Shown here in pieces: positions 1 to 64,000 of a stretch of 64,000 nt of DNA; positions within the stretch are counted from its first letter, which is position 1, and each line of letters opens with the position of its first letter. The stretch comes from Saprospiraceae bacterium. GTDB lineage: Bacteria > Bacteroidota > Bacteroidia > Chitinophagales > Saprospiraceae. A program made the position numbers and the translations under genes. The stretch spans positions 98,819 through 162,818 of the forward strand of contig JANQWK010000060.1 in NCBI GenBank assembly GCA_030729925.1, in the 5' to 3' direction. The notes under the pieces were generated by a model. It was not told the DNA's origin and ran no database searches. It saw only the letters and a program-made list of their open reading frames with translations.

Positions 1-1989
1 CCTTGTAAACACTTTATCAATGATACCCAATCTGGCGTTGGCGGCCGGCACAAAAGAACCCATTTGAGCCATGAGGCAAATAAGTGCGGTTTGTCGGAGC
101 AATGCAGACTTACCTGACATATTCGGACCCGTAATCATCATAATTTGTTGCTCCGCATTATCGAGCCAGACATCATTGGGGATATATTGTTCACCCAGTG
201 GCAGATGACGTTCGATCACGGGGTGCCTACCTTGTTGGATATCAATTACATGAGAATCGTCCAGTTGAGGCTTGGTATATTGATATTTTTTTGCCACGAC
301 AGCAAAAGAAAGGAGGCAATCCAGTTCGGCAATAACCTGTGCATTAAACTGAATAGGTTCGATAAAATCAAAAACGGCGGCGACGATCTTTTGGAAGCAA
401 ATCTCCTCCAGTTGGAGCATTTTTTCTTCAGCACCCAGGATTCGGGCTTCCAGTTCTTTCAGTTCTTCCGTCACATATCGCTCTGCATTCGTGAGGGTCT
501 GTTTTCTGATCCAGGTATCCGGCACCTGGTTTTTGTATTTATGGGTCACCTCCAGGTAATACCCGAAGACGCTATTGAAACCTATTTTTAGGCTGGAAAT
601 GCCCGTTCGTAGTATTTCAGCTTGTTGGATATCCACGAGCACCTGTTTGCTATTGGATACCAGGTGCCGCAGTTCGTCTAATTCCGGAGACACCCCGGAA
701 GCAATCACCCCTCCTTTGGCCACATTCACGGGAGGATCCTCGACAAGTTCCTTTTCAAGTTTGTCTCTCAAAGAAATACAAGGATTAAGCCCCTCCCCTT
801 TCCGGATTAGTCCCTCGTTGTCACACTCCAGTAGTAAATTTTTCAAGGGGGCGATCGCATCCAGGGCTCTTTTCAATTGTTTCAACTCTCGCGGATTGAT
901 TTTGCCGGCAGGCACACGAGCCAGCAGCCGCTCTATATCGCCGATCTGTCGCAGTAAAGCAGCGACCTCAACCCCTGTATCCTCATGATCAATCAGATGA
1001 GCTACTGTATCCAGCCGAGCTTCTATACGCTGTTGAGAGAGCAGGGGCAACGCTACCCATTTGCGCAGCAATCTGCTCCCCATAGGTGAAATCGTTTCAT
1101 CCAGCACCTGTAACAAAGAAGTTCCCCCATCGTGGTTGCTCTGAAGCAGTTCCAGGTTGCGTATAGTAAAGCGATCGAGCCACACATAATGCTCCGGAAA
1201 AATTCGGCTAATGCGGGTAAGATGCTGTAATTGTTTGTTTTCGGTTGTTTCAAGATAGTGCAGGATCGCTCCCGACGCTATTTGAGCCAGTTCCAGGGCA
1301 TCAATTCCAAAACCTTTAAGGTTGAGCACCTGAAAATGCTTGAGCAATTTTTCCCTGGCAAAATCCTGCTGAAAAGCCCAATCGTCTATGGGGTAGGTGT
1401 ACCATTTTTCGCCGAAGGTAGTGGCAAAGAAAGCCGACTCTTTTTTAGAAAACAGCACTTCTGCGGGCTGAAGGCTCTGCATGAGTTTGTCTATGTAAGA
1501 CAGCTCGCCCTCTGACACCAAAAACTCTCCGGTGGAGATATCCAGGAAAGAAACACCTGCCTTATTTCGGGCGCCGAAGTACAGCGCAGCGAGGTAATTG
1601 TTGCTCTTGTGATCCAATAACTTATCATCGGTGGACACCCCCGGGGTAATCACTTCGGTCACTCCCCGCCTGACGATCTTCTTTTGAGGATCCGGTTTTT
1701 CCAATTGCTCGCAAATCGCAACCCGGTAACCGGCTTTCACCAACCTGGGCATGTACAAATCCATAGAATGATGAGGAAAACCCGCCAATTCTACGTCGCT
1801 TCCACCGTTGTTGCGCTTGGTCAGCACAATCCCCAGGATGCCGGCTGTTTTTACGGCATCCTCTCCAAAAGTCTCATAAAAATCCCCCACCCGGAAGAGC
1901 AGGATAGCATCCGGATATTTTGCCTTCACCCGGAGGTATTGCTGCATCAGGGGAGTCGTTTTGCCGTCTTCCTTTTCTTTTTTTGCCAA
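1..1989 (-). CDS. mutS: DNA mismatch repair protein MutS (N-terminal ~660 aa; C-terminus lies beyond the window edge)
   Basis: Absent from the ORF track because it runs off the left edge. My reverse translation reads (M)AKKEKEDGKTTPLMQQYLRVKAKYPDAILLFRVGDFYETFGEDAVKTAGILGIVLTKR (MutS domain I). It continues collinearly to IMMITGPNMSGKSALLRQTALICLMAQMGSFVPA (MutS ATPase Walker A) at nt ~1-140. The first start after an in-frame TGA is TTG at 1987-1989. Confidence 0.93.
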   Translation of the reverse strand, partial: MAKKEKEDGKTTPLMQQYLRVKAKYPDAILLFRVGDFYETFGEDAVKTAGILGIVLTKRNNGGSDVELAGFPHHSMDLYMPRLVKAGYRVAICEQLEKPDPQKKIVRRGVTEVITPGVSTDDKLLDHKSNNYLAALYFGARNKAGVSFLDISTGEFLVSEGELSYIDKLMQSLQPAEVLFSKKESAFFATTFGEKWYTYPIDDWAFQQDFAREKLLKHFQVLNLKGFGIDALELAQIASGAILHYLETTENKQLQHLTRISRIFPEHYVWLDRFTIRNLELLQSNHDGGTSLLQVLDETISPMGSRLLRKWVALPLLSQQRIEARLDTVAHLIDHEDTGVEVAALLRQIGDIERLLARVPAGKINPRELKQLKRALDAIAPLKNLLLECDNEGLIRKGEGLNPCISLRDKLEKELVEDPPVNVAKGGVIASGVSPELDELRHLVSNSKQVLVDIQQAEILRTGISSLKIGFNSVFGYYLEVTHKYKNQVPDTWIRKQTLTNAERYVTEELKELEARILGAEEKMLQLEEICFQKIVAAVFDFIEPIQFNAQVIAELDCLLSFAVVAKKYQYTKPQLDDSHVIDIQQGRHPVIERHLPLGEQYIPNDVWLDNAEQQIMMITGPNMSGKSALLRQTALICLMAQMGSFVPAANARLGIIDKVFTR

Positions 1990-2176
1990 TTGTCAGGGTA
2001 TTTATTCAACTCCAACAAAGATAAGCTAAATACGCCAATCCGGAAGTATGGAGCAAGCAGAACCTTACCACTCCGATTTTTTAAGTTTGAATATTCGGAT
2101 GGGACTTTCTATTTTTACAGCCGGAAGCTAAACCCAAATTGGGTTTGCGTGTTTGTCCAATAAAAACTCCTCAGTT

Positions 2177-2524
2177 ATGGCAATTATGATCACGGATGAA
2201 TGTATTAACTGCGGTGCCTGTGAACCGGAGTGCCCCAACAATGCCATTTATGAAGGCGGGGTCGAATGGGCGATTGCAGATGGTACGCATATAAGTGGCG
2301 CGTATAAGCTGGAAGATGGCTCGGAAGTGGCCGCCGACCAAGCCAATGATCCGATTTCGGACGATTATTACTACATTGTTCCAGATAAATGTACAGAATG
2401 TGTTGGTTTTCACGAGGAACCACAATGTGCTGCCGTATGTCCGGTTGACTGTTGCGTTCCGGATCCGGAGCGGGTGGAGTCGGAGGACATTCTCCTGGCG
2501 CGAAAAGAAAAGCTCCACCTCTGA
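2177..2524 (+). CDS. 4Fe-4S dicluster ferredoxin
   Basis: 115-aa ORF from ATG 2177; the track ORF begins at an upstream TTG at 2153. It has two Cys clusters, CINCGACEPECP and CTECVGFHEEPQCAAVCP. Confidence 0.9.
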   Translation: MAIMITDECINCGACEPECPNNAIYEGGVEWAIADGTHISGAYKLEDGSEVAADQANDPISDDYYYIVPDKCTECVGFHEEPQCAAVCPVDCCVPDPERVESEDILLARKEKLHL

Positions 2525-2550
2525 TATTTTTTCCAGGAATCCTTTTCAAA

Positions 2551-2587
2551 ACAGCTCATCGGATGTATTCGGTGAGCTGTTTTTTTT
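2551..2587 (+). terminator. Rho-independent terminator after the ferredoxin gene
   Basis: Inverted repeat ACAGCTCA (2551-2558) / TGAGCTGT (2573-2580) is followed directly by a T8 run, 27 nt after the stop codon. Confidence 0.6.
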
Positions 2588-2616
2588 ATCTTCATGCAAA
2601 ACAAACCCCACGTAAT

Positions 2617-3384
2617 ATGACATATCTTCAATCATTTAGTTTGGAAGGAAAAGTTGCCTTAGTTACCGGATCCAGCAAAGGCATTGGCGCTGCTATAGCA
2701 CAAATATTCGCAGCTGCCGGCGCAAAAGTGGTTATTTCGAGTCGCAAGCAAGATCAGCTCGATGCCCTTGCGGCCACTTTTGCCGAAGAGGGACTTACCG
2801 TGTATCCTATCGCTGCCAATGTTGGCAATCCGGAAGACAACCAGCAGTTGGTGGAAAAAACAGTGGCACAGTTAGGCCCGGTGGATATTTTGGTGAATAA
2901 CGCAGCGTCCAATCCTTATTTTGGGCCTTTGGAAAACACTTCGGACGGTGCCTATGAAAAGATTATGTCAGTCAACCTAAAGGCACCATTTGACCTGGCC
3001 AAGTTGGTGTTACCGGGTATGTTGGAAAAAAAGTCGGGCAGCATCATCAATATTTCCAGCGTAGAGGGCATCAGTCCCGACAGTTTTTTAGGGATGTACG
3101 GGGTGAGTAAAGCAGCTTTGATCGCCCTTACGAAGTCCATGGCACGTGAGTGGGCATCTAAGGGCGTACGCGCCAATGTAATTTGTCCGGGTCTCATCAA
3201 GACCAAGTTTAGTCAGGCTCTTTGGAGCAATGACCCCCTGCTAACCCAAATGATGCACCATGTCCCTATGGGACGGATTGGAACGGTAGAAGAAATAGCA
3301 GGATTGGCCTTGTTCTTGGCTTCGGAAGCTTCCTCCTATTGCACCGGTGGTGTCTTTACTGCTGATGGGGGTTACACCATTTAA
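2617..3384 (+). CDS. SDR family oxidoreductase (short-chain dehydrogenase/reductase)
   Basis: ATG 2617 (MTYLQSFSLEGK...) lies just downstream of the terminator. Motifs are TGSSKGIGAAIA (Rossmann), NNAAS and YGVSKAAL (YxxxK catalytic motif). The track ORF is extended upstream to 2452. Confidence 0.9.
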   Translation: MTYLQSFSLEGKVALVTGSSKGIGAAIAQIFAAAGAKVVISSRKQDQLDALAATFAEEGLTVYPIAANVGNPEDNQQLVEKTVAQLGPVDILVNNAASNPYFGPLENTSDGAYEKIMSVNLKAPFDLAKLVLPGMLEKKSGSIINISSVEGISPDSFLGMYGVSKAALIALTKSMAREWASKGVRANVICPGLIKTKFSQALWSNDPLLTQMMHHVPMGRIGTVEEIAGLALFLASEASSYCTGGVFTADGGYTI

Positions 3385-3394
3385 TATTAAGGGT

Positions 3395-5065
3395 ATGAAA
3401 ACAGATATTGAAATTGCACAAGGCTGCACCCTCCAGGATATTGGAGCCCTGGCAGTCAAGTTGGGGCTTGGGGAAAAAGACCTGATCCGTTATGGGCATT
3501 ACAAAGCCAAATTGCCGCTTTCCCTGATTGATGAGGAAAAGGCAGCTCAAAGTAAATTGATCCTGGTCTCTGCCATTTCTCCTACCCCTGCCGGCGAAGG
3601 AAAGACGACTATGTCTATTGGCTTATCTGAAGCGCTCAACCAAATTGGCAAGCAAACAACTGCGGTATTGCGGGAACCTTCCTTAGGTCCTGTTTTCGGG
3701 ATCAAAGGTGGCGCAACCGGGGGAGGCTATGCACAGGTTTTGCCGATGGAAGACATCAACCTGCATTTTACCGGCGACTTCAGCGCGGTGGAAAAAGCGC
3801 ATAACCTGCTGGCTGCGTTGATTGACAACAATATCCAATCCAAGGCAAACAACCTCAATTTGGATCCGAGGACGGTAGTTTGGAAGCGGGTCATGGATAT
3901 GAACGACCGCGCACTTCGCCAGATAATTGTAGGATTGGGCGGAGTCAGTGGTGGCGTTCCCAGGGAGACAGGCTTCGATATTACAGCTGCCAGCGAAGTA
4001 ATGGCCATTCTGTGTTTGTCGAGCAATTTGGAGGACCTCAAGACCAGGTTGGGGAATATTTTTGTTGGGTTTACCTATGACAAAAAACCGGTATATGCGC
4101 GGGATCTTCAGGCCAATGGAGCCATGGCTGCTTTGCTGAAAGATGCCATTCAGCCCAACCTCGTACAGACCATAGAAGGAAATCCGGCTATTCTCCACGG
4201 AGGACCTTTTGCCAATATCGCACAGGGCACCAATACCGTTATTGCCACAAAGATGGGACTGAGTTTGTCGGATTACGTTGTCACGGAAGCCGGATTTGGC
4301 TTTGACCTCGGAGCCGAAAAGTTTCTCGATATCAAATGTCAGCATGCGGGTTTGTCGCCCCGTGTCGTGGTGTTGGTTGCAACCATCAGGGCGCTCAAAT
4401 ACCATGGCGGGATTGCCGTCGCTGATCTCAAAACCCCCAATCCCGATGCGGTGGCCAAGGGTATGGAAAACTTGGAAAAACACCTGGAGAACGCCCGTTT
4501 CCTGGAGCTTCCGGTAGTTGTTGCCATCAATCGCTTTGTCACAGACACCAACGAAGAGATACAGTTGGTCCAAGACGCCTGTGCCAAACTTGGCGTAGCG
4601 GCTTTTCCAGTGGAAGTTTGGGCAAAAGGAGGGGCAGGCGCATTAGACTTGGCCGAAGCAGTGGCTAAGATAGCCGACACCAATACCCAAAAATTCCGGC
4701 CGGTTTATAAGGCAAACCAGCCCGTATCTGAAAAAATTGAGGCTATCGCCAAAAACATATACGGTGCGGCTGAAGTCGCGTATAGCCCGAAAGCGCTGGC
4801 TGATCTGAGAAAAATCAAGCGACTCGATTTAGAGGGGCTTTATGTTTGTATCGCGAAAACCCAATATTCGTTTTCTGACAATCCCAAGCAATTGGGAAGA
4901 CCCCGTAATTTCACCCTGACCGTCAGGGAAATAGAAATTGCAGCCGGTGCGGGATTTTTGGTTCCCATCACAGGGGAAATGATGCGGATGCCCGGGTTGC
5001 CTGAAGTACCGGCAGCAACCAAAATAGACATTGATGCCCAGGGGAATATCTCCGGACTATTTTAA
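3395..5065 (+). CDS. fhs: Formate--tetrahydrofolate ligase
   Basis: ATG 3395 (MKTDIEIAQ...), 556 aa. It carries the PTPAGEGKTT nucleotide-binding loop and full-length collinearity with FTHFS as I recall it (LHGGPFANIAQG, KTQYSFSD). Confidence 0.95.
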   Translation: MKTDIEIAQGCTLQDIGALAVKLGLGEKDLIRYGHYKAKLPLSLIDEEKAAQSKLILVSAISPTPAGEGKTTMSIGLSEALNQIGKQTTAVLREPSLGPVFGIKGGATGGGYAQVLPMEDINLHFTGDFSAVEKAHNLLAALIDNNIQSKANNLNLDPRTVVWKRVMDMNDRALRQIIVGLGGVSGGVPRETGFDITAASEVMAILCLSSNLEDLKTRLGNIFVGFTYDKKPVYARDLQANGAMAALLKDAIQPNLVQTIEGNPAILHGGPFANIAQGTNTVIATKMGLSLSDYVVTEAGFGFDLGAEKFLDIKCQHAGLSPRVVVLVATIRALKYHGGIAVADLKTPNPDAVAKGMENLEKHLENARFLELPVVVAINRFVTDTNEEIQLVQDACAKLGVAAFPVEVWAKGGAGALDLAEAVAKIADTNTQKFRPVYKANQPVSEKIEAIAKNIYGAAEVAYSPKALADLRKIKRLDLEGLYVCIAKTQYSFSDNPKQLGRPRNFTLTVREIEIAAGAGFLVPITGEMMRMPGLPEVPAATKIDIDAQGNISGLF

Positions 5066-6228
5066 ACTTTTGCCTTGGTGGCCTGCTCGACGCAGGTCAC
5101 CAAGGTTTCCCAGTCTTCGGGAGTATTGTACAAGTGGGTAGATATTCGGATAGCTTCTCCGCGCCAGGAAACATAAACACGGCGTTCCTGTAGCAGCGTT
5201 TTTAAGCGCTCGCGATCAAAATACCGCTCTGGCAGATGCAATCCTACCAGGTGAGCAGGTCGGCGAGAGGGATCCGCTACCTGTACTCCTATTTCCTGCA
5301 GGTACTGAAGGGGGGCTTTAGTCAACTCCCTGCAATACCCCTGAATATTATCCACTCCCCATTCCAGCAACTGTTCAATAGCCGCTGACAACATAGGAGT
5401 AAGCACAAAATTGCTTTGTTCCCCCATAGAATACCGTCCAGCCAGAGGCTGGTAAGCATCCTTGTAGTTCACCAAGCCCTGAAAATTTTCACTATCCTTT
5501 CGGTTCAGCCAATTTTCCTCTATCGGTTTGCCCCCATCGAAAAAAGATCCATAATATGCTACCCCTATCGAATAAGGCCCCATTAGCCATTTGTAGCCTG
5601 CACAAATCAAAGCGTCCGGGTCCAGGGCTGTCACATCAAAGGGAAGAGCCCCTACAGACTGCGTGCCGTCAATAATCATCAGAGCTCCCACTTTTCGGGT
5701 AGCCTCTCTAAGCACCTGGAGATCCAACAAGTGTCCATCTGCCCAATGATTGTGGCTGATGGCCAGCACGCTTGTCCCTTCATGGATATGCTCGAGTAGT
5801 TGATCTGTAAGATTTCGGTGACTGGGTTCCAACCCGTTCGCACCAATTACCCGCAGCACGCCCCCCTGTTCATCGGCCAAACGTTTCCAGGAATAATAAT
5901 TACTGGGAAACTGCTCATCCAGCACGAGGATTTCCGCCCCTGGTTCAAGTCGAATATTGGCTGCCACGGTAGCTATCCCGTAAGAAACAGAGGGGATAAC
6001 CGCAATCCGACGATAATCTTCAGCATGAATTAGTTGTGCAAATTGCTTTTTCAGCTGAGCTGGCCCCTCAAAAAAATGAGAAGGAAACACCTCGTAGGGT
6101 TTTGCTTTTCGCGTCAGCGCTGACAAACCTGCCTCGGTCACAGACTTGAGCTGGGGTGACATATAGGCTCCGTTTAAATAGTGCACCTCATCGGGCAGCT
6201 CAAAAAGGCTTTTTTGGCAGGTAAGCAT
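5062..6228 (-). CDS. Aminotransferase class V-fold PLP-dependent enzyme (cysteine desulfurase / epimerase-like)
   Basis: 388 aa with fold-type I PLP features, including ISHNHWADG, IIDGTQSVG and the lysine region CAGYKWLMGP. The substrate is not assignable from sequence. Confidence 0.8.
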   Translation of the reverse strand: MLTCQKSLFELPDEVHYLNGAYMSPQLKSVTEAGLSALTRKAKPYEVFPSHFFEGPAQLKKQFAQLIHAEDYRRIAVIPSVSYGIATVAANIRLEPGAEILVLDEQFPSNYYSWKRLADEQGGVLRVIGANGLEPSHRNLTDQLLEHIHEGTSVLAISHNHWADGHLLDLQVLREATRKVGALMIIDGTQSVGALPFDVTALDPDALICAGYKWLMGPYSIGVAYYGSFFDGGKPIEENWLNRKDSENFQGLVNYKDAYQPLAGRYSMGEQSNFVLTPMLSAAIEQLLEWGVDNIQGYCRELTKAPLQYLQEIGVQVADPSRRPAHLVGLHLPERYFDRERLKTLLQERRVYVSWRGEAIRISTHLYNTPEDWETLVTCVEQATKAKV

Positions 6229-6241
6229 AACTTGTACAAGG

Positions 6242-6868
6242 TTAATCGGGTGAGAAAAAATTGAACTGAACGCCCAATCTTATTAGCAGCCGGCGGTATT
6301 GGATCTTGATTTCATCCACATCGGGCGACCAGGTATATTCTTTTACATATCGGATATCCTGAAAACGGTATCCTGCTTCTACATGAAACTGTGCCTTTTT
6401 TCCTTGTCCCAAGGTGATGCCCAACAAAGGGTGAAGCATCACCCCCCCGTAGGCTTTGGTAATACCTGAAGGCGGATCTGCGGTAGCAAAACCATAGCCC
6501 AGCCCAAGCGCATAATGTGGGCTAACCACATAGTCCATCACATATCCTCTCAACTCAGCATACACGGGAATCACCAGCAGCTGATCGGCCAGTTCGTAGT
6601 TATTGACCCCAAAACCAATGCCGGTATGCACCCAGCGGTTCCAGCGATGTCCAAGCACTTGTTCCAGGCCCAAACCCACCGTGAAATTTTGCTCAAAATA
6701 TCCTCCGAGACTAGCAACTTGGGTAATGGCATACCCATTGATTTTGGACTTTTGTCCAAAAAACAAGCGCTGCGGCTTTTCCGACGCTGTTTGAGCTTGG
6801 GTTACCCCTTGCAGGAGGAACATTAGCAGCAGCAAAGCTCCCAAAATGCCTTTGGTCATAGGAAGCAT
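6242..6868 (-). CDS. Hypothetical outer-membrane beta-barrel-like protein
   Basis: ATG 6868 gives MLPMTKGILGALLLLMFLLQGVTQAQ (signal peptide). The sequence has alternating aromatic/Gly-rich strands and a C-terminal ...LGVQFNFF. Its start overlaps the upstream stop (TGATG). Confidence 0.5.
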   Translation of the reverse strand: MLPMTKGILGALLLLMFLLQGVTQAQTASEKPQRLFFGQKSKINGYAITQVASLGGYFEQNFTVGLGLEQVLGHRWNRWVHTGIGFGVNNYELADQLLVIPVYAELRGYVMDYVVSPHYALGLGYGFATADPPSGITKAYGGVMLHPLLGITLGQGKKAQFHVEAGYRFQDIRYVKEYTWSPDVDEIKIQYRRLLIRLGVQFNFFSPD

Positions 6869-8151
6869 CAATTTTTGTAAACAGAAAGCAAGCTCAATTG
6901 CTTCAAGTCGCGCGGATTGGAATAATCAAACTGGTACAAACCGTCCGCCCCTATCACAATAGCAATTTTTTCCTTGGGGAGGGTAATCACATCGTAGGTT
7001 GTGAAACCTGTTTCGTGATCCAGCAGATTTTTGTCAATATTCTTCCAGTCTTTGGCATCAAACACTTTCAGCCCCTGGTCGTCTTCGCAAAGGAATAAAA
7101 TACCATCATCGAGCGAAAGACCTATTGGATGGTGCATGGGGTAAACCGCCAGCAAAGAAGGATTCGTCAGATCGCTTACATCCACCACTTCGAGTTGATT
7201 GGTAAAAGATTCGCATATTGTGCCATCTCTCAGCGTAACATAAGCCTTGTCACCCTCTACAAATACGGGATCGCAAGCCCTGGCATGACGGAAGACCGAC
7301 AATTGCCGTGGGGCGCTCGGGATGCTGTTGTCAAAAATATACATCCCATCATTTGCGCCGATAAACAAGTACTCCCCTAGCGGGAAAATTGTCTCGATGC
7401 CCCAACCGATAGGGACGGTATTTAGCAATCGCGGATCGCGAGGATCCTTCAGGGAGAACACTTTGAGGTCGAAATCACTCACGCTGTAAAGGTACCCACT
7501 GCTAATGGTAAACCTTGCCAGGGAGCCTCCGATCCCGCTTTCTGTCCCGATACTTCCCGCTGCATTGCCTTGGTTAGTCCCAATATTGGCAAACACGCGG
7601 TCGCTCGACTCCAGGCGAATGATATCCAGGCCAAAATTAGGATCGGTACATGGGATTTCAATCTGTTCTACGGACTGTTCGTAATACACGAGGGTTCCGC
7701 GGGCTCCGAACTCACCCAGGCCCGGAAAAACATTTTCCTCCCGGTTGATCAGCACCGGACGGCGGGGATCAGAAATGTCGAAGGATACTAAATCCAAATA
7801 GTTATCGGCATACAATACACTGCCAAGTACGGCAATATCCACATTGCCCTCAATCTTGATAAAAGCCACAAAAAGGGGATCAGCCGGATTGGCGTTATCA
7901 ATAATATGAACCCCTTTTCTATACTCATTCACAAAGATAAAATCGTCGTAAACGTAGATTTTCCCGGGTTGTTCCAAATTTTGCGACCGCTCAATCGCCA
8001 CGCTTGCATTGATCTCGCTTCGGGTTTTATAAACCGGATCAAAAGCCGTGTACGTGCGGGTTGTTTCGCAAGTATCTTCCAAACAGGAAGACACCTGGAA
8101 AGCCAGCACTAAGAGCATAAAGAAAAGGGGAAGTTTTGTTTGAGGGGTCAT
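6868..8151 (-). CDS. LVIVD-repeat beta-propeller lipoprotein
   Basis: 427 aa with a signal peptide ending LAFQVSSC. It has recurring repeat units such as GVHIIDNANPADP, LVSFDISDPRRP, LKVFSLKDPRDP, LEVVDVSDLTNP and GLKVFDAKD, typical of LVIVD repeats. Confidence 0.65.
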   Translation of the reverse strand: MTPQTKLPLFFMLLVLAFQVSSCLEDTCETTRTYTAFDPVYKTRSEINASVAIERSQNLEQPGKIYVYDDFIFVNEYRKGVHIIDNANPADPLFVAFIKIEGNVDIAVLGSVLYADNYLDLVSFDISDPRRPVLINREENVFPGLGEFGARGTLVYYEQSVEQIEIPCTDPNFGLDIIRLESSDRVFANIGTNQGNAAGSIGTESGIGGSLARFTISSGYLYSVSDFDLKVFSLKDPRDPRLLNTVPIGWGIETIFPLGEYLFIGANDGMYIFDNSIPSAPRQLSVFRHARACDPVFVEGDKAYVTLRDGTICESFTNQLEVVDVSDLTNPSLLAVYPMHHPIGLSLDDGILFLCEDDQGLKVFDAKDWKNIDKNLLDHETGFTTYDVITLPKEKIAIVIGADGLYQFDYSNPRDLKQLSLLSVYKN

Positions 8152-8209
8152 ACAGCTTCAATTTTACCTCTAAAATACAATCTTTTACCCAAGGTAGCAA
8201 TTACTGCCA

Positions 8210-9883
8210 TTAAGGCTCTACCGTATAATCATCTCCGCGCATTTCCTTATAGGCATTGATCAGGCCATTGGTAGAAGCATCGTGGCTCATCACATAGGCA
8301 GAACCTTCGAGTTCGGGTAAGATCTCATTCGCCAGTTGTTTGCCTAGTTCTACCCCCCATTGATCAAAACTATAAATATTCCAGATACATCCCTGAACGA
8401 AGATTTTGTGTTCATACAAGGCGATAAGGCTACCCAGCGTCTCGGGGGTTATTTGTTTGACCAAGATAGAATTACTGGGCTTATTCCCTTCAAAAACCTT
8501 GAAAGGAAGCAGTTTTTCGATGGCCTCCGGAGATTTGCCGGCTGCTTCCAGTTCTGCGTGGACTTCATCTGCCTGTTTGCCCTTCATCAGGGCCTCTGTT
8601 TGTGCAAAAAAATTGGACAATAGCAAATCATGGTGTCTGCCAACCGGATTGTGGCTCATGGCCGGTGCAATAAAATCGCAGGGGATCAAGCGCGTTCCCT
8701 GGTGGATCAACTGATAGAAAGCATGTTGGCCATTCGTACCCGGCTCGCCCCAGATAATTGGCCCGGTTTCCCAGCTTACCCGTTCACCGGAACGACTTAC
8801 CGATTTGCCGTTGCTTTCCATATTGGCCTGTTGGAAATAGGCGGGAAAACGGTGTAGGTATTGGTCATAGGGAAGAATAGCCTCAGAAGCAGCGCCGAGG
8901 AAATTGGTATTCCAAATTCCTATCAGGGCCAGTAGGATGGGCATATTTCTTTCCCAAGGGGTCTGGCGAAAATGTTCATCCATAGCATGGAATCCCTTGA
9001 GCAAGGACTCAAAATTGTCGTACCCAATGGTGCAAGCAATAGATAACCCGATCGCTGAAGTGAGTGAGAACCGACCTCCAACCCAGTCCCAAAACTCAAA
9101 CATGTTATCGGGATGAATCCCGAATTTGGCGACTCCGGAGGCATTGGTAGAAATTGCCACAAAATGGCTGGCCACACTTGACTCATCCTGTGTGTGCGAC
9201 AACAGCCACTCCCGTGCTGTATAAGCATTTTCCATGGTTTCCTGAGTCGTAAACGATTTAGACGCTACCATAAAAAGGGTCGTCTCGGGATCCAGTTGGC
9301 GGAGGGTCTCTGCAATATGTGTGCCATCAACATTCGACACAAAATGCACCTCCATCCCTGGTATCCAATAGGGCCTGAGCGCCTCTGTAACCATCAGTGG
9401 ACCCAAATCTGAGCCTCCGATACCCAGGTTCACAATCTGGCGGATAGGTTTACCGGAATAACCTTTCCACGTACCCGAATGAATTGCTTCGCAAAAAATT
9501 TTCATTTTTTTGAGCACGCGTTTTACCTCGGGCATCACATCGGTTCCATCCACAAAATAGGGGCGGTCTGAGGTATTACGGAGGGCAACATGTAATACAG
9601 ACCTGCCTTCCGTAACATTTATCCGTTCTCCTGCAAAAAACTGTTTGATGTTATCTTCTAAATGGGACTCCTTAGCCAATTGTAAGAGCAGGGATAGGGT
9701 CTCTTGGGTAATGCGATTTTTGGAATAATCCAACAAAAAATCATTCCACTGAACAGACATATCCTTGAAACGATGCGTATCCTGCTCAAACCAATCGCGC
9801 ATTTGCATCAGGTGAATCTGTTCATAATGCAGCTGAAGCTTTTTCCAGGCAGGTAAATCCACAGGGTTTCGAGAATGTAACAT
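8210..9883 (-). CDS. pgi: Glucose-6-phosphate isomerase
   Basis: 557 aa, full-length PGI collinearity ([47 protein letters not shown]). Confidence 0.95.
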
Positions 9884-9896
9884 AAGAATAGATGAT

Positions 9897-11585
9897 TTAT
9901 TCGATAGTTATAAGATACAAATCACTGTTGACAGCAGGCAGCAAATTACCTGGACGAAAGCCCAAAGCAGCCTTAAAAGTTCCTTTTACCTTAGGTACAA
10001 CCCATCGCAAAGGTACGGTCTGTTTTGCTTTTGGTACAAGCCTGAGCTGCTCCGACCCCAAGTACACCGCTGTAACTTCCTCCACCCACTTTTCTCCATC
10101 ATGCAACAACAACCCTATGGATAGCGGAAGGTTTCCCTTTCCCAATTGGATATCAAAGGGATAGGGATTTTCAATTACTGCATCAAGCACCAGGGTATCT
10201 CCAGCTGCCCAAATTTCGGGAATATTTTCAACAATTATCCGGCAATTTTCGCTCACCTGCAGGCTATCGGTGACCAGGAGCTTCACGATATGTCCGTTGG
10301 ACAACGTATCCACCCTACAATCGCTACAATTCCATTTGCGCTGTCCTACTACCATTACGCGCTGGTTATGCAATGGAATTTCAAGATCCAGCAGGTTGTA
10401 TTGATTGGCGCGATAATCAATATTGGTAAATGTAGAGGGTTGGGTTCCGGTATAAAAAGCATACATAGCGGCATCCCGGTAGCTGTTTTCAAAATATAGG
10501 GGCAAACCCATCGCCTTTTCTTGCAGTTCCAACACCCAATCGGTATTCCCAAACAACTTATTGGAGCGCAGCAATCCTGTCATGATCCCTAAACGAGCCA
10601 AGACCATTAAAAACACAGAAACGAGTGCCATGTTTCGGATCAGCTTGCTTTGCAACTCATTGTTTTTGACATATTCGTGCAACAAAAGTACCACCGGAAT
10701 GCTCAAAACCGCCGTCCACTGTGGTTCAACATGCCCTTTGAAGGTCATGGCTGCAAAAAACAACCAAAACCCCGCAATCAGCGCAACTTCGAGAGAGCGA
10801 CGCCCTTGTGTTAGCTTGGATGCTATTGCTTTCAGCAAAAAAGGGAACAACAGAGGGCTGAATATCAGTGCTTGATTGAGCAGATAATTAAGAGGAAGTT
10901 TTATTTCCCATTCGTCATCCCGACCAACCAGGTGGTAGGCGAAAGTGGGAAACCCTTGGGCATACTGCCAATAAAGGTGGGGGATGAACAAAACCAGCCC
11001 GAAGATGCCTGAAAGCCAGAAATACGGCATGCGAAGAAGCCGAAGGTTGGCCAGTACGGAAAAACCGATAACCAGTACCCCGTGGTATTTGCTGTAGAGC
11101 AGCAAGGCCATCAAAATCCCCAAAATCAGAGTGAGCGACATGTTGGGGGAAGCCAGAAATTTCCGGAAAGCCAAAAACCAGGCTGCGCTAAAAAACAACA
11201 GAGGAGCGTCGGGGGTGGCCACAAATCCATAAACATGAAAAAAAGGCATTGCTGCAGCCAGCAACAGAAATAAATATAGCTCGGAAGGCTTCTCCGGCCT
11301 ATCGGCAAGTTGCCAAAGCATCAGCAGGGTCAGCGGCATGAACAATACGGTGATCATGCGAAGGCCGATGGCTCCAGGCAACCAACTGCTGCCAGCTTTG
11401 ATCATCAGGGCAACCATTGGTGGATGATCGAAATAACCCCAGGCGGGAAACTGGCTGTATATCCAGTAATAGGCCTCGTCTGGGTCTAGGGGCGTCAGCC
11501 AAGCCTGAAAAGCATTCAGGATGACCCATATCCCCAAAAAATAGATCAGGGGTAAAGGAATTCGGGAGACCATGTGTGTTTTCAT
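9897..11585 (-). CDS. Glycosyltransferase family 39 (ArnT/PMT-like, GT-C) membrane protein
   Basis: Start is ATG 11585 ([20 protein letters not shown]). It has the N-terminal LDPDEAYYW...YFDHPPM motif, about 10 hydrophobic segments and then a ~200-aa soluble tail. Confidence 0.75.
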
Positions 11586-11639
11586 TTGGAGTCGCACACC
11601 CTTTCGTACAGGCCATGCGATGGGGGTAAAACCAAGCAC

Positions 11640-11676
11640 GGTCAATGAATCCTGCCAAGCGGCAGATCCATTGACC
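11640..11676 (-). terminator. Two-tier stem-loop between the esterase gene and the GT39 gene (possible terminator or attenuator)
   Basis: GGTCAATG-aatc-CTGCC-aagc-GGCAG-atc-CATTGACC gives an 8-bp outer stem plus a 5-bp inner stem. On the minus strand only a weak U-tract follows (ttggtttta). Confidence 0.35.
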
Positions 11677-11706
11677 GTAACTCAAGTATGCAAAAGTAGC
11701 ATATTT

Positions 11707-12903
11707 TTATCGAACCAGGAAGCGCGCTACCGCATCGGGAGTTCGCAACAAGTACATTCCCTGTTGAAGCCCTCCCAGCCGAAGCTCATTTTGTCCCTGG
11801 AACAATCGTCCGGACTGTAGTTGTCGCCCTGAAATATCATACAACATAAAGGGTTGATCCTGTTCGACACTCAGGTAAATCACGCCGCCATAAACCGGGT
11901 TAGGATAAACTTCCAGCTGTTGCAAGCGCTGAGGCTGGCGGGTACTCACCGTCGCATTCTTGTTGATCACCTGGTCGTAAAAAAACTGCGTCGCCCGCTC
12001 GATGATCACTACCATCCTGGCCGAATCCACCACCAGTTCGTGCCCGATACCTGGATACGTATATAACTCGGTGGCCACGCCCAAACTTGTCAAACGCTGG
12101 TGTACTAGCGAGCTACCTTGTACCTGAACAACATTGATCCCATTGAAAGTAGCAAAACCCTGGGCGTAAGGCACCACCACATCTGTATCACCATGAAAAC
12201 TAATCGTTGGCACATCTGTAACACTGATCAAGGTCGTATCGAGAATAGCCCCCATCATGTTAAACAACCCGACAGCTTTGTAGGGGTAGCCCGGAGAACC
12301 ATTATTACCACCCTCCAGACCGCCAAGATTCTCCAGGAACTGCGCGATATTAGCTGGTGCCTTGGATACATCCGTAAAAAGGTGAGAATGCAGGGTAGCA
12401 ATAGCTCCTGCCGATACTCCTCCGGAAATAATGCGGGTCGTATCAATCCGGTAGGGATTACCTTCGTCCCGTGCACTCTTGTAAAAAAACCGCACAGCTG
12501 CATTGTGATCCTGAACAGCCCGAAGATTGGCTTGGGTCAACTCATCTGAAAGTCTCAAAAAATTTGCGTAATTGATTCCGAGCCGGTAGCTCATCGTTAC
12601 GGTAACGTATCCCTTTCGTGCAAAATCCTGACAAAGCGCCATCATCAAAGGATCCCTCCTGTCGCCACCTACAAAGGAACCTCCATGAACCAACACCATC
12701 AAAGGTCTGGCCTCCTCTGTATCTCCTTCAGGCTCAAAAATGTCCATCCGAAGCCGGACAATCGTATCATCTACAGACATTGCCTCGCCGTACAGCACAT
12801 CCGGAGTCATCTTGACCCCTTCAAAGGTTGGGGTAAGGTACCTTTGAGCAGATGCGCTAAAAAAAGAAAGGGTAAGAATAAACAGCGGTAAAATTTGCTT
12901 CAT
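11707..12903 (-). CDS. Secreted alpha/beta-hydrolase (esterase/lipase) with T9SS C-terminal sorting domain
   Basis: ATG 12903 (MKQILPLFILTLSFFSASAQ signal peptide). Motifs are the HGGSFVGG oxyanion region and the GGVSAGA (GxSxG) nucleophile elbow. The last ~70 aa (LEVYPNPVYGGVIYL...LYDISGRQL...GMYLLR) match the Por secretion CTD pattern. Confidence 0.75.
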   Translation of the reverse strand: MKQILPLFILTLSFFSASAQRYLTPTFEGVKMTPDVLYGEAMSVDDTIVRLRMDIFEPEGDTEEARPLMVLVHGGSFVGGDRRDPLMMALCQDFARKGYVTVTMSYRLGINYANFLRLSDELTQANLRAVQDHNAAVRFFYKSARDEGNPYRIDTTRIISGGVSAGAIATLHSHLFTDVSKAPANIAQFLENLGGLEGGNNGSPGYPYKAVGLFNMMGAILDTTLISVTDVPTISFHGDTDVVVPYAQGFATFNGINVVQVQGSSLVHQRLTSLGVATELYTYPGIGHELVVDSARMVVIIERATQFFYDQVINKNATVSTRQPQRLQQLEVYPNPVYGGVIYLSVEQDQPFMLYDISGRQLQSGRLFQGQNELRLGGLQQGMYLLRTPDAVARFLVR

Positions 12904-12998
12904 AAAATATATTTTTGGGTAATTGCGGAATAATTCCATCAATATACACAAAATAGCCTGCAATGTTTGGAGCAGCTCCAAACTAAAAGGGTGTTGTC

Positions 12999-13196
12999 TT
13001 ACTTTTTAGAAGTAAATCCAATGATTCGGTACAAAGGACAAAAGTTAATCATGCTGGTGAGGATTAAAATTGCGGCTACAATTAAAAGCAAGGTACCCAG
13101 AAGGCCACTGATCACATTCAGGTACCAAAGTAAGGTGATTGCTACACCAGCAAGGATGCGTATCGTCTGATCTTGACTGCCGACGTTCTTTTCCAT
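12999..13196 (-). CDS. DUF2892 (YgaP C-terminal-like) small membrane protein
   Basis: ATG 13196 gives a 65-aa protein with two TM helices and the FCPLY motif characteristic of DUF2892. Confidence 0.7.
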   Translation of the reverse strand: MEKNVGSQDQTIRILAGVAITLLWYLNVISGLLGTLLLIVAAILILTSMINFCPLYRIIGFTSKK

Positions 13197-13279
13197 AAGG
13201 GGATTATTTTTGTGAAAAATATGTTGGAAGTTAGTAAAAAAAACTCGGAAAACCACCTAAAAATCATAAAATCAGGGCT

Positions 13280-14413
13280 ATGGAACTTAGTGCAGCAGAA
13301 TTAATTCGCTACTCCAGGCATTTGGCTATGCCTGAATTTGACCTCCAATCCCAGCGACAACTAAAAGCAGCGCGGGTGCTGGTAGTGGGTGCAGGAGGGC
13401 TGGGTGCTCCCTTGTTGTTGTATCTTGCAGCGGCTGGAGTAGGTACATTGGGTATTGTGGATTTTGATACGGTGGACGTGAGTAACCTGCAGCGGCAAAT
13501 CTTGTATGGGGTTTCGGATGTTGGCAAACTCAAAGTGGATTGTGCTCGTAAGCGTCTCCTCGAACTCAATCCGCACATTGACATAAAAACTTATGCCTGT
13601 GCCCTGACTACTGACAATGCGCTCGAGCTTTTCCAGGACTACGACATTATTGCAGACGGTACCGACAATTTCCCGACCCGCTACCTGGTCAATGACGCCT
13701 GCGTAATTCTTGGAAAAGTGAATGTTTTTGCTTCGATCTTTAGGTTTGAAGGACAGTTGAGTATCTTTAACGCCCCACTGGAACATGGAGAACGGGGGCC
13801 AAATTACCGCGATATTTTCCCGGCTCCTCCGCCTCCGGGACTCGTTCCCAATTGTGCAGAAGGAGGAGTACTCGGTGTTCTTCCGGGAATTATGGGGAGC
13901 TTGCAAGCCAACGAAATCATCAAATGGATAACGGGAATAGGCAAACCTCTGGTTGGCGAACTACTGTTGCTCGATGTAGCGAGGTTTAAAAGCAGGACCT
14001 TGAAAATACCCAAACAAGCATCTACTCGTATCACCGAACTCATTGACTATGAAGAATTTTGTGCGCCAAGCAAACACAGGGAAGCACAGCCACTAATACG
14101 CCAGTTAAGTCCCTTGGAACTGGCAGCATGGATCAGCTCGAAAAAGTCATTTCAGTTGATAGATATCAGGGAGCCTTACGAATTTGAGATCGTGCAAATA
14201 GGGGGGCGACTCATTCCTAAGGCCGCGCTTCTTGACAACCCGGAGCAAATTGATGCCAACCTTCCCGCTGTGCTCTTTTGCCGGAGTGGTAAGCGCAGCA
14301 TGGAGGCCATCGGGCTTCTTCAAGAAGCCCATGGGCTTGGCAATCTATATAATCTGGAGGGAGGAATCCTGGCCTGGATTGACAGCATAAATCCCTCCCT
14401 TCAGCGCTATTAA
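13280..14413 (+). CDS. moeB: MoeB/ThiF-family adenylyltransferase fused to a C-terminal rhodanese domain
   Basis: 377 aa with YSRHL, the GAGGLGAP nucleotide loop and SNLQRQ. The C-terminal rhodanese has the active-site loop FCRSGKRS. Confidence 0.88.
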   Translation: MELSAAELIRYSRHLAMPEFDLQSQRQLKAARVLVVGAGGLGAPLLLYLAAAGVGTLGIVDFDTVDVSNLQRQILYGVSDVGKLKVDCARKRLLELNPHIDIKTYACALTTDNALELFQDYDIIADGTDNFPTRYLVNDACVILGKVNVFASIFRFEGQLSIFNAPLEHGERGPNYRDIFPAPPPPGLVPNCAEGGVLGVLPGIMGSLQANEIIKWITGIGKPLVGELLLLDVARFKSRTLKIPKQASTRITELIDYEEFCAPSKHREAQPLIRQLSPLELAAWISSKKSFQLIDIREPYEFEIVQIGGRLIPKAALLDNPEQIDANLPAVLFCRSGKRSMEAIGLLQEAHGLGNLYNLEGGILAWIDSINPSLQRY

Positions 14414-15456
14414 AATCTTTCTACTCCGGGGATCTCCATAATCAGATCCGGGCCGTAGGCCATAGCTGGTGTTTGGTAACCTGGTTTCCAGTCACCAGCC
14501 AACACTTTTTTGCAAATCAGGATACTGGACTTGGCAGTGAGGGTATAGCCCTCCGGCGTACGCAAGCTTGCGGTCAGGATATTGCCGCTGGCGTTGCGCA
14601 CCTGCCCCCAGACTACTGACTTGGCCTTGAGCCGAGTAGCTTCATCCGGACCGGCTGGTCGCTTTTTGATCTGTTGTCGGATGTAATTGCGTACAAAGCT
14701 CGTGCGCAGGAGCCAATTGTAGGCCCATTGCCATTTTAGCTGACGTGCAGTAGCGGGCTTGGCCCCCATGTAGGTTTCGATATTGGGAATCCCTGTAGAA
14801 CGGAAAGCCGTTGCAATATCGCCCCAAGGAATCGCCATAACGTGCATTTTACGCCCGGGGAAGTCAATCCATTGTGACTTATGCCCCAGAGGAACCCGTT
14901 TTAATTTACCATTTTCACGAACCACGCCCCCTTCTCCGATATGCCCGGCAAAAGTAAGTGCTGTCCCATGTGAAGGGCCACTTCCCACGGAAGCGAAAGC
15001 CAACTGCAAGTGGGTAGCATCCGGCATGCGCTCTTTGAGGTGCAGCGCAAGACAATCCGTAGGTACCACATCAAAGCCGGTACCCGGCATCACCATGACG
15101 TTTGCTTGTCGGGCCTTTTCATCATACCTGGCTGCCCCTTCGAACACCGTGATTTCGCCCGTAATATCCAAGTAGTGTACCCCGCGTTTAAGGCAGGCTT
15201 TGATCATGGGCCATGCGGTGAACTCAAACGGACCGGCAGCATGGCAAACGACTCCGATGCCATCGAGCTGTGATGCAAGCTCGTCGGAATCATCCAATCC
15301 GAATATTCGATACTCCAACTTGTATTGATCTGCCAGTGCAGCAACAGCAGACTCGTTTCTGCCTCCCAAAACAGGCTGTATGCCTTGTTGGATAGCCTCA
15401 TCCAGCATCAATTTGCCCGTATAGCCATTGGCTCCATAAAGTAGCACTTTCATCAT
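14410..15456 (-). CDS. Saccharopine dehydrogenase-like NAD(P)-binding protein
   Basis: ATG 15456 (MMKVLLYGANGYTGKL, GxxGxxG Rossmann), 348 aa. The track ORF is over-extended to 15624, into the next gene. Confidence 0.8.
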   Translation of the reverse strand: MMKVLLYGANGYTGKLMLDEAIQQGIQPVLGGRNESAVAALADQYKLEYRIFGLDDSDELASQLDGIGVVCHAAGPFEFTAWPMIKACLKRGVHYLDITGEITVFEGAARYDEKARQANVMVMPGTGFDVVPTDCLALHLKERMPDATHLQLAFASVGSGPSHGTALTFAGHIGEGGVVRENGKLKRVPLGHKSQWIDFPGRKMHVMAIPWGDIATAFRSTGIPNIETYMGAKPATARQLKWQWAYNWLLRTSFVRNYIRQQIKKRPAGPDEATRLKAKSVVWGQVRNASGNILTASLRTPEGYTLTAKSSILICKKVLAGDWKPGYQTPAMAYGPDLIMEIPGVERF

Positions 15457-15481
15457 TTCTTTTTTTCCAAGGTACAAAAAA

Positions 15482-16486
15482 TTATCCAAGCAATAAATTA
15501 CATCCTCTGATATCGCTGTTGTCCAGCCTACCCAACACCTCAAACGTTCCGTTCGGATAGCATTTACCCAAATCTTCCGTAGCGATAAAACTAATCGTAT
15601 CCACGTTTGCCAGATCCACCACATTCAGGGCTCCGGTGCGATGATATCCCACGCTGGCAAAAGGATCGGTCATATCCCTTGAAAAAACGCGCATAGTAGC
15701 TCCCGGCTCAAACATCCCGCCTCCGCGGGAATACCCTTGGGAAAACAGTTCTGTCATACCGTATTCCGAATGTACCGCATCCAGGTGCCATTGCTGCTGT
15801 AGTAGCTCGTGTAATTCCGAACGAATGATTTCCTTGCGTCGGCCTTTCATGCCTCCGGTTTCCATAACCACTACCCCATCCAAATCTCGCTCACCAGACT
15901 CTGCCAGATCCAGCAAAGCAAAACTCACCCCAAAAAGCATGGTGCTGAACCCCTCTTTCCGGGAAGCTTCCAAATGACCGAGCAGGGCATCCGTATCGTG
16001 CAAGAAAAAGCCGCTATGAGGGGATCGAGACTGTGCGATAAAGCTGTGCATCATGGCAATCAGAGAAGAACCTGTCCGTTCGAGATACCCCGGCAACAAA
16101 GCCAGGAAACTATAACCCTCCACGGGGCCGTAAAAAGACTCAAAAATTTGCCGGCTCACCCAATCGTACCACTCCATGTCCCTCACCGGGTGCCGGCTTT
16201 GTTCCATACCCGTTGTGCCGCTACTCAGAAAAAAATCTGTGGGTGTCCAATTTCCCGTTCGGGTGTCCTGACTTTTGAACAACTGGATCGGTAAGACAGG
16301 AACCTCCGCTGCAGTCTGTGGCACAACACTATCCTGCCCTGTCAACTCCAGATAAGCCTTGTACAGGCTATTCTCTGCCCTTTGCAGGGAAAAGACCTCC
16401 AATGCAAGTTCATCAAACAATGCACCGTCCGAACACAAGGCAGAAAAATTTTGTTGAATGTATGATTTGATTATCTTGCTATTCAT
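15482..16486 (-). CDS. LuxE-like acyl-protein synthetase / acyl-adenylate-forming enzyme
   Basis: 334 aa with SSGTTG (AMP-binding P-loop-like), YGMTE and ETGGMKGRR. The overall pattern matches the LuxE/PaaK-type adenylating family as I recall it. Confidence 0.7.
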   Translation of the reverse strand: MNSKIIKSYIQQNFSALCSDGALFDELALEVFSLQRAENSLYKAYLELTGQDSVVPQTAAEVPVLPIQLFKSQDTRTGNWTPTDFFLSSGTTGMEQSRHPVRDMEWYDWVSRQIFESFYGPVEGYSFLALLPGYLERTGSSLIAMMHSFIAQSRSPHSGFFLHDTDALLGHLEASRKEGFSTMLFGVSFALLDLAESGERDLDGVVVMETGGMKGRRKEIIRSELHELLQQQWHLDAVHSEYGMTELFSQGYSRGGGMFEPGATMRVFSRDMTDPFASVGYHRTGALNVVDLANVDTISFIATEDLGKCYPNGTFEVLGRLDNSDIRGCNLLLG

Positions 16487-16538
16487 GCAAAGAAAAGCCG
16501 TATTTTTAAATTCCGTTTTTACCTAAACAAACGAAACC

Positions 16539-17042
16539 ATGAAATTTCTTTCTGCTCTGGCAATTTCGCTGGTTTTTCTGACCTTTTTTTTCGGTTGTAT
16601 CAGACAACCGGAATATCCGGATGAGCCGTTGATCACTTATATGGATCTCAACCAATACTCCATTGCCCAAGGAAACCGAATAGACGCTGCCGACACCCTG
16701 GTCATTCGCTTTTCCTTTACGGACGGAGACGGAGATTTGGGCAGTGCTTCCGACTCCTTTGATATCTTTCTGACGGATAGCCGCGATGGATTTATCAACA
16801 ATTTCAAGCTCCCGGTTATTCCGGAAAAAGGCTCGGGCAATGGGATATCCGGTGAAGTCACCATACGCATTCCCAACACACCTTTCAATATTTGTTGCAC
16901 CTTTCCGGACGGATCTACAGCCTGCCAGCCCAATGCCCGGTTTCCAACAGACACCTTTTCGTATGCCATTCAGATACGGGACCGGAACAACCGTTTCAGC
17001 AACACCATCCGCACCGAAACGATTACCGTGTTGTGCCGATAA
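16539..17042 (+). CDS. Hypothetical lipoprotein
   Basis: MKFLSALAISLVFLTFFFGC lipobox, 167 aa. I recognise no family. Coding is preferred over the antisense 16506..17129 ORF because of the clean signal peptide. Confidence 0.5.
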   Translation: MKFLSALAISLVFLTFFFGCIRQPEYPDEPLITYMDLNQYSIAQGNRIDAADTLVIRFSFTDGDGDLGSASDSFDIFLTDSRDGFINNFKLPVIPEKGSGNGISGEVTIRIPNTPFNICCTFPDGSTACQPNARFPTDTFSYAIQIRDRNNRFSNTIRTETITVLCR

Positions 17043-17046
17043 ACTA

Positions 17047-17403
17047 TCAGGCAATACCGGCCTTGGCTTTCGTTGCAGCCAGGGTTGCCTTTGTACTGCC
17101 CGCAAACAATTCGTCCTCGACAATAACAACGGGGCGTTTGAGGAAAGTGTATTCCTCCAGGATGAGTTGTCGGTAATCTTCCTCGGTAAGTTCCCGTTCG
17201 TGTAGGCCCATTGACCGGTATTTCATGGCTTTTCTGCTAAAAAGTGCCTCGTAAGCGCCCGCCATGGCTCGCATCTCCTCTAGCTGTTCGGGGGTGATTT
17301 TCTCTGATTTGATATCTTGCAATACGAAGCCCTCACCGTTGTTAAGCTCAGCGATAACCTTCTGGCAGGTCTTACAATTGGAAAGGTGGTAAATCTTTTT
17401 CAT
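17047..17403 (-). CDS. ArsC/Spx-family (glutaredoxin-like) protein
   Basis: 118 aa. It has the N-terminal IYHLSNCKTCQK motif and a C-terminal LKRPVV motif typical of the ArsC family. Confidence 0.8.
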   Translation of the reverse strand: MKKIYHLSNCKTCQKVIAELNNGEGFVLQDIKSEKITPEQLEEMRAMAGAYEALFSRKAMKYRSMGLHERELTEEDYRQLILEEYTFLKRPVVIVEDELFAGSTKATLAATKAKAGIA

Positions 17404-17450
17404 GATATTTGGCTTTTACCTTTTGGAATGTCCAGGGTAAAAAAAAGTTC

Positions 17451-17480
17451 AAAAAAAAAGGAGCAGAAAAAATCTGCTCC
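17451..17480 (-). terminator. Rho-independent terminator downstream of fsa/tal
   Basis: On the minus strand, GGAGCAG-attttt t-CTGCTCC (17480-17460) is followed by T9 (17459-17451), 36 nt after the stop at 17516. Confidence 0.6.
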
Positions 17481-17515
17481 TCCAATGGTAATTCAAAGAT
17501 AGCCTCTCTTTATTC

Positions 17516-18178
17516 TTAATGGCCCTGATTGGCCTTTTTGTGGTCGGCAAGAAATTTTTCCAAACCAATATCCGTAAGCGGATGTTTGGCCAGTCCCAAA
17601 ATAGCATCCAGCGGGCAAGTCACCACATCAGCACCTGACAACGCTGCATCAATAATATGTTTGGGGTTCCGGATAGAAGCTGCCAGGATTTCGGTGTCAA
17701 AATCCTGCATCGCGTAAATCTCTGCAATTTCATTGATCAACTCCATACCATCCCAGCCAATATCATCAATGCGCCCGATGAAAGGAGATACGTAAGTCGC
17801 ACCTGCTTTAGCGGCAAGGATTGCTTGGCCTGAAGAAAAAACCAGGGTACAGTTTGTTTTTATATCTTGCTGGGTCAAATAGCTGATCGCCTTGATACCC
17901 GGTATCGTCATAGGGATTTTCACCACAATATTGGGGTGTAGATCAGCCAACATCTCCCCTTCTTTGATCATACCCTCAAAATCGGTGGCAATCACTTCTG
18001 CACTCACATCTCCGTCCACCAATTCGCAGATCGCAGTGTAGTGGTTCATTACATTATCCACCCCAACGATACCCTCTTTAGCCATTAAGGAAGGATTGGT
18101 GGTCACGCCGTCCAGGATTCCCAAATCCATGGCTTCTTTAATCTGATCGAGGTTAGCGGTATCAATAAAAAATTTCAT
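17516..18178 (-). CDS. fsa: Fructose-6-phosphate aldolase / type 3B transaldolase
   Basis: 220 aa, MKFFIDTANLDQIKEA...GVTTNPSL...VKIP...SPFIGR, the classic short transaldolase family. Confidence 0.93.
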   Translation of the reverse strand: MKFFIDTANLDQIKEAMDLGILDGVTTNPSLMAKEGIVGVDNVMNHYTAICELVDGDVSAEVIATDFEGMIKEGEMLADLHPNIVVKIPMTIPGIKAISYLTQQDIKTNCTLVFSSGQAILAAKAGATYVSPFIGRIDDIGWDGMELINEIAEIYAMQDFDTEILAASIRNPKHIIDAALSGADVVTCPLDAILGLAKHPLTDIGLEKFLADHKKANQGH

Positions 18179-18317
18179 ACATCAAATTTCGGGTGTAAAG
18201 GTAATAAATAGCTGAAAATTGAGAATTATTCTGGGGTAAAACCAAGTTTTTTTTATATATATTTTTTAATTTAATGCATTGGGGAGGTGGGTCGAGCTGG
18301 TGTGCTTGCATTAAAAG

Positions 18318-18414
18318 GAGACGAGCAAGCACATCACACCGCTCAACTTCCTACCCTTGCTGCGTTTCCGCCCTGGGGGGGTTCAGAAGGAGCTGGTCGT
18401 GTGCCGCTCGCCGG
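18318..18414 (-). ncRNA. ffs: Signal recognition particle RNA (small 4.5S type), candidate
   Basis: The minus-strand sequence contains CCAGG-GCG-GAAA-CGC-AGCA-AGGG, that is the domain IV pattern CAGG / GNRA tetraloop / AGCA (compare E. coli CAGGUCCGGAAGGAAGCAGCC). Flanking strands pair into a long helix: GAGC/GCUC, GGCAC/GUGCU, GCUC/GAGC, CUUCU/AGGAAG, ACCC/GGGU. A promoter box sits immediately upstream. End coordinates are approximate. Confidence 0.65.
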
Positions 18415-18417
18415 CGG

Positions 18418-18449
18418 CAAATGTAGTTCTTTTTAACCAACTATTCAAA
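18418..18449 (-). promoter_or_regulatory. Bacteroidota-type promoter (TTTG-N20-TACATTTG) for the SRP RNA
   Basis: On the minus strand, TTTG (18449-18446), a 20-nt spacer and TACATTTG (18425-18418) match the Bacteroidetes sigma-A consensus TTTG / TAnnTTTG. The motif ends ~5-8 nt before the predicted RNA 5' end. Confidence 0.5.
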
Positions 18450-18454
18450 TAAAA

Positions 18455-18811
18455 TTAATAATTAGAAGGAGGGATAATTTCAGTTTTCTCGCCGAAGTAC
18501 TGAGCGAAGCGTTGCATTTCGTTGGCGAGATCGGCATTATTGGTTGCCCGGTAGTAGGTATCTGCCAGAGAGCGAACCATTTGGTAAACGAATCTGTCCA
18601 TCTCCATCACCTCCATATCTTTTGTCCAGAGGTCAATTTTGAGGGTATCTTTGGTATTTCGGTCAAACAAAGAGAGGATCATTCCTTTGCAATCGGTTTG
18701 CTGCAGGCCTTGTTTAGAATCCACAGCAAAACACTGGATATCTACGGGAAGGCCTGTTTGATCCAGTCCTACCTCTAATCGGATTTCAGAACGCTTGCTT
18801 ACTTCACTCAT
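18455..18811 (-). CDS. gldC: Gliding motility-associated protein GldC
   Basis: 118 aa. SEI...LD...P..I.W...D (N-terminus), MILSLFDRNTKDTLKIDLWTKDMEVMEM and the ATNNADLANEMQRFAQYF block match my recollection of Flavobacterium johnsoniae GldC (IDLWTKDMPVDEM...). Confidence 0.8.
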   Translation of the reverse strand: MSEVSKRSEIRLEVGLDQTGLPVDIQCFAVDSKQGLQQTDCKGMILSLFDRNTKDTLKIDLWTKDMEVMEMDRFVYQMVRSLADTYYRATNNADLANEMQRFAQYFGEKTEIIPPSNY

Positions 18812-18841
18812 AATATAAGATTCTTGTTGTTGACAATCAAT

Positions 18842-19522
18842 TCAAGTTAACCCTTTGGACATCTTTTCGATCTGTGGGGTATCGTACACAAAAAAACCCT
18901 GTTTGATGTGTTGTGCAGCTGCAACCATAGCACCGGCTACGGCGGCGGCTTCTACGGGTACATGGTTACTCAACCAATCACCGGTCAGTTCGGCGATATT
19001 TTTCCGAAGGAAAGCCCCTAAGCGCTCCCCTTCCTGGTTGTACAACGACTTTTTCAGGATTGTTGCACTTTTGAACACATGCACAGCCCAAAAGGGCATT
19101 TGTTGCAGGACCTGTGCCATTTGGCCACGCATTCTTGCCAGTGGCAGTATGGCATCTGGATCTGCATCGCTCGAAGATAAAACCAAAAATTGGTTCATTC
19201 CACCCGCCAGTGCCTTTTTTGCCACTGGAAGGATAAGGGAAAGACCGGCAGCGGCTTCGTCGCCCCCATCCGAAAAGCTTTTGAATATTCCGGTAGTACA
19301 AAAAAACAAATCGTGGCCTGAGATGGATGTGCGGGTATGATTTTTGACCTCTTGAAGCGGCAGAATTTGCAGGCGGGTATGATGTCGCTTAAAGGAAGGA
19401 TCTGCATAAACAACCACCTTGCCATAAGCATCATGATTGAGCAACAATTGCAGGCATTCGCTGCCAACAGCATTTTCTACCCCAAACAGCACGGCAATTT
19501 TTTTATCTTTTTCTATTTCCAC
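18842..19522 (-). CDS. Hypothetical NAD(P)H-binding-domain-like protein (degenerate Rossmann motif)
   Basis: 226 aa. The N-terminal KIAVLFGVENAVGSECL resembles but degenerates GxxGxxG. The length and pattern recall HTATIP2/semialdehyde-dehydrogenase-like NAD(P)-binding proteins. This is a weak assignment. Confidence 0.45.
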   Translation of the reverse strand: MEIEKDKKIAVLFGVENAVGSECLQLLLNHDAYGKVVVYADPSFKRHHTRLQILPLQEVKNHTRTSISGHDLFFCTTGIFKSFSDGGDEAAAGLSLILPVAKKALAGGMNQFLVLSSSDADPDAILPLARMRGQMAQVLQQMPFWAVHVFKSATILKKSLYNQEGERLGAFLRKNIAELTGDWLSNHVPVEAAAVAGAMVAAAQHIKQGFFVYDTPQIEKMSKGLT

Positions 19523-19549
19523 CTTCTTATCCTTGTTTGGTGAACAGCA

Positions 19550-20503
19550 TTAATTATCTGCGACCACTATCGTATAGTACCTGGCGGAAAGTCCGCCCCA
19601 CACGCCAAGTCCTCCATTTACGTTGGAGTTCACCCGGGTATAGGTAGAAAAAGGTCCTTGGTTGGACACTGCTGACTCGAGACTGCTCCAAAAGTCGTAC
19701 TGAACCTGATCTATATTAGCCCATTTGACCACTACCGTATCGCCCAAGCGATACAAGCCAAAAGTTTCCGGATCAAAATCGGCATTGGGGGGTTCGGCTT
19801 TGGGTAAAGGGAACTCAAACGAACGCCCATCGAAAAAATCATCTTCGATAGTAGAATTGGAAGGGCTGACAAGTCCCTGGTTGTTGATCCCCGTAAAATA
19901 CCGATAATAGTTTTGAATATCTCCGGGGTCATTGATCCGGCACAAAAGGCGGCGCAGGGTATCTGAAGGTTCCCCGGGAGGCTGATCAAATCTGAGGTTT
20001 GACAAACCGACGGTATCGGGAATGGTCGTAGTAGCCGTTAAGGCATGAATACCGCTGTTGATTTGCAGTCGGTAAGTACCGCCAATTTTACCGGTCATTC
20101 GGAAAGAGAGGTCGGTATATAGGCAGACATTCAGCTGGTTGTTCGCGATTTCCAGCCCCGTCAATTGTTGCAGTAACTCACGCTGATCGGGGCTAAGTTC
20201 TGATAGACAAATCTCCTGGAGCCCTACCTTTTGACCTTCGCTTTCCACCCATATCTCTGCATCGTGGACAAACAAACTATTGAGTTCTCCTGCATTAAGT
20301 TCCTGAAAAAAAGGGACGGAGCGGGTTAAAATCACCAAGGGCGGAGTTGGTCTGTCGCCGGCTTCAATATACCCCTCGACGACCAGCATCTCTTCCAGTT
20401 CCACTGTATCCGGGATAAACTCCTTTTCGCAGCCCCAGTTCATTAAGCCCAACAGTGACAATAGGACAAGAAGCATTCTTGTTGGCGAAAAAATATTTTT
20501 CAT
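19550..20503 (-). CDS. DUF4249-like lipoprotein
   Basis: 317 aa with the lipobox LLGLMNWGC. The N-terminal LVVEGYIEAGDRPTPPLVILTRS motif is as I recall for DUF4249. ATGA start/stop overlap with copA. Confidence 0.55.
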   Translation of the reverse strand: MKNIFSPTRMLLVLLSLLGLMNWGCEKEFIPDTVELEEMLVVEGYIEAGDRPTPPLVILTRSVPFFQELNAGELNSLFVHDAEIWVESEGQKVGLQEICLSELSPDQRELLQQLTGLEIANNQLNVCLYTDLSFRMTGKIGGTYRLQINSGIHALTATTTIPDTVGLSNLRFDQPPGEPSDTLRRLLCRINDPGDIQNYYRYFTGINNQGLVSPSNSTIEDDFFDGRSFEFPLPKAEPPNADFDPETFGLYRLGDTVVVKWANIDQVQYDFWSSLESAVSNQGPFSTYTRVNSNVNGGLGVWGGLSARYYTIVVADN

Positions 20504-22623
20504 ACAATTTTTTTGATGTTCAACCTGAGGGAATTACCGATCACCACCACATCGGAAAAAGCCATAAACATAGCTCCGTACATGGGGTTTAGGAAGCCCA
20601 TTGCTGCCATTGGAATGGCCACAATGTTATACGCAAAAGCCCAAAAAAGGTTTTGCCGGATGGTTTGTAATGTCGCTTTACTGATCCCAAAAGCACGAAT
20701 CAGTTGATCCATTCTCCCACTCAACAACACGATATCGGCTGCATTGATGGCCACCTGGGAAGCGTTACCCAGCGATATCCCAATATTTGCCCTTGCTAAG
20801 GCCGCCGCATCATTGATACCATCTCCCACCATGGCCGTTGGAATTTCGTCTGACCACTGTTCGATCCGATCCAATTTCTGGGCAGGCGTTTGTTCGCTGA
20901 AATAATCTTCAATGCCGATTTTGGTAGCTAATTGAGCCACCTTTTTATCCTGGTCCCCGCTCAGGACAACCGTTTTGATGGCTTGGTGATGAAGGTATTG
21001 TACGGTCTCTGATGCCCCCGAACTAAGCGTATCTTCCAGACTAAACGCCGCAAGCAGGTCATTATCCCGGGTAAGAAACACCTGGTAGTCTTTTTTAAGG
21101 TAAAGTAGCGTTTCTGGAAGAATAGCTGCCGATCCTATCCGAAATACATTACCGGCTGCGTTGCGCGCCTCCACCCCTTTACCTTTAATCTCAGTAGCAC
21201 CTTCCAGCCTCTCTCCCTCTCTGATTTGTTGATGTTCCAGCCATTCCAGTAAAGATTTGGCAATGGGGTGACTCGATTTTTGTTCGAGGGTATAGACCAA
21301 GCGATGGATCAGGTTTTGATCTGCTTCTTCGTACCGGGTATGGACGACCTGAAACTTTCCTGTAGTGAGGGTACCCGTTTTATCAAAAACAATCCTTTTT
21401 ATGGCTGCAAATTTTTCGAGCGTCTTCCCACCCTTAACCAGGATGCCCTCCTTGGCAAGTCGTCCTATTCCGACTGCAACAGCGGTAGGGGTTGCCAGTC
21501 CCATTGCGCAAGGGCAAGAGATCACCAGCACGGCAATGGCATTCATCAGTGCCTGCGTGAAGGTGAGTCCAAAAACACTGTACCCCAGCAGTAAAGTCAG
21601 CGCAGAAATTCCCACCACTACCGGAACGAAAACCGCGCTGATGCGATCGGCTAATCGTTGAATACCGGGTTTATCCTGTTGGGCTTTTTTGACCATCCGG
21701 ATGATCTGCCCCAGCATAGAAGACTCCCCTGTAGCCCTGACCTCCATACTGATATTGCCACTCAGCAGGGTTGTTCCGCCGGTCAAATCCTGAGAAACCT
21801 CCTTAAATACCGGCAAGCTTTCTCCCGTCAGAAAGGACTCATCCACCGAACCTTCGCCCGATACCACCCTTCCATCAGCAGGAATAGCATCACCTTCGTT
21901 GATCAGCAAAACCTGACCTTTTTCCACTTCTCCAATATCGAGGGTCACAACTGCTCCCGATGGCATCAATACCCTTGCCTTTGCAGGCTGCAACTTTTCC
22001 AGCGCTTCGATTGCTGCATTGGTGCGGCTCACTGCCCTTTCTTCCAGCCAATTGCCCAGCAGAACCAAAGTAATGATGCTTGCGGCAGTTTCGTAAAAGA
22101 TATAGTCCGCCTCGTTGAGTACTGTTCCGATTACCGAATAGCTGTAAGCCGCTGTACTTCCCAGGAAAATGAGCACATCCATATTGGGATACCGTTCCTG
22201 AAGGGAAGCCCAGGCACTTTTTCCAAAGTGTAGCAAACCGACCACAAAAACGGGAGTAGCCAAGGCAAACTGCACCCAAACCAGATGCAGGACATGGATG
22301 TGCACACCCAGCAGCATCAAAATATGGTTGGCAACCATGGGAAGCGTCAGCAAACCCGTAAACCAAAGTTTGCGCGTAAGCGTCCAGAAAGGTGCAACAG
22401 CGCCATCCTCCACAATCGTATAGCCCATTTTTTGAATCCCCTTTCGAATGAGCTCCAGATCAAGGGCTTCATCTTCATTCGTAAAGCGAACCTCTTTCGA
22501 AGCGAAGTCCACAAAGATATCTTTCATGCCCTTGCGGGACAAAAAACGCTCTACTCCGGCTGCGCAATTGACGCAGGTCATCCCCTCTACCTCCCAGGTA
22601 AATTTACCGGTATTGTTGACCAT
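20500..22623 (-). CDS. copA: Heavy-metal (Cu+) translocating P1B-type ATPase
   Basis: 707 aa with the N-terminal HMA domain GMTCVNCAAG, TM CPC motif (SCPCAMGLATP), DKTGTLT phosphorylation site, TGES and GDGINDA. Confidence 0.92.
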   Translation of the reverse strand: MVNNTGKFTWEVEGMTCVNCAAGVERFLSRKGMKDIFVDFASKEVRFTNEDEALDLELIRKGIQKMGYTIVEDGAVAPFWTLTRKLWFTGLLTLPMVANHILMLLGVHIHVLHLVWVQFALATPVFVVGLLHFGKSAWASLQERYPNMDVLIFLGSTAAYSYSVIGTVLNEADYIFYETAASIITLVLLGNWLEERAVSRTNAAIEALEKLQPAKARVLMPSGAVVTLDIGEVEKGQVLLINEGDAIPADGRVVSGEGSVDESFLTGESLPVFKEVSQDLTGGTTLLSGNISMEVRATGESSMLGQIIRMVKKAQQDKPGIQRLADRISAVFVPVVVGISALTLLLGYSVFGLTFTQALMNAIAVLVISCPCAMGLATPTAVAVGIGRLAKEGILVKGGKTLEKFAAIKRIVFDKTGTLTTGKFQVVHTRYEEADQNLIHRLVYTLEQKSSHPIAKSLLEWLEHQQIREGERLEGATEIKGKGVEARNAAGNVFRIGSAAILPETLLYLKKDYQVFLTRDNDLLAAFSLEDTLSSGASETVQYLHHQAIKTVVLSGDQDKKVAQLATKIGIEDYFSEQTPAQKLDRIEQWSDEIPTAMVGDGINDAAALARANIGISLGNASQVAINAADIVLLSGRMDQLIRAFGISKATLQTIRQNLFWAFAYNIVAIPMAAMGFLNPMYGAMFMAFSDVVVIGNSLRLNIKKIV

Positions 22624-22747
22624 AAATTATTACTTTTAAACTATTATTAGAACAGCCAAATTTGACAATTAGATGTCCAAAATCAAAAGTAGTCTGGATT
22701 TTTTTCAAATGCAATGTATCGGAAAGCAGCTGTATGCCGGCAACAGA

Positions 22748-23968
22748 ATGGGCATGCTGGTTCTATTAATACTGGTTTGGGCTCATCTGCCTTCCGCAAA
22801 AGCACAAACCGTTTTTTCCGCGGTAGCGGAGGTTCCTAATCCAAAAGCTGCCGGACTTGGATATGTGACTGATCCTGACGGCATCCTCGGTGATACCTTT
22901 GTGCAATTGATCAACGAGCGCATTACCCGCCTGAAGGATAGCGCTACAGTTCAATTTGCTGTAGTAGTACTGCCCTCTATCGGGGAAGAAAATCCCAAAG
23001 ACTTTGCCACCCGTTTGTTTAAGCACTGGGGCATTGGTCAGGCGGACAAAGACAATGGGCTATTGATCCTTACGGTGATGGATCAGCGCCGGACGGAATT
23101 TGAAACAGGCTATGGTTTGGAAGGGGTGCTGCCCGATGCCCTCTGTTACCGACTGGGCATGCAATACCTTGTTCCTTACTTCAAGGACGATGCTTATGGG
23201 CAGGGCATTCTGGAAGTCGTCAACCAATTTGGCAATATCCTGGAAAATCCGGAAGCCTTGGAGGAGGTGTACTCCGATGCGGAGTCAGGTGCAGCGCGCA
23301 AAGGCAAAAAAACCGGGATAATATTTTATATTTATTTGTTTTTCAACTTATTGTTTCATGCATTTGCCCTGTTTTGGATAGCCACTCAGCTCAACAGCAA
23401 GCAAGATGCCTATCTAAAGTACCAGGCTATTCGGAAAATGTATTCGGTTGTACCTGTCATCTTTTTTCCTGTACCTTATGGTTTCGTGATGCTTTTTTTG
23501 AAGAAGCAACTCCATAAGTTGCGCAACATGAAGCGCTACAGCAAAACCACTGGAAGACTATTGATAAAATTGAGTGAGGCGGAAGAAAATACTTATTTGG
23601 GAAAGGGTCAGATCACGGAAGAGGAACTGGGCTCGGTAGATTACGATGTATGGGTGGCAGAAAACGACCCGGATGACATTTTGATCCTGCGTTATGAAAA
23701 GCGTTGGTCATCCTGGCAGAAATGTCCGGATTGCGGCTACCAAACCTACCATTTGGCGCATTCTAAGGTCTTGCGATCTGCGACGACCTATAGTTCGGGA
23801 GAAAAGCTCCTCACGTACAGCTGTGAAAACTGTCATTACTGCCATGAAAAGACGGTCATTATACCCAAGCTTTCCAGTGGCGGCTCGGGCGGTGGAAGTT
23901 CCTCCGGAGGGGGCTCATCCTGGGGTGGAGGCTCCTCCGGAGGAGGGGGTGCGGGAGTGAGCTGGTAA
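22748..23968 (+). CDS. TPM-domain (YgcG-like) membrane protein with 4-Cys zinc-ribbon insert and Gly/Ser-rich tail
   Basis: ATG 22748 gives the signal peptide MGMLVLLILVWAHLPSAKAQ; an alternative ATG at 22673 is possible. It has a TPM domain (VTDPDGIL...FAVVVLPSIG...WGIGQADKDNGLLIL...TGYGLEG), TM helices, CPDCGYQ...CENCHYC and the tail SSGGSGGGSSSGGGSSWGGGSSGGGGAGVSW. Confidence 0.75.
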   Translation: MGMLVLLILVWAHLPSAKAQTVFSAVAEVPNPKAAGLGYVTDPDGILGDTFVQLINERITRLKDSATVQFAVVVLPSIGEENPKDFATRLFKHWGIGQADKDNGLLILTVMDQRRTEFETGYGLEGVLPDALCYRLGMQYLVPYFKDDAYGQGILEVVNQFGNILENPEALEEVYSDAESGAARKGKKTGIIFYIYLFFNLLFHAFALFWIATQLNSKQDAYLKYQAIRKMYSVVPVIFFPVPYGFVMLFLKKQLHKLRNMKRYSKTTGRLLIKLSEAEENTYLGKGQITEEELGSVDYDVWVAENDPDDILILRYEKRWSSWQKCPDCGYQTYHLAHSKVLRSATTYSSGEKLLTYSCENCHYCHEKTVIIPKLSSGGSGGGSSSGGGSSWGGGSSGGGGAGVSW

Positions 23969-23969
23969 G

Positions 23970-25595
23970 CTATTGAGGTTTCCCTACCGCGCCTTCCCAG
24001 TCGGGGTCTGCTGCTCCGATCCAGGTTTTGGTTTTAGGATCAAACTGCACTGCATGCACTCTTCCGAAGCGTGCGGGCTGATTGATCTTTTTCAGAAAAA
24101 AGCCCTCTGACTGAATTTCTTCCAGACTTGCAGGATTCCAATTAATCCCTTCGTGGTTCTCTACAAGCATGCTATCTGCCTGAAAAAATACTCGTGGAGC
24201 GGCGAGGGCCTGGTCTAGCGGAAGCTGTTGGTCTATCACCCTGCTCATCACGGTCACCACGGCGGGAATAATGAGCGATCCTCCGGCTGCGCCGAGCGTG
24301 AGGAAGGGTTGTCCATCACGGGTAACAATCACCGGAGAAATGTGGGAAGCTGCACGCTGGCCAGGGTCAAACACACCGAGGTAGCGTCCCAGGGTCACGG
24401 CATATAAAAATCCAAGTTCGGGAGAAGCCACCCGGGATCCCATGTTAGGTCCGAGGGACTGCGTAAGAGAAACCGTCATTCCGTTTTTATCGGAAGCCGA
24501 CAAATGGGTCGTATGGCCATCCAACTGTTGCCATTGTTCAGGGCTTGCGCCCAAAAAACCCAATTGGCGGTTGGTATTGGATTGTAGGTTAACCTGGGGA
24601 AACAACGATGCGGCATAATCCTTAGCAATTAGGACCTGTGCCATAGAATCAGAAGTCTGTTTGTCGCGATCCTCATACGCCAATGCAATCGCCTGGTAAC
24701 AAGCTGTAGCCCAATCAGCTTCGCTCAACTCGCCCATTGGAAGCTGTTCCAGGATATTCATGATCTCCAGGGTAATCGCGCCAAAGGAAGGCATCCAGAG
24801 TGCGTTCACCTCATAGCCCCTGTAAGTGCTTTTCAACACCATCCGATCCTCGGCCTGATAAGCGGCCAGGTCTTCCAGGGTCATCACGCTGCCATTTTTT
24901 TGCAGGTCGCTAATCATTTTTTCCGCGATAGCGCCCTTGTAGAAAGCATCGCGTCCTCCGACTGCTATGGCTTTCAAGGTATTGGCAAGATCTTGCTGCA
25001 CCAGCAGTTCACCGGCCGAATACGTCGAATCGCCTTTGAGGAAATAGCGGGAAGTCCCTTCAAACTGCTTAATCTCGTCCAGTTGCATCGAATGGCGAAG
25101 CGCCTCACCGGGAAGCAGGTTAAAGCCCGCTTCAGCGAATTGGATAGCCGGAGCCATCACCGTCTCGAGGGACATTGTCCCATGTTCCTCCAGAATTTTG
25201 ATCAATCCGGCTACCACTCCGGGGATACCTACAGTGGGATAGCCAAAAGGTACATCCGCTGCGGTCGCCGTATCATAGGCCATTGGTGCCTGAGTAGTCG
25301 CGTCTATGCCGTGTATATCTCCTTCTGAGGTTCGAAGCAGGGCCATGAGGCGGCCTCCGATACCGCTCATGCTGGGTTCCACCACAGCAAGGGCGAAGCC
25401 GGCAGCCACGGCGGCATCTGCTGCATTACCCCCTTTTTCGAGCATTAGGCGCCCAGCTTGGGCGGCCAGGGGGTGAGCTGCGACTACCAGCCCCTCATTG
25501 GATTGATCAAACTGTGAGGAAGCGATGTCCTCAGGAGCTTCGCAGGCCCACAATAGTAGAGCGATGCCAGCTATCAGGTATTTTATCATCATCAT
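23970..25595 (-). CDS. ggt: Gamma-glutamyltransferase
   Basis: ATG 25595 (MMMIKYLIAGIALLLWAC lipobox); an alternative ATG lies at 25622. The protein shows GGT collinearity, including the autoprocessing/nucleophile region DGHTTHLSASD and GAAGGSLI. Confidence 0.92.
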   Translation of the reverse strand: MMMIKYLIAGIALLLWACEAPEDIASSQFDQSNEGLVVAAHPLAAQAGRLMLEKGGNAADAAVAAGFALAVVEPSMSGIGGRLMALLRTSEGDIHGIDATTQAPMAYDTATAADVPFGYPTVGIPGVVAGLIKILEEHGTMSLETVMAPAIQFAEAGFNLLPGEALRHSMQLDEIKQFEGTSRYFLKGDSTYSAGELLVQQDLANTLKAIAVGGRDAFYKGAIAEKMISDLQKNGSVMTLEDLAAYQAEDRMVLKSTYRGYEVNALWMPSFGAITLEIMNILEQLPMGELSEADWATACYQAIALAYEDRDKQTSDSMAQVLIAKDYAASLFPQVNLQSNTNRQLGFLGASPEQWQQLDGHTTHLSASDKNGMTVSLTQSLGPNMGSRVASPELGFLYAVTLGRYLGVFDPGQRAASHISPVIVTRDGQPFLTLGAAGGSLIIPAVVTVMSRVIDQQLPLDQALAAPRVFFQADSMLVENHEGINWNPASLEEIQSEGFFLKKINQPARFGRVHAVQFDPKTKTWIGAADPDWEGAVGKPQ

Positions 25596-25596
25596 A

Positions 25597-28194
25597 TTAT
25601 TTACAAGCTTCCAAAATAGCATTGAATATCAACTTATAAGTGCCTCTGGGTTGGCCTCTGAACTGTGGGCGGAAGCCAAAAAGCACCACCTTTCCCGATC
25701 CGTACCCACAAGTAATCAAGGCGGCCTTATCCTTCAAATAGCGGTTTTCTCCGGCTGCCCAGCCGCTCATCAGGATATCTTTTTCGGCATATTGCACCAC
25801 CACCTTGGCGTCTGGTGCTGGGGGGTCGGGGGTATTTTCTACTCCGCCTTCCCCTGTTTTACGTGGCTTGGTTACTTCAAAAGCCCGACTATCGGAGAAA
25901 GAAACGGCAAACTCATTGCGCATTCCCCAGCTCAGGGGGTCGGCTGCGGACAATTTGGCGCGGATCAGAGAACCCGGAACAAAAAATTCTCGGGAAGACA
26001 AATTTGCCGTAACATTTCTGACAGGCAGCCCCAGATGTTCGATGGCAAAATCGCTGGCCTCATCAAAAGCAATCAGTGTCCCTCCTTTTTCCACATATTT
26101 TTTGATGGCCATCACGCCCTCCAATTCCAAACCTCCGGTAAAAGGATCCGGCATGGTACCTTCCGGATGTCCATGCAAGATACGAGCAGGACTTTGGGAA
26201 GGAATGATAATAGCTTGGTAAACTGAAAGATCCCGGGAGCGGATATCTGCATCGTGCAGGGTATCCAGATCGAAGCTGTGTTGGAGCATCACCCATCTCG
26301 TCCAGCCCTCATCCATGTTTGCTACCCAGGATTTATAAATTCCAATCTTTATTTGATCTAATTTATCTGCTTTCTCCGTAGGCATATTTGAAGATGCTAC
26401 AAATTCCAGTCCATTCGCGCGCGCCTGTCCTTCCACCAGCGATGCCACTTTTTTACCGGTCACGAAGAAAGTACCGGCAGCCCATTCTTTGTCGTCCTGC
26501 ACTACAGGTTCTCTAAGTCGGTAAATATCCGCACCACTTTGTTGCAGCTCATTAACTGCCCTAAAAGCTGCATTTTCGCGGGCAGCCAGCCAGTAGCCCT
26601 CTTTACCCGATCCTGAAACTGTGCCGGGTGTGACCTCCAGCAAACCCTCCAGGCGATCAGCGGCAACCTCAAAGGCCTGATCCACGCGCACCACATCCAC
26701 GCCCATTTGCATAGGAAGTGTCCAGCCTGCAAGGTCATAAGGAGGAACCCTGGGCCCACCCGGATATTGAAACTCATCCGGGTAATTTTGTTTTTCCATT
26801 AAATCTACCAAATAAGGGCGGAAAGCCTGGGCACCGTAAAAAATCACTGTCCCTTCCGGAAAATTTTGACCATTTACCTCAAAGCCTGTTTTCGCCACGT
26901 GAGCTTCCAGCCCCCCGCGAATCAGGATATTGATCAATTCACGGGTTTCGCTGCGATCCCACTGATCAGGGCTAAACACATACGCGAAAGCCTCTTTAGG
27001 GTTCTTGATGGCATCGCGCCCCATCTTATAAATATTATAAAGGAAAGCTTCCTTTCGGCTGGCGGCCATATCCAGCAGTGCCATGGACGACTCGATCATA
27101 TAATCTACAGCATCGCGGAAATGAGACTCACCTCCTGGCCAGGGAAAAGGATACCATATTTCTGTGCCATCGGATCGCATCCCGCCTACCGATGAAGGCT
27201 TTTTCGCCGGATCGTAATAGCGGGGAGTCGGTGTAGCATGGGCAGTTTCGGTAAGAATGCCAATCATATTGTGGAAATAAGGCGCTGTGCGCATCCCGCC
27301 ATTCCACCACATACTGAAATTGGTCTGAGAAATCACCCCTGGCATATCGAGCATCGCAAAGCGGTTGGCCATAGCCGTGCCGATCAGGTTCACAGCGGTA
27401 GTCACGCCGGGGTGAATATTCGGGTTAACGGGAGAGCGGAAGGGAGGCAAAAAAATCCTCGCCCAGGCCGGAGAAGTCTGGTGGTGGTTGTGTACAATCT
27501 GGGGGAACCACTCGTGGTATAGCACCCTGGTTGCTGCGCGGGTCTCCGGCATATTGAGCATGAACCAGTCTCGGTTGTTGTCGTGGCCTACAAACTTCTG
27601 GTAGAGAATAGGCGGATTGGTGGTCTCGTAGGGCGTTCCCAGTTGCTGTCGGTACCAGTCCACCACAATATCAACCCCATCGGGATTGATCACAGGCACC
27701 ATCACCACGATCACATTCTCCCTGATCTTATTCATTTCATCACTTTCCTCGGCGGCAATCCGCCAGGCAAGTTCGCTGGTCATTTGAGCATGGGCCTTTT
27801 CCGAGGCGTGCATTCCCCCGTCAAACCAAACGACTGCCTTCCCCTCTTTGGCATGATTTTTAGCGGTAGCTTCGTCTATACGCGCCTTAGCCAGGTCTGC
27901 CGAAATATTTTTGAACCTGTCTTTATTGCGCAGGTTCTCTTCCGAGGAAATAAGCAATAATTTGATGGGTCTGCCGGCAACGGAAGTCCCGATATCCAAA
28001 AGTTCTACCCGGTCGGTGGCGGCGTCCAAGCGTTGGTAATAGTCCAACATCTGGTCGTAATCGGCCAGTTTGTAGTCAGCTCCGACCCGGAACCCAAAAA
28101 CTTCTTCCGGGCTTGGAATTTGTCCGGTCAGCCTAAAGCATAACACAAAGGCAGGTAGCAAGAGGAGCAAGCTCCTGAGTGGATGGTTTTGCAT
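25597..28194 (-). CDS. M14-family zinc carboxypeptidase with large C-terminal extension
   Basis: ATG 28194 (MQNHPLRSLLLLLPAFVLC signal). The M14 core has GGMHASE (HxxE zinc site), NPDG, HDNNRDW and a later HNHHQ. About 450 further residues resemble the class-I glutamine-amidotransferase-like C-terminal module seen in long bacterial M14 proteins (from memory). Confidence 0.8.
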   Translation of the reverse strand: MQNHPLRSLLLLLPAFVLCFRLTGQIPSPEEVFGFRVGADYKLADYDQMLDYYQRLDAATDRVELLDIGTSVAGRPIKLLLISSEENLRNKDRFKNISADLAKARIDEATAKNHAKEGKAVVWFDGGMHASEKAHAQMTSELAWRIAAEESDEMNKIRENVIVVMVPVINPDGVDIVVDWYRQQLGTPYETTNPPILYQKFVGHDNNRDWFMLNMPETRAATRVLYHEWFPQIVHNHHQTSPAWARIFLPPFRSPVNPNIHPGVTTAVNLIGTAMANRFAMLDMPGVISQTNFSMWWNGGMRTAPYFHNMIGILTETAHATPTPRYYDPAKKPSSVGGMRSDGTEIWYPFPWPGGESHFRDAVDYMIESSMALLDMAASRKEAFLYNIYKMGRDAIKNPKEAFAYVFSPDQWDRSETRELINILIRGGLEAHVAKTGFEVNGQNFPEGTVIFYGAQAFRPYLVDLMEKQNYPDEFQYPGGPRVPPYDLAGWTLPMQMGVDVVRVDQAFEVAADRLEGLLEVTPGTVSGSGKEGYWLAARENAAFRAVNELQQSGADIYRLREPVVQDDKEWAAGTFFVTGKKVASLVEGQARANGLEFVASSNMPTEKADKLDQIKIGIYKSWVANMDEGWTRWVMLQHSFDLDTLHDADIRSRDLSVYQAIIIPSQSPARILHGHPEGTMPDPFTGGLELEGVMAIKKYVEKGGTLIAFDEASDFAIEHLGLPVRNVTANLSSREFFVPGSLIRAKLSAADPLSWGMRNEFAVSFSDSRAFEVTKPRKTGEGGVENTPDPPAPDAKVVVQYAEKDILMSGWAAGENRYLKDKAALITCGYGSGKVVLFGFRPQFRGQPRGTYKLIFNAILEACK

Positions 28195-28270
28195 GCGTTT
28201 TGTTTTGGTTGTTAAGATAAGTCCCTGCTGTTGAATTGCCAAAAGCGTGCCCCATAAATTGTTCCAGGAC

Positions 28271-30076
28271 TTAAAGTTCTTCTTTCTGATCCTGCAAAAC
28301 CTTCCGGTAATGGCTGAAAATATGCGATTTGGATACAAAGCCTACGTATTTCCCTTGTTCCAGCACAGGTAAGTTCCAGGCTTCGTGCTGATCGAATTTA
28401 GCCATGACCCGATCCATCGGTTCGGTGACATCCGCAAATGCCGGCGGCCGATGCATGAGATCCGATACTTTAATCCGCTCGTAGGCACTGGTATCGAACA
28501 TCAACTCCCGGACATCATCCAGCAAAATGATGCCTTTCAGGGATTGGTCGGCGTCCACTACCGGAAAAACATTGCGTTTGCTGGATGCAATAACCCGGAC
28601 AAACTCCCCCAACGTGCTTTCAGGGGCTACCACTGTAAAATTGGTTTCCACCAGCGATCGAATCTCCATGCTTTTCAGGATGGTCAAGTCTTTTTCATGT
28701 GCCGGAACCCACAATCCTTGTTGAAACAATTCCCGGGTAAATATGGAAAAAGGTTCAAAGTAAGCCCCGGTAAAGTAAGCCAGCGCGGATACCAGCATCA
28801 GCGGCACAAAAAGGTTGTACCCGCCTGTGATCTCAGCAATCAGGAAGATGCCTGTCAGGGGAGCCTTAAACACCCCGCTCAGCATGCCTGCCATGGCCAC
28901 GACGATAAAATTAGAACCTTCCAGCTGCAATCCACCAACTTGATTCAGTACTTGGACAAACAAATATCCCAGCGTGGCTCCCGTAAACATGGCAGGAGCA
29001 AATACGCCGCCATTTCCACCAACAGACAAAGTGATGGCCGTTGCAAGTGCCTTGGCAAACAGCAAAAAGGTTAAAAACAGCAGAATAAACCACCAGCGAT
29101 CTCCCAGACCGTAAAACGGGCTATGGTTGAGCAGATCATCCAAGCGGGACTCCAGTAAATCGTTGACGGTGGCATAGCCTTCTCCAAAAAGCGGCGGCAT
29201 GAGAAAAATCAGCAATCCCAGAGATAACCCACCAAGTAAAAACCGATAGCTTCCCCGCTGAAAGCCGTTGAAATGAGAGCTGACATAGTTGACGGTGCGA
29301 ATCAGATAGACCGAGAGCAAACCGCACAACAATCCAAGCCCAACAAACCAGGGTATGTCCCCAATGCCCCAACTTACCTCCGGGAGAAAAAATATTTTTT
29401 GGTAAACCAGCACACTGGATACCAGAGTAGCAGTTACTGCAGCAATAATCAAGGGGATAAACGAATGCAGGGCAATTTCTCTGAGCAGCACTTCGAAGGC
29501 AAAAAGTACTCCGGCAATGGGGGTATTAAAGATAGCTGCCATCCCGGCGGAAGCCCCGCATGCCAGGAAGAGCGTCTGTTTTTTTCGACCTACCAGCAGT
29601 AAGCGGGCTAAATTGGCTCCAATGGCCGATCCGGTTCGAATAATGGGAGCCTCTAATCCCACCGATCCTCCAAAACCAACGGTCAAACCGCTTCCAATGA
29701 TGTGGCCGTACATATCTTTTGCCGGAAGGTTTACCTTTTTGCGGGATATGGCGTGGATCAAATTGCTCAAACCCGGCGTAAGCGTTTCTCCGAAAAGGAG
29801 TTTGTCGGCCAATAAACGCAACAATATCCCTGCAAGGGGAAGGATTACAAACCACAATTGCTCTGCATCGGGTTGTTGTCCGTGGAGCCAGTCTTTCAAG
29901 CCAAAAACAATTGATTTTAGCAGTACTGCACCCAAACCAGCCACAAGCCCGATAATCGCACTAACCAGCAGCAGGTAATTACGCGCTGCAATTCTGCCCG
30001 ACAACCATCGAAGTGCTTGGTTGAACCTGCGCCTCAACCGGACTTTAACCTGTCTTACTGCAACGGATGGAATCAT
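28271..30076 (-). CDS. ClC-family chloride channel / H+-anion exchanger with C-terminal CBS pair
   Basis: 601 aa and multi-TM. ClC selectivity motifs are GSGLT, GLEAP (gating Glu) and GGVFAP. The C-terminal ~140 aa have two CBS-like units (VFPVVD..., WNLPVLE...). Confidence 0.9.
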   Translation of the reverse strand: MIPSVAVRQVKVRLRRRFNQALRWLSGRIAARNYLLLVSAIIGLVAGLGAVLLKSIVFGLKDWLHGQQPDAEQLWFVILPLAGILLRLLADKLLFGETLTPGLSNLIHAISRKKVNLPAKDMYGHIIGSGLTVGFGGSVGLEAPIIRTGSAIGANLARLLLVGRKKQTLFLACGASAGMAAIFNTPIAGVLFAFEVLLREIALHSFIPLIIAAVTATLVSSVLVYQKIFFLPEVSWGIGDIPWFVGLGLLCGLLSVYLIRTVNYVSSHFNGFQRGSYRFLLGGLSLGLLIFLMPPLFGEGYATVNDLLESRLDDLLNHSPFYGLGDRWWFILLFLTFLLFAKALATAITLSVGGNGGVFAPAMFTGATLGYLFVQVLNQVGGLQLEGSNFIVVAMAGMLSGVFKAPLTGIFLIAEITGGYNLFVPLMLVSALAYFTGAYFEPFSIFTRELFQQGLWVPAHEKDLTILKSMEIRSLVETNFTVVAPESTLGEFVRVIASSKRNVFPVVDADQSLKGIILLDDVRELMFDTSAYERIKVSDLMHRPPAFADVTEPMDRVMAKFDQHEAWNLPVLEQGKYVGFVSKSHIFSHYRKVLQDQKEEL

Positions 30077-31023
30077 GATAAGCTGTGATCGGTTTTCTTT
30101 TGCAGGGTTTTCATATCGAAGTGCTTGTCAAAAAATTCGTCACACCACAAACACACATTGCCCAATTCGCCACACCTTCTTTCGGCATCCAGCTTACTGA
30201 TACCCAAAACCTCTCCCATAGCCCAGGGATCCCCCTTGTCCAGTGCCTGAAATACAGGATGGTCTGCTACCCTGGCCAGAATGTCCGCCACTTTTTGCGT
30301 GCGCGCATCTCCCATCGGTTCTTTTGTGCCGGGGCAACAAGGATTGACCGCCCAAAGCTGAATGGACACCTCCTGGGGGATATCCGGTCCACCGTTCAAA
30401 AAACCGATAGCTCCTGACAAAATACCACAAAAATTGTGCTGAGGATCTTGCTTCCAAAGGCCTTTTTCGTAAGCCCTGCCTCTTGCCCAATTGCCCCCCA
30501 ACCACATGTCTTCAGTGGCGCCCCAATAGCCCCAGCTCAGCGGAAAAGCGTGAAGGTAATTGTCCTTTTTTACCAGCGGATCTTTTTCTTCTCCATTTAC
30601 CCCTCTGGAATCAAACAGCTCTGCCAATTCGGTCAAACGAGCTCCGGCAGCCTTGTGGAAGCGATCAATGCTTGCAACATCGAAGCGGGTCACCCCCTTC
30701 GCAATCAACACATCTAAAATTTCTCCGGTCAGCAGATCCCCGTTGGTTTGCAACATAATCTGAGTAGTATTGCCGTATTTCGATTTCAAGGCATCGAGGA
30801 TGAGATACAATTTCTGTTTTTCCGCAAGGGGCTCCCCTCCCGACAAGATGATCCGATCCATGCTGTCCGGAAGGTTGTCAATGATAGCCAGACAATCTGC
30901 TTCAGAAATACGTGAGCCCTGTGGCCCGGAAAAATTGTAGCAATGATCGCATTTGTCGTTGCACAGCTGGGTAAACACCCAGTACACCGATGCTATATGG
31001 TTAAATTTATTGTTGGGGTTCAT
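30073..31023 (-). CDS. Radical SAM enzyme with Cys-rich C-terminal domain (family unassigned)
   Basis: ATG 31023 (MNPNNKF...), 316 aa. Motifs are CNDKCDHC (CX3CX2C, nt 30940-30963), ILSGGEPL (GGE motif) and LQTNG. The C-terminal part has six Cys (NFCG, NPCCPG, RRCGELGNVCLWCDEFF). Confidence 0.85.
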   Translation of the reverse strand: MNPNNKFNHIASVYWVFTQLCNDKCDHCYNFSGPQGSRISEADCLAIIDNLPDSMDRIILSGGEPLAEKQKLYLILDALKSKYGNTTQIMLQTNGDLLTGEILDVLIAKGVTRFDVASIDRFHKAAGARLTELAELFDSRGVNGEEKDPLVKKDNYLHAFPLSWGYWGATEDMWLGGNWARGRAYEKGLWKQDPQHNFCGILSGAIGFLNGGPDIPQEVSIQLWAVNPCCPGTKEPMGDARTQKVADILARVADHPVFQALDKGDPWAMGEVLGISKLDAERRCGELGNVCLWCDEFFDKHFDMKTLQKKTDHSLS

Positions 31024-31750
31024 GTTGCTGTAATTGTTGTATTCGAGTCCAAAAATCCAGTTCTTTACGGGCGCCGCTTTCGGGGGAAGCCAGGAAATCC
31101 TGAACCTGGTCAAACACCGTCAACTTCCCGCCTTTCAAGGTTGCCAGTTGATCTGCCGTCATCAGCGCTTCTTTAATATCGTGGGTGACAAAGATGGTTG
31201 TCATGGAGAAAGTCAGCCGGAGTTCCCCAAAAAGCACCTGCATTTCTTCCCTGGTTTGGTGGTCCAAACTGGCAAAAGGTTCGTCGAGCAAAAAAATTTC
31301 AGGTTCTATGATCAGGGAGCGTCCAAAACTGACCCGCTGTTTTTGTCCACCGGACAATTGATCCGGCATTTTATGCAACTGCGTATCCAGCCCCAGCCGC
31401 TGAGCGAGCTCCCCTACCCTTTCCCGAACAACTTTGCCAGGCAACCTTCTGATTTCCAAACCATAAGACAAATTTTTGGCTACGCTTAAATGCGGGAAAA
31501 GCAAGGGCTCCTGGCTGAGGTAAACAACCTTTCGCTGCGACGGTGGGATGTGTAGCATAGATTTTCCCGCAATTCGGAAATCCCCTGCATCGGGGGACTC
31601 CCATCCGGCAAGTAGGCGCAATAAGGTGCTTTTTCCAGAACCAGAGGCACCGGTCACACAAAGGGTTTTGCCTTTTTCCAGGACAAAATTCACCCCGTCC
31701 AGCACGATTTCGTTTCCATATTTTTTTTGGAAGTCCATGACTGCTATCAT
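31007..31750 (-). CDS. ABC transporter ATP-binding protein
   Basis: 247 aa with Walker A GASGSGKST, Q-loop, signature LSGGQKQR, Walker B IFLLDEP and an H-loop (VTHD). No C-terminal regulatory domain. Confidence 0.92.
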   Translation of the reverse strand: MIAVMDFQKKYGNEIVLDGVNFVLEKGKTLCVTGASGSGKSTLLRLLAGWESPDAGDFRIAGKSMLHIPPSQRKVVYLSQEPLLFPHLSVAKNLSYGLEIRRLPGKVVRERVGELAQRLGLDTQLHKMPDQLSGGQKQRVSFGRSLIIEPEIFLLDEPFASLDHQTREEMQVLFGELRLTFSMTTIFVTHDIKEALMTADQLATLKGGKLTVFDQVQDFLASPESGARKELDFWTRIQQLQQHEPQQ

Positions 31751-32517
31751 ACCTGCAAAGATAGTTTACCGACTACAATATAGCTAATCGCCCCCAGCAG
31801 CACCACCGGACTAACCAGTAGGATGGCAGCAAGGGCGGCTACGTGCGGATTGGCTTCGTTGAGGTAGTGCATTACGCCTACCGTTAGGGTTTGAACTTTC
31901 CCTATGCCAATCAGGCGAGTGATGCCATACTCATACCAGGAAATCAGAAAGCACTGCAACAGCGACAGTCCCAGCCAGGGTTTTGCCAGCGGTAAAATAA
32001 TCCCTGAAAGAGCCTGAAGCGGCCTTGCACCCAAAGTAATTGCCTGCTGGTACAATTGCCGAATATGCCGATTCCAAAAAGTGGACAGCAAAATATTGGC
32101 ATAAGGCACCACAAACAACAACTGGGCGATCCAAACGCCACCCGTGGAACCGCTTAGTCCAAAACGGACAAAATAGGTTTGCAGCAAAGCTCCAAAACTC
32201 ACCGGGGCGATCAAATACGGAAAGAATGACAAGGCCAGCCAGGTGCTTCTACCTGGAACCAACAGCAAAAAAGCCGAAAAGAAAAAACCTAAGCCGGTAG
32301 CCGTCAAACTAATACTGGTTGCCATCAACAGCGATAAGGCAAAACTGCTGGTGAGTCCCGAATAAGTCCCACCCAATCCGCTCCAAAATTCCAGGGAAAA
32401 ATGGGCGCGCAACAAGTCCGGATAAACCCAAAATTTAACAGCAGAAAGATACAGCAATGCCGCCAGAGGCAGCGCTAAAAATATAATTATCAGCGTATTA
32501 AGTGTTTTTTGCATCAT
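31747..32517 (-). CDS. ABC transporter permease (second membrane subunit)
   Basis: 256 aa, ~6 TM segments, binding-protein-dependent transport inner-membrane component pattern. ATGA overlaps at both ends. Confidence 0.85.
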   Translation of the reverse strand: MMQKTLNTLIIIFLALPLAALLYLSAVKFWVYPDLLRAHFSLEFWSGLGGTYSGLTSSFALSLLMATSISLTATGLGFFFSAFLLLVPGRSTWLALSFFPYLIAPVSFGALLQTYFVRFGLSGSTGGVWIAQLLFVVPYANILLSTFWNRHIRQLYQQAITLGARPLQALSGIILPLAKPWLGLSLLQCFLISWYEYGITRLIGIGKVQTLTVGVMHYLNEANPHVAALAAILLVSPVVLLGAISYIVVGKLSLQV

Positions 32518-33365
32518 AATATCCGATATTTTTTTATTCCACCGAATGCGAGTACCCCTGCCAGGAGAATATAGACCACCAGCATAGCATGTCCCTGAGG
32601 GATATCCGCCAGATTGAATCGCCCCAGTTTGTCCGTGATGTAGAGGGTCATTACCCTTGGGGAAGATCTGCCCAGCAGCAGGGCAACCTCGTAGGTGCCG
32701 ATCAAAAATATGGCATAAAGCCGAATGAGCAGTTCAGCTTTGCGCAACTGAAGGGGAATGTACACCCTGCGCAAAAACTGGCTCCGCTTGCTGCCCAGGC
32801 TCTGAGCTACCTGCCACAACGCGCCCATGCGCACTTTGGCAGATTGGTGCATAAACAAGAGGGCAAACAAAGGAAATACCAAAAAAACATGGGTAAGCAC
32901 CAAGCCCACACCGGGGAAGTCATTTACGATTACCGGAAAGGCTTCTATGCCACCTATCCAGCCCAGGTGAAAGGCCAGCCTGGACAAAAAGCCCGAAGGA
33001 CTTAGCAAATAATACCAGGAAAAACCCGCTACCAGGGGTGGGAAGGCCAGTGGTAATAGCAACCAACGACGCAGGGTGTTTTGGGAGCGAAGCTCGTGTA
33101 ACCAGGCTACTCCAAGGGCCAACGACAAGGATAAGGCCATTGAAATAGCTGCCACCAACAGACTGTACCCCATACTCCTCCAGGCATCGGTATCCTGAAG
33201 GAGGGTCTGCCAATGCACCAAGGTAAATCCTTGGGACAGTAGTCCTGTCAACCCCAGACTGTATCCCAAAGAATAGCCCAATCCGGCAAGCAGGGGAACC
33301 CCACAGATCAGCAGATACAGCGACAATACGCCTGCAAATTGCCACGATCTCGTTTGACTTTTCAT
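32514..33365 (-). CDS. ABC transporter permease (first membrane subunit)
   Basis: 283 aa, ~6 TM segments, EAA-like loop (AQSLGSKRSQFLRRVYIPL). ATGA overlaps at both ends. Confidence 0.85.
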   Translation of the reverse strand: MKSQTRSWQFAGVLSLYLLICGVPLLAGLGYSLGYSLGLTGLLSQGFTLVHWQTLLQDTDAWRSMGYSLLVAAISMALSLSLALGVAWLHELRSQNTLRRWLLLPLAFPPLVAGFSWYYLLSPSGFLSRLAFHLGWIGGIEAFPVIVNDFPGVGLVLTHVFLVFPLFALLFMHQSAKVRMGALWQVAQSLGSKRSQFLRRVYIPLQLRKAELLIRLYAIFLIGTYEVALLLGRSSPRVMTLYITDKLGRFNLADIPQGHAMLVVYILLAGVLAFGGIKKYRIL

Positions 33366-34591
33366 TGCTCCGACAAAACTTTTTTGCGAAAATCCTCAAA
33401 CAAGCGGATCATATAAACCGGATCTGGTTCCATCAGGGCTTTTGGAGCAAGTGCTGAGCGAGGAGGCACGTATTGCCGCTCCCCCACCTCTGACATTTTT
33501 TCCCGCCAGGGAGCATCCAGGCGATCCGGCGACAAGACCGTTCCGTCGCCCCAGTTCAGTGGATCCAACTTGGCGATTTGGGCTTCGGGACTAATCAGGA
33601 AGTTGCATAACACCATCGCGGCGGCTTTATTGGGGGCTTGTGCCACGATACCGAGGTAATGGGAATTCTGAATCGAACCGTAATCGGGCACAAAAGCGCG
33701 ACTACTTTCGGAAAACAAACCCTCGCGAACCTTGTTGTCCACCTCTGCATCGTTGTTGCTGAAGGTAAACCACAATTCCCCGCTTGCAAACAACTGGTGC
33801 ATTTGGCTGAGGCTGGCGGGAAAACTTTCGCCGCGGTTCCAAAAATAGGGCTTATTGCGATTGACAAACTCCCAGAGCTTTTGGCTGCTTTGAAGGTACT
33901 TTGACTCGTCGAAAGGCCCCTGAAGCGCGTCCCGGCCTCCGGCAAAATGGATCAGCCAGGATTTCAGCAGCGTCATTCCGGTAAAATCGTTGCTCAGGGT
34001 AAATTTCCCGGGATTTGCCCGAAGCCAAAGTTCCAGCGCCTCCAAGTCGGCCGGGGGAGTCGGAATACGGGAGCTGTCGTATATCCAGGCCATCTGGACA
34101 TTGCCCCAAGGGCACTCATACCCTTCGATGGGCTGTTGAAAATCGGTATGGATAAACGGATTATCCCAGTCAATCAGGCGGCTGTTGGGCAATCTGTCCA
34201 CAAAAGGCCCAAAGAGCCCCTTGATCTGCCGCAACTGGTAAAAGGTTTCTCCGTTGATCCAAATCGCATCTATTTGACTTTCTTTCCGTCCAGCCTCCAT
34301 TTCGGTCATAAGGGTACTCACAATGATGTTGCCCTGTCCTGAAAGAATATCGAGTTCGATACCGAAAGTGTCTTTCATAGCGGGCACCACAAAATCCCTC
34401 ATGTAACGGTTGATCATGGGATCGCCCTGCCACATCATCAGGGTGAGCCTTGTGCCACGAGCCTGAGCTTCCAATGCCTCCCAGGACTCAGGAAGTGCCG
34501 AAGAAGTCGCGGATTCCTTATCGGGACTGCAGGAAAAAGCCCAAACAAGGAGAAATAGCGGGGTAAACCATTTTTTCATGTGCTTATTCAT
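33362..34591 (-). CDS. ABC transporter substrate-binding lipoprotein (YnjB-like)
   Basis: 409 aa with the lipobox LVWAFSC. The periplasmic-binding-protein pattern (LTLMMWQGD...IDAIWINGETFYQ...W...) resembles the E. coli YnjB / thiamine-iron(III)-type group as I recall it. The ligand is unknown. The start is ATG 34591 or ATG 34579. Confidence 0.8.
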   Translation of the reverse strand: MNKHMKKWFTPLFLLVWAFSCSPDKESATSSALPESWEALEAQARGTRLTLMMWQGDPMINRYMRDFVVPAMKDTFGIELDILSGQGNIIVSTLMTEMEAGRKESQIDAIWINGETFYQLRQIKGLFGPFVDRLPNSRLIDWDNPFIHTDFQQPIEGYECPWGNVQMAWIYDSSRIPTPPADLEALELWLRANPGKFTLSNDFTGMTLLKSWLIHFAGGRDALQGPFDESKYLQSSQKLWEFVNRNKPYFWNRGESFPASLSQMHQLFASGELWFTFSNNDAEVDNKVREGLFSESSRAFVPDYGSIQNSHYLGIVAQAPNKAAAMVLCNFLISPEAQIAKLDPLNWGDGTVLSPDRLDAPWREKMSEVGERQYVPPRSALAPKALMEPDPVYMIRLFEDFRKKVLSEQ

Positions 34592-37580
34592 TAAAGAGGT
34601 ACCTCAAGGAAAACTGAAACTGTCTGGGGGGAGCTGCATTTCGACGAACAAAAACCCCTGCGGCAGCGGAGCCTGTTTGAATTTGGTTGCTCTGGGTAGC
34701 ATTGTTCGCATACCCGCTCCAATTATCCGCGTCGAGCAGGTTAAATACTTGGGCGGCCAGTTCGACTTTCCCGGATTTACCTGCAGCCAGGGTGTAGCTT
34801 GCACTCCAATCGAAGGTCACGGCTCCCGGCAGGCGATCGCTGTTGCGGCTTTCCCCGGGGTGGCGGTCGCTGTTACCCACGTACGCGTCGCCGAAAGACC
34901 TGCCATCGCCATTCAAATCGGATGTTCCGTACAAGCGTGCATCCGGGATACGGTTCACCGGCTGACCGCTCTGGATGAGGGAAGTCAGACTAATGCGCCA
35001 TTTGGAAGTTGGATACCAGTACAACAAACCATTGATCAGGTGTCGGCGATCGTTGATAGAAGGGCCCCATTCTGCCTCAAAATCATTGCCATCCATTGCT
35101 CTGAAATTGATATCCTCGGTATTGTTTTCCAGTTTAGACAGGGTATAAACCAGGCGCCAGGCAAATGCTCCGGCACCCCGCTCGCGCTGTATGGTCAGGT
35201 TGAGCGCGGCATACCGCGATTCACCGGCCGACTCTGTCATCACCACATTGCGGGCAGCGCCTCTTAGCACCTCATTGTTTACCAGGATATAATTCCCGCC
35301 TGCATCGGCGAAAACGGGTACAGGGCGGAGCTCGTCAGCTTCTGCTGCGCTCCGTACCACCACATTTGAAGGATCTAAGGGATGAGCTGCCGGTGCATTG
35401 AGGTTGCGCAGTCGGAAAAGTCGGTGCGAGCGGTTATGAAGCACATCAACATAGACCAATGTATGGGACGCTATTTTTTTCTGCATGCCCAACATCCACT
35501 GGTGGCTGTAGGGATTTTGGTACCCGGAGGGATTGAGAATGCGCAATTCATTTTGAAACAAACCATCCCGCTGATCCTGAAGATCCCCTGCTGCCGGCCC
35601 CTGCAGGTAATCCACCGCAGGCCAGCTTGCCACCAAATTTCCCTCATGGGTTACCGCTTCGATATCCGTATCGGCGGGAAGCAAGCCCTTTGTCACCAGA
35701 GCCTGGATTTGGCGTTGATAATCCCTGCTATTGGAATTGAACTGCAGTGCGTCGCTATAAATGGCATACAGGATTTTATCGTAGTACACCCCATAACCTG
35801 CTCGGAAGGTCGTATTGGCATCGCGTTGGTAATTGAGTCCGATGCGGGGCGCCAGGTTGTTGCGGTCTCCCTTTTGGGCTCCGCCCTTCGACAAATTATC
35901 GTAATCATAGCGCAGACCCAGATTCAGGTTCCATTTAGGGTGCAGGTTCCATTGATCTTCGATATACCCACTCCAGATTTGCTGGGTATGACCGAAAGCC
36001 CTTGGGCGGAGTTCCACTCCGTAAAACAACACCTGGGCATCTAAAGGCAGGTCAGTCGGTGACAGGTCAATGCCCCTGCCGGAATTTCTAAGGGTAGCCA
36101 GTTGATTATCTGTCAGTCGAACCACATAACTCCCATTGGGATTCCCCCCTCCAAGCAGGGAAAACCGAGAAGACTTCAGCTCCAGTCCTCCCCGAAGACT
36201 GTGGTTACCGCTTGTCCATTGCCACTTTTGCTGCAACTGCAAGGTATTTTCAGTTTCGTCAAACACATACCCGGGATGTCCCAAAACAGCCACCACCTGA
36301 GCATCCGGCCCCTCCACGGTCACATTCGGCTGGATATCATCCATGGGTTGCGCATAATTCCAGCGAAAGCGCCCGTAGAGTACATTAGTTTCCATCACCC
36401 AGTTGTTCGCCCGGTAGGAGTTTTTCCATGCGATATTGGTCGCAATTCTATCCTGTTGGTTGCCTGCGGAGGGAAACAACAATCCCCCTTCCAATCCCCC
36501 GCCCTGACGTTCTATACTTACCCACCCGGTATTGACCCGCAGGGCACTCTGCCAGCGAGGCGACCAATAATGATCCAATTTTGCCGACAGGTAAGTAAAA
36601 CTATTCCTTCCGCGCAATGTAGCCTGTATCCCCAGCGCATCGGCAGTCAGGGCATTATCCTTCAGGTCGGTCGTATGTTCGACATTCAAAAAGTAAAAAG
36701 TCTGGTCTTTTTTGAGGGGGCCACCCAGTGCAAAACCGGCCTGATGACGTTGAAAACCGTTTTTAACCAAGTTGCCCGACAAATCTCGTTGGGCAAACTC
36801 GGGTGTTCCGTCAAGGACAGGCCCCGGGCGGGTAAGGTAAAACCACTCTTGAAAAGGGGTATTGGTACCTGACTTTGAAGTAATATTGATGATTCCATTG
36901 GCGCTAAGACCGTGTGCTGCGCTGAAATTATTGGTCAGGGCTGTAATTGACCGCACAAAACCAACAGGAACCGCGAAGCGCTGCCCCCCGAGGAAATTTT
37001 CATTATTATCCATGCCATCTATCTGATAGCTCGTAAATAAGCTATTCGCCCCATTGATGGCAACATTGGGCGCCTCCGGAAAAAACCCTGTAGCCAGAGA
37101 AATATTGGGCAGCCGAAACAAAGCCCTGGAAATATCCCTGCCTTCCACGGGCAGCTCGGTCAGTTCTTTAGCGGTCAGCACAGAAGACACCTCCGCATCT
37201 GAACCATTCACAGCCAGGTATGGTCCGGCCGTCACCTGAACTGCTTCCAGGTTGAGGGTTTTATCCAGCAAAAGCAGCGAAACCGAAATCGTTTTGCCAT
37301 CGGCTAAAGCAATTTGGTTAACCGGGTCGGCCTGAAACAACATACTGGGCGACAATTCCACCGCATACAATCCCGAAGTAGAAAGACCCGACAAAAAGAC
37401 CAGCCCTTGTTTGTTGGAAAAAGCCTGCTCCCTAAAACCAATCGAGGGATTGCTGACCAGCACCAACTGATCCGACACCGGATTCCCCTGGATGTCAAAC
37501 AAGGTGATCTCAAGGGCAGACTGCGTATAGACATAATTTATATTCAGCACGATAAGTGCCATACACAACAAAAATCGCAT
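34584..37580 (-). CDS. TonB-dependent receptor with N-terminal carboxypeptidase-regulatory-like domain
   Basis: ATG 37580 (MRFLLCMALIVLNINYVYTQ signal), 998 aa. It has an N-terminal Ig-like domain (ITLFDIQGNPVSDQLVLV...GLYAVEL), a plug region (VSSVLTAKELTELPVEGRD...INGANS) and a long beta-barrel ending ...FQFSLRYLFNE. The track ORF is over-extended to 37805. Confidence 0.88.
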   Translation of the reverse strand: MRFLLCMALIVLNINYVYTQSALEITLFDIQGNPVSDQLVLVSNPSIGFREQAFSNKQGLVFLSGLSTSGLYAVELSPSMLFQADPVNQIALADGKTISVSLLLLDKTLNLEAVQVTAGPYLAVNGSDAEVSSVLTAKELTELPVEGRDISRALFRLPNISLATGFFPEAPNVAINGANSLFTSYQIDGMDNNENFLGGQRFAVPVGFVRSITALTNNFSAAHGLSANGIINITSKSGTNTPFQEWFYLTRPGPVLDGTPEFAQRDLSGNLVKNGFQRHQAGFALGGPLKKDQTFYFLNVEHTTDLKDNALTADALGIQATLRGRNSFTYLSAKLDHYWSPRWQSALRVNTGWVSIERQGGGLEGGLLFPSAGNQQDRIATNIAWKNSYRANNWVMETNVLYGRFRWNYAQPMDDIQPNVTVEGPDAQVVAVLGHPGYVFDETENTLQLQQKWQWTSGNHSLRGGLELKSSRFSLLGGGNPNGSYVVRLTDNQLATLRNSGRGIDLSPTDLPLDAQVLFYGVELRPRAFGHTQQIWSGYIEDQWNLHPKWNLNLGLRYDYDNLSKGGAQKGDRNNLAPRIGLNYQRDANTTFRAGYGVYYDKILYAIYSDALQFNSNSRDYQRQIQALVTKGLLPADTDIEAVTHEGNLVASWPAVDYLQGPAAGDLQDQRDGLFQNELRILNPSGYQNPYSHQWMLGMQKKIASHTLVYVDVLHNRSHRLFRLRNLNAPAAHPLDPSNVVVRSAAEADELRPVPVFADAGGNYILVNNEVLRGAARNVVMTESAGESRYAALNLTIQRERGAGAFAWRLVYTLSKLENNTEDINFRAMDGNDFEAEWGPSINDRRHLINGLLYWYPTSKWRISLTSLIQSGQPVNRIPDARLYGTSDLNGDGRSFGDAYVGNSDRHPGESRNSDRLPGAVTFDWSASYTLAAGKSGKVELAAQVFNLLDADNWSGYANNATQSNQIQTGSAAAGVFVRRNAAPPRQFQFSLRYLFNE

Positions 37581-37620
37581 AAAGGACAATTTTGATCCGT
37601 TCAAAAAAAATACAGGCAGA

Positions 37621-38319
37621 CTACAACTGAGCGACTGCGGGCGGCGCACGCAGCTGCCGGACGGAACGGATCGGAGCAGGATAGAGAAAACCTCGCACGG
37701 ACAACAGCGGGCGAACATTCGACCAGAGCCATTCCCGGAGCCATTGTACCAGGGAACGTGTGGAAGCAGAACTATGAAGATAAGCCTGGATATCCTCGAG
37801 GCCATTTAGGTCTCGGAGAGATTCGAGCAACAAACAATGATCCCTATAAAATGCACTGAATAGCTTGAAAAGGCTGGGACTTTGCCAGGGGAGCTGTTGA
37901 AAAGCGAGGGGCTTGAAGTCCGACTTTGGCATCCCAATCAGATAAACTCCCCCTCTTAAGTCAGGCCCCAGGATACCCCGTTTCAGGAAAGCTTGTTCCC
38001 GAATAAACCCCCAATCCAGTTGATCGAGTTGAGGACAATCGCTGCCCACACAAATCACATAATCATGCCCCTGGGCAAAAACCGAAGCAAAAGCATGCGC
38101 AATCCGCTCGCCGAAAGTAGCGCCTGACTGCAGCCGCTCATCGAAATGATACAAAGGCATGTCGGCCGCATGCAGTACCTCGAGGGTATGAGAAAGCAAA
38201 GCTCCTGCGATCATCTTATTGCGGCGCGCTGCATTACCTGGAAGCCAGCGTTTGCGGCTTGCTTCCCTTGCTGCCTGGCGGCTAAACAACAAAATGGCCG
38301 GAGATCCCTGTCTCTTCAT
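37621..38319 (-). CDS. DUF2064-domain protein (TIGR04282-like putative glycosyltransferase)
   Basis: 232 aa. AILLFSRQAAREASRKR, ...GATFGERIAHAF..., ICVGSDCPQL and ILGPDLRGGVYLIG fit my recollection of the DUF2064 pattern (AILvFak..., G.dLGeRm, IGtDcP, lGPa.DGGYyLiG). Confidence 0.65.
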   Translation of the reverse strand: MKRQGSPAILLFSRQAAREASRKRWLPGNAARRNKMIAGALLSHTLEVLHAADMPLYHFDERLQSGATFGERIAHAFASVFAQGHDYVICVGSDCPQLDQLDWGFIREQAFLKRGILGPDLRGGVYLIGMPKSDFKPLAFQQLPWQSPSLFKLFSAFYRDHCLLLESLRDLNGLEDIQAYLHSSASTRSLVQWLREWLWSNVRPLLSVRGFLYPAPIRSVRQLRAPPAVAQL

Positions 38320-38438
38320 GGGTCAAAGATAGCCATAAAATAATTCACCAAAAATCGGGGCAACAGATTTGGTCGCTTCGAGGCAATGTTTAACTTTAAC
38401 ATTTGTTTAAGAATTGAAAAACCAATAGCTTTTTTCCC

Positions 38439-39863
38439 TTGAAAATACACCTGCAAACCCTGATTGGGCTGATGGTATTTGCTGTGGCAGCCAGATTGCT
38501 GTCCTTTTTTCCCAGCGTCATCAACCACGACGAATCCACTTATTTGGTCATTGCCCAGACCTTACTTCAAGGCTACACCTATTTTGTAGATTACATAGAC
38601 ACTAAGCCTCCGGGGATTTTTTGGATTTTAGCTGGTTTTCTGGCCGTATTCGGGAAATCCATTGTGCTATTCCGTGCTTTTGTGGCCATTATCATTGCCA
38701 CAACCGCTTTTGGGTTATATCTGATCCAATTGACAATGGGGCAAAGCAGAAAGGTTGCCCTGGGGACGGCACTCATCTATATCCTGCTAAGCTCACTGTT
38801 TACCTTTTACGGCATTTCGCCCAACACGGAGACCTTTTTCAATTGCTTTACTGTATTTGCTTTCTGGCTTGTTTTGAGCAAGCGGAGAGGCTGGACATAC
38901 CTCCTTGCCGGTTTTTTGCTCGGCGCAGGTTTCATGATCAAGTACGTAGTGGTATTTGACGCTGCTGCTTTCGGCGTATGGTTACTTTGGGAACAGATCG
39001 TAAAACGTCGAAACTGGGGTGTTTTCTGGGGCAGAGCCTTTGCCCTTATCGCCGGGTTTTTGATCGTACCGGGAATCACCCTGATGTATTACCACCAACA
39101 AAACACCCTTGAGACCTGGTGGTTTCACTCGGTTATCGTATCGAGCAGATACCCCGAGCTTCACCAATGGCAGGACTATTTTATCTTCCCGATGGACTTC
39201 TTTCTGCGTTTTTTACCGGTAACCCTTTTTTACCTACTGGTGCTGCGCACCAAGCGCATTGGCCGGGAAACCAAAATACCGTATCTTATTTGGTCGGGTT
39301 TTGCCTTTTTTTCCGTCATGCTGCCCGGAAACGCCTATGGACACTACTTCATCCAGTTTATGTTGCCCTTTAGCTTACTTGCGGGTCTGATCTGGAGCCT
39401 TACCCCAGAGGAACTGCCTGCCTGGATGCGCTGGATCCATCAAAAAATCATCCTCCGGCGAACACTCGTGGGATTTGTCGTCCTAACGCTGTTTTTCCAA
39501 TACAACGATTATCTCAAAAAACCGGATTATCCCAAGCTCATTGCGAATTATCTCCAACCAAAGATGCAAGTAACGGACAACCTCTATACCGGAAACGGAA
39601 GTCAAATATTATATCTATTGCTCAACAAAAAAGTACCCAATAAATACGTACATCCGTCTCTGTTTTGGGAAGAGAAGCACCTAACAGCCATGGAAATAGA
39701 CATTGAGGCAGAAGTTGGTACGATACAGGCGAGACGACCCAAATACGTGATCATCAAAGACGAACTCTGGGATGACCGATTCGATTCCTGGCTCGAAACC
39801 TCCTACCATTTGGACACCACATTTCGGGAAGGACGAATAAAAATTATGGAGCGAAACGACTAA
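38439..39863 (+). CDS. Glycosyltransferase family 39-like (ArnT/PMT-type GT-C) membrane protein
   Basis: 474 aa with ~11 hydrophobic segments. The N-terminal NHDESTYL...YIDTKPPG motif is similar to ArnT-family enzymes. The start is TTG 38439 or ATG 38472. Confidence 0.7.
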   Translation: MKIHLQTLIGLMVFAVAARLLSFFPSVINHDESTYLVIAQTLLQGYTYFVDYIDTKPPGIFWILAGFLAVFGKSIVLFRAFVAIIIATTAFGLYLIQLTMGQSRKVALGTALIYILLSSLFTFYGISPNTETFFNCFTVFAFWLVLSKRRGWTYLLAGFLLGAGFMIKYVVVFDAAAFGVWLLWEQIVKRRNWGVFWGRAFALIAGFLIVPGITLMYYHQQNTLETWWFHSVIVSSRYPELHQWQDYFIFPMDFFLRFLPVTLFYLLVLRTKRIGRETKIPYLIWSGFAFFSVMLPGNAYGHYFIQFMLPFSLLAGLIWSLTPEELPAWMRWIHQKIILRRTLVGFVVLTLFFQYNDYLKKPDYPKLIANYLQPKMQVTDNLYTGNGSQILYLLLNKKVPNKYVHPSLFWEEKHLTAMEIDIEAEVGTIQARRPKYVIIKDELWDDRFDSWLETSYHLDTTFREGRIKIMERND

Positions 39864-40243
39864 CGACCTGTTTTGAAATCATCCGGCCAAACCAGAACCC
39901 TAACCCGATTGGCCAAGCCGGCATACTCCAGCGCACTGCCAAGCTGAATCACGTACTTCTGGTCGGTTTTGCGACGCTTGATCAGCACAATCGCCGGCTG
40001 CCTGTTGGTTTGTAGTCCATACCACAGACTCTGTCCAATTGCCTCCTTCCACTTCGAGGCAAAATCCACCTCTATAGCCAAATCATCTGTCAGTAAATCT
40101 ACGTAACCACTCGTCACGGAAACTTCCCGCTGACCGCCCAATTCCGCATGAATCAACTTTACAAAATCCGACTCGGACTGCTGGGCGTATGTTTGCAGTG
40201 AAATACCCAAGGTAAGAACTATAAAAATTAATCGCATCATCAT
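39860..40243 (-). CDS. Hypothetical small secreted protein
   Basis: ATG 40243 (MMMRLIFIVLTLGISLQTYAQ signal peptide), 127 aa. The track ORF (to 40324) wrongly runs into the tRNA gene. Confidence 0.45.
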   Translation of the reverse strand: MMMRLIFIVLTLGISLQTYAQQSESDFVKLIHAELGGQREVSVTSGYVDLLTDDLAIEVDFASKWKEAIGQSLWYGLQTNRQPAIVLIKRRKTDQKYVIQLGSALEYAGLANRVRVLVWPDDFKTGR

Positions 40244-40282
40244 AAAATTAAAAAGCCCGAACCTATGAAGATCCGGGCTTTG

Positions 40283-40357
40283 GGTGACTGACCGGGATCG
40301 AACCGGCGACCTCAGGAACCACAATCCTGCGCTCTAACCTGCTGAGCTACAATCACC
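40283..40357 (-). tRNA. tRNA-His (anticodon GTG)
   Basis: Manual cloverleaf: G(-1)+GTGATTG / CAGTCAC acceptor, GCTC-AGCAGGTTA-GAGC D arm, CAGGA-TTGTGGT-TCCTG anticodon arm (GTG), AGGTC variable loop, GCCGG-TTCGATC-CCGGT T arm, discriminator C. The extra 5' G is the tRNA-His hallmark. Confidence 0.93.
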
Positions 40358-40385
40358 ATTTGACATGCTTCTCAGGAAAGCGTGG

Positions 40386-40416
40386 CAAAAATACAACAAC
40401 TTCGTCAATTTGACAA
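40386..40416 (-). promoter_or_regulatory. Candidate Bacteroidota-type promoter for tRNA-His
   Basis: On the minus strand, (A)TTG (40416-40414), a 20-nt spacer and TATTTTTG (40393-40386) match TAnnTTTG. The motif lies ~28 nt upstream of the mature tRNA 5' end. Confidence 0.35.
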
Positions 40417-40433
40417 TTTTTTTTCACAAAATA

Positions 40434-41459
40434 TCACTCAAAGAAGCTATCGTATTGGTTTTTGTGTGCAGCTCTTTTTGCGGGTTCCACTACCTTTGTA
40501 TTGAGGTCCAGCACATTGGCAGTATCGTTTGCCTCCGTGAGGATAGCGGCTTTTTCCTCACCGAGGATCAGGGACACCCCTTCCTTTTCCCATTGTTCCA
40601 GCATTTTGAGTCCTTCCTCTTCAAAGATGCCCTGCTGGAGGTCAACGGAGTCCATGAAATTGGATGACAACTTCATAAAGCGTTCCATTTCGCCCACCTT
40701 TTTGCTCACATCATCGGCCACAGCTTCCATAGCCATATCGAACATAGCCCGTTTGTCGGGATCGCCGGAAAGGAGGCTCATAGCGGATCGCATAGCATTG
40801 TGGCTTGCGTGGATAGCTTTTTGTTCCTGTTCTTTTACGGCAACCTGGTCTTTAATATCCTCCATCAGGATATAAGAATTTTCGTGCATTTTAGTCAGCA
40901 CTCGGTACAAAATTTCCATTTTGCGGTAGAGGTCTTCCAGGCGCAAGTTAGACTCTTTCAACCTGCCTGCTTGTCGCGACTTGAGGATCATCACGGCCTC
41001 TTTATTATTTTCCCGGGCTTCATGCGCCATTTGCAGGTTGTCCTGGATAGACTTTTTGTTATTGTGGATGATCTCCTTGAGTTTGTGCATTTGACCGCGC
41101 AACTGTCCGATCTGGCGGTTCATATTGTGCAGGTTTTTGCTCAACTCTTCCACATGCTTTTTGAGGATACCGATGGGATCCAGTTGCACAAAAAAGCTGG
41201 TAATTTTGCGCATGGTACTTTTGTACATAAACCAGATGAGGTTGCGCATCCGGGGATCCAGCACCATAAAAGCCAATGCCCCTATGGCCAGCAGAAGGAA
41301 AGTCAGGGACAGGGTATTTTGTAAAATAACGTTGAGCGCAGGAAGCAGGAGCCAGGCGAGGTACCCCCCACCCAGGATCAGCGCAACGAGAAAAATCAGA
41401 CCGGTGACACCCTCTGGTCTTTCCCAGAAAGACTTAGTTCTTAGCTGTTCTTTGTTCAT
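40434..41459 (-). CDS. Hypothetical membrane protein: two N-terminal TM helices plus long coiled-coil cytoplasmic domain
   Basis: 341 aa. The TM segments are GLIFLVALILGGGYLAWLLLPAL and LSLTFLLLAIGALAFMVL. About 230 aa of heptad-rich, charged sequence follow (HVEELSKNLHNMNRQIGQLRGQMHKLKEII...). I recognise no family. Confidence 0.6.
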   Translation of the reverse strand: MNKEQLRTKSFWERPEGVTGLIFLVALILGGGYLAWLLLPALNVILQNTLSLTFLLLAIGALAFMVLDPRMRNLIWFMYKSTMRKITSFFVQLDPIGILKKHVEELSKNLHNMNRQIGQLRGQMHKLKEIIHNNKKSIQDNLQMAHEARENNKEAVMILKSRQAGRLKESNLRLEDLYRKMEILYRVLTKMHENSYILMEDIKDQVAVKEQEQKAIHASHNAMRSAMSLLSGDPDKRAMFDMAMEAVADDVSKKVGEMERFMKLSSNFMDSVDLQQGIFEEEGLKMLEQWEKEGVSLILGEEKAAILTEANDTANVLDLNTKVVEPAKRAAHKNQYDSFFE

Positions 41460-41483
41460 ACTTTACCCGGGATCAGGAAGGAA

Positions 41484-41657
41484 TCATCCTTTTTTGCTTA
41501 AAAATTTATAACCGTAGTACACTGCAGCTGCCAGGAGTGCCACTCCTATCAGGGGGAGTAACAGCTTTGACACAAAATAAATTAGCCCCACTGCAAAGAT
41601 AAGCACCACAACGGCTCCCACCAAACGCTTGTCCCGATTACTGATTGACCTTGCCAT
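41484..41657 (-). CDS. Small (57-aa) two-TM membrane protein, not in ORF track (below size cut-off)
   Basis: My translation is MARSISNRDKRLVGAVVVLIFAVGLIYFVSKLLLPLIGVALLAAAVYYGYKFLSKKG. The ATG is at 41657 and the TGA at 41484-41486, 24 nt upstream of the coiled-coil gene on the same strand. Confidence 0.4.
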   Translation of the reverse strand: MARSISNRDKRLVGAVVVLIFAVGLIYFVSKLLLPLIGVALLAAAVYYGYKFLSKKG

Positions 41658-41802
41658 AAGAATTGATTTTGGTTTAAAAAATAAATATAGTTAAAGAAAA
41701 TTGCATCAACTTGTCCGATATTTAGATGAAAAAGTATTTTATCTATACCAGTAGCCTTAGCCTATCCTGTTTAACCCATTATCTTTGCAAAAAACCAAAT
41801 TT

Positions 41803-43071
41803 ATGCGAAACGACCAGATTTTCGTCAATTCAGAAATCGCTCCGCTAAAACGGGTCATTGTACACCAGCCGGATCCCGGAATTTCCAGGGTAACGCCCAA
41901 AGAAGCTGGTGATCTGCTCTTTGATGATATTGTACACCTACCCAAAATGCAGGAAGAGCATATTATTTTTTGCGAGGTACTCAAGGCCTTCCTGGGAGAA
42001 GAGAACGTGCTCGAGACGCAGGTGTTGTTAGAGGAAGCCCTTTCCGTTGACCACCGCAACCGGGAGGAAATGCTGGACCTGATCATTGATTTTGAAGAAC
42101 TTCCCAGGAGGATCCTCACCCAGCTCAACCAGCTCAGCAATAAAGCATTGGCAGAGGTGCTGATAACCGGATACAACCCCGAGGAGGATCATATTTTATT
42201 CGACCCCATCCCCAACTTTATCTTTACCCGGGATTTGGCGGTTGCCATTAACGATCATGTTGTGATTACGAAGGCAGCCAAGGAGGCCCGCTTTCGCGAA
42301 AACATACTCACCCGGTTTGTTTTTCAAACGCATCCCATCTTCGACAGTCTGATCAACGAAGGAAGGATAATCAACATGAACAATGTTGATATGTTTCCCC
42401 CTTCCAAAAAAGGTGAGATGGTCTCGATTGAGGGAGGTGACGTGATGATTCTGAATGAGGACTATGTCCTTATCGGATGCAGTGAACGAACGACCGCCCA
42501 TGCGATCCATTCGCTCAAAAAAATACTCTTTGAGCAAGACGTCATCGAAAACGTGGTGCAGGTCAACATCCCCAAGGATCGCTCCTATATGCACATTGAC
42601 ACCGTTTTTACCCAAATCAACCACAACCACATGGTCGGATTCAAACCAATAGTTGTGGATGGATTGAGTTCCTACATCGAAGTATTCCGCAAAAATGGGG
42701 CGTATGCACATTACCACACCCTCGAAGACTTTCTAAAAGCGGAGATCACTTCTCGTATGGAATTCATCCTAACCGGAAAAGGCGAGTCGCCCTACCAGGA
42801 ACGGGAGCAATGGACCGATGGTTGCAACCTGGTGACGGTCAAACCGGGAGTAGCGATCACTTACGACCGCAACCCTATGACAGAAGAAGCCTTTAAATCA
42901 GCCGGATACCATATTTTACCTGCTTCAGAACTCATTAGCGGTGTCAAATCCGGCAAAATTGACCCTGACAAGGTCGAAAACACCATCATTACCATTCCCT
43001 CCAGCGAATTGTCTCGTGCAAGAGGGGGGTCTCATTGTATGACCTGTCCAATTGAACGACTAAGAACCTAA
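41803..43071 (+). CDS. Arginine deiminase-family (guanidino-group modifying) enzyme
   Basis: ATG 41803 (MRNDQIFVNSEIAPLKRVIVHQP), 422 aa. Motifs are FTRD, HIDT and the C-terminal catalytic-Cys motif GGSHCMTCP, typical of the arginine deiminase/amidinotransferase superfamily. Confidence 0.8.
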   Translation: MRNDQIFVNSEIAPLKRVIVHQPDPGISRVTPKEAGDLLFDDIVHLPKMQEEHIIFCEVLKAFLGEENVLETQVLLEEALSVDHRNREEMLDLIIDFEELPRRILTQLNQLSNKALAEVLITGYNPEEDHILFDPIPNFIFTRDLAVAINDHVVITKAAKEARFRENILTRFVFQTHPIFDSLINEGRIINMNNVDMFPPSKKGEMVSIEGGDVMILNEDYVLIGCSERTTAHAIHSLKKILFEQDVIENVVQVNIPKDRSYMHIDTVFTQINHNHMVGFKPIVVDGLSSYIEVFRKNGAYAHYHTLEDFLKAEITSRMEFILTGKGESPYQEREQWTDGCNLVTVKPGVAITYDRNPMTEEAFKSAGYHILPASELISGVKSGKIDPDKVENTIITIPSSELSRARGGSHCMTCPIERLRT

Positions 43072-43083
43072 ACCCTGAGCTCG

Positions 43084-43500
43084 ATGCTAACTACTACTTT
43101 TCACAAAAGGGTTCGGTATGGTGAAACCGACCAGATGGGATACCTTTACTATGGCAATTATGCCCAATACTATGAAATCGGGCGGGTGGAAATGATCCGT
43201 TCGTTGGGGCTTACCTACCGGCAACTCGAAATGGATCTGGGTATCTTGATGCCGGTTATGAACCTCAATATGCGTTTTGTGCGACCTGCCTACTACGACG
43301 AGCTGATCCGGATTGAAACCACCCTCCGACAGTTGCCCGATATGTTTATCACCTTCCACGTTGAATTGTACAATGAAAAAGAGGAGCTGGTCAATGGCGG
43401 GTCTGTCAAACTGTGTTTTGTGGAAGCCAAAACAGGAAATACCGTGCCGACGCCGGATATTCTTTCAGACAAGTTAAAGCCGTATTTTGAAAAAAATTAA
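43084..43500 (+). CDS. Acyl-CoA thioesterase (YbgC/4HBT hot-dog fold)
   Basis: 138 aa. VRYGETDQMGYLYYGNYAQYYE is the catalytic Asp region typical of the YbgC family. Confidence 0.85.
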   Translation: MLTTTFHKRVRYGETDQMGYLYYGNYAQYYEIGRVEMIRSLGLTYRQLEMDLGILMPVMNLNMRFVRPAYYDELIRIETTLRQLPDMFITFHVELYNEKEELVNGGSVKLCFVEAKTGNTVPTPDILSDKLKPYFEKN

Positions 43501-44461
43501 AACGCATCCCGTTGTTGTACGATGGATTGGGTGGACAAAAATCCATTCCCTGCCCGGGTTCTTTGGGGTGCCCATCTACGATGTAGTGGTCTTTGTCCGC
43601 GAAGAGCTGCAGCGGTACGACTTATTGACCCGTGCCAATGCAGTAGCATTTAGCTTTTTTCTGTCCCTTTTTCCTGCCCTGATTGCTTTGTTTACCATGC
43701 TTCCCCTGCTTAAGCGATATTTATTATCCTACTTACCCGGCGATCAGGACTTCAACCAGGTACTGCAGCAGGAAATCAGCCACCTCATGCCCGGTGTCGC
43801 GGGGGAGCGCCTGTTTCAGTTTGTATTTGACATCACCAACAACCCCCGTTTTGGTTTATTATCCTTCGGTTTTCTGCTTACCATTTACTTCTCCTCCAAC
43901 GGTATGCTGGCGCTCATGCGCGGCTTTGAAAAATCCTACGAGGGCACCTTTAAAAAGATAAATTTCCTGGAAAAACGCCTCATTGCCACGATGCTGACCG
44001 GTCAACTCGGTCTGTTGCTGATTGGCGCTGTCGTATTCATCATTCTCGGGCAGTGGGTAATTGCTTACCTGAGCCGTATCTGGCAAATGGACGCCCTTAC
44101 TACGATTCTGCTTGGGGGAACCCGTTGGATGGTTATCATTATTTTGTTTTACCTGGTCATATCGTTTATCTATCGGTATGGTGCCCCTGTCCGGGAAAAA
44201 TTCCGAATTTTCACCCCGGGTGCCACTTTGGCCACCTTTCTGGGTATGCTGTCGTCGCTGGCTTTTTCCTATTACGTGGATGTTACTCAGACCTACAACA
44301 AACTCTATGGTACGATTGGTACCATTATCGTTTTGATGCTTTGGATACAAATCAATGCCTTGGTGCTCCTGATCGGATTTGAGCTCAATGCCAGTATTGC
44401 CGTCAACCGCGACCTCAAAAAACAGCAGGACAGGGAAAATCCTCAAAATTTGAACCTATGA
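43487..44461 (+). CDS. YihY/BrkB-family membrane protein
   Basis: 324 aa and multi-TM. The family pattern is ANAVAFSFFLSLFPALI...YGTIGTIIVLMLWIQINALVLLIGFELNA. No in-frame ATG precedes the conserved N-terminus, so the start is probably TTG 43487. Confidence 0.8.
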   Translation: MKKIKTHPVVVRWIGWTKIHSLPGFFGVPIYDVVVFVREELQRYDLLTRANAVAFSFFLSLFPALIALFTMLPLLKRYLLSYLPGDQDFNQVLQQEISHLMPGVAGERLFQFVFDITNNPRFGLLSFGFLLTIYFSSNGMLALMRGFEKSYEGTFKKINFLEKRLIATMLTGQLGLLLIGAVVFIILGQWVIAYLSRIWQMDALTTILLGGTRWMVIIILFYLVISFIYRYGAPVREKFRIFTPGATLATFLGMLSSLAFSYYVDVTQTYNKLYGTIGTIIVLMLWIQINALVLLIGFELNASIAVNRDLKKQQDRENPQNLNL

Positions 44462-45528
44462 ATACCAGACTTTTTGTCCTCCTGAGCTTCCTGCTGAGTC
44501 TGTCCGGGGCTTACGCCCAAAAATACAGCAATGAATTTTTATCCATTGGCATCGGAGGCGCAGCAAATGGCAATGGTCACGCCGTAGTTGCTTCTATCAA
44601 CGATGCTACGGCTGCCTACTGGAACCCTGCCGGGCTTTCCCGCATCCATCCGGATATCCGGCTCCAATTGTCGGCCATGCACACGGAATGGTTTGCCGGA
44701 GTAGGGAAATTTGACTACCTCGGGGCGCTGATACCACTCAACGTCTCTGGTAGGGTTATTGCAGTATCCCTGTTGCGTTTCGGGGTGGACAACATTCCCA
44801 ATACCCTGACGCTGTATGAGCAGGACGGCACTGTAAACTATGACAACCTCAGCAGTTTTTCGGCTGCAGATTATGCTTTTTTGTTCAGTTACAGCCAGGC
44901 ACTTACCCCGTCCATTCCGGGACTCTATGTGGGTGGCAACCTCAAGATCATCCACCGGCTGATTGGTCCCTTTGCCCGAAGCTGGGGATTTGGGTTGGAT
45001 GCAGGCTTGCAATATCAGCGCAACCGTTGGCAATGGGGCCTGGTTATACGCGACCTCACCCATACTTTCAACGCCTGGTCTTTTCAGTTTACCGAAGCGG
45101 AAAAAAACATCCTGCAGCTCACCAATAACGAGGTGCCGATCAACAGCCTTGAACTCACCCGCCCCTCCCTTGTTTTGGGCGTCAGCCGAAGTTTTGACTT
45201 GGGCAAATACGGGCTGCGACCTGAGTTGAATTGGATTATCCATACAGACGGGGAGCGCAATACCCTTTTCAACATGGATCCCTTGAGTTTTGACCCTGTG
45301 CTAGGGCTGGAAGGCAATTACAAAGAGCAAATTTACCTGAGGTTTGGGTTCAACCAATTGCAGCAGGAGACCCTTTTTGGCGAAGCCGTGTGGACAATCA
45401 GGCCCGCTGTCGGCATCGGCATTCACCCTGGTGCGATAGGAATTGATTACGCCTTCACGGATCCGGGTGGTGGCGGTGAATCCACGTACTCCCATATCAT
45501 TTCGCTCAAGGTCGGTCTGAAACAATAG
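44458..45528 (+). CDS. PorV/PorQ-family outer-membrane beta-barrel protein (T9SS-associated family)
   Basis: 356 aa with the signal peptide ...LSGAYAQ. The N-terminal FLSIGIGGAANGNGHAVVASINDATAAYWNPAGL matches the PorV/PorQ signature (FL.i...aRa.gmG.a.vA...Da.a.yWNPA). ATGA overlap with the upstream gene. Confidence 0.7.
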   Translation: MNTRLFVLLSFLLSLSGAYAQKYSNEFLSIGIGGAANGNGHAVVASINDATAAYWNPAGLSRIHPDIRLQLSAMHTEWFAGVGKFDYLGALIPLNVSGRVIAVSLLRFGVDNIPNTLTLYEQDGTVNYDNLSSFSAADYAFLFSYSQALTPSIPGLYVGGNLKIIHRLIGPFARSWGFGLDAGLQYQRNRWQWGLVIRDLTHTFNAWSFQFTEAEKNILQLTNNEVPINSLELTRPSLVLGVSRSFDLGKYGLRPELNWIIHTDGERNTLFNMDPLSFDPVLGLEGNYKEQIYLRFGFNQLQQETLFGEAVWTIRPAVGIGIHPGAIGIDYAFTDPGGGGESTYSHIISLKVGLKQ

Positions 45529-45533
45529 CCGGA

Positions 45534-46169
45534 CTACACCCCCGGTGGCACGAGGTGTTTGAAATGGCCATTTAGTCGGATGCGGTCTTTCATTTTTTTC
45601 ATATCCCGTGCGGGCGGCAGCAGTCCCTGGATATGGTAGATCAGGTATTGCAGGCGATCGTCTTCCTCCTCCATACACAGCAGTTGGTACTCCTGATCCA
45701 GGTTTAAGCCCAGATAATGTGCCAATTGATAGCTCAGGAAAGCGCTGTCCTCTTCGGGTAGCGGTTTACTCACTTCATACAACCCAAAAAGTTCCTCCGC
45801 CAGGTCCAATAACTGCCGAACCAAGTGGGGCTGTCCGGCTGCATCGTAGGAAAGTCTTTTGATGGTTCCCCCGGCATATAACTTACCCGGCATCAAAGGG
45901 AAGTAATCTTCCAAGCGATATGCTCCAACCGCTCGGGTGCGGATATCCAGCTCTCCATTCTCGTATTCCTTTTCGATGGCGACCAATTTCACCTCTGTAC
46001 CAATGGGCTGCAACTGTTGGTTCATGAAAGCATTGATTCCAAAATGGATCCCCTTGGTCACACAATCCCGGATAAGCTGCTTGTATCGGGGCTCAAAAAT
46101 ATGCAGGTTGAGTTGTTCATCCGGGAAAACCACGATTTGCAGGGGAAAGAGTGCGATGGCTTCGTTCAT
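45534..46169 (-). CDS. LON substrate-binding (Lon N-terminal) domain protein
   Basis: 211 aa. LFPLQIVVFPDEQLNLHIFEPRYKQLI is the canonical stand-alone LonN/PUA-like domain start. Confidence 0.85.
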   Translation of the reverse strand: MNEAIALFPLQIVVFPDEQLNLHIFEPRYKQLIRDCVTKGIHFGINAFMNQQLQPIGTEVKLVAIEKEYENGELDIRTRAVGAYRLEDYFPLMPGKLYAGGTIKRLSYDAAGQPHLVRQLLDLAEELFGLYEVSKPLPEEDSAFLSYQLAHYLGLNLDQEYQLLCMEEEDDRLQYLIYHIQGLLPPARDMKKMKDRIRLNGHFKHLVPPGV

Positions 46170-46242
46170 AATTCATCCGTTGACGTGGAAAATTCGATCA
46201 ATAATCCCTAAATTGAAGGAAAATAACAAAAAACAATCCAAT

Positions 46243-49200
46243 ATGTTCCGCCATAGCCCCAGCATCCTTCGAACAATCTTTCAATTGCTATTTTTATCAG
46301 CCATTATCGCTTCCTGCGAAAAACCGGTTGCACCTTCCGCCTACTCCATGCCGGAAAACTTGCATCAATACGTGCTGGCATACACCTCGGGATACATCTC
46401 CCGTGCTAGTCCCATCCAAATTCAATTTGTCGAAGCCCAGGTAGCTCCCTCGGACATTGGCGCAGAAGCCGAGGCCGGGTTGCTGCGTTTTTCCCCGAAA
46501 ATAGCGGGCAAACTAACCTGGGAAACCACCCATACCCTGCGCTTCGAGCCGGACGAACTTCTCGCCTCCGGCAAAACATACACGGCCACACTGTTGCTCG
46601 AAAAAATCCTCCCCAATGTTCCGGAAGACCTGCGCCAGGTCAGCTTTCACTTCCAGTCAAAGGAACAATTCTACGACATTCGGATAGACGCGCTCGACAG
46701 CCCCGACCCCAACGATCGGGCCAAGCAGGTAATCAGGGGTCAGGTAAGCACCTATGATGTAGCCAGCTTGGCGGATATGGAGCAAGTCGTAACGGCCTCC
46801 CAGGATAACAAAAATCTCACCATCAACTGGCAGGAAGGTGCCAACGGACAGCAATTCTTTTTTTCCATTTTGGACATTCAAAGAACCCGCAAAGCTTCCG
46901 CTGTGGATATCCGTTGGGATGGAGCAGCCCTTAAGGTAAATAAAAAGGGAAGCCGCAGTATAGAAATTGCTTCGCTGGATGATTTCAAGGTATTGGATGT
47001 CCAGTATATTCCGGGAGCGGACGCACATCTGCTCCTTCAATTTTCAGATCCGATCTCCAGCGACCAAAACCTCGATGGGCTCCTTCAAATCCCGGAATAT
47101 GCAGGCAAGTTTCGCAGTGTGATCTCCGGACACCAGATCAGGGTATATCCCGATCGCCCCATAAGAGGATCCAAAAAAATCGGCATCTTTCAAGGGATAC
47201 AAAACTATGCCGGAAACCCACTGCCTAACCCCGTGTATTGGGAAATTGTGTTTGACGAACCGCAACCTCAGGTACAGCTCCTTGGATCCGGAACCATTTT
47301 GCCGGAATCCGACGGCCTAATCCTCCCCTTTGAAGCCATCGGCCTGAAGTCGGTTGTGGTAGAAGTATTCAAAATTTACCACAACAATATCCTACAATTT
47401 CTCCAGACCAATACCCTTGATGGCGAATACGAACTCTACCGGGTGGGAAAAATCATCCGTAGAAAGACCATAGCACTCGGGAGCACCGCTTCCGAAGGTG
47501 CAGACTGGGAGTGGAAACGACATTCGCTGGATTTGACCCCTCTGATTGATCAGGATCCCTCTGCTATTTACCAAGTGCGGATTGGGTTTATGCCGGAAGA
47601 CGCCCTATATTTTTGCGAAGCAGAAATGCCTGCCACGCCCCTTTCATTGCGCCAAACAGAAGCATCCGAACTCAATGACAACAGCATCATGGATCTGTAT
47701 TATGGCAGCTTGGGATACTCCGACGGATACTCCTGGGAAGATCGCGAAGATCCTTGCAAACCAGCATATTACCATTCAGGTCGCTTTGTAAGTAAAAATA
47801 TTTTTGCTTCCAACCTGGGGATTACCGTCAAATCCGGCACAGAAAAGTCTTGGTTTGCCGCTGTCACCGACCTGCGCACCGTTGCGCCACTCCAGGGAGT
47901 CAATCTCGATTTCTACGACTACCAGTTGCAACGCATTCATACATCCACGACCGGCAAAGACGGAACAGTATTGACCAAAATCGAGCAAATGCCCTATTTC
48001 GTCGTAGCGACGCAAGGTCGCCAAAAGGGATACCTCCGCCTGGAAGACGGAGAATCGCTGTCCCTGAGTAAATTTGACGTTGCAGGAACCTATTCACAGG
48101 AAGGTCTCAAGGGGTATCTCTACGGAGAGCGCGGTGTGTGGCGACCCGGGGATTCCGTTTTTCTCAACTTTGTCCTGGATGACAAAAATGGGCTTCTCCC
48201 GGACAACTACCCGGTATCCATGGAGGTACGGGATGCCCGTGGTCAGATTCACTACAAAAAAAATGCCGTTACGGGTCAGCTCAATGTCTATCCATTTCAC
48301 TTTGCCACCCCCCAAGATGCCCCAACAGGCCGCTGGTTGGCTCGGGTCAGCGCAGGATCAGCCACCTTTGAGAAGGTGCTCAGCATTGAAAATGTAAAGC
48401 CCAATCGGCTCAAAATTGACATGCAGGTGGATGCCAATACCCTGTCTCCCAATAAAATCCAGGGCAAATTGTCAGCTCGCTGGCTACAGGGCGGAGCAGC
48501 CCGACAGCTCAAAGCCAAGGTAGCATACCGGCTAAGTGCCACACGTACCACCTTTCCAAAATACCCGGACTTCGTCTTTGATGACCCTGCGAGTACCTTG
48601 AGCACGGAAACCCAGACTGCCTTTGACGGCCAACTCAACGATGCGGGAACAGCTGATTTTTCGTTTGGTATCGGCGCGCTGCAACACGCCCCCGGACGGC
48701 TTCGACTCGCAGTTAAGACAACCGTGTTTGAAACCAGCGGAAATTTTAGTACCGACAATCAAGTGATTACCTACGATCCATTCACCTCCTATTCCGGCGT
48801 TTCGATTCCTACTAACGAATACGGCGTCAAAAATTTTGATACCAATAAAGACTTTTTCGTAACCCTGGCAGCAACTGACAATAAAGGTAAGGGGATATCC
48901 GGAAAAACCCTTGAGGTGGACATTTATGCAGTCAACTGGCGCTGGTGGTGGGACCAAAGCGAAAACGACGAGACCAATAGTTTTATCTCCGGTATCAACA
49001 GCGAGATCGTCACCAGTAGTAGCTGGGTGACCGAAAACGAGGGGAAAAAGCGAATACCGGTGAATGTAAACACCTCGGGAAGATACTTTATCCGGGTTTG
49101 CGATCCTGTAAACGGCCACTGTACCGGGGATTATTTTTATGCCGGCTCCCCTTGGGATACAGCAGCCGAAGATCGGGAAGCAGCCGTACAGTTGCCCATC

Positions 49201-51828
49201 ACAACAGACAAAGACAGTTACCAACCCGGCGAAGAAGTCACTTTAAGCATCCAAGGTTCTCAGGGAGGCAAAGCACTGATCAGTATAGAAAACGGCTCCC
49301 GCATCCTTAGTCATTTCTGGCAGGATCTGAAGGAAGGGAAAAATGACATTCGATTTGTAACCACTCCGGACATGGCTCCCAATGTGTATGCTCACGTCGC
49401 CTTAATGCAAGGACATGGTCAGTTGCACAACGACCTACCGCTTCGCCTGTACGGGGTCGTTCCGTTGGAAGTCAGCGATCCGGCTACCCGGCTTCAGCCG
49501 GTCATGCAGCTGCCAAAGGAAGTGAAGCCCAACAGTACTTTCACCCTGGAGATAAGCGAACAAAACAAGCAGACAATGGCCTATACGGTTGCCGTGGTGG
49601 ATGAAGGTCTGCTGGGACTAACCCGATTTCAAACTCCTGATCCTCATGCATCTTTGTTTGCCCGAGAAGCGTTGGGGGTAAAAACCTGGGACATCTATGA
49701 CGATGTCCTGGGGGGTTATGGCGCCAGACTGGAAAGGCTCATCAGCATAGGTGGAGACGGCAATGAAGTGACTGGTGCCATGCCTGACAATGCCAACCGG
49801 TTCAAACCTGTGGTGCGCCACCTTGGGCCCTTTCTCCTCAAAAAAGGTCAAAAAGCCAGTCACAAGATTGCCCTACCCAATTACGTAGGCGAAGTGCGGG
49901 TGATGGTAATAGCAGCCAAAGAAGGAGCCTATGGGAATGCGGAGGCCAGTGTGTCTGTCAAACAGCCGCTGATGGTACTCCCAACGCTGCCCAGGGTCTT
50001 GCGCCCGGGCGAGCAATTTGAGCTGCCGGTCAATATATTTGCGATGGATCCTGCGATTAAACAAGTCACTGCAAATCTACAAGCCAGCGGGGGACTCTTA
50101 CAAATTGAAAACGCGAGCAGCAATCTTACTTTTTCCCAACCGGGAGAACAAATGGCCTATTTTAAGGTCCGAGTTGGAGAAAAAACGGGGATAACCCAAA
50201 TCAGCACCAGTGTAAAGGGTGGTGGCTATGAGGCTAGTGAAACCGTTGAAATTGCCATTATTCAGCCGAATGTTCGGGCGACAGCAAGTCAGGCTGGAGT
50301 GCTACAGACCAAAGGAGCTGCCTGGGCGGGAACGGTAGATCCGGTGGGCATCCGTGGAACCAATAGCGCTGTGTTGGAGGTTTCTACCCTTCCACCCCTC
50401 AACTTGAGCAAGCACTTGGACTACCTGCTTGGGTATCCCTATGGGTGTGTAGAACAAACGGTTTCTGCTGCTTTTCCCCAGTTGTTCCTGGATCGCTTAC
50501 TCCCCATGGACGCAGGTCGGAAAAAGCAGACGAATGAAAACATCTTCGCTGCGATTGACCGCCTGAAACTGTTTCAAACCACGCAGGGGGGATTTGGGTA
50601 CTGGCCCGGAGCAGAGGTAGCTGACCCTTGGGGAAGTACTTATGCCGGACATTTTTTGCTGGAAGCTAAAAATAAAGGTTACGCTGTACCTGAGCACTTG
50701 CTCAACCCCTGGATCCGTTTTCAGCGGGAGCTGGCACGCAGCTGGACCCCCAACCCGGCCGCAGCTCCCCGCTACGACAAAGCCAATTACCAACTGGAGC
50801 AGGCTTATCGCCTATTTACGCTCGCGCTGGCGGGGCAACCCGAACTGGCTGCCATGAACCTCATGCGGCAATCTCCGGCACTCGCTATCCAGGCCAAATG
50901 GCGCCTCGCAGCCGCTTATGCGCTGGTGGGACAAACAGAAGCTGCAGCCCAGCTCGTTGAACAGCTTTCCACGGAAGTCGCTGAATATCGGGAAATGGGA
51001 TACACTTATGGATCGCGCCTTCGGGATCGCGCTATGATTCTGGAAACACTTGTGCTGCTTGGAGCGCTTACAGCCACCCAGCCCATTTTGGAATACATTT
51101 CAGGACAACTGAGTGGTGGCGGCTATCTCAATACCCAGGAAATCGGATATGCCCTACTCGCTGTAGCCAAATTTGCAGGAGATTCGGATGCCCTTTCTGA
51201 AGGATTTACCTTCACGGCCACCTTGGGAACCCAAAAAACAGATGCGGGATCTGAAGGACCTGTATTCCAGTTGATGGTACCCGACCCTGAAAAAACAGGT
51301 ACTGTACAAGTCGTGAATACGTCTGAAAAAGTCTTGTTTGCACGATTGTTACAATCCGGCATTCCTGCTGCAGGTCAGGAAAAGCCCTCATCCAATGGAA
51401 TCCGGCTGGAGGTGGACTACCGGGATGCTGCGGGACAGGCAGTCAAACCTGAAAAGCTATCCCAGGGCACTGAATTTATGGCTCGCATTACCGTAAGTAA
51501 CCCGGGCAGTACCGGTACTGACTACGAAAACCTGGCACTTACCCATGTTTTCCCATCCGGTTGGGAAATCCTCAACGACCGGCTCGATGCAACGGGGGGG
51601 ATGAGCAATGGAAGTGTACCGGACTACACAGATATTAAAGATGATCGGGTACATTTGTTTTTTGGCTTGCCCAGTGGAACCAGTAAAACATTTATCATCC
51701 GGCTAAACGCTGCCTACAGGGGCAGGTATTACCTGCCATCGGTCACTTGTACTGCCATGTACGATCCGGGCAGGACAGCCAGCACAGCAGGTCAGTGGAT
51801 CGAGGTTGTTGCTCCGGCCTCTAACTAA
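46243..51828 (+). CDS. Alpha-2-macroglobulin-family lipoprotein (thioester-containing)
   Basis: ATG 46243 (MFRHSPSILRTIFQLLFLSAIIASC lipobox), 1861 aa. It has multiple MG domains and the thioester motif GYPYGCVEQT (CVEQ at 50446-50457). The downstream alpha-helical TED region includes GGFGYWPG. The track ORF is over-extended upstream to 45937. Confidence 0.9.
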   Translation: MFRHSPSILRTIFQLLFLSAIIASCEKPVAPSAYSMPENLHQYVLAYTSGYISRASPIQIQFVEAQVAPSDIGAEAEAGLLRFSPKIAGKLTWETTHTLRFEPDELLASGKTYTATLLLEKILPNVPEDLRQVSFHFQSKEQFYDIRIDALDSPDPNDRAKQVIRGQVSTYDVASLADMEQVVTASQDNKNLTINWQEGANGQQFFFSILDIQRTRKASAVDIRWDGAALKVNKKGSRSIEIASLDDFKVLDVQYIPGADAHLLLQFSDPISSDQNLDGLLQIPEYAGKFRSVISGHQIRVYPDRPIRGSKKIGIFQGIQNYAGNPLPNPVYWEIVFDEPQPQVQLLGSGTILPESDGLILPFEAIGLKSVVVEVFKIYHNNILQFLQTNTLDGEYELYRVGKIIRRKTIALGSTASEGADWEWKRHSLDLTPLIDQDPSAIYQVRIGFMPEDALYFCEAEMPATPLSLRQTEASELNDNSIMDLYYGSLGYSDGYSWEDREDPCKPAYYHSGRFVSKNIFASNLGITVKSGTEKSWFAAVTDLRTVAPLQGVNLDFYDYQLQRIHTSTTGKDGTVLTKIEQMPYFVVATQGRQKGYLRLEDGESLSLSKFDVAGTYSQEGLKGYLYGERGVWRPGDSVFLNFVLDDKNGLLPDNYPVSMEVRDARGQIHYKKNAVTGQLNVYPFHFATPQDAPTGRWLARVSAGSATFEKVLSIENVKPNRLKIDMQVDANTLSPNKIQGKLSARWLQGGAARQLKAKVAYRLSATRTTFPKYPDFVFDDPASTLSTETQTAFDGQLNDAGTADFSFGIGALQHAPGRLRLAVKTTVFETSGNFSTDNQVITYDPFTSYSGVSIPTNEYGVKNFDTNKDFFVTLAATDNKGKGISGKTLEVDIYAVNWRWWWDQSENDETNSFISGINSEIVTSSSWVTENEGKKRIPVNVNTSGRYFIRVCDPVNGHCTGDYFYAGSPWDTAAEDREAAVQLPITTDKDSYQPGEEVTLSIQGSQGGKALISIENGSRILSHFWQDLKEGKNDIRFVTTPDMAPNVYAHVALMQGHGQLHNDLPLRLYGVVPLEVSDPATRLQPVMQLPKEVKPNSTFTLEISEQNKQTMAYTVAVVDEGLLGLTRFQTPDPHASLFAREALGVKTWDIYDDVLGGYGARLERLISIGGDGNEVTGAMPDNANRFKPVVRHLGPFLLKKGQKASHKIALPNYVGEVRVMVIAAKEGAYGNAEASVSVKQPLMVLPTLPRVLRPGEQFELPVNIFAMDPAIKQVTANLQASGGLLQIENASSNLTFSQPGEQMAYFKVRVGEKTGITQISTSVKGGGYEASETVEIAIIQPNVRATASQAGVLQTKGAAWAGTVDPVGIRGTNSAVLEVSTLPPLNLSKHLDYLLGYPYGCVEQTVSAAFPQLFLDRLLPMDAGRKKQTNENIFAAIDRLKLFQTTQGGFGYWPGAEVADPWGSTYAGHFLLEAKNKGYAVPEHLLNPWIRFQRELARSWTPNPAAAPRYDKANYQLEQAYRLFTLALAGQPELAAMNLMRQSPALAIQAKWRLAAAYALVGQTEAAAQLVEQLSTEVAEYREMGYTYGSRLRDRAMILETLVLLGALTATQPILEYISGQLSGGGYLNTQEIGYALLAVAKFAGDSDALSEGFTFTATLGTQKTDAGSEGPVFQLMVPDPEKTGTVQVVNTSEKVLFARLLQSGIPAAGQEKPSSNGIRLEVDYRDAAGQAVKPEKLSQGTEFMARITVSNPGSTGTDYENLALTHVFPSGWEILNDRLDATGGMSNGSVPDYTDIKDDRVHLFFGLPSGTSKTFIIRLNAAYRGRYYLPSVTCTAMYDPGRTASTAGQWIEVVAPASN

Positions 51829-52682
51829 AGCGCTTCCAGTCTCTCGGCAGTGATCGTTTCACCGCGAACCCATCGCTGCCGGGAATCCATGGTAACCGTA
51901 CAAGCCGGAACGCTAAGGTCATGTTCAAAAAATAGCCAATGGTTCTGAGTGTGTGCGTCCGCTAAGATGCGCGTTTTTTCTTCCAGGGTAAGCAGCGGGC
52001 GCAAATCGTAGGCCATGATATAGGGAAGACCAATATGGTGTACAGAAGGCATCACATCGGCGCAATAGACGATGGTCTGGCCATGGCACTCAATCAGCGG
52101 CACCATCATGGCCTCTGTGTGGCCATAAACAAATCTGACCTTAAACCCCGGAAGCCACGCAGTATCTTCTTCCTGCACCTCAATAAAGCGAAGCACGCCG
52201 GCCTCTACCAGAGGACGTATATTTTCCTCCAAGAAAGAAGCCTTCTCTCTCGGATTGGGATTCAGCGCCCAATCGAGATGCACCTGATTTGTCCAATAAA
52301 GCGCCTTGGGGAATGTAGGTCGGAGCTGTCCATCGGAATTCCGGGTGATCGCCCCTCCCACATGGTCGAAATGAAGGTGGGTCAGGAAGACATCCGTAAT
52401 ATCCTCTGGTTGAAAACCCTTATCGCGAAGAGCATCCAATAACGTATAAGGCCCCTGTGGTTCGAAAATAGCTCGAAAATGTTCATCCTGTTTGTCGCCG
52501 ATACCGGTATCAATCAAAATCCTGCGCTCGGCTGTCTCTACCAGCAGGCAGCGCATCGCCCAGGTGCAGCGATTTTTCGCATCGGGTTGCTGGAGGCGTT
52601 CCCACATGGTTTTGGGAACAATCCCGAACATCGCCCCCCCGTCCAGTTTCAGGTAGCCCGTCTCGATTACGTGTAAGCGCAT
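51825..52682 (-). CDS. MBL-fold metallo-hydrolase
   Basis: ATG 52682, 285 aa, with the HxHxDH motif (THLHFDHVGG). The start overlaps the ribH stop (TGATG). Confidence 0.85.
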   Translation of the reverse strand: MRLHVIETGYLKLDGGAMFGIVPKTMWERLQQPDAKNRCTWAMRCLLVETAERRILIDTGIGDKQDEHFRAIFEPQGPYTLLDALRDKGFQPEDITDVFLTHLHFDHVGGAITRNSDGQLRPTFPKALYWTNQVHLDWALNPNPREKASFLEENIRPLVEAGVLRFIEVQEEDTAWLPGFKVRFVYGHTEAMMVPLIECHGQTIVYCADVMPSVHHIGLPYIMAYDLRPLLTLEEKTRILADAHTQNHWLFFEHDLSVPACTVTMDSRQRWVRGETITAERLEAL

Positions 52683-53194
52683 CAATAACCAATTTTATTA
52701 GGCGTAGTAGCCATAGATTTTTTCAGCAATGCCATACGAAGAGCCGTCACCGCTGCCTCAACCCCTTTATTGCCAAACCTTCCCCCTGCACGATCCAGTG
52801 CCTGTTGTTCGTTATTGGTCGTAAGCACCCCAAAAATGCAGGGCGTATTGGACAACAGTCCCAGTTGGGTCAGGCCTGAAGCCACGGCCTGATTGATATA
52901 GACATCGTGGTCGGTCTCACCTTTGATCACGCAGCCCAGGCAAATCACTGCATCCAGCTTTTTCTGGCTGAGCAGCAATTTTGCCCCCATGGGCAGCTCG
53001 AAAGTACCCGGCACTCGAACCAACTGAACATCCGCATCTAAAACGCCGTGTTTGCGCAAGGTGTCCGCTGCACCAAGATACAACGCATTGGTAATCTCGG
53101 TATTCCAATCTGACACCACAATGCCCAGTTTAAGACCTGCAGCCCCTGCAAGATCCTGTTCATCGTAAGCTGACAATCCTTTTTCTGAAGACAT
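52682..53194 (-). CDS. ribH: 6,7-dimethyl-8-ribityllumazine synthase
   Basis: 170 aa. GIVVSDWNTEIT...VPGTFELP...ITLGCVIKGETDH...GVLT is the typical RibH pattern. Confidence 0.95.
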   Translation of the reverse strand: MSSEKGLSAYDEQDLAGAAGLKLGIVVSDWNTEITNALYLGAADTLRKHGVLDADVQLVRVPGTFELPMGAKLLLSQKKLDAVICLGCVIKGETDHDVYINQAVASGLTQLGLLSNTPCIFGVLTTNNEQQALDRAGGRFGNKGVEAAVTALRMALLKKSMATTPNKIGY

Positions 53195-53210
53195 ATTGAC
53201 CGATTTTTTG

Positions 53211-53253
53211 AAAAAAAAATCGGGGCAGGATAGTATTACACAACCCTGCCCCG
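53211..53253 (-). terminator. Rho-independent terminator after the TPR gene
   Basis: On the minus strand, CGGGGCAGG (53253-53245), a 15-nt loop and CCTGCCCCG (53229-53221) are followed by T9 (53219-53211). Confidence 0.65.
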
Positions 53254-53285
53254 AAAAGCTATTGTAGAAATAAGCAGGAACAGGC

Positions 53286-53975
53286 TTACTGAACCCGGCT
53301 CAAGTATTTTTCGATATCGCTTCCAGCTGGTGTAAGCGGATAATCGGATTTGATCTGTTCGTAGCTTTTACGTGCTTTAGCAGTATCGCCATTGCGTTCG
53401 TGGAGCATACCAATCTTTTTCAGGTAGTAAGCTACCAAGAAATCGTTATCTCCAGCCTTTACTGCGCGCTCGTAATTGCTCAAAGCACGAGAAAAATCTT
53501 GCAGTTCAGAATAAGCATCTCCCATTGCACCGTACTTCATAATTGGAAGTACCTCTCCATCAGGACTAAAACTCTTCAGATAATCAATAGCTGCATCATA
53601 AGATCCCAGGTGCAAATAACAAATACCTGCATAGTAATTAGCTGCATTAGCTGCTTTTGTACCCTTGTAATTGTCAATGATATCCAGAAATCCGCTAAAA
53701 CCGGGAGCTGGATTGGTCAAAGCCAGGGCAAAAGAATCCCTTTCAAACTGCAACTGTGCCCGATACATTTGTTCCACCGCCTCCTTTTGCTTGGGGGCCA
53801 TGTACAAGTAAGTATATGCAAACCATCCGCCGACCACAATCACCAGTGCAGCAACGCCACCCAAAATATACGTCTGATATTGCTCGAACAAGCTTTTTGC
53901 CTGACCCTGAACTTCTATCAGATCCACCAGCAGATCGTCTGCCTTGTCTTGTTTTCTGTTACTTCTCTTTGCCAT
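53286..53975 (-). CDS. Tetratricopeptide-repeat membrane-anchored protein (YfgM-like)
   Basis: 229 aa with one N-terminal TM (ILGGVAALVIVVGGWFAYTYLY) followed by TPR-like repeats (AANYYAGICYLHLGSYDAAIDYL...GDAYSELQDFSRALSNYERA). Confidence 0.75.
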   Translation of the reverse strand: MAKRSNRKQDKADDLLVDLIEVQGQAKSLFEQYQTYILGGVAALVIVVGGWFAYTYLYMAPKQKEAVEQMYRAQLQFERDSFALALTNPAPGFSGFLDIIDNYKGTKAANAANYYAGICYLHLGSYDAAIDYLKSFSPDGEVLPIMKYGAMGDAYSELQDFSRALSNYERAVKAGDNDFLVAYYLKKIGMLHERNGDTAKARKSYEQIKSDYPLTPAGSDIEKYLSRVQ

Positions 53976-54129
53976 GGATAGAACCTTAAATTGTTTAAAT
54001 TACCTTTTTCGTGTTTGGAGCATTGAACGTTGTTCAAGCAATTTTGCAAAACAGACGCAAAATTAAAAAAACTTTTCAGCAATACTCCAACAAATCCAAA
54101 ATACCGCGCTGTCTTTTGCAACAATTTTT

Positions 54130-55140
54130 TTAATCCGTGATAAACGGATAATCCGGTTCTACGTAATTGTCTGTAAACAATTCGGAAGGATCTGGTAGTG
54201 GAGACTGCTCGGCAAACTCTACGGCGTAATCCATTTCCGCTTTGATTTTATCCTTAATGACTTGCAGATCGGCTTCGGAAGCATATTTTTTGCTGAGGAT
54301 TGTTTGTTCGATCACTTTGATCGGATCTTTCTCCTTATACTCTTCCACTTCCTCTTTGGTTCGGTATTTGGCCGGATCCGAAACGGAGTGTCCTTTGTAG
54401 CGATAAGTGCGAATTTCGAGGAAATAAGGTCCTTTGCCGGCGCGGATATGTTCAGCTGCCTTGGTCACTGCCTTGTGTACAGCTTCCGGGTTCATGCCGT
54501 CCACGGGTTCGCTGGGCATATCATAGGCCAATCCCAGTTTGTAAATTTCCTGGATATTACTGGTTCTGCCTACGGAAGTTCCCATGGCATAACCATTATT
54601 TTCGCACACATACAACACTGGCAGCTGCCAGCTCATGGCCATGTTAAAAGATTCGTGTAGGGCGCCTTGGCGGGCTGCACCATCTCCGAACATGGTCACG
54701 CATAGGTTGTCGGTACCTTTATATTTTTCCGCGAATGCGATACCTGTACCAATCGGAATTTGGGCACCTACGATACCATTACCGCCGAAATAGCGATGCG
54801 CGGCGGAAAAAAAGTGCATAGATCCGCCTTTCCCTTTGACGATACCGGTAGCTTTACCGTAAAGTTCTGCCATACAAGCTGCTGTATCTGCACCTCTTCC
54901 TATGGCAGTACCATGTTGGCGGTAGCCTGTCACGATAGCATCTTCCCTTCTCAGGGCAGACTCCATACCTGCTGCAACGGCTTCCTGACCGATATACACA
55001 TGCAGAAATCCCCGGATTTTTTGCTGTCCGTATAACATCAGCGCGCGCTCTTCAAAGCGGCGAATTTTCAACATCAGTTCAAACCACTCCAGATAGGTTG
55101 ACTTGTTAATTTTTTTTACACCTGCCTTTGCTGTTTCCAT
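54130..55140 (-). CDS. pdhA: Pyruvate (2-oxoacid) dehydrogenase E1 component alpha subunit
   Basis: 336 aa with the ThDP-binding pattern GDGA...N and YRYKGHSVSDP. The E1-alpha family call is confident. Pyruvate specificity is inferred only. Confidence 0.85.
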   Translation of the reverse strand: METAKAGVKKINKSTYLEWFELMLKIRRFEERALMLYGQQKIRGFLHVYIGQEAVAAGMESALRREDAIVTGYRQHGTAIGRGADTAACMAELYGKATGIVKGKGGSMHFFSAAHRYFGGNGIVGAQIPIGTGIAFAEKYKGTDNLCVTMFGDGAARQGALHESFNMAMSWQLPVLYVCENNGYAMGTSVGRTSNIQEIYKLGLAYDMPSEPVDGMNPEAVHKAVTKAAEHIRAGKGPYFLEIRTYRYKGHSVSDPAKYRTKEEVEEYKEKDPIKVIEQTILSKKYASEADLQVIKDKIKAEMDYAVEFAEQSPLPDPSELFTDNYVEPDYPFITD

Positions 55141-55246
55141 AACTCAGTTTTTAACCATTATCTGTAAATCGGAACAAATAAAAGACTTTTTTTGATCACC
55201 CAAAAATAAATTTCCGGCATCTTTGTTGTTGAACAAACCCCTTACA

Positions 55247-56359
55247 TTGAAACTGACCCAGCTAAAGGTGACCAATTTCCGGAATTATCCCTATGCCGAC
55301 ATCCACTTTTGTCCGCGTATCAACTACTTTACAGGGGCAAATGGGATGGGCAAAACCAATTTGCTGGATGCGATTTATTTTCTTTGTCAGGGCAAAAGTT
55401 ATTTTCAGTCCAACGACAAACAATTGCTGCTGCACGGCCAGGATTTCCTTCGCGTGGAAGGTTGGTTTGAAAAAGATGAAAAGCGTTTTCCTGTGGTGGT
55501 CAAGTTACAGACAGGTAAAAAAAAGCAAATTCTACGCAACAATCAGCCTGTGCAGCGCTTATCCGATTTTGTGGGTGAATTGCCACTTGTTTTTATCGCC
55601 CCTGACGACACGCTCCTGATCCGGGAGGGCAGTGAGGCCCGTAGGAAGTTTATGGACAGTACCCTGTCGCAGTTGTACCGTCCTTACCTGGATGCCCTGC
55701 TGGCTTACAACAACCTGCTCAAGCAACGCAACCAGTTGCTCAAAATGGGTGGAGACAACCGGGCGCCGGATCATGCTTTGCTTCAGATTTATGCGGAGCA
55801 GATGGAACAGCCGGCAAAAGTGCTTTACCAGCACAGAAAAGCGTTTTTAAGTGCATTTCTTCCCGTTTTTCAGGACATTTACCAGGCTATTTCCGGTGGC
55901 CATGAACGGGTACAGATCACGTATCAATCGGATCTCAACCAGGAAGAATTTCTGAGCGGGGTACACAAGCAATTGCGGAAAGACCTGATCCTGCAGCGCA
56001 CTTGTTTTGGGGTACACCGCGACGACTTTCTCCTCGACATGGAGGATCAGCCGGTAAAACCCTACGGTTCGCAGGGGCAGGTCAAATCTTTTTTGATTTC
56101 ACTCAAACTGGCGCAATATCATTTTATTCGGCAGCACAAAAACATTGCTCCTGTGTTGTTGTTGGACGACATCTTCGACAAACTCGACCCCCGGCGGGTA
56201 GATCAGCTATTGGCCTTTATCCTGGAAAACCAATTTGGTCAAATTTTTGTCACGGATACCCACGAAGAAAGGATGGCTCAGATAGCCCGACAATTGGGAG
56301 AGGTACATCATGCCTTCCGGGTCAATGAAGGAAGCTTAACGCAGATACAACTGGTATGA
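55247..56359 (+). CDS. recF: DNA replication and repair protein RecF
   Basis: (M)KLTQLKVTNFRNY..., Walker A GANGMGKTNLLDAIYF, signature region GSQGQVKSF and Walker B LLLDDIFDKLD. No in-frame ATG lies upstream of the conserved N-terminus. TTG 55247 is best positioned; TTGs at 55223-55231 are alternatives. Confidence 0.9.
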   Translation: MKLTQLKVTNFRNYPYADIHFCPRINYFTGANGMGKTNLLDAIYFLCQGKSYFQSNDKQLLLHGQDFLRVEGWFEKDEKRFPVVVKLQTGKKKQILRNNQPVQRLSDFVGELPLVFIAPDDTLLIREGSEARRKFMDSTLSQLYRPYLDALLAYNNLLKQRNQLLKMGGDNRAPDHALLQIYAEQMEQPAKVLYQHRKAFLSAFLPVFQDIYQAISGGHERVQITYQSDLNQEEFLSGVHKQLRKDLILQRTCFGVHRDDFLLDMEDQPVKPYGSQGQVKSFLISLKLAQYHFIRQHKNIAPVLLLDDIFDKLDPRRVDQLLAFILENQFGQIFVTDTHEERMAQIARQLGEVHHAFRVNEGSLTQIQLV

Positions 56360-56649
56360 ATAAAAACGGCAACGAGCACACCCTAAAAGAAATTCTCGAA
56401 GAACTGATCCGGCATTACCAACTAAAAGATGGCTTACACCAGGTGCGCGTGCGCGAATATTGGTCTAAAGAAATGGGAGAAGCCATCAACAAATACACGG
56501 AATCCATTGAATTGCGCAAGCGTACCCTTTACCTGCGGATCCGCTCCGCTGCGCTGAAACAGGAGTTGTCCCTCGGAAGGGAAAAAATCAGGCAGCTCCT
56601 GAATCAGCACCTTGGCGAAGCCTACATAGAGACGGTTGTATTGTTGTAA
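56356..56649 (+). CDS. DUF721-domain protein (recF-associated)
   Basis: 97 aa with an ATGA overlap with recF. The sequence W....G..I...T..I.....L.L...S.....EL pattern is typical of DUF721, which commonly follows recF. Confidence 0.8.
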   Translation: MNKNGNEHTLKEILEELIRHYQLKDGLHQVRVREYWSKEMGEAINKYTESIELRKRTLYLRIRSAALKQELSLGREKIRQLLNQHLGEAYIETVVLL

Positions 56650-56652
56650 TTT

Positions 56653-58272
56653 TTAATTATTTGCTCTTGCCCTTGCCAGTTCCAAAGCGGCTTTAGCGTC
56701 CACCAGACCGCCGGTAGCACAAAGGTCAGACAAAGCCACTTTTGCGTCTTCGGATCCTGGAAGCATCACTTGGATACCGGGTTTGTAAGCACTCTCCAGG
56801 AGAATCTCCCGCACCTCTTTGGCTCGTAAACCGGGGAAGTAAGCCCGAATCAGGGCAGCTACACCGCTGACAACCGGTGCCGAAAAACTCGTTCCATCCA
56901 ACCAATCGTAGCTGTTATTGGGATACGTGGAGTAAATGGACACCCCGGGAGCCAATATATCTACATGAACGGAGCTGTAATTGGTAAACGAAGCTGCCAG
57001 TTGTTCATTCATCTCGGGGCCACTCGCTCCCACCTCGATCCAGTTTTTGGCTTGTTTGGGAGCCAGAAATCCGGCTTTTTGGTATTGATCGTTGGGGAAC
57101 TGTCCATCCGGCTTATTTTCCTTAGCATCATTACCTGCGCTATGCACAATCAGCACATCTTTTTTTTCCGCGTAGCGGACAGCTGCATCCACCACTCCTT
57201 TGAGCGGAGAAGCCCCTTTGCCAAAACTAAGGTTGATAATACTAGCTCCATTATCCACTGCATAGCGGATGGCGTTGGCTACATCCTTATCGTGTTCATC
57301 CCCGTCCGGCACTGCCCGAATCGCCATAATTTGTACCTGATCTGCCACTCCGTCCATACCCAGGTCATTATTTCGGACAGCGGCGATAACTCCGGCAGCA
57401 TGGGTTCCGTGGAAGGGATCCGGCCCTTTGACATCCGGATTACCGTATCCGATTTCTTTGGGATTATTCGGATCATCCCCGATGAGTGCGCGGGAATTCC
57501 ATTCCGGATTGTAATAAAAATTGTATCGGGCATAAAAATACTCGAACGACTCTTCGATCTGTTTGGCCAGTTCGGCAAACGTCCACCCTTCCGCTTCCAT
57601 CACACCTGCCAGCGGTTGTCGGAATCGCATCACCCCCGGATGATCAATTTCTACAGACAAGAGCTCGTCTTTGGACAAATCCATGGATCCCTTAACGGCG
57701 ATGATCGTATCTATGGTAGCATCCAGGACTCCGTAGAGCTGGTAATTGGAAGCATACTCTGCTACTTTGTCTTCTATTTCTTTGCCATACTCCTGGTAGC
57801 GTTCAAAATCTGGCTTGTCTTTGGGAGCGATATCTGTGAGCGCCTTTCCGGCAAAACGCTTACTCAAGTGGGCATAGATGCGGGTCATTTCAAGGTTGTC
57901 GTAGTGCACATTTTCGCCGGAGGCATTCCCCAGAAAATTCCAGCCATACACATCATCCACATAGCCATTGCCATCATCATCGCGCCCATTGCCCGGGATT
58001 TCATCCGAATTCACCCAGATAACCTCTCGAAGATCCTCGTGGTCAATATCAACCCCATTATCAATCACCGCTACGATCACTTTTTTGGCTGGCAAGCCTT
58101 TAACTACTGCATAAGCACCGGATAAACTGATCCCGGGTGTACCGGACGCAACAGCTTGCAGGTGCCAGTTTTTGGCTACCCCATCGGGAGACTGAGCAAA
58201 TAATTGTCCTGCGACAGAAAGGACAGCGACCAAGCTGCAGCATCTGGAAAGAGAAAGAAAAATGTTCCGCAT
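56653..58272 (-). CDS. S8-family (subtilisin-like) serine peptidase
   Basis: ATG 58272 (MRNIFLSLSRCCSLVAVLSVAGQLFAQ signal), 539 aa. The catalytic triad motifs are AVIDNGVD (Asp), HGTHAAG (His) and GTSFSAP (Ser). Confidence 0.9.
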   Translation of the reverse strand: MRNIFLSLSRCCSLVAVLSVAGQLFAQSPDGVAKNWHLQAVASGTPGISLSGAYAVVKGLPAKKVIVAVIDNGVDIDHEDLREVIWVNSDEIPGNGRDDDGNGYVDDVYGWNFLGNASGENVHYDNLEMTRIYAHLSKRFAGKALTDIAPKDKPDFERYQEYGKEIEDKVAEYASNYQLYGVLDATIDTIIAVKGSMDLSKDELLSVEIDHPGVMRFRQPLAGVMEAEGWTFAELAKQIEESFEYFYARYNFYYNPEWNSRALIGDDPNNPKEIGYGNPDVKGPDPFHGTHAAGVIAAVRNNDLGMDGVADQVQIMAIRAVPDGDEHDKDVANAIRYAVDNGASIINLSFGKGASPLKGVVDAAVRYAEKKDVLIVHSAGNDAKENKPDGQFPNDQYQKAGFLAPKQAKNWIEVGASGPEMNEQLAASFTNYSSVHVDILAPGVSIYSTYPNNSYDWLDGTSFSAPVVSGVAALIRAYFPGLRAKEVREILLESAYKPGIQVMLPGSEDAKVALSDLCATGGLVDAKAALELARARANN

Positions 58273-58363
58273 AAACTTTTTTTTCAGCTGAATAAGATAA
58301 CAAAATAAATAAACGCAACTTTGGGAAAAAAATTTGCTTTTAGCCATTAGATAGGATCCTTTT

Positions 58364-59206
58364 ATGAAGCAATTTATCTTAACCCTTCGTTGGTTATATA
58401 AATATGCCATTTTTTTTCGGAAAGCGGTGACGGCAAACGACCTGCACCAGCCGGTAGTCTATCAATTTGCCCGCTGGGTCGTCGAAGACAGAAGACCCTT
58501 CTATGCCTTTTTTCAGATTCGCGCATTGCGCAAGCGGTTGCTTCGAAGCCGGGAATACTTAGCTTTGGATGATCACGGTGCGGGTTCTAAAATCAGTTCG
58601 GCGACTCGCCAAACGATAGGCGAGTTGGCTCGATACCAAGCCCTATCGGAAAAAGAGGGGATCTGGCTGTTTCGAATGGTACAGCATTTTAAACCACAGG
58701 GCATCCTTGAACTGGGGACATCCTTGGGGCTCTCCACCCTGTACCTCAAATTAGGCGCCAGGGAAACTCCCTTGCTCACCATAGAAGGCTCGCCAGAACC
58801 AGCGCGACAAGCACTCAGAAACCTGGAACACCTAAACGCTGGAAATTACCATTTGAAAGTCGGCACTTTTGCGGAGGCACTGCAGGAACTCCGCGTTGAT
58901 GATCGGCGGTTCGACTTTTTTTACCTCGATGGCGACCACCGGGGGGAAGCCACGCGAGACTACCTATCGCAGTGCAGGGCGCTTGCGGGGGAGCGATTTG
59001 TAGTCGTATTGGCCGACATTTACTGGTCGGCCGACATGGAGCAGGCCTGGAAAAACATCTGTCGGCAGGAAGACATCCCGCTCAGCATTGACCTCTTTCA
59101 CTTTGGCGTCTTGATCTTTGACCCTTACATCAGGATAAAGCAGCACTACTATCTGGTCAGGCGTGCCCAAAAGCCCTGGCGCACCGGGATTGGTTTATTT
59201 TCCTGA
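58364..59206 (+). CDS. Class I SAM-dependent methyltransferase (O-methyltransferase family 3-like)
   Basis: 280 aa with motif I ILELGTSLGLST and an acidic FFYLDGDH region. Confidence 0.75.
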   Translation: MKQFILTLRWLYKYAIFFRKAVTANDLHQPVVYQFARWVVEDRRPFYAFFQIRALRKRLLRSREYLALDDHGAGSKISSATRQTIGELARYQALSEKEGIWLFRMVQHFKPQGILELGTSLGLSTLYLKLGARETPLLTIEGSPEPARQALRNLEHLNAGNYHLKVGTFAEALQELRVDDRRFDFFYLDGDHRGEATRDYLSQCRALAGERFVVVLADIYWSADMEQAWKNICRQEDIPLSIDLFHFGVLIFDPYIRIKQHYYLVRRAQKPWRTGIGLFS

Positions 59207-61825
59207 CCGAAACCCAATTCTGGAACGCGTAAACACCTCATCGGCGCTCTGCGTCTCGAGGCAGACCAGGTCGGACTTAAACAGCATATTTTCGGCCATA
59301 GCAGCCTCCCGGGAAGCCGGATCCAGCTCGGCCAGTTTCAGGTTGTGTGCTTTAACCAAGGTTTGCACAATCGCTCTTATGGCGCGCGCATTGCCGAAAT
59401 ACCTATCCCTTGCCCGGTACAACTGCTCCAGATGTTCTGCCAATGCAGCGGAAGCATCCTTATCCAAACGCAGGCCTTCCGCATCCAGCATTTGCACTGC
59501 GATTCTAAACAAATCCTTGGGTTCGTAATCTTCGAATTTCAAAATCTTATCGAAGCGAGAACTCAGTCCGGGGTTGGCCTTCAAAAAAGCCTCCATATTA
59601 TCGGGATAACCCGCCACAAACACAAAAAACGCCCCTCTGTCGTCCTCCATGCGTTTGAGCAGGGTCTGAATAGCCTCTTGTCCGTAATCGGCCTGTCCGG
59701 CCACATTGCTCAGCGCATAAGCCTCATCCACAAAAAGCACCCCGCCCATGGCCTCATCAATCTTTTCGGTCGTTTTAATGGCTGTCTGACCCACATAACC
59801 GGCCACCAGGCCATGGCGATCGGTCTCAACCATGTGTCCTCTCTCCAGGATGCCCAAAGCCCGGTAGATATTTGTCAAAATCCGCGCAACGGTAGTTTTT
59901 CCCGTTCCGGGATTACCCACCAGCACCGTGTGCAGGTAAAACCGGTGCAGCACATCCTTTCCGCTATCCTTATAAAACCGCACCAGGTGCACCATATCCT
60001 GAATCTGCCGCTTCACTTTATCCATCCCCACCAGATCCTGTAAATCCTGAAGTGCACTTTCGAGCAACTGCTCATCAATTGGAATATTTGGCAACACCTT
60101 AGTAGCAGAACCTGGAAGTGCCTGAACATCTTCCCACTCGATCACCTGCATTTTGTCTGGATCCAGCAGCTCCGGCTGTTCCATTTGCATGATTCTCAGT
60201 CCCAGGTTCAACTTACATTTATCAATCAAATCATATACAAACCTTGCATTTCCGAAAGTCTTATCGCGCTTCCGGTAGGCCTCCAGGATCAGTTGGTCCA
60301 GTCTGGACGCGGCGGCAGGACTCAGTTGCACCTCTTTCTCTTCACAGGCGCGCAATGCAATGCGGGACAACTCCTGCGGCAGGTAATCCCGAAACTCAAA
60401 ATGCAATTTGAACCGCGACTTCAAGCCCGGATTTGAATTCAGGAAATGCTTCATCTCACCGGGATAACCGGCCACAATCACGGCCAGATCCCCTTTGCCA
60501 TTAGACAACTCTTTAACCAAAATCTCGATCACCTCCCGGCCAAAATCTTTGCTATCGTCATTTTGTCTGGCCAAGGCATAAGCCTCATCAATAAACAACA
60601 CCCCACCTCGTGCTTGCTCTATGGCTTCCTTTACTTTCGGGGCGGTTTGTCCGATATACTCCCCTACCAGATCCACGCGATCCACCTCGTGGACGTGCCC
60701 TTTAGACAAAAGTCCCATCGTTTTATAGAGTTGCCCCATCATTTTGGCAACAGTCGTTTTTCCCGTTCCCGGGTTGCCGATGAAAACAGAATGCACATGC
60801 ACCTCTTCCTCTTCCCGAAACCCTTTATCCTTTCTCAGTCGCAGAAACTGCAGGTATCTTGCATGATTTTTAACCTGCGTTTTAACCGCATCCAGACCTA
60901 TCAATCCATCCATTTTGGCAAACAATTCCTCGAAGCTAAGGGAGGTTGTCTCCTCAGGACTTACGGTCGCAACCGGCTCATCGCCAAAAAGCACAGCGGC
61001 CTCGCCTTCCACGATATCCTCGCCCACCTCAAAAGGAACCACGGCAAGTAATTTGTCCATAAACACAATCTCCGCCGTATAGCGATCTTTTCGCCAGGAT
61101 CCTTTAACATTGGATCCCCAACCTGCGGTAAAACGTATTTCATCCTCGTAGCGTTCGATTTTCTGCAGGCGAACCACCTGTCCCTTTAACTCTCGGGCAT
61201 TGTTGTAAAACTTAATAAACAATTCACAATGCCAGCTCTGTTCCTCGAGCAAATTAACGAAGATCATATCCAGGTAAATGTACCGACTTTCTGCTGCGCT
61301 AAACTGTTTGAGGTACAAACGATCGTCCTCCATCACGTCCTCGTAAGGCCCTTCATACAACTGAACCGTCTCCAACTCCATGTAAGGTTTTTCGAGGCCA
61401 TCCGGTTTGCGCTCCCCCTCTTCGATGTAAAAATACTTACTGGCAATTTTTTCGCCCTGTATGGAAACCTCCCAGTAGTAAGTCCCCTTTTTCCAGAAAG
61501 CACCTTCCTGTTTGTTGCCCCAGCCTTCCCGGATATACACGATAGGCTCGAACTTGCTCACCCGTTTTTTGATGGGCAAGAAGCACAACTCCTTTTTCCC
61601 TTTTTTAAGGGAGTAGCATTTCAGATCCAGCTCAATATCCCAATCTTCCTCATCGAAACGCTTGTTGAAAAAGGAAAACTCCGCATAGACGTAGGTCGTA
61701 TCGAATCGGTTGAACACCTGGCGATACTTCTTTTTGTTTTCAGCCAGCCACTCGGTGGAAGAATAGACTTTCAGTTCTTTGAACTTGAACAATCTGGATT
61801 CGATATGGTGGTAACTTTCCCTCAT
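59195..61825 (-). CDS. Tandem AAA+ ATPase (two CbbX/SpoVK/EccA-type modules) with duplicated N-terminal domain
   Basis: 876 aa with two complete modules. The first has GNPGTGKTTVAKMMG + VLFIDEAYAL + GYPGEM...NPGLKSRF. The second has GNPGTGKTTVARILT + VLFVDEAYAL + GYPDNM...NPGLSSRF. The N-terminal ~290 aa is an internal duplication. Confidence 0.88.
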   Translation of the reverse strand: MRESYHHIESRLFKFKELKVYSSTEWLAENKKKYRQVFNRFDTTYVYAEFSFFNKRFDEEDWDIELDLKCYSLKKGKKELCFLPIKKRVSKFEPIVYIREGWGNKQEGAFWKKGTYYWEVSIQGEKIASKYFYIEEGERKPDGLEKPYMELETVQLYEGPYEDVMEDDRLYLKQFSAAESRYIYLDMIFVNLLEEQSWHCELFIKFYNNARELKGQVVRLQKIERYEDEIRFTAGWGSNVKGSWRKDRYTAEIVFMDKLLAVVPFEVGEDIVEGEAAVLFGDEPVATVSPEETTSLSFEELFAKMDGLIGLDAVKTQVKNHARYLQFLRLRKDKGFREEEEVHVHSVFIGNPGTGKTTVAKMMGQLYKTMGLLSKGHVHEVDRVDLVGEYIGQTAPKVKEAIEQARGGVLFIDEAYALARQNDDSKDFGREVIEILVKELSNGKGDLAVIVAGYPGEMKHFLNSNPGLKSRFKLHFEFRDYLPQELSRIALRACEEKEVQLSPAAASRLDQLILEAYRKRDKTFGNARFVYDLIDKCKLNLGLRIMQMEQPELLDPDKMQVIEWEDVQALPGSATKVLPNIPIDEQLLESALQDLQDLVGMDKVKRQIQDMVHLVRFYKDSGKDVLHRFYLHTVLVGNPGTGKTTVARILTNIYRALGILERGHMVETDRHGLVAGYVGQTAIKTTEKIDEAMGGVLFVDEAYALSNVAGQADYGQEAIQTLLKRMEDDRGAFFVFVAGYPDNMEAFLKANPGLSSRFDKILKFEDYEPKDLFRIAVQMLDAEGLRLDKDASAALAEHLEQLYRARDRYFGNARAIRAIVQTLVKAHNLKLAELDPASREAAMAENMLFKSDLVCLETQSADEVFTRSRIGFRSGK

Positions 61826-61949
61826 TCCTTTTGGATTCGATCTTTATCTAAACTTAAATAATTTATTTGAATAATTCACAAAGTCCCAAGAAAAAGTCCG
61901 GAAATCATACCTTTGTGCACAGAACTTTCACCCACAGTTACCGATCAAG

Positions 61950-62459
61950 ATGAATCAGCTCGAAAAATTCGCAGAAATATCAACTTTTTTCTTTGACATT
62001 GACGGTGTTTTCACCAACAACACCCTGCTCATCACCGACCAGGGGGAATTTTTAAGATCCATGAACGTAAGGGATGGTTATGCGGTAAAACGAGCCATAC
62101 GCGCTGGTTATCAAATTGTTGTCATCACAGGAGGGAGTTCTTCCGGGGTGCAATCGAGATTGCAGGGTTTGGGGATTGAGCACATCTATATGGGTAAAGA
62201 GCAAAAACTGGAAGTATTTGACCGGCTTGTTGTAGAGATGGACCTCGAGCCTGGAGAAATTTTATATCTGGGCGACGATCTTCCTGATTACCCGGTGATG
62301 CGGAAGGTTGGTTTGCCCTGCTGTCCCGCTGACGCCGTACCTGAAATCATGGGGCTTTCGAAGTATGTATCCCCTTATAAGGGCGGGGAGGGATGTGTTC
62401 GGGATGTGATTGAAAAAGTGATGCGCATCAGGGGGGAATGGGATATCCCGCAATCCTAA
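61950..62459 (+). CDS. kdsC: 3-deoxy-D-manno-octulosonate 8-phosphate phosphatase (HAD-IIIA, KdsC family)
   Basis: 169 aa. FFFDIDGVFTN (DxDG motif I), ...VITGG... and YLGDDLPD are typical of KdsC. Confidence 0.85.
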   Translation: MNQLEKFAEISTFFFDIDGVFTNNTLLITDQGEFLRSMNVRDGYAVKRAIRAGYQIVVITGGSSSGVQSRLQGLGIEHIYMGKEQKLEVFDRLVVEMDLEPGEILYLGDDLPDYPVMRKVGLPCCPADAVPEIMGLSKYVSPYKGGEGCVRDVIEKVMRIRGEWDIPQS

Positions 62460-62471
62460 CCCCTGCTGACA

Positions 62472-63410
62472 ATGGGATGCTTACTACCGGGGCTTACCCT
62501 TATCCGACTTCCGAATCTGCTGATCGCCATGCTTACCCAGGCCATGGTTCACCAATTGCTGATCCGACCTGCCCTGATGGAGGGCAACCTGGTTGCGGAT
62601 CTTCAGCCTGTTGATTTACTGGCGTTGATGTTGGCAACGGTTTTCGTAACAGCGGGTGGGTATGTTTGGAATGACATTGTGGACTATCCCATAGACCTGG
62701 TCAACAAGCCGGGTAAAGTGATCATCCGGAAAAAGATTACCCTGCCGATGGCCTATTGGCTATATGCTTGTTGCAACCTGGCGGGGTGGGTACTCGCGCT
62801 CTATTTAGCTTGGACGCACAACAAATCCGACTGGTTTTTGCTCTATCCCATTTCGGCTGGAGGATTATTTTGGTATAGCCTTCGGCTCAAACAGCGACCG
62901 TTTTGGGGCAATCTCCTCATCAGTCTTTACTGTGCCGGGGTACCCGCATTGGTCTGGTTAGCCGAGCAGGAAACATTGTCGCAATTGAAGCTTGTCCAAC
63001 CTGAACTATATATCCAAACAGCCAATACGGTGGCAGCTTATGCCCTGTTTGCCTTTTTGACCAACCTGTTTCGGGAGATTGTAAAAGACCTGCAGGATAT
63101 GCCTGGAGATTACCGTTACCAGCTTCGGACCCTTCCGCTGGTAATTGGAACCCAAAAAGCCCATACGATACTGCTGTTTATTGGAGGCCTGCTGATCCTC
63201 AGCCTGGTCATTTGGGCCAAGGGGCTTGCGCCCGGACTCCCGGCATGGCTGCTGCTGATGGGGGGCATCATGACACCTTTGGCATTCAACCTGATCCAGT
63301 TGTTCAAAGCCCCTTCGCCACTGCGCTACGCACTGATCAGCCACATTACGAAAGGAATCATGCTCATCGGATTATTATTGTTGTTACTTACCCATTATTA
63401 TTATGTCTGA
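62472..63410 (+). CDS. UbiA-family prenyltransferase
   Basis: 312 aa with ~8 TM segments, the first Asp-rich motif NDIVDYPID and a second motif region KDLQDMPGD. Confidence 0.85.
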   Translation: MGCLLPGLTLIRLPNLLIAMLTQAMVHQLLIRPALMEGNLVADLQPVDLLALMLATVFVTAGGYVWNDIVDYPIDLVNKPGKVIIRKKITLPMAYWLYACCNLAGWVLALYLAWTHNKSDWFLLYPISAGGLFWYSLRLKQRPFWGNLLISLYCAGVPALVWLAEQETLSQLKLVQPELYIQTANTVAAYALFAFLTNLFREIVKDLQDMPGDYRYQLRTLPLVIGTQKAHTILLFIGGLLILSLVIWAKGLAPGLPAWLLLMGGIMTPLAFNLIQLFKAPSPLRYALISHITKGIMLIGLLLLLLTHYYYV

Positions 63411-63414
63411 ACCT

Positions 63415-64000
63415 ATGCAACACCTCCGCCAAACCATTCTGCTGGCATCCAAATCTCCCCGCAGGCGGCAGCTCTTGGAAGCCGCTGGATTTCCCTATGA
63501 AACCTTAACACTGGATACCCCGGAGACTTATCCCGACCACCTTCCTGCGAGCGCAATAGCGCCTTACTTGGCCGAAAAAAAAGCTGCGGCAGCTCTTGGG
63601 TATTTACAGCCCGGTCAAATCCTGCTTTGTGCGGACTCGGTTGTGATTCTCCACAACAAAGTCTATGAAAAAGCAGCCAATTACGACGAAGCCTACGCCA
63701 TGCTGAGTGCCCTTTCGGGGCAGGTACACGAAGTCGTTACCGGGGTATGTCTGCAAACTGATCGGCAAAAAAGGGTCTTTTCCGGACATTCTTTCGTGCA
63801 CCTTGCCGAGCTCAGTCATGCCGAAAAAGACTATTACATCAACAACTACCATCCTTACGACAAAGCGGGTGCCTATGGCATTCAGGACTGGATTGGCTGG
63901 TGTAAAGTCACCCGGATAGAAGGCAGCTATTCCAATATCATGGGACTTCCCATGGAATTGGTGTATGCCGAAATAGCGGCTATATGTCGTCCGGAGTCTC
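63415..64000 (+). CDS. maf: Maf-like nucleoside-triphosphate pyrophosphatase (C-terminal end beyond window)
   Basis: Absent from the ORF track because it runs off the right edge. My translation from ATG 63415 is MQHLRQTILLASKSPRRRQLLEAAGFPYE...ADSVV...KAGAYGIQD...GSYSNIMGLP, the canonical Maf motifs. Confidence 0.88.
   Translation, partial: MQHLRQTILLASKSPRRRQLLEAAGFPYETLTLDTPETYPDHLPASAIAPYLAEKKAAAALGYLQPGQILLCADSVVILHNKVYEKAANYDEAYAMLSALSGQVHEVVTGVCLQTDRQKRVFSGHSFVHLAELSHAEKDYYINNYHPYDKAGAYGIQDWIGWCKVTRIEGSYSNIMGLPMELVYAEIAAICRPES

Follow-up and report, generated by a model that had tools for sequence, protein, structure and literature searches.

Two described systems join an importer to a radical SAM enzyme that transforms its cargo, namely the ChuW/HutW/HmuW heme loci and the C-P lyase locus (phnCDE with phnJ). 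The gene cluster described here, which lies in a 64,000-nucleotide stretch of Saprospiraceae DNA (the window), appears to follow the same logic, and both analogies had been drawn in the initial annotation of this DNA. The likeness in architecture stands, but it does not extend to the enzyme, here named rSAM-X, which is neither HemN-like nor PhnJ-like: ChuW/HutW fall among the HemN-like class C methyltransferases and PhnJ is a glycyl-radical/SAM enzyme of non-canonical type, neither of them related to rSAM-X in sequence or fold. The binding proteins also differ, those of the heme systems being of class III (HmuT/BtuF-type), whereas the one encoded in the window belongs to class II (PotD/FbpA/PhnS-type).

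In fold, rSAM-X is most reminiscent of BtrN (4m7t, E = 4e-6) and SpeY (7wzx), with which it shares the size class, a CX3CX2C partial TIM barrel and, as predicted, a twitch-spaced four-cysteine site for an auxiliary [4Fe-4S] cluster. Twitch/SPASM enzymes are mostly peptide or protein modifiers; BtrN and SpeY are among the minority that act on small molecules, in their case polar ones of the butirosin and spectinomycin aminocyclitol pathways. Sequence identity between these two enzymes and rSAM-X is ~15% and no curated family unites them; moreover, their genes lie in antibiotic biosynthetic clusters, whereas rSAM-X is encoded in an uptake operon.

In the set formed by ArsS, TIGR04282 and TIGR04283, too, the genetic partners of a radical SAM enzyme are a transferase-like protein of the DUF2064 kind and a glycosyltransferase of family 2. 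The partners of rSAM-X in loci distant from ours pass the TIGR04282 and TIGR04283 cutoffs, and some loci include an ArsM-like methyltransferase. ArsS, however, belongs to a different radical SAM family (see below), the window lacks such a glycosyltransferase, ArsM and any ars gene, and the Bacteroidota version centres on an importer.

With regard to transport, E. coli YnjBCD has the importer type and ATPase class found in the window, and its binding protein is of the same family. Its permease is fused, however, and its locus (ydjXYZ-ynjABCD, beside ynjE) has no TonB-dependent receptor (TBDR), radical SAM or DUF2064 gene, its neighbours encoding DedA, AhpD-like, ferredoxin-like and rhodanese proteins. 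The 2-aminoethylphosphonate system PhnSTUV is approached through STM0429, the nearest fold of the window's binding protein, and through matches of permease 2 to PhnU/PhnV and of the ATPase to PhnT2, all below cutoff; FbpABC, PotABCD and ThiBPQ are all matched far below their family cutoffs. In the literature searched we found no description of this cluster or of YnjBCD function; in the initial annotation, too, the gene combination had not been recognised as a described pathway.

Organization of the gene cluster

Seven minus-strand genes abut or overlap one another between positions 28271 and 37580, through four ATGA junctions, one overlap of 17 nt and one of 8 nt. In the direction of transcription they encode a TBDR (34584–37580, 998 residues), a YnjB-family ABC substrate-binding lipoprotein (33362–34591, 409 residues), ABC permease 1, of the type I importer class (32514–33365, 283 residues), ABC permease 2 (31747–32517, 256 residues), an ABC ATPase (31007–31750, 247 residues), the twitch-type radical SAM enzyme rSAM-X (30073–31023, 316 residues) and a ClC channel/antiporter with a C-terminal CBS pair (28271–30076, 601 residues).

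The TBDR gene starts at the ATG at 37580, its product opening with MRFLLCMALIV, which resembles a signal peptide, and ends with a TAA at 34584–34586; with the binding-protein ATG at 34591 the two genes overlap by 8 nt, and with the other possible ATG, at 34579, they would lie 4 nt apart. ATGA stop/start overlaps follow at 33362–33365, 32514–32517 and 31747–31750, and a fourth joins the rSAM-X and ClC/CBS genes at 30073–30076. The 17-nt overlap involves the ATPase stop (31007–31009) and the rSAM-X ATG (31021–31023); the N-termini of 34 homologues place the start of rSAM-X at this ATG (31023) rather than at an upstream TTG (31113). Since the 4-nt ATGA overlap is the most common overlap type in bacterial operons, the packing is by itself unexceptional. 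Six successive junctions without a spacer nevertheless exceed the packing of unrelated neighbours, and this succession fits a single, translationally coupled operon.

A further gene, encoding a DUF2064 protein of 232 residues (37621–38319), lies on the same strand, 40 nt upstream of the TBDR gene, and is likely the first gene of the operon. The initial annotation had described the gap-free packing of seven genes, and every coordinate was found to be correct, as were all seven gene identities, by Pfam and NCBIfam domain matches. Its limits for the cluster hold except at the two ends, where DUF2064 had been omitted at the 5' side and the ClC/CBS gene, at the 3' side, lies outside the conserved unit.

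Conservation of the module across genomes

The genes for the TBDR, the YnjB-type binding protein, the two permeases, the ATPase and rSAM-X are colinear in 45 of 53 related loci, a set restricted to species-level genome loci whose upstream flank reaches 8 kb or more. The TBDR is present in 48 of the 53, and each permease and the ATPase in 49. Colinear loci span Saprospiraceae, Lewinellaceae, Hymenobacter, Cytophagales, Flavobacteriales and Chitinophagales, with one in Ignavibacterium; cultured carriers include Hymenobacter spp., Hymenobacter terrenus, Marinigracilibium pacificum, Chondrinema litorale, Fulvivirga and Pontibacter. A lack of synteny between the radical SAM and transporter genes in related genomes had been named as an observation that would speak against a dedicated system, and the opposite was found.

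Of the 45 colinear loci, 29 gave a tblastn match to DUF2064 on the upstream side of the TBDR. The window has all seven genes of the module (DUF2064-TBDR-YnjBCD-like-rSAM), in the order of these 29 fully matching loci. Since DUF2064 was found in just 29 of 45, it may act in trans or be dispensable. Median identities are 70% for rSAM-X, 56% for the binding protein, 54% for the TBDR, 45, 44 and 40% for the ATPase and permeases, and 33% for DUF2064, by which measure rSAM-X appears as the most constrained component of the module.

Downstream of rSAM-X, other loci carry an accessory gene pair (c6/c7), another accessory gene (c8) or unrelated genes. Neither the pair nor c8 gave a usable Pfam, NCBIfam or PDB-profile match, that of c8 to NTP_transf_4 being marginal and sub-threshold (E = 0.0024). 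Three further leads from the neighbourhood were set aside: a divergent PMT_2 glycosyltransferase gene (38439–39863) is near the cluster in no other locus, a link to tungstate transport (TupABC) occurs in one distant locus alone (L087), and the neighbourhood of another locus (L127), with decarboxylase subunits and a ThiB-like importer as read from the sequence, was judged unrelated.

In at least 17 loci, where ~0.15 would be expected, a TGTC-N8-GACA palindrome precedes the start of DUF2064 by ~50 nt, and from this position we place the start of the operon at this gene. The palindrome of the relatives is absent from the window; in the search for its regulator, upstream neighbour genes were found to be unconserved, and none is CRP/FNR-like. 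TAnnTTTG is the −7 consensus of Bacteroidota sigma-A promoters, and TATCTTTG (38324–38331, minus strand), which ends 4 nt before the DUF2064 ATG, can be read as a candidate element of this type. Scanning 25400–38700 for sigma-70 promoters and terminators gave nothing above shuffled expectation, and a riboswitch search by Rfam, at gathering thresholds in the window and seven related loci, returned tRNA and SRP RNA alone.

The TonB-dependent receptor and the YnjB-type importer

The receptor is of the long 'OMP_b-brl_4' type and matches PF25183 (187 bits, cutoff 30), PF00593 (51.4 bits, cutoff 27) and PF07715 (30.8 bits, cutoff 23.9), all above cutoff. From the N-terminus on, a signal-peptide-like segment is followed by a beta-sandwich-like extension, then by plug and barrel; a PDB sequence search found no solved relative.

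The binding protein scores 356.4 bits on the YnjB model NF008633 (PRK11622; cutoff 203), covering profile positions 17–394 of 397, and aligns with E. coli YnjB at 35% identity over 334 residues. Its lipobox cysteine, Cys21, is invariant in 33 homologues. Cys160, within an ECPWGN motif, is also invariant among the homologues and is replaced by Ser in E. coli YnjB. The AF2 model (pLDDT 91.4) has as its nearest folds 4r6y (STM0429, which we take to be PhnS), 5t1p and the dinucleotide-binding 7c0v, followed by PotD-like and FbpA-type proteins. A PDB search with the sequence gave no match, and one with its profile gave weak FutA/FbpA tails alone. By profile match and identity the protein is a genuine member of the YnjB family, and its model predicts a PotD/FbpA/PhnS-class fold.

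Permease 1 carries a weak BPD_transp_1 match, and its best NCBIfam matches, to permeases of the ModB/Mo-type, PhnU2 and ThiP, fall well short of the cutoffs. The four best NCBIfam matches of permease 2 are to the PhnU/PhnV permeases for 2-aminoethylphosphonate (E = 8e-11 to 1e-7), also sub-cutoff. The ATPase matches PF00005 (ABC_tran) with 108 bits, and its best NCBIfam matches, to the CysA, PhnT2, UgpC, WtpC and PotA classes, all remain below cutoff.

The radical SAM enzyme rSAM-X

rSAM-X matches PF04055 (Radical_SAM) at 48.2 bits (cutoff 29.5) and PF13353 (Fer4_12) at 34 bits. The SAM-cluster motif C21-x3-C25-x2-C28 (C21-NDK-C25-DH-C28) is invariant in 35 sequences and, beyond these, in distant relatives. 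The glycine-rich SAM-binding 'GGE' motif, S61-G62-G63-E64-P65, is invariant as well. Four further cysteines form a putative second cluster site, comprising C199 (HNFC), C229/C230 (NPCCPGT), which comes after predicted strands 218–222 and 225–227, and C291-x2-C294. All seven cysteines, three plus four, are invariant across the entire family. The seven-cysteine SPASM motif (CX9-15GX4C...CX2CX5CX3C...C) is absent from rSAM-X, where just four cysteines outside the SAM cluster are invariant.

The AF2 model is moderately confident (pLDDT 77.8, pTM 0.82), with low-confidence stretches at 22–36, 119–125 and 169–179. Foldseek placed BtrN first (TM 0.61 on target), together with the peptide epimerase EpeE (8ai1, TM 0.56), so that TM-scores to these two are modest (0.5–0.6); CteB, SpeY, viperin and MoaA were further matches, and TigE is also among the structural neighbours. 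Motifs and model together place rSAM-X in the radical SAM superfamily, twitch subclass, with one predicted cysteine-ligated auxiliary cluster. A PDB sequence search yielded marginal matches alone.

Assignment to a described family was not obtained. Among the best 25 of 46 NCBIfam matches of rSAM-X no model comes near its cutoff, nor does any for two relatives; within the same 25, no SPASM-family model exceeds 42 bits (cutoffs 265–650). NirJ, AhbD, viperin, MoaA and HxsC match the N-terminal core of rSAM-X or its distant relatives, far below cutoff. The ArsS model TIGR04167 is not among the best 25 of 46 matches and is missing from the complete match lists of two relatives (P0122, P0129), and Pfam reports PF04055 and PF13353 alone, with no DUF3641 domain, which sets rSAM-X apart from ArsS. 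HemN is found neither by Pfam nor among the best 25 of 46 NCBIfam matches, and the HemN structure 1olt is a weak, partial fold match to the model (rank 25, TM 0.33), so that rSAM-X falls outside ChuW/HutW as well. The HMM classification called for in the initial annotation thus connects the enzyme to no characterised or housekeeping family.

Within its own family, rSAM-X is 66–80% identical across Bacteroidota orders. A pattern scan of 185,579 species representatives found relatives in 139 genome stretches, and 1.84 billion proteins contained 30 representative clusters at E < 1e-30.

The DUF2064 protein and its pairing with rSAM-X

The DUF2064 protein, named 'DUF2064 domain-containing protein' by NCBI, matches PF09837 with 48.3 bits (cutoff 25.8). 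On TIGR04282 it reaches 58.3 bits (cutoff 134), over profile positions 70–188 alone, while a homologue in a related locus (L133) reaches 111.5 bits. As it falls below the TIGR04282 cutoff yet above that of Pfam DUF2064, it can be regarded as a divergent relative of TIGR04282 in a distinct DUF2064 subfamily. By sequence it matches PDB 3cgx, a 'putative nucleotide-diphospho-sugar transferase' (E = 5.6e-9), which indicates a fold of this kind.

In 14 distant loci, whose rSAM-X homologues are 41–49% identical, a DUF2064 gene lies directly downstream of the rSAM-X gene, often accompanied by a TIGR04283 glycosyltransferase gene. The transporter encoded next to such pairs is an SSS symporter in five loci (L090, L092, L098, L099, L112) and, in L105, an unannotated, apparently multi-pass membrane protein without an NCBIfam match that reads as MFS-like. 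Other loci combine DUF2064, TBDR and rSAM-X genes without ABC genes (L007, L008, L019, L149, L150). DUF2064 is thus the evolutionarily conserved partner of the rSAM-X family across phyla, and the core of the system is an rSAM-X and DUF2064 enzyme pair coupled to exchangeable importers. That distant rSAM-X enzymes keep an adjoining transporter of another class strengthens the reading that they act on an imported solute.

Proposed function and alternatives

With functions assigned from gene context and fold, the explanation that we favour, and hold to be somewhat better than an even bet, is that the eight genes form an operon whose first seven are an uptake module found in many Bacteroidota, in which rSAM-X and the DUF2064 protein process the imported solute. 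The TBDR would bring a scarce, small and polar solute over the outer membrane, and the lipoprotein would pass it to the type I ABC importer. In the cytoplasm, rSAM-X, carrying one SAM-cleaving [4Fe-4S] cluster and, as in BtrN, one fully cysteine-ligated auxiliary cluster, would process it jointly with the DUF2064 protein. By analogy with twitch enzymes, a 5'-deoxyadenosyl radical would most likely take a hydrogen from the substrate, after which one-electron redox at the auxiliary cluster could lead to dehydrogenation, epimerisation or bond cleavage; the DUF2064 protein may carry out a nucleotidyl- or glycosyl-type transfer before or after this step. The model of import followed by radical transformation, proposed from the initial annotation, is supported by the conserved synteny of importer and rSAM-X, except for the part that it gave to the ClC/CBS protein.

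A different and rather unlikely reading is biotransformation of a metalloid (As/Se-type), in which rSAM-X would correspond in function to ArsS, the enzyme that adenosylates dimethylarsenite (PMC13598754), the DUF2064 protein would be the counterpart of the TIGR04282 transferase, and the importer would take up a metalloid species or else an organo-metalloid, for instance an arsenosugar from algae. DUF2064 is indeed the Pfam family of TIGR04282, and distant loci flank rSAM-X with proteins above the cutoffs of TIGR04283 (194 and 243.5 bits, cutoff 182) and TIGR04282 (201.5 bits, cutoff 134); these 'arsenosugar' family names, however, presumably derive from genome context rather than from biochemical assay, and the window's DUF2064 protein remains far below the latter cutoff. 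An ArsM-like methyltransferase is encoded inside the cluster in L015, L152, L157, L159 and L139, with 'arsenite methyltransferase' NF008823 as its best match, but its 185 bits do not reach the cutoff of 263, and it has Gly at the position of the 'SNC' cysteine in the canonical ArsM copies of L139 and L160. A canonical arsR-arsM-phosphoesterase-aquaporin operon directly follows the cluster in L139, and ars genes are also found close to the cluster in L160 and, in L076, oriented divergently to DUF2064; within 10 kb, however, they are found in just 3 of ~110 long loci, barely over chance, and the window contains neither an ars gene nor an ArsM-like gene. The enzyme itself lacks the TIGR04167 and DUF3641 matches of ArsS within the searches given above and, since only the seven cluster-ligand cysteines are invariant, has no spare thiols for binding As(III). 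Energised, high-affinity import of a toxic metalloid would also be unusual.

Of similarly low probability is a broader proposal, in which the rSAM-X and DUF2064 pair would be an unrecognised, phylum-spanning enzyme system for an environmental trace organo-element or onium-type compound, and Bacteroidota would have joined it to a TBDR and a YnjB-type importer. Uptake of algal arsenosugars or methylated arsenicals, with C-As (or C-Se) bond chemistry on them, would be one example, and we know of no identified enzymes for their microbial turnover; salvage of a cofactor precursor would be another.

It is still less probable that rSAM-X is a maturase, modifying a peptide or protein (a RiPP precursor or a transporter component) instead of the imported solute. 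EpeE/YydG, CteB and anSME typify the majority of twitch/SPASM enzymes, EpeE, CteB and TigE are structural neighbours of rSAM-X, and a remote relative (P0235) matches the YydG model with 81 bits in its N-terminal part. Yet rSAM-X has only four auxiliary cysteines, against the seven of the SPASM motif typical of RiPP maturases, and the window leaves no intergenic room for a precursor-peptide gene. Clustering of ORFs of at least 90 residues added no conserved gene to those described, shorter precursor peptides lying below this size limit. The invariant Cys160 of the binding protein could be a modified residue, but because E. coli YnjB has Ser at this position it is not a family-wide modification site. 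Finally, the DUF2064 partner is retained while the transporter class changes, which is easier to reconcile with a small molecule as common substrate than with a transporter protein.

The ClC/CBS protein had been proposed to export a released anion or balance charge as part of the system, and that it is an integral seventh component we regard as very improbable. The protein is a ClC with a CBS pair (PF00654, Voltage_CLC, 261.7 bits; CBS, 56 bits in two stretches) that scores 234 bits on the ClcB-like equivalog NF002505 (cutoff 482). Its gene shares an ATGA overlap with the rSAM-X gene, the same position in a 98%-identical relative (L161) is taken by an overlapping gene, cut short by the contig end, that may be its counterpart, and a tblastn search of 160 loci (E = 1e-3) found one partial match, upstream of DUF2064 in L129. 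None of the 64 related loci with at least 2 kb of downstream sequence carries a ClC gene, however, including relatives whose rSAM-X is 77–80% identical, and c6/c7, c8 or unrelated genes take its place elsewhere. The ClC/CBS gene is thus a lineage-specific passenger outside the conserved module, with no conserved role, although it is probably co-transcribed with rSAM-X in this lineage.

Chance clustering, in which rSAM-X would have a housekeeping role unrelated to the transporter beside it, is scarcely credible given the colinearity over several orders, the narrow spread of the family (139 stretches, 30 clusters) and the lack of an equivalog family among the best 25 of 46 NCBIfam matches.

Implications

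rSAM-X represents a strongly constrained radical SAM family without a curated model, and its fixed DUF2064 partner and clear uptake frame make its chemistry experimentally approachable. If the function proves to be ordinary nutrient salvage, the value of the finding is chiefly one of annotation. The TIGR04282 and TIGR04283 'arsenosugar biosynthesis glycosyltransferases' accompany two radical SAM families that are not related to each other, which means that their present annotation is too restrictive unless the module itself serves metalloid metabolism. The module also gives a way of approaching the ligand of the YnjB transporter family, including that of E. coli YnjBCD, although, since the latter lacks this rSAM and DUF2064, the ligand of a YnjB importer need not require radical chemistry. 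Should the organo-element reading be true, it would provide the first substrate for this transporter family.

Gene organization of the predicted importer operon

The ORF table and junction sequences confirmed the gap-free packing of seven minus-strand genes, encoding a ClC channel (28271-30076), a radical SAM enzyme (30073-31023), an ATPase (31007-31750), permease 2 (31747-32517), permease 1 (32514-33365), a YnjB-type binding protein (SBP; 33362-34591) and a TonB-dependent receptor (TBDR; 34584-37580). All four ATGA junctions described in the initial annotation are present, the radical SAM start lies 17 nt within the ATPase gene, and the TBDR stop (34584-34586) falls inside the start of the SBP gene when ATG 34591 is taken as the initiation codon. 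The N-termini of 34 homologues favored ATG 31023 over the upstream TTG 31113 as the radical SAM start, and every domain call was reproduced with Pfam and NCBIfam. Gapless, overlapping genes of this kind indicate a single operon with translational coupling; as overlaps of 4 nt are common, the packing is unremarkable by itself. A DUF2064 gene (37621-38319) is located 40 nt upstream of the TBDR gene on the same strand, preceded by a candidate TAnnTTTG-type element read from the sequence. At the other end, a 76-nt gap separates the ClC gene from the next gene downstream, a large, Pfam-confirmed M14 carboxypeptidase-family gene (25597-28194, minus strand) that occurs in none of the related loci. 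The NCBI names for the window proteins are no more specific than 'radical SAM protein', 'chloride channel protein' and 'DUF2064 domain-containing protein'.

Conservation of the module and exclusion of the ClC gene

We fetched 80 loci from species-representative genomes with the radical SAM protein, and mapped the window proteins onto them. The TBDR-SBP-permease 1-permease 2-ATPase-radical SAM series was kept, in order and strand, in 45 of the 53 loci whose upstream flank reached 8 kb or more; this colinearity disposes of the concern, raised in the initial annotation, that the enzyme might not be syntenic with the transporter. In 29 of the 45 colinear loci, tblastn located a DUF2064 gene ahead of the TBDR gene, and some Bacteroidota loci carry DUF2064, TBDR and radical SAM genes only. 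Carriers of the module include Saprospiraceae, Lewinellaceae, Hymenobacter, several families of Cytophagales, Flavobacteriales, Chitinophagales and one Ignavibacterium. Median identities to the window proteins were 70% for the radical SAM enzyme, 56% for the SBP, 54% for the TBDR, and 33% for the DUF2064 protein; the ATPase and the permease pair gave 45%, 44% and 40%.

The ClC gene, which had been counted as part of the cluster, was missing from all 64 related loci with at least 2 kb of downstream sequence, and at E 1e-3 a single match was found among 160 loci, partial and placed differently. In a 98%-identical relative, an overlapping, contig-truncated gene, whose identity was not checked, occupies the ClC position. 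Since ClC is missing from related loci while the transporter and radical SAM genes stay syntenic, it is a passenger in the cluster. The initial proposal is partly supported, in that the module is one dedicated to uptake and radical chemistry, with ClC removed from the gene set and DUF2064 added to it.

The radical SAM and DUF2064 pair in distant lineages

Metagenome contigs were scanned with an alignment of distant radical SAM family members, followed by a DUF2064 HMM. A DUF2064 gene lies immediately downstream of the radical SAM homologue in 14 loci (41-49% identity to the window enzyme), six of which also carry a family-2 glycosyltransferase directly upstream; in three further loci, the gene downstream of the radical SAM gene aligns with both DUF2064 and the glycosyltransferase. 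TBDR and ABC genes are missing in these distant lineages. An SSS symporter adjoins the pair in five loci, and in one other an unannotated multi-pass membrane protein, MFS-like in our reading, lies beside it. One Ignavibacterium locus (L070) bridges both architectures, with GT2 and DUF547-like genes upstream of DUF2064-TBDR-ABC-radical SAM. Because the pair is kept while TBDR/ABC, SSS or MFS-like transporters vary, the invariant core consists of the radical SAM enzyme and DUF2064, with interchangeable transporter classes around it. No other line of evidence argues as strongly as this swapping of transporters around a fixed pair that the substrate of the enzymes is an imported compound.

Homologues of a protein that reads, from its sequence, as DUF547-like recur beside radical SAM/DUF2064 clusters in several phyla (L070:412-2517, L098:432-1322, L106:6324-7067 and L130:1738-2439), and may represent a further member of the ancestral gene set. 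In one distant locus (L087:10839-15191), the genes after the radical SAM homologue read, in translation, as encoding an aldehyde dehydrogenase and a tungstate importer of the TupABC type; we give this single occurrence no weight.

An orphan radical SAM family

No NCBIfam model came near its cutoff for the radical SAM protein, the best matches being confined to the N-terminal core. The family is narrow, since a HMMER search of 1.84 billion representative proteins yielded only 30 clusters at E<1e-30, and it is an orphan. Seven cysteines are invariant family-wide, namely C21/C25/C28 together with C199, C229 (or C230), C291 and C294. The AlphaFold model (pLDDT 77.8, pTM 0.82) matched, in order, the folds of BtrN, the epimerase EpeE, and then CteB, SpeY, viperin and MoaA. 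The enzyme is of the twitch type, with one, presumably fully Cys-ligated, auxiliary cluster; a seven-Cys SPASM enzyme was rejected on the invariant cysteines, which account for one auxiliary cluster. By analogy, the enzyme would abstract a hydrogen atom, after which an electron would pass either into or out of its auxiliary cluster.

The importer and its cargo

The SBP is a lipoprotein with an invariant Cys21 and a true member of the YnjB family (356 bits versus a cutoff of 203; 35% identity to E. coli YnjB). Its model (pLDDT 91.4) is closest in fold to STM0429 (4r6y), followed by a Campylobacter SBP, a Thermus dinucleotide-binding protein, and then PotD-like and FbpA-type proteins. Family matches for permease 2 and the ATPase favor transporters of the aminoethylphosphonate, sulfate, molybdate and polyamine type, with every score below cutoff. 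The cargo would be small, polar and scarce.

In E. coli (K-12 NC_000913.3 1834000-1846000), ynjBCD is found within ydjXYZ-ynjABCD, beside ynjE; neighbors encode DedA proteins (ydjX, ydjZ), a ferredoxin-like protein (ydjY), an AhpD-like protein (ynjA) and a rhodanese/molybdopterin synthase sulfurtransferase (ynjE). The searchable literature assigns no substrate to E. coli YnjBCD, and this redox and sulfur-transfer setting may bear on the ligand of the YnjB family.

Accessory genes and a possible link to arsenic

Two adjacent genes of approximately 215 codons, c6 and c7, encode distant paralogues (~19% identity); they occur in five loci from metagenomes and, among the 80 genome loci, in 10-12 (L017:6800-8082, L001:10951-12260, L071:7887-9186, L030:5118-6385 and others). 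Pfam, NCBIfam and PDB-profile searches gave no match for either; c7 is very conserved. Their location within the cluster shifts between lineages, which argues for a functional link to it. In nine genome loci, a third gene, c8 (~122 aa), comes after the one for the radical SAM enzyme. The window lacks c6, c7 and c8.

An alternative reading is that the module echoes the gene set of ArsS, which adenosylates dimethylarsenite (PMC13598754), in arsenosugar synthesis. The glycosyltransferase of L120, the sole representative scanned, passed the TIGR04283 cutoff (194 bits versus 182), and the fusion protein of L098, the one scanned among the three genes aligning with both families, passed both TIGR04282 (201.5 bits; cutoff 134) and TIGR04283 (243.5; 182), models that NCBIfam names 'arsenosugar biosynthesis glycosyltransferases'. 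Proteins above these cutoffs flank the radical SAM family at L098:8453-9868, L120:7132-7815 and L127:6012-6680; as this family is unrelated to ArsS, the names may be too specific. Five loci also embed an ArsM-like SAM methyltransferase in the cluster (among them L015:9248-9985, L152:9232-9981, L159:12230-12877 and L139:3595-4287), but its top match, NF008823, scored 185 bits against a cutoff of 263, and Gly replaces the 'SNC' cysteine kept by nearby canonical ArsM copies (L139:4858-5559 and L160:17297-18061). Canonical ars operons adjoin the cluster in L139, where a full arsR-arsM-phosphoesterase-aquaporin operon directly follows the embedded gene, lie near it in L160 and diverge from DUF2064 in L076; these are, however, only 3 of ~110 long loci. 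Moreover, the radical SAM enzyme has no spare cysteine, and none of the accessory genes behind this lead is present in the window. The evidence is thin, and we retain import coupled to cargo processing as the main reading.

Regulation and surroundings

A 16-nt palindrome, TGTC-N8-GACA, with spacing like that of CRP/FNR-family operators, precedes the DUF2064 start by ~50 nt in 17 or more related loci, where ~0.15 would be expected (L001:2379-2394, L002:2580-2595, L004:2465-2480, L007:1067-1082, L013:2477-2492, L048:2234-2249 and 11 or more others). The surroundings of these sites have no conserved regulator gene, and the window itself has only a near-match with two mismatches (38404-38419). An Rfam scan at gathering score found no riboswitch in the window and seven related loci; a Bacteroidales-type small SRP RNA (18315-18420, minus strand) and a tRNA (40283-40356, minus strand) are the only structured RNAs of the window at that score.

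A PMT_2/ArnT-like membrane glycosyltransferase gene (38439-39863, plus strand) diverges from the DUF2064 gene; it is near the cluster in no other locus, is therefore probably unrelated, and was rejected as a module member. Translated sequences on the other side read as a heavy-metal P-type ATPase-like protein (20500-22623, minus strand), a membrane protein whose tail is rich in Gly and Ser (22673-23968, plus strand) and a gamma-glutamyltranspeptidase-like protein (23970-25622, minus strand).

No account of the module turned up in the searchable literature. As a system it is well defined, and it is both widespread among cultured Bacteroidota and open to direct testing.
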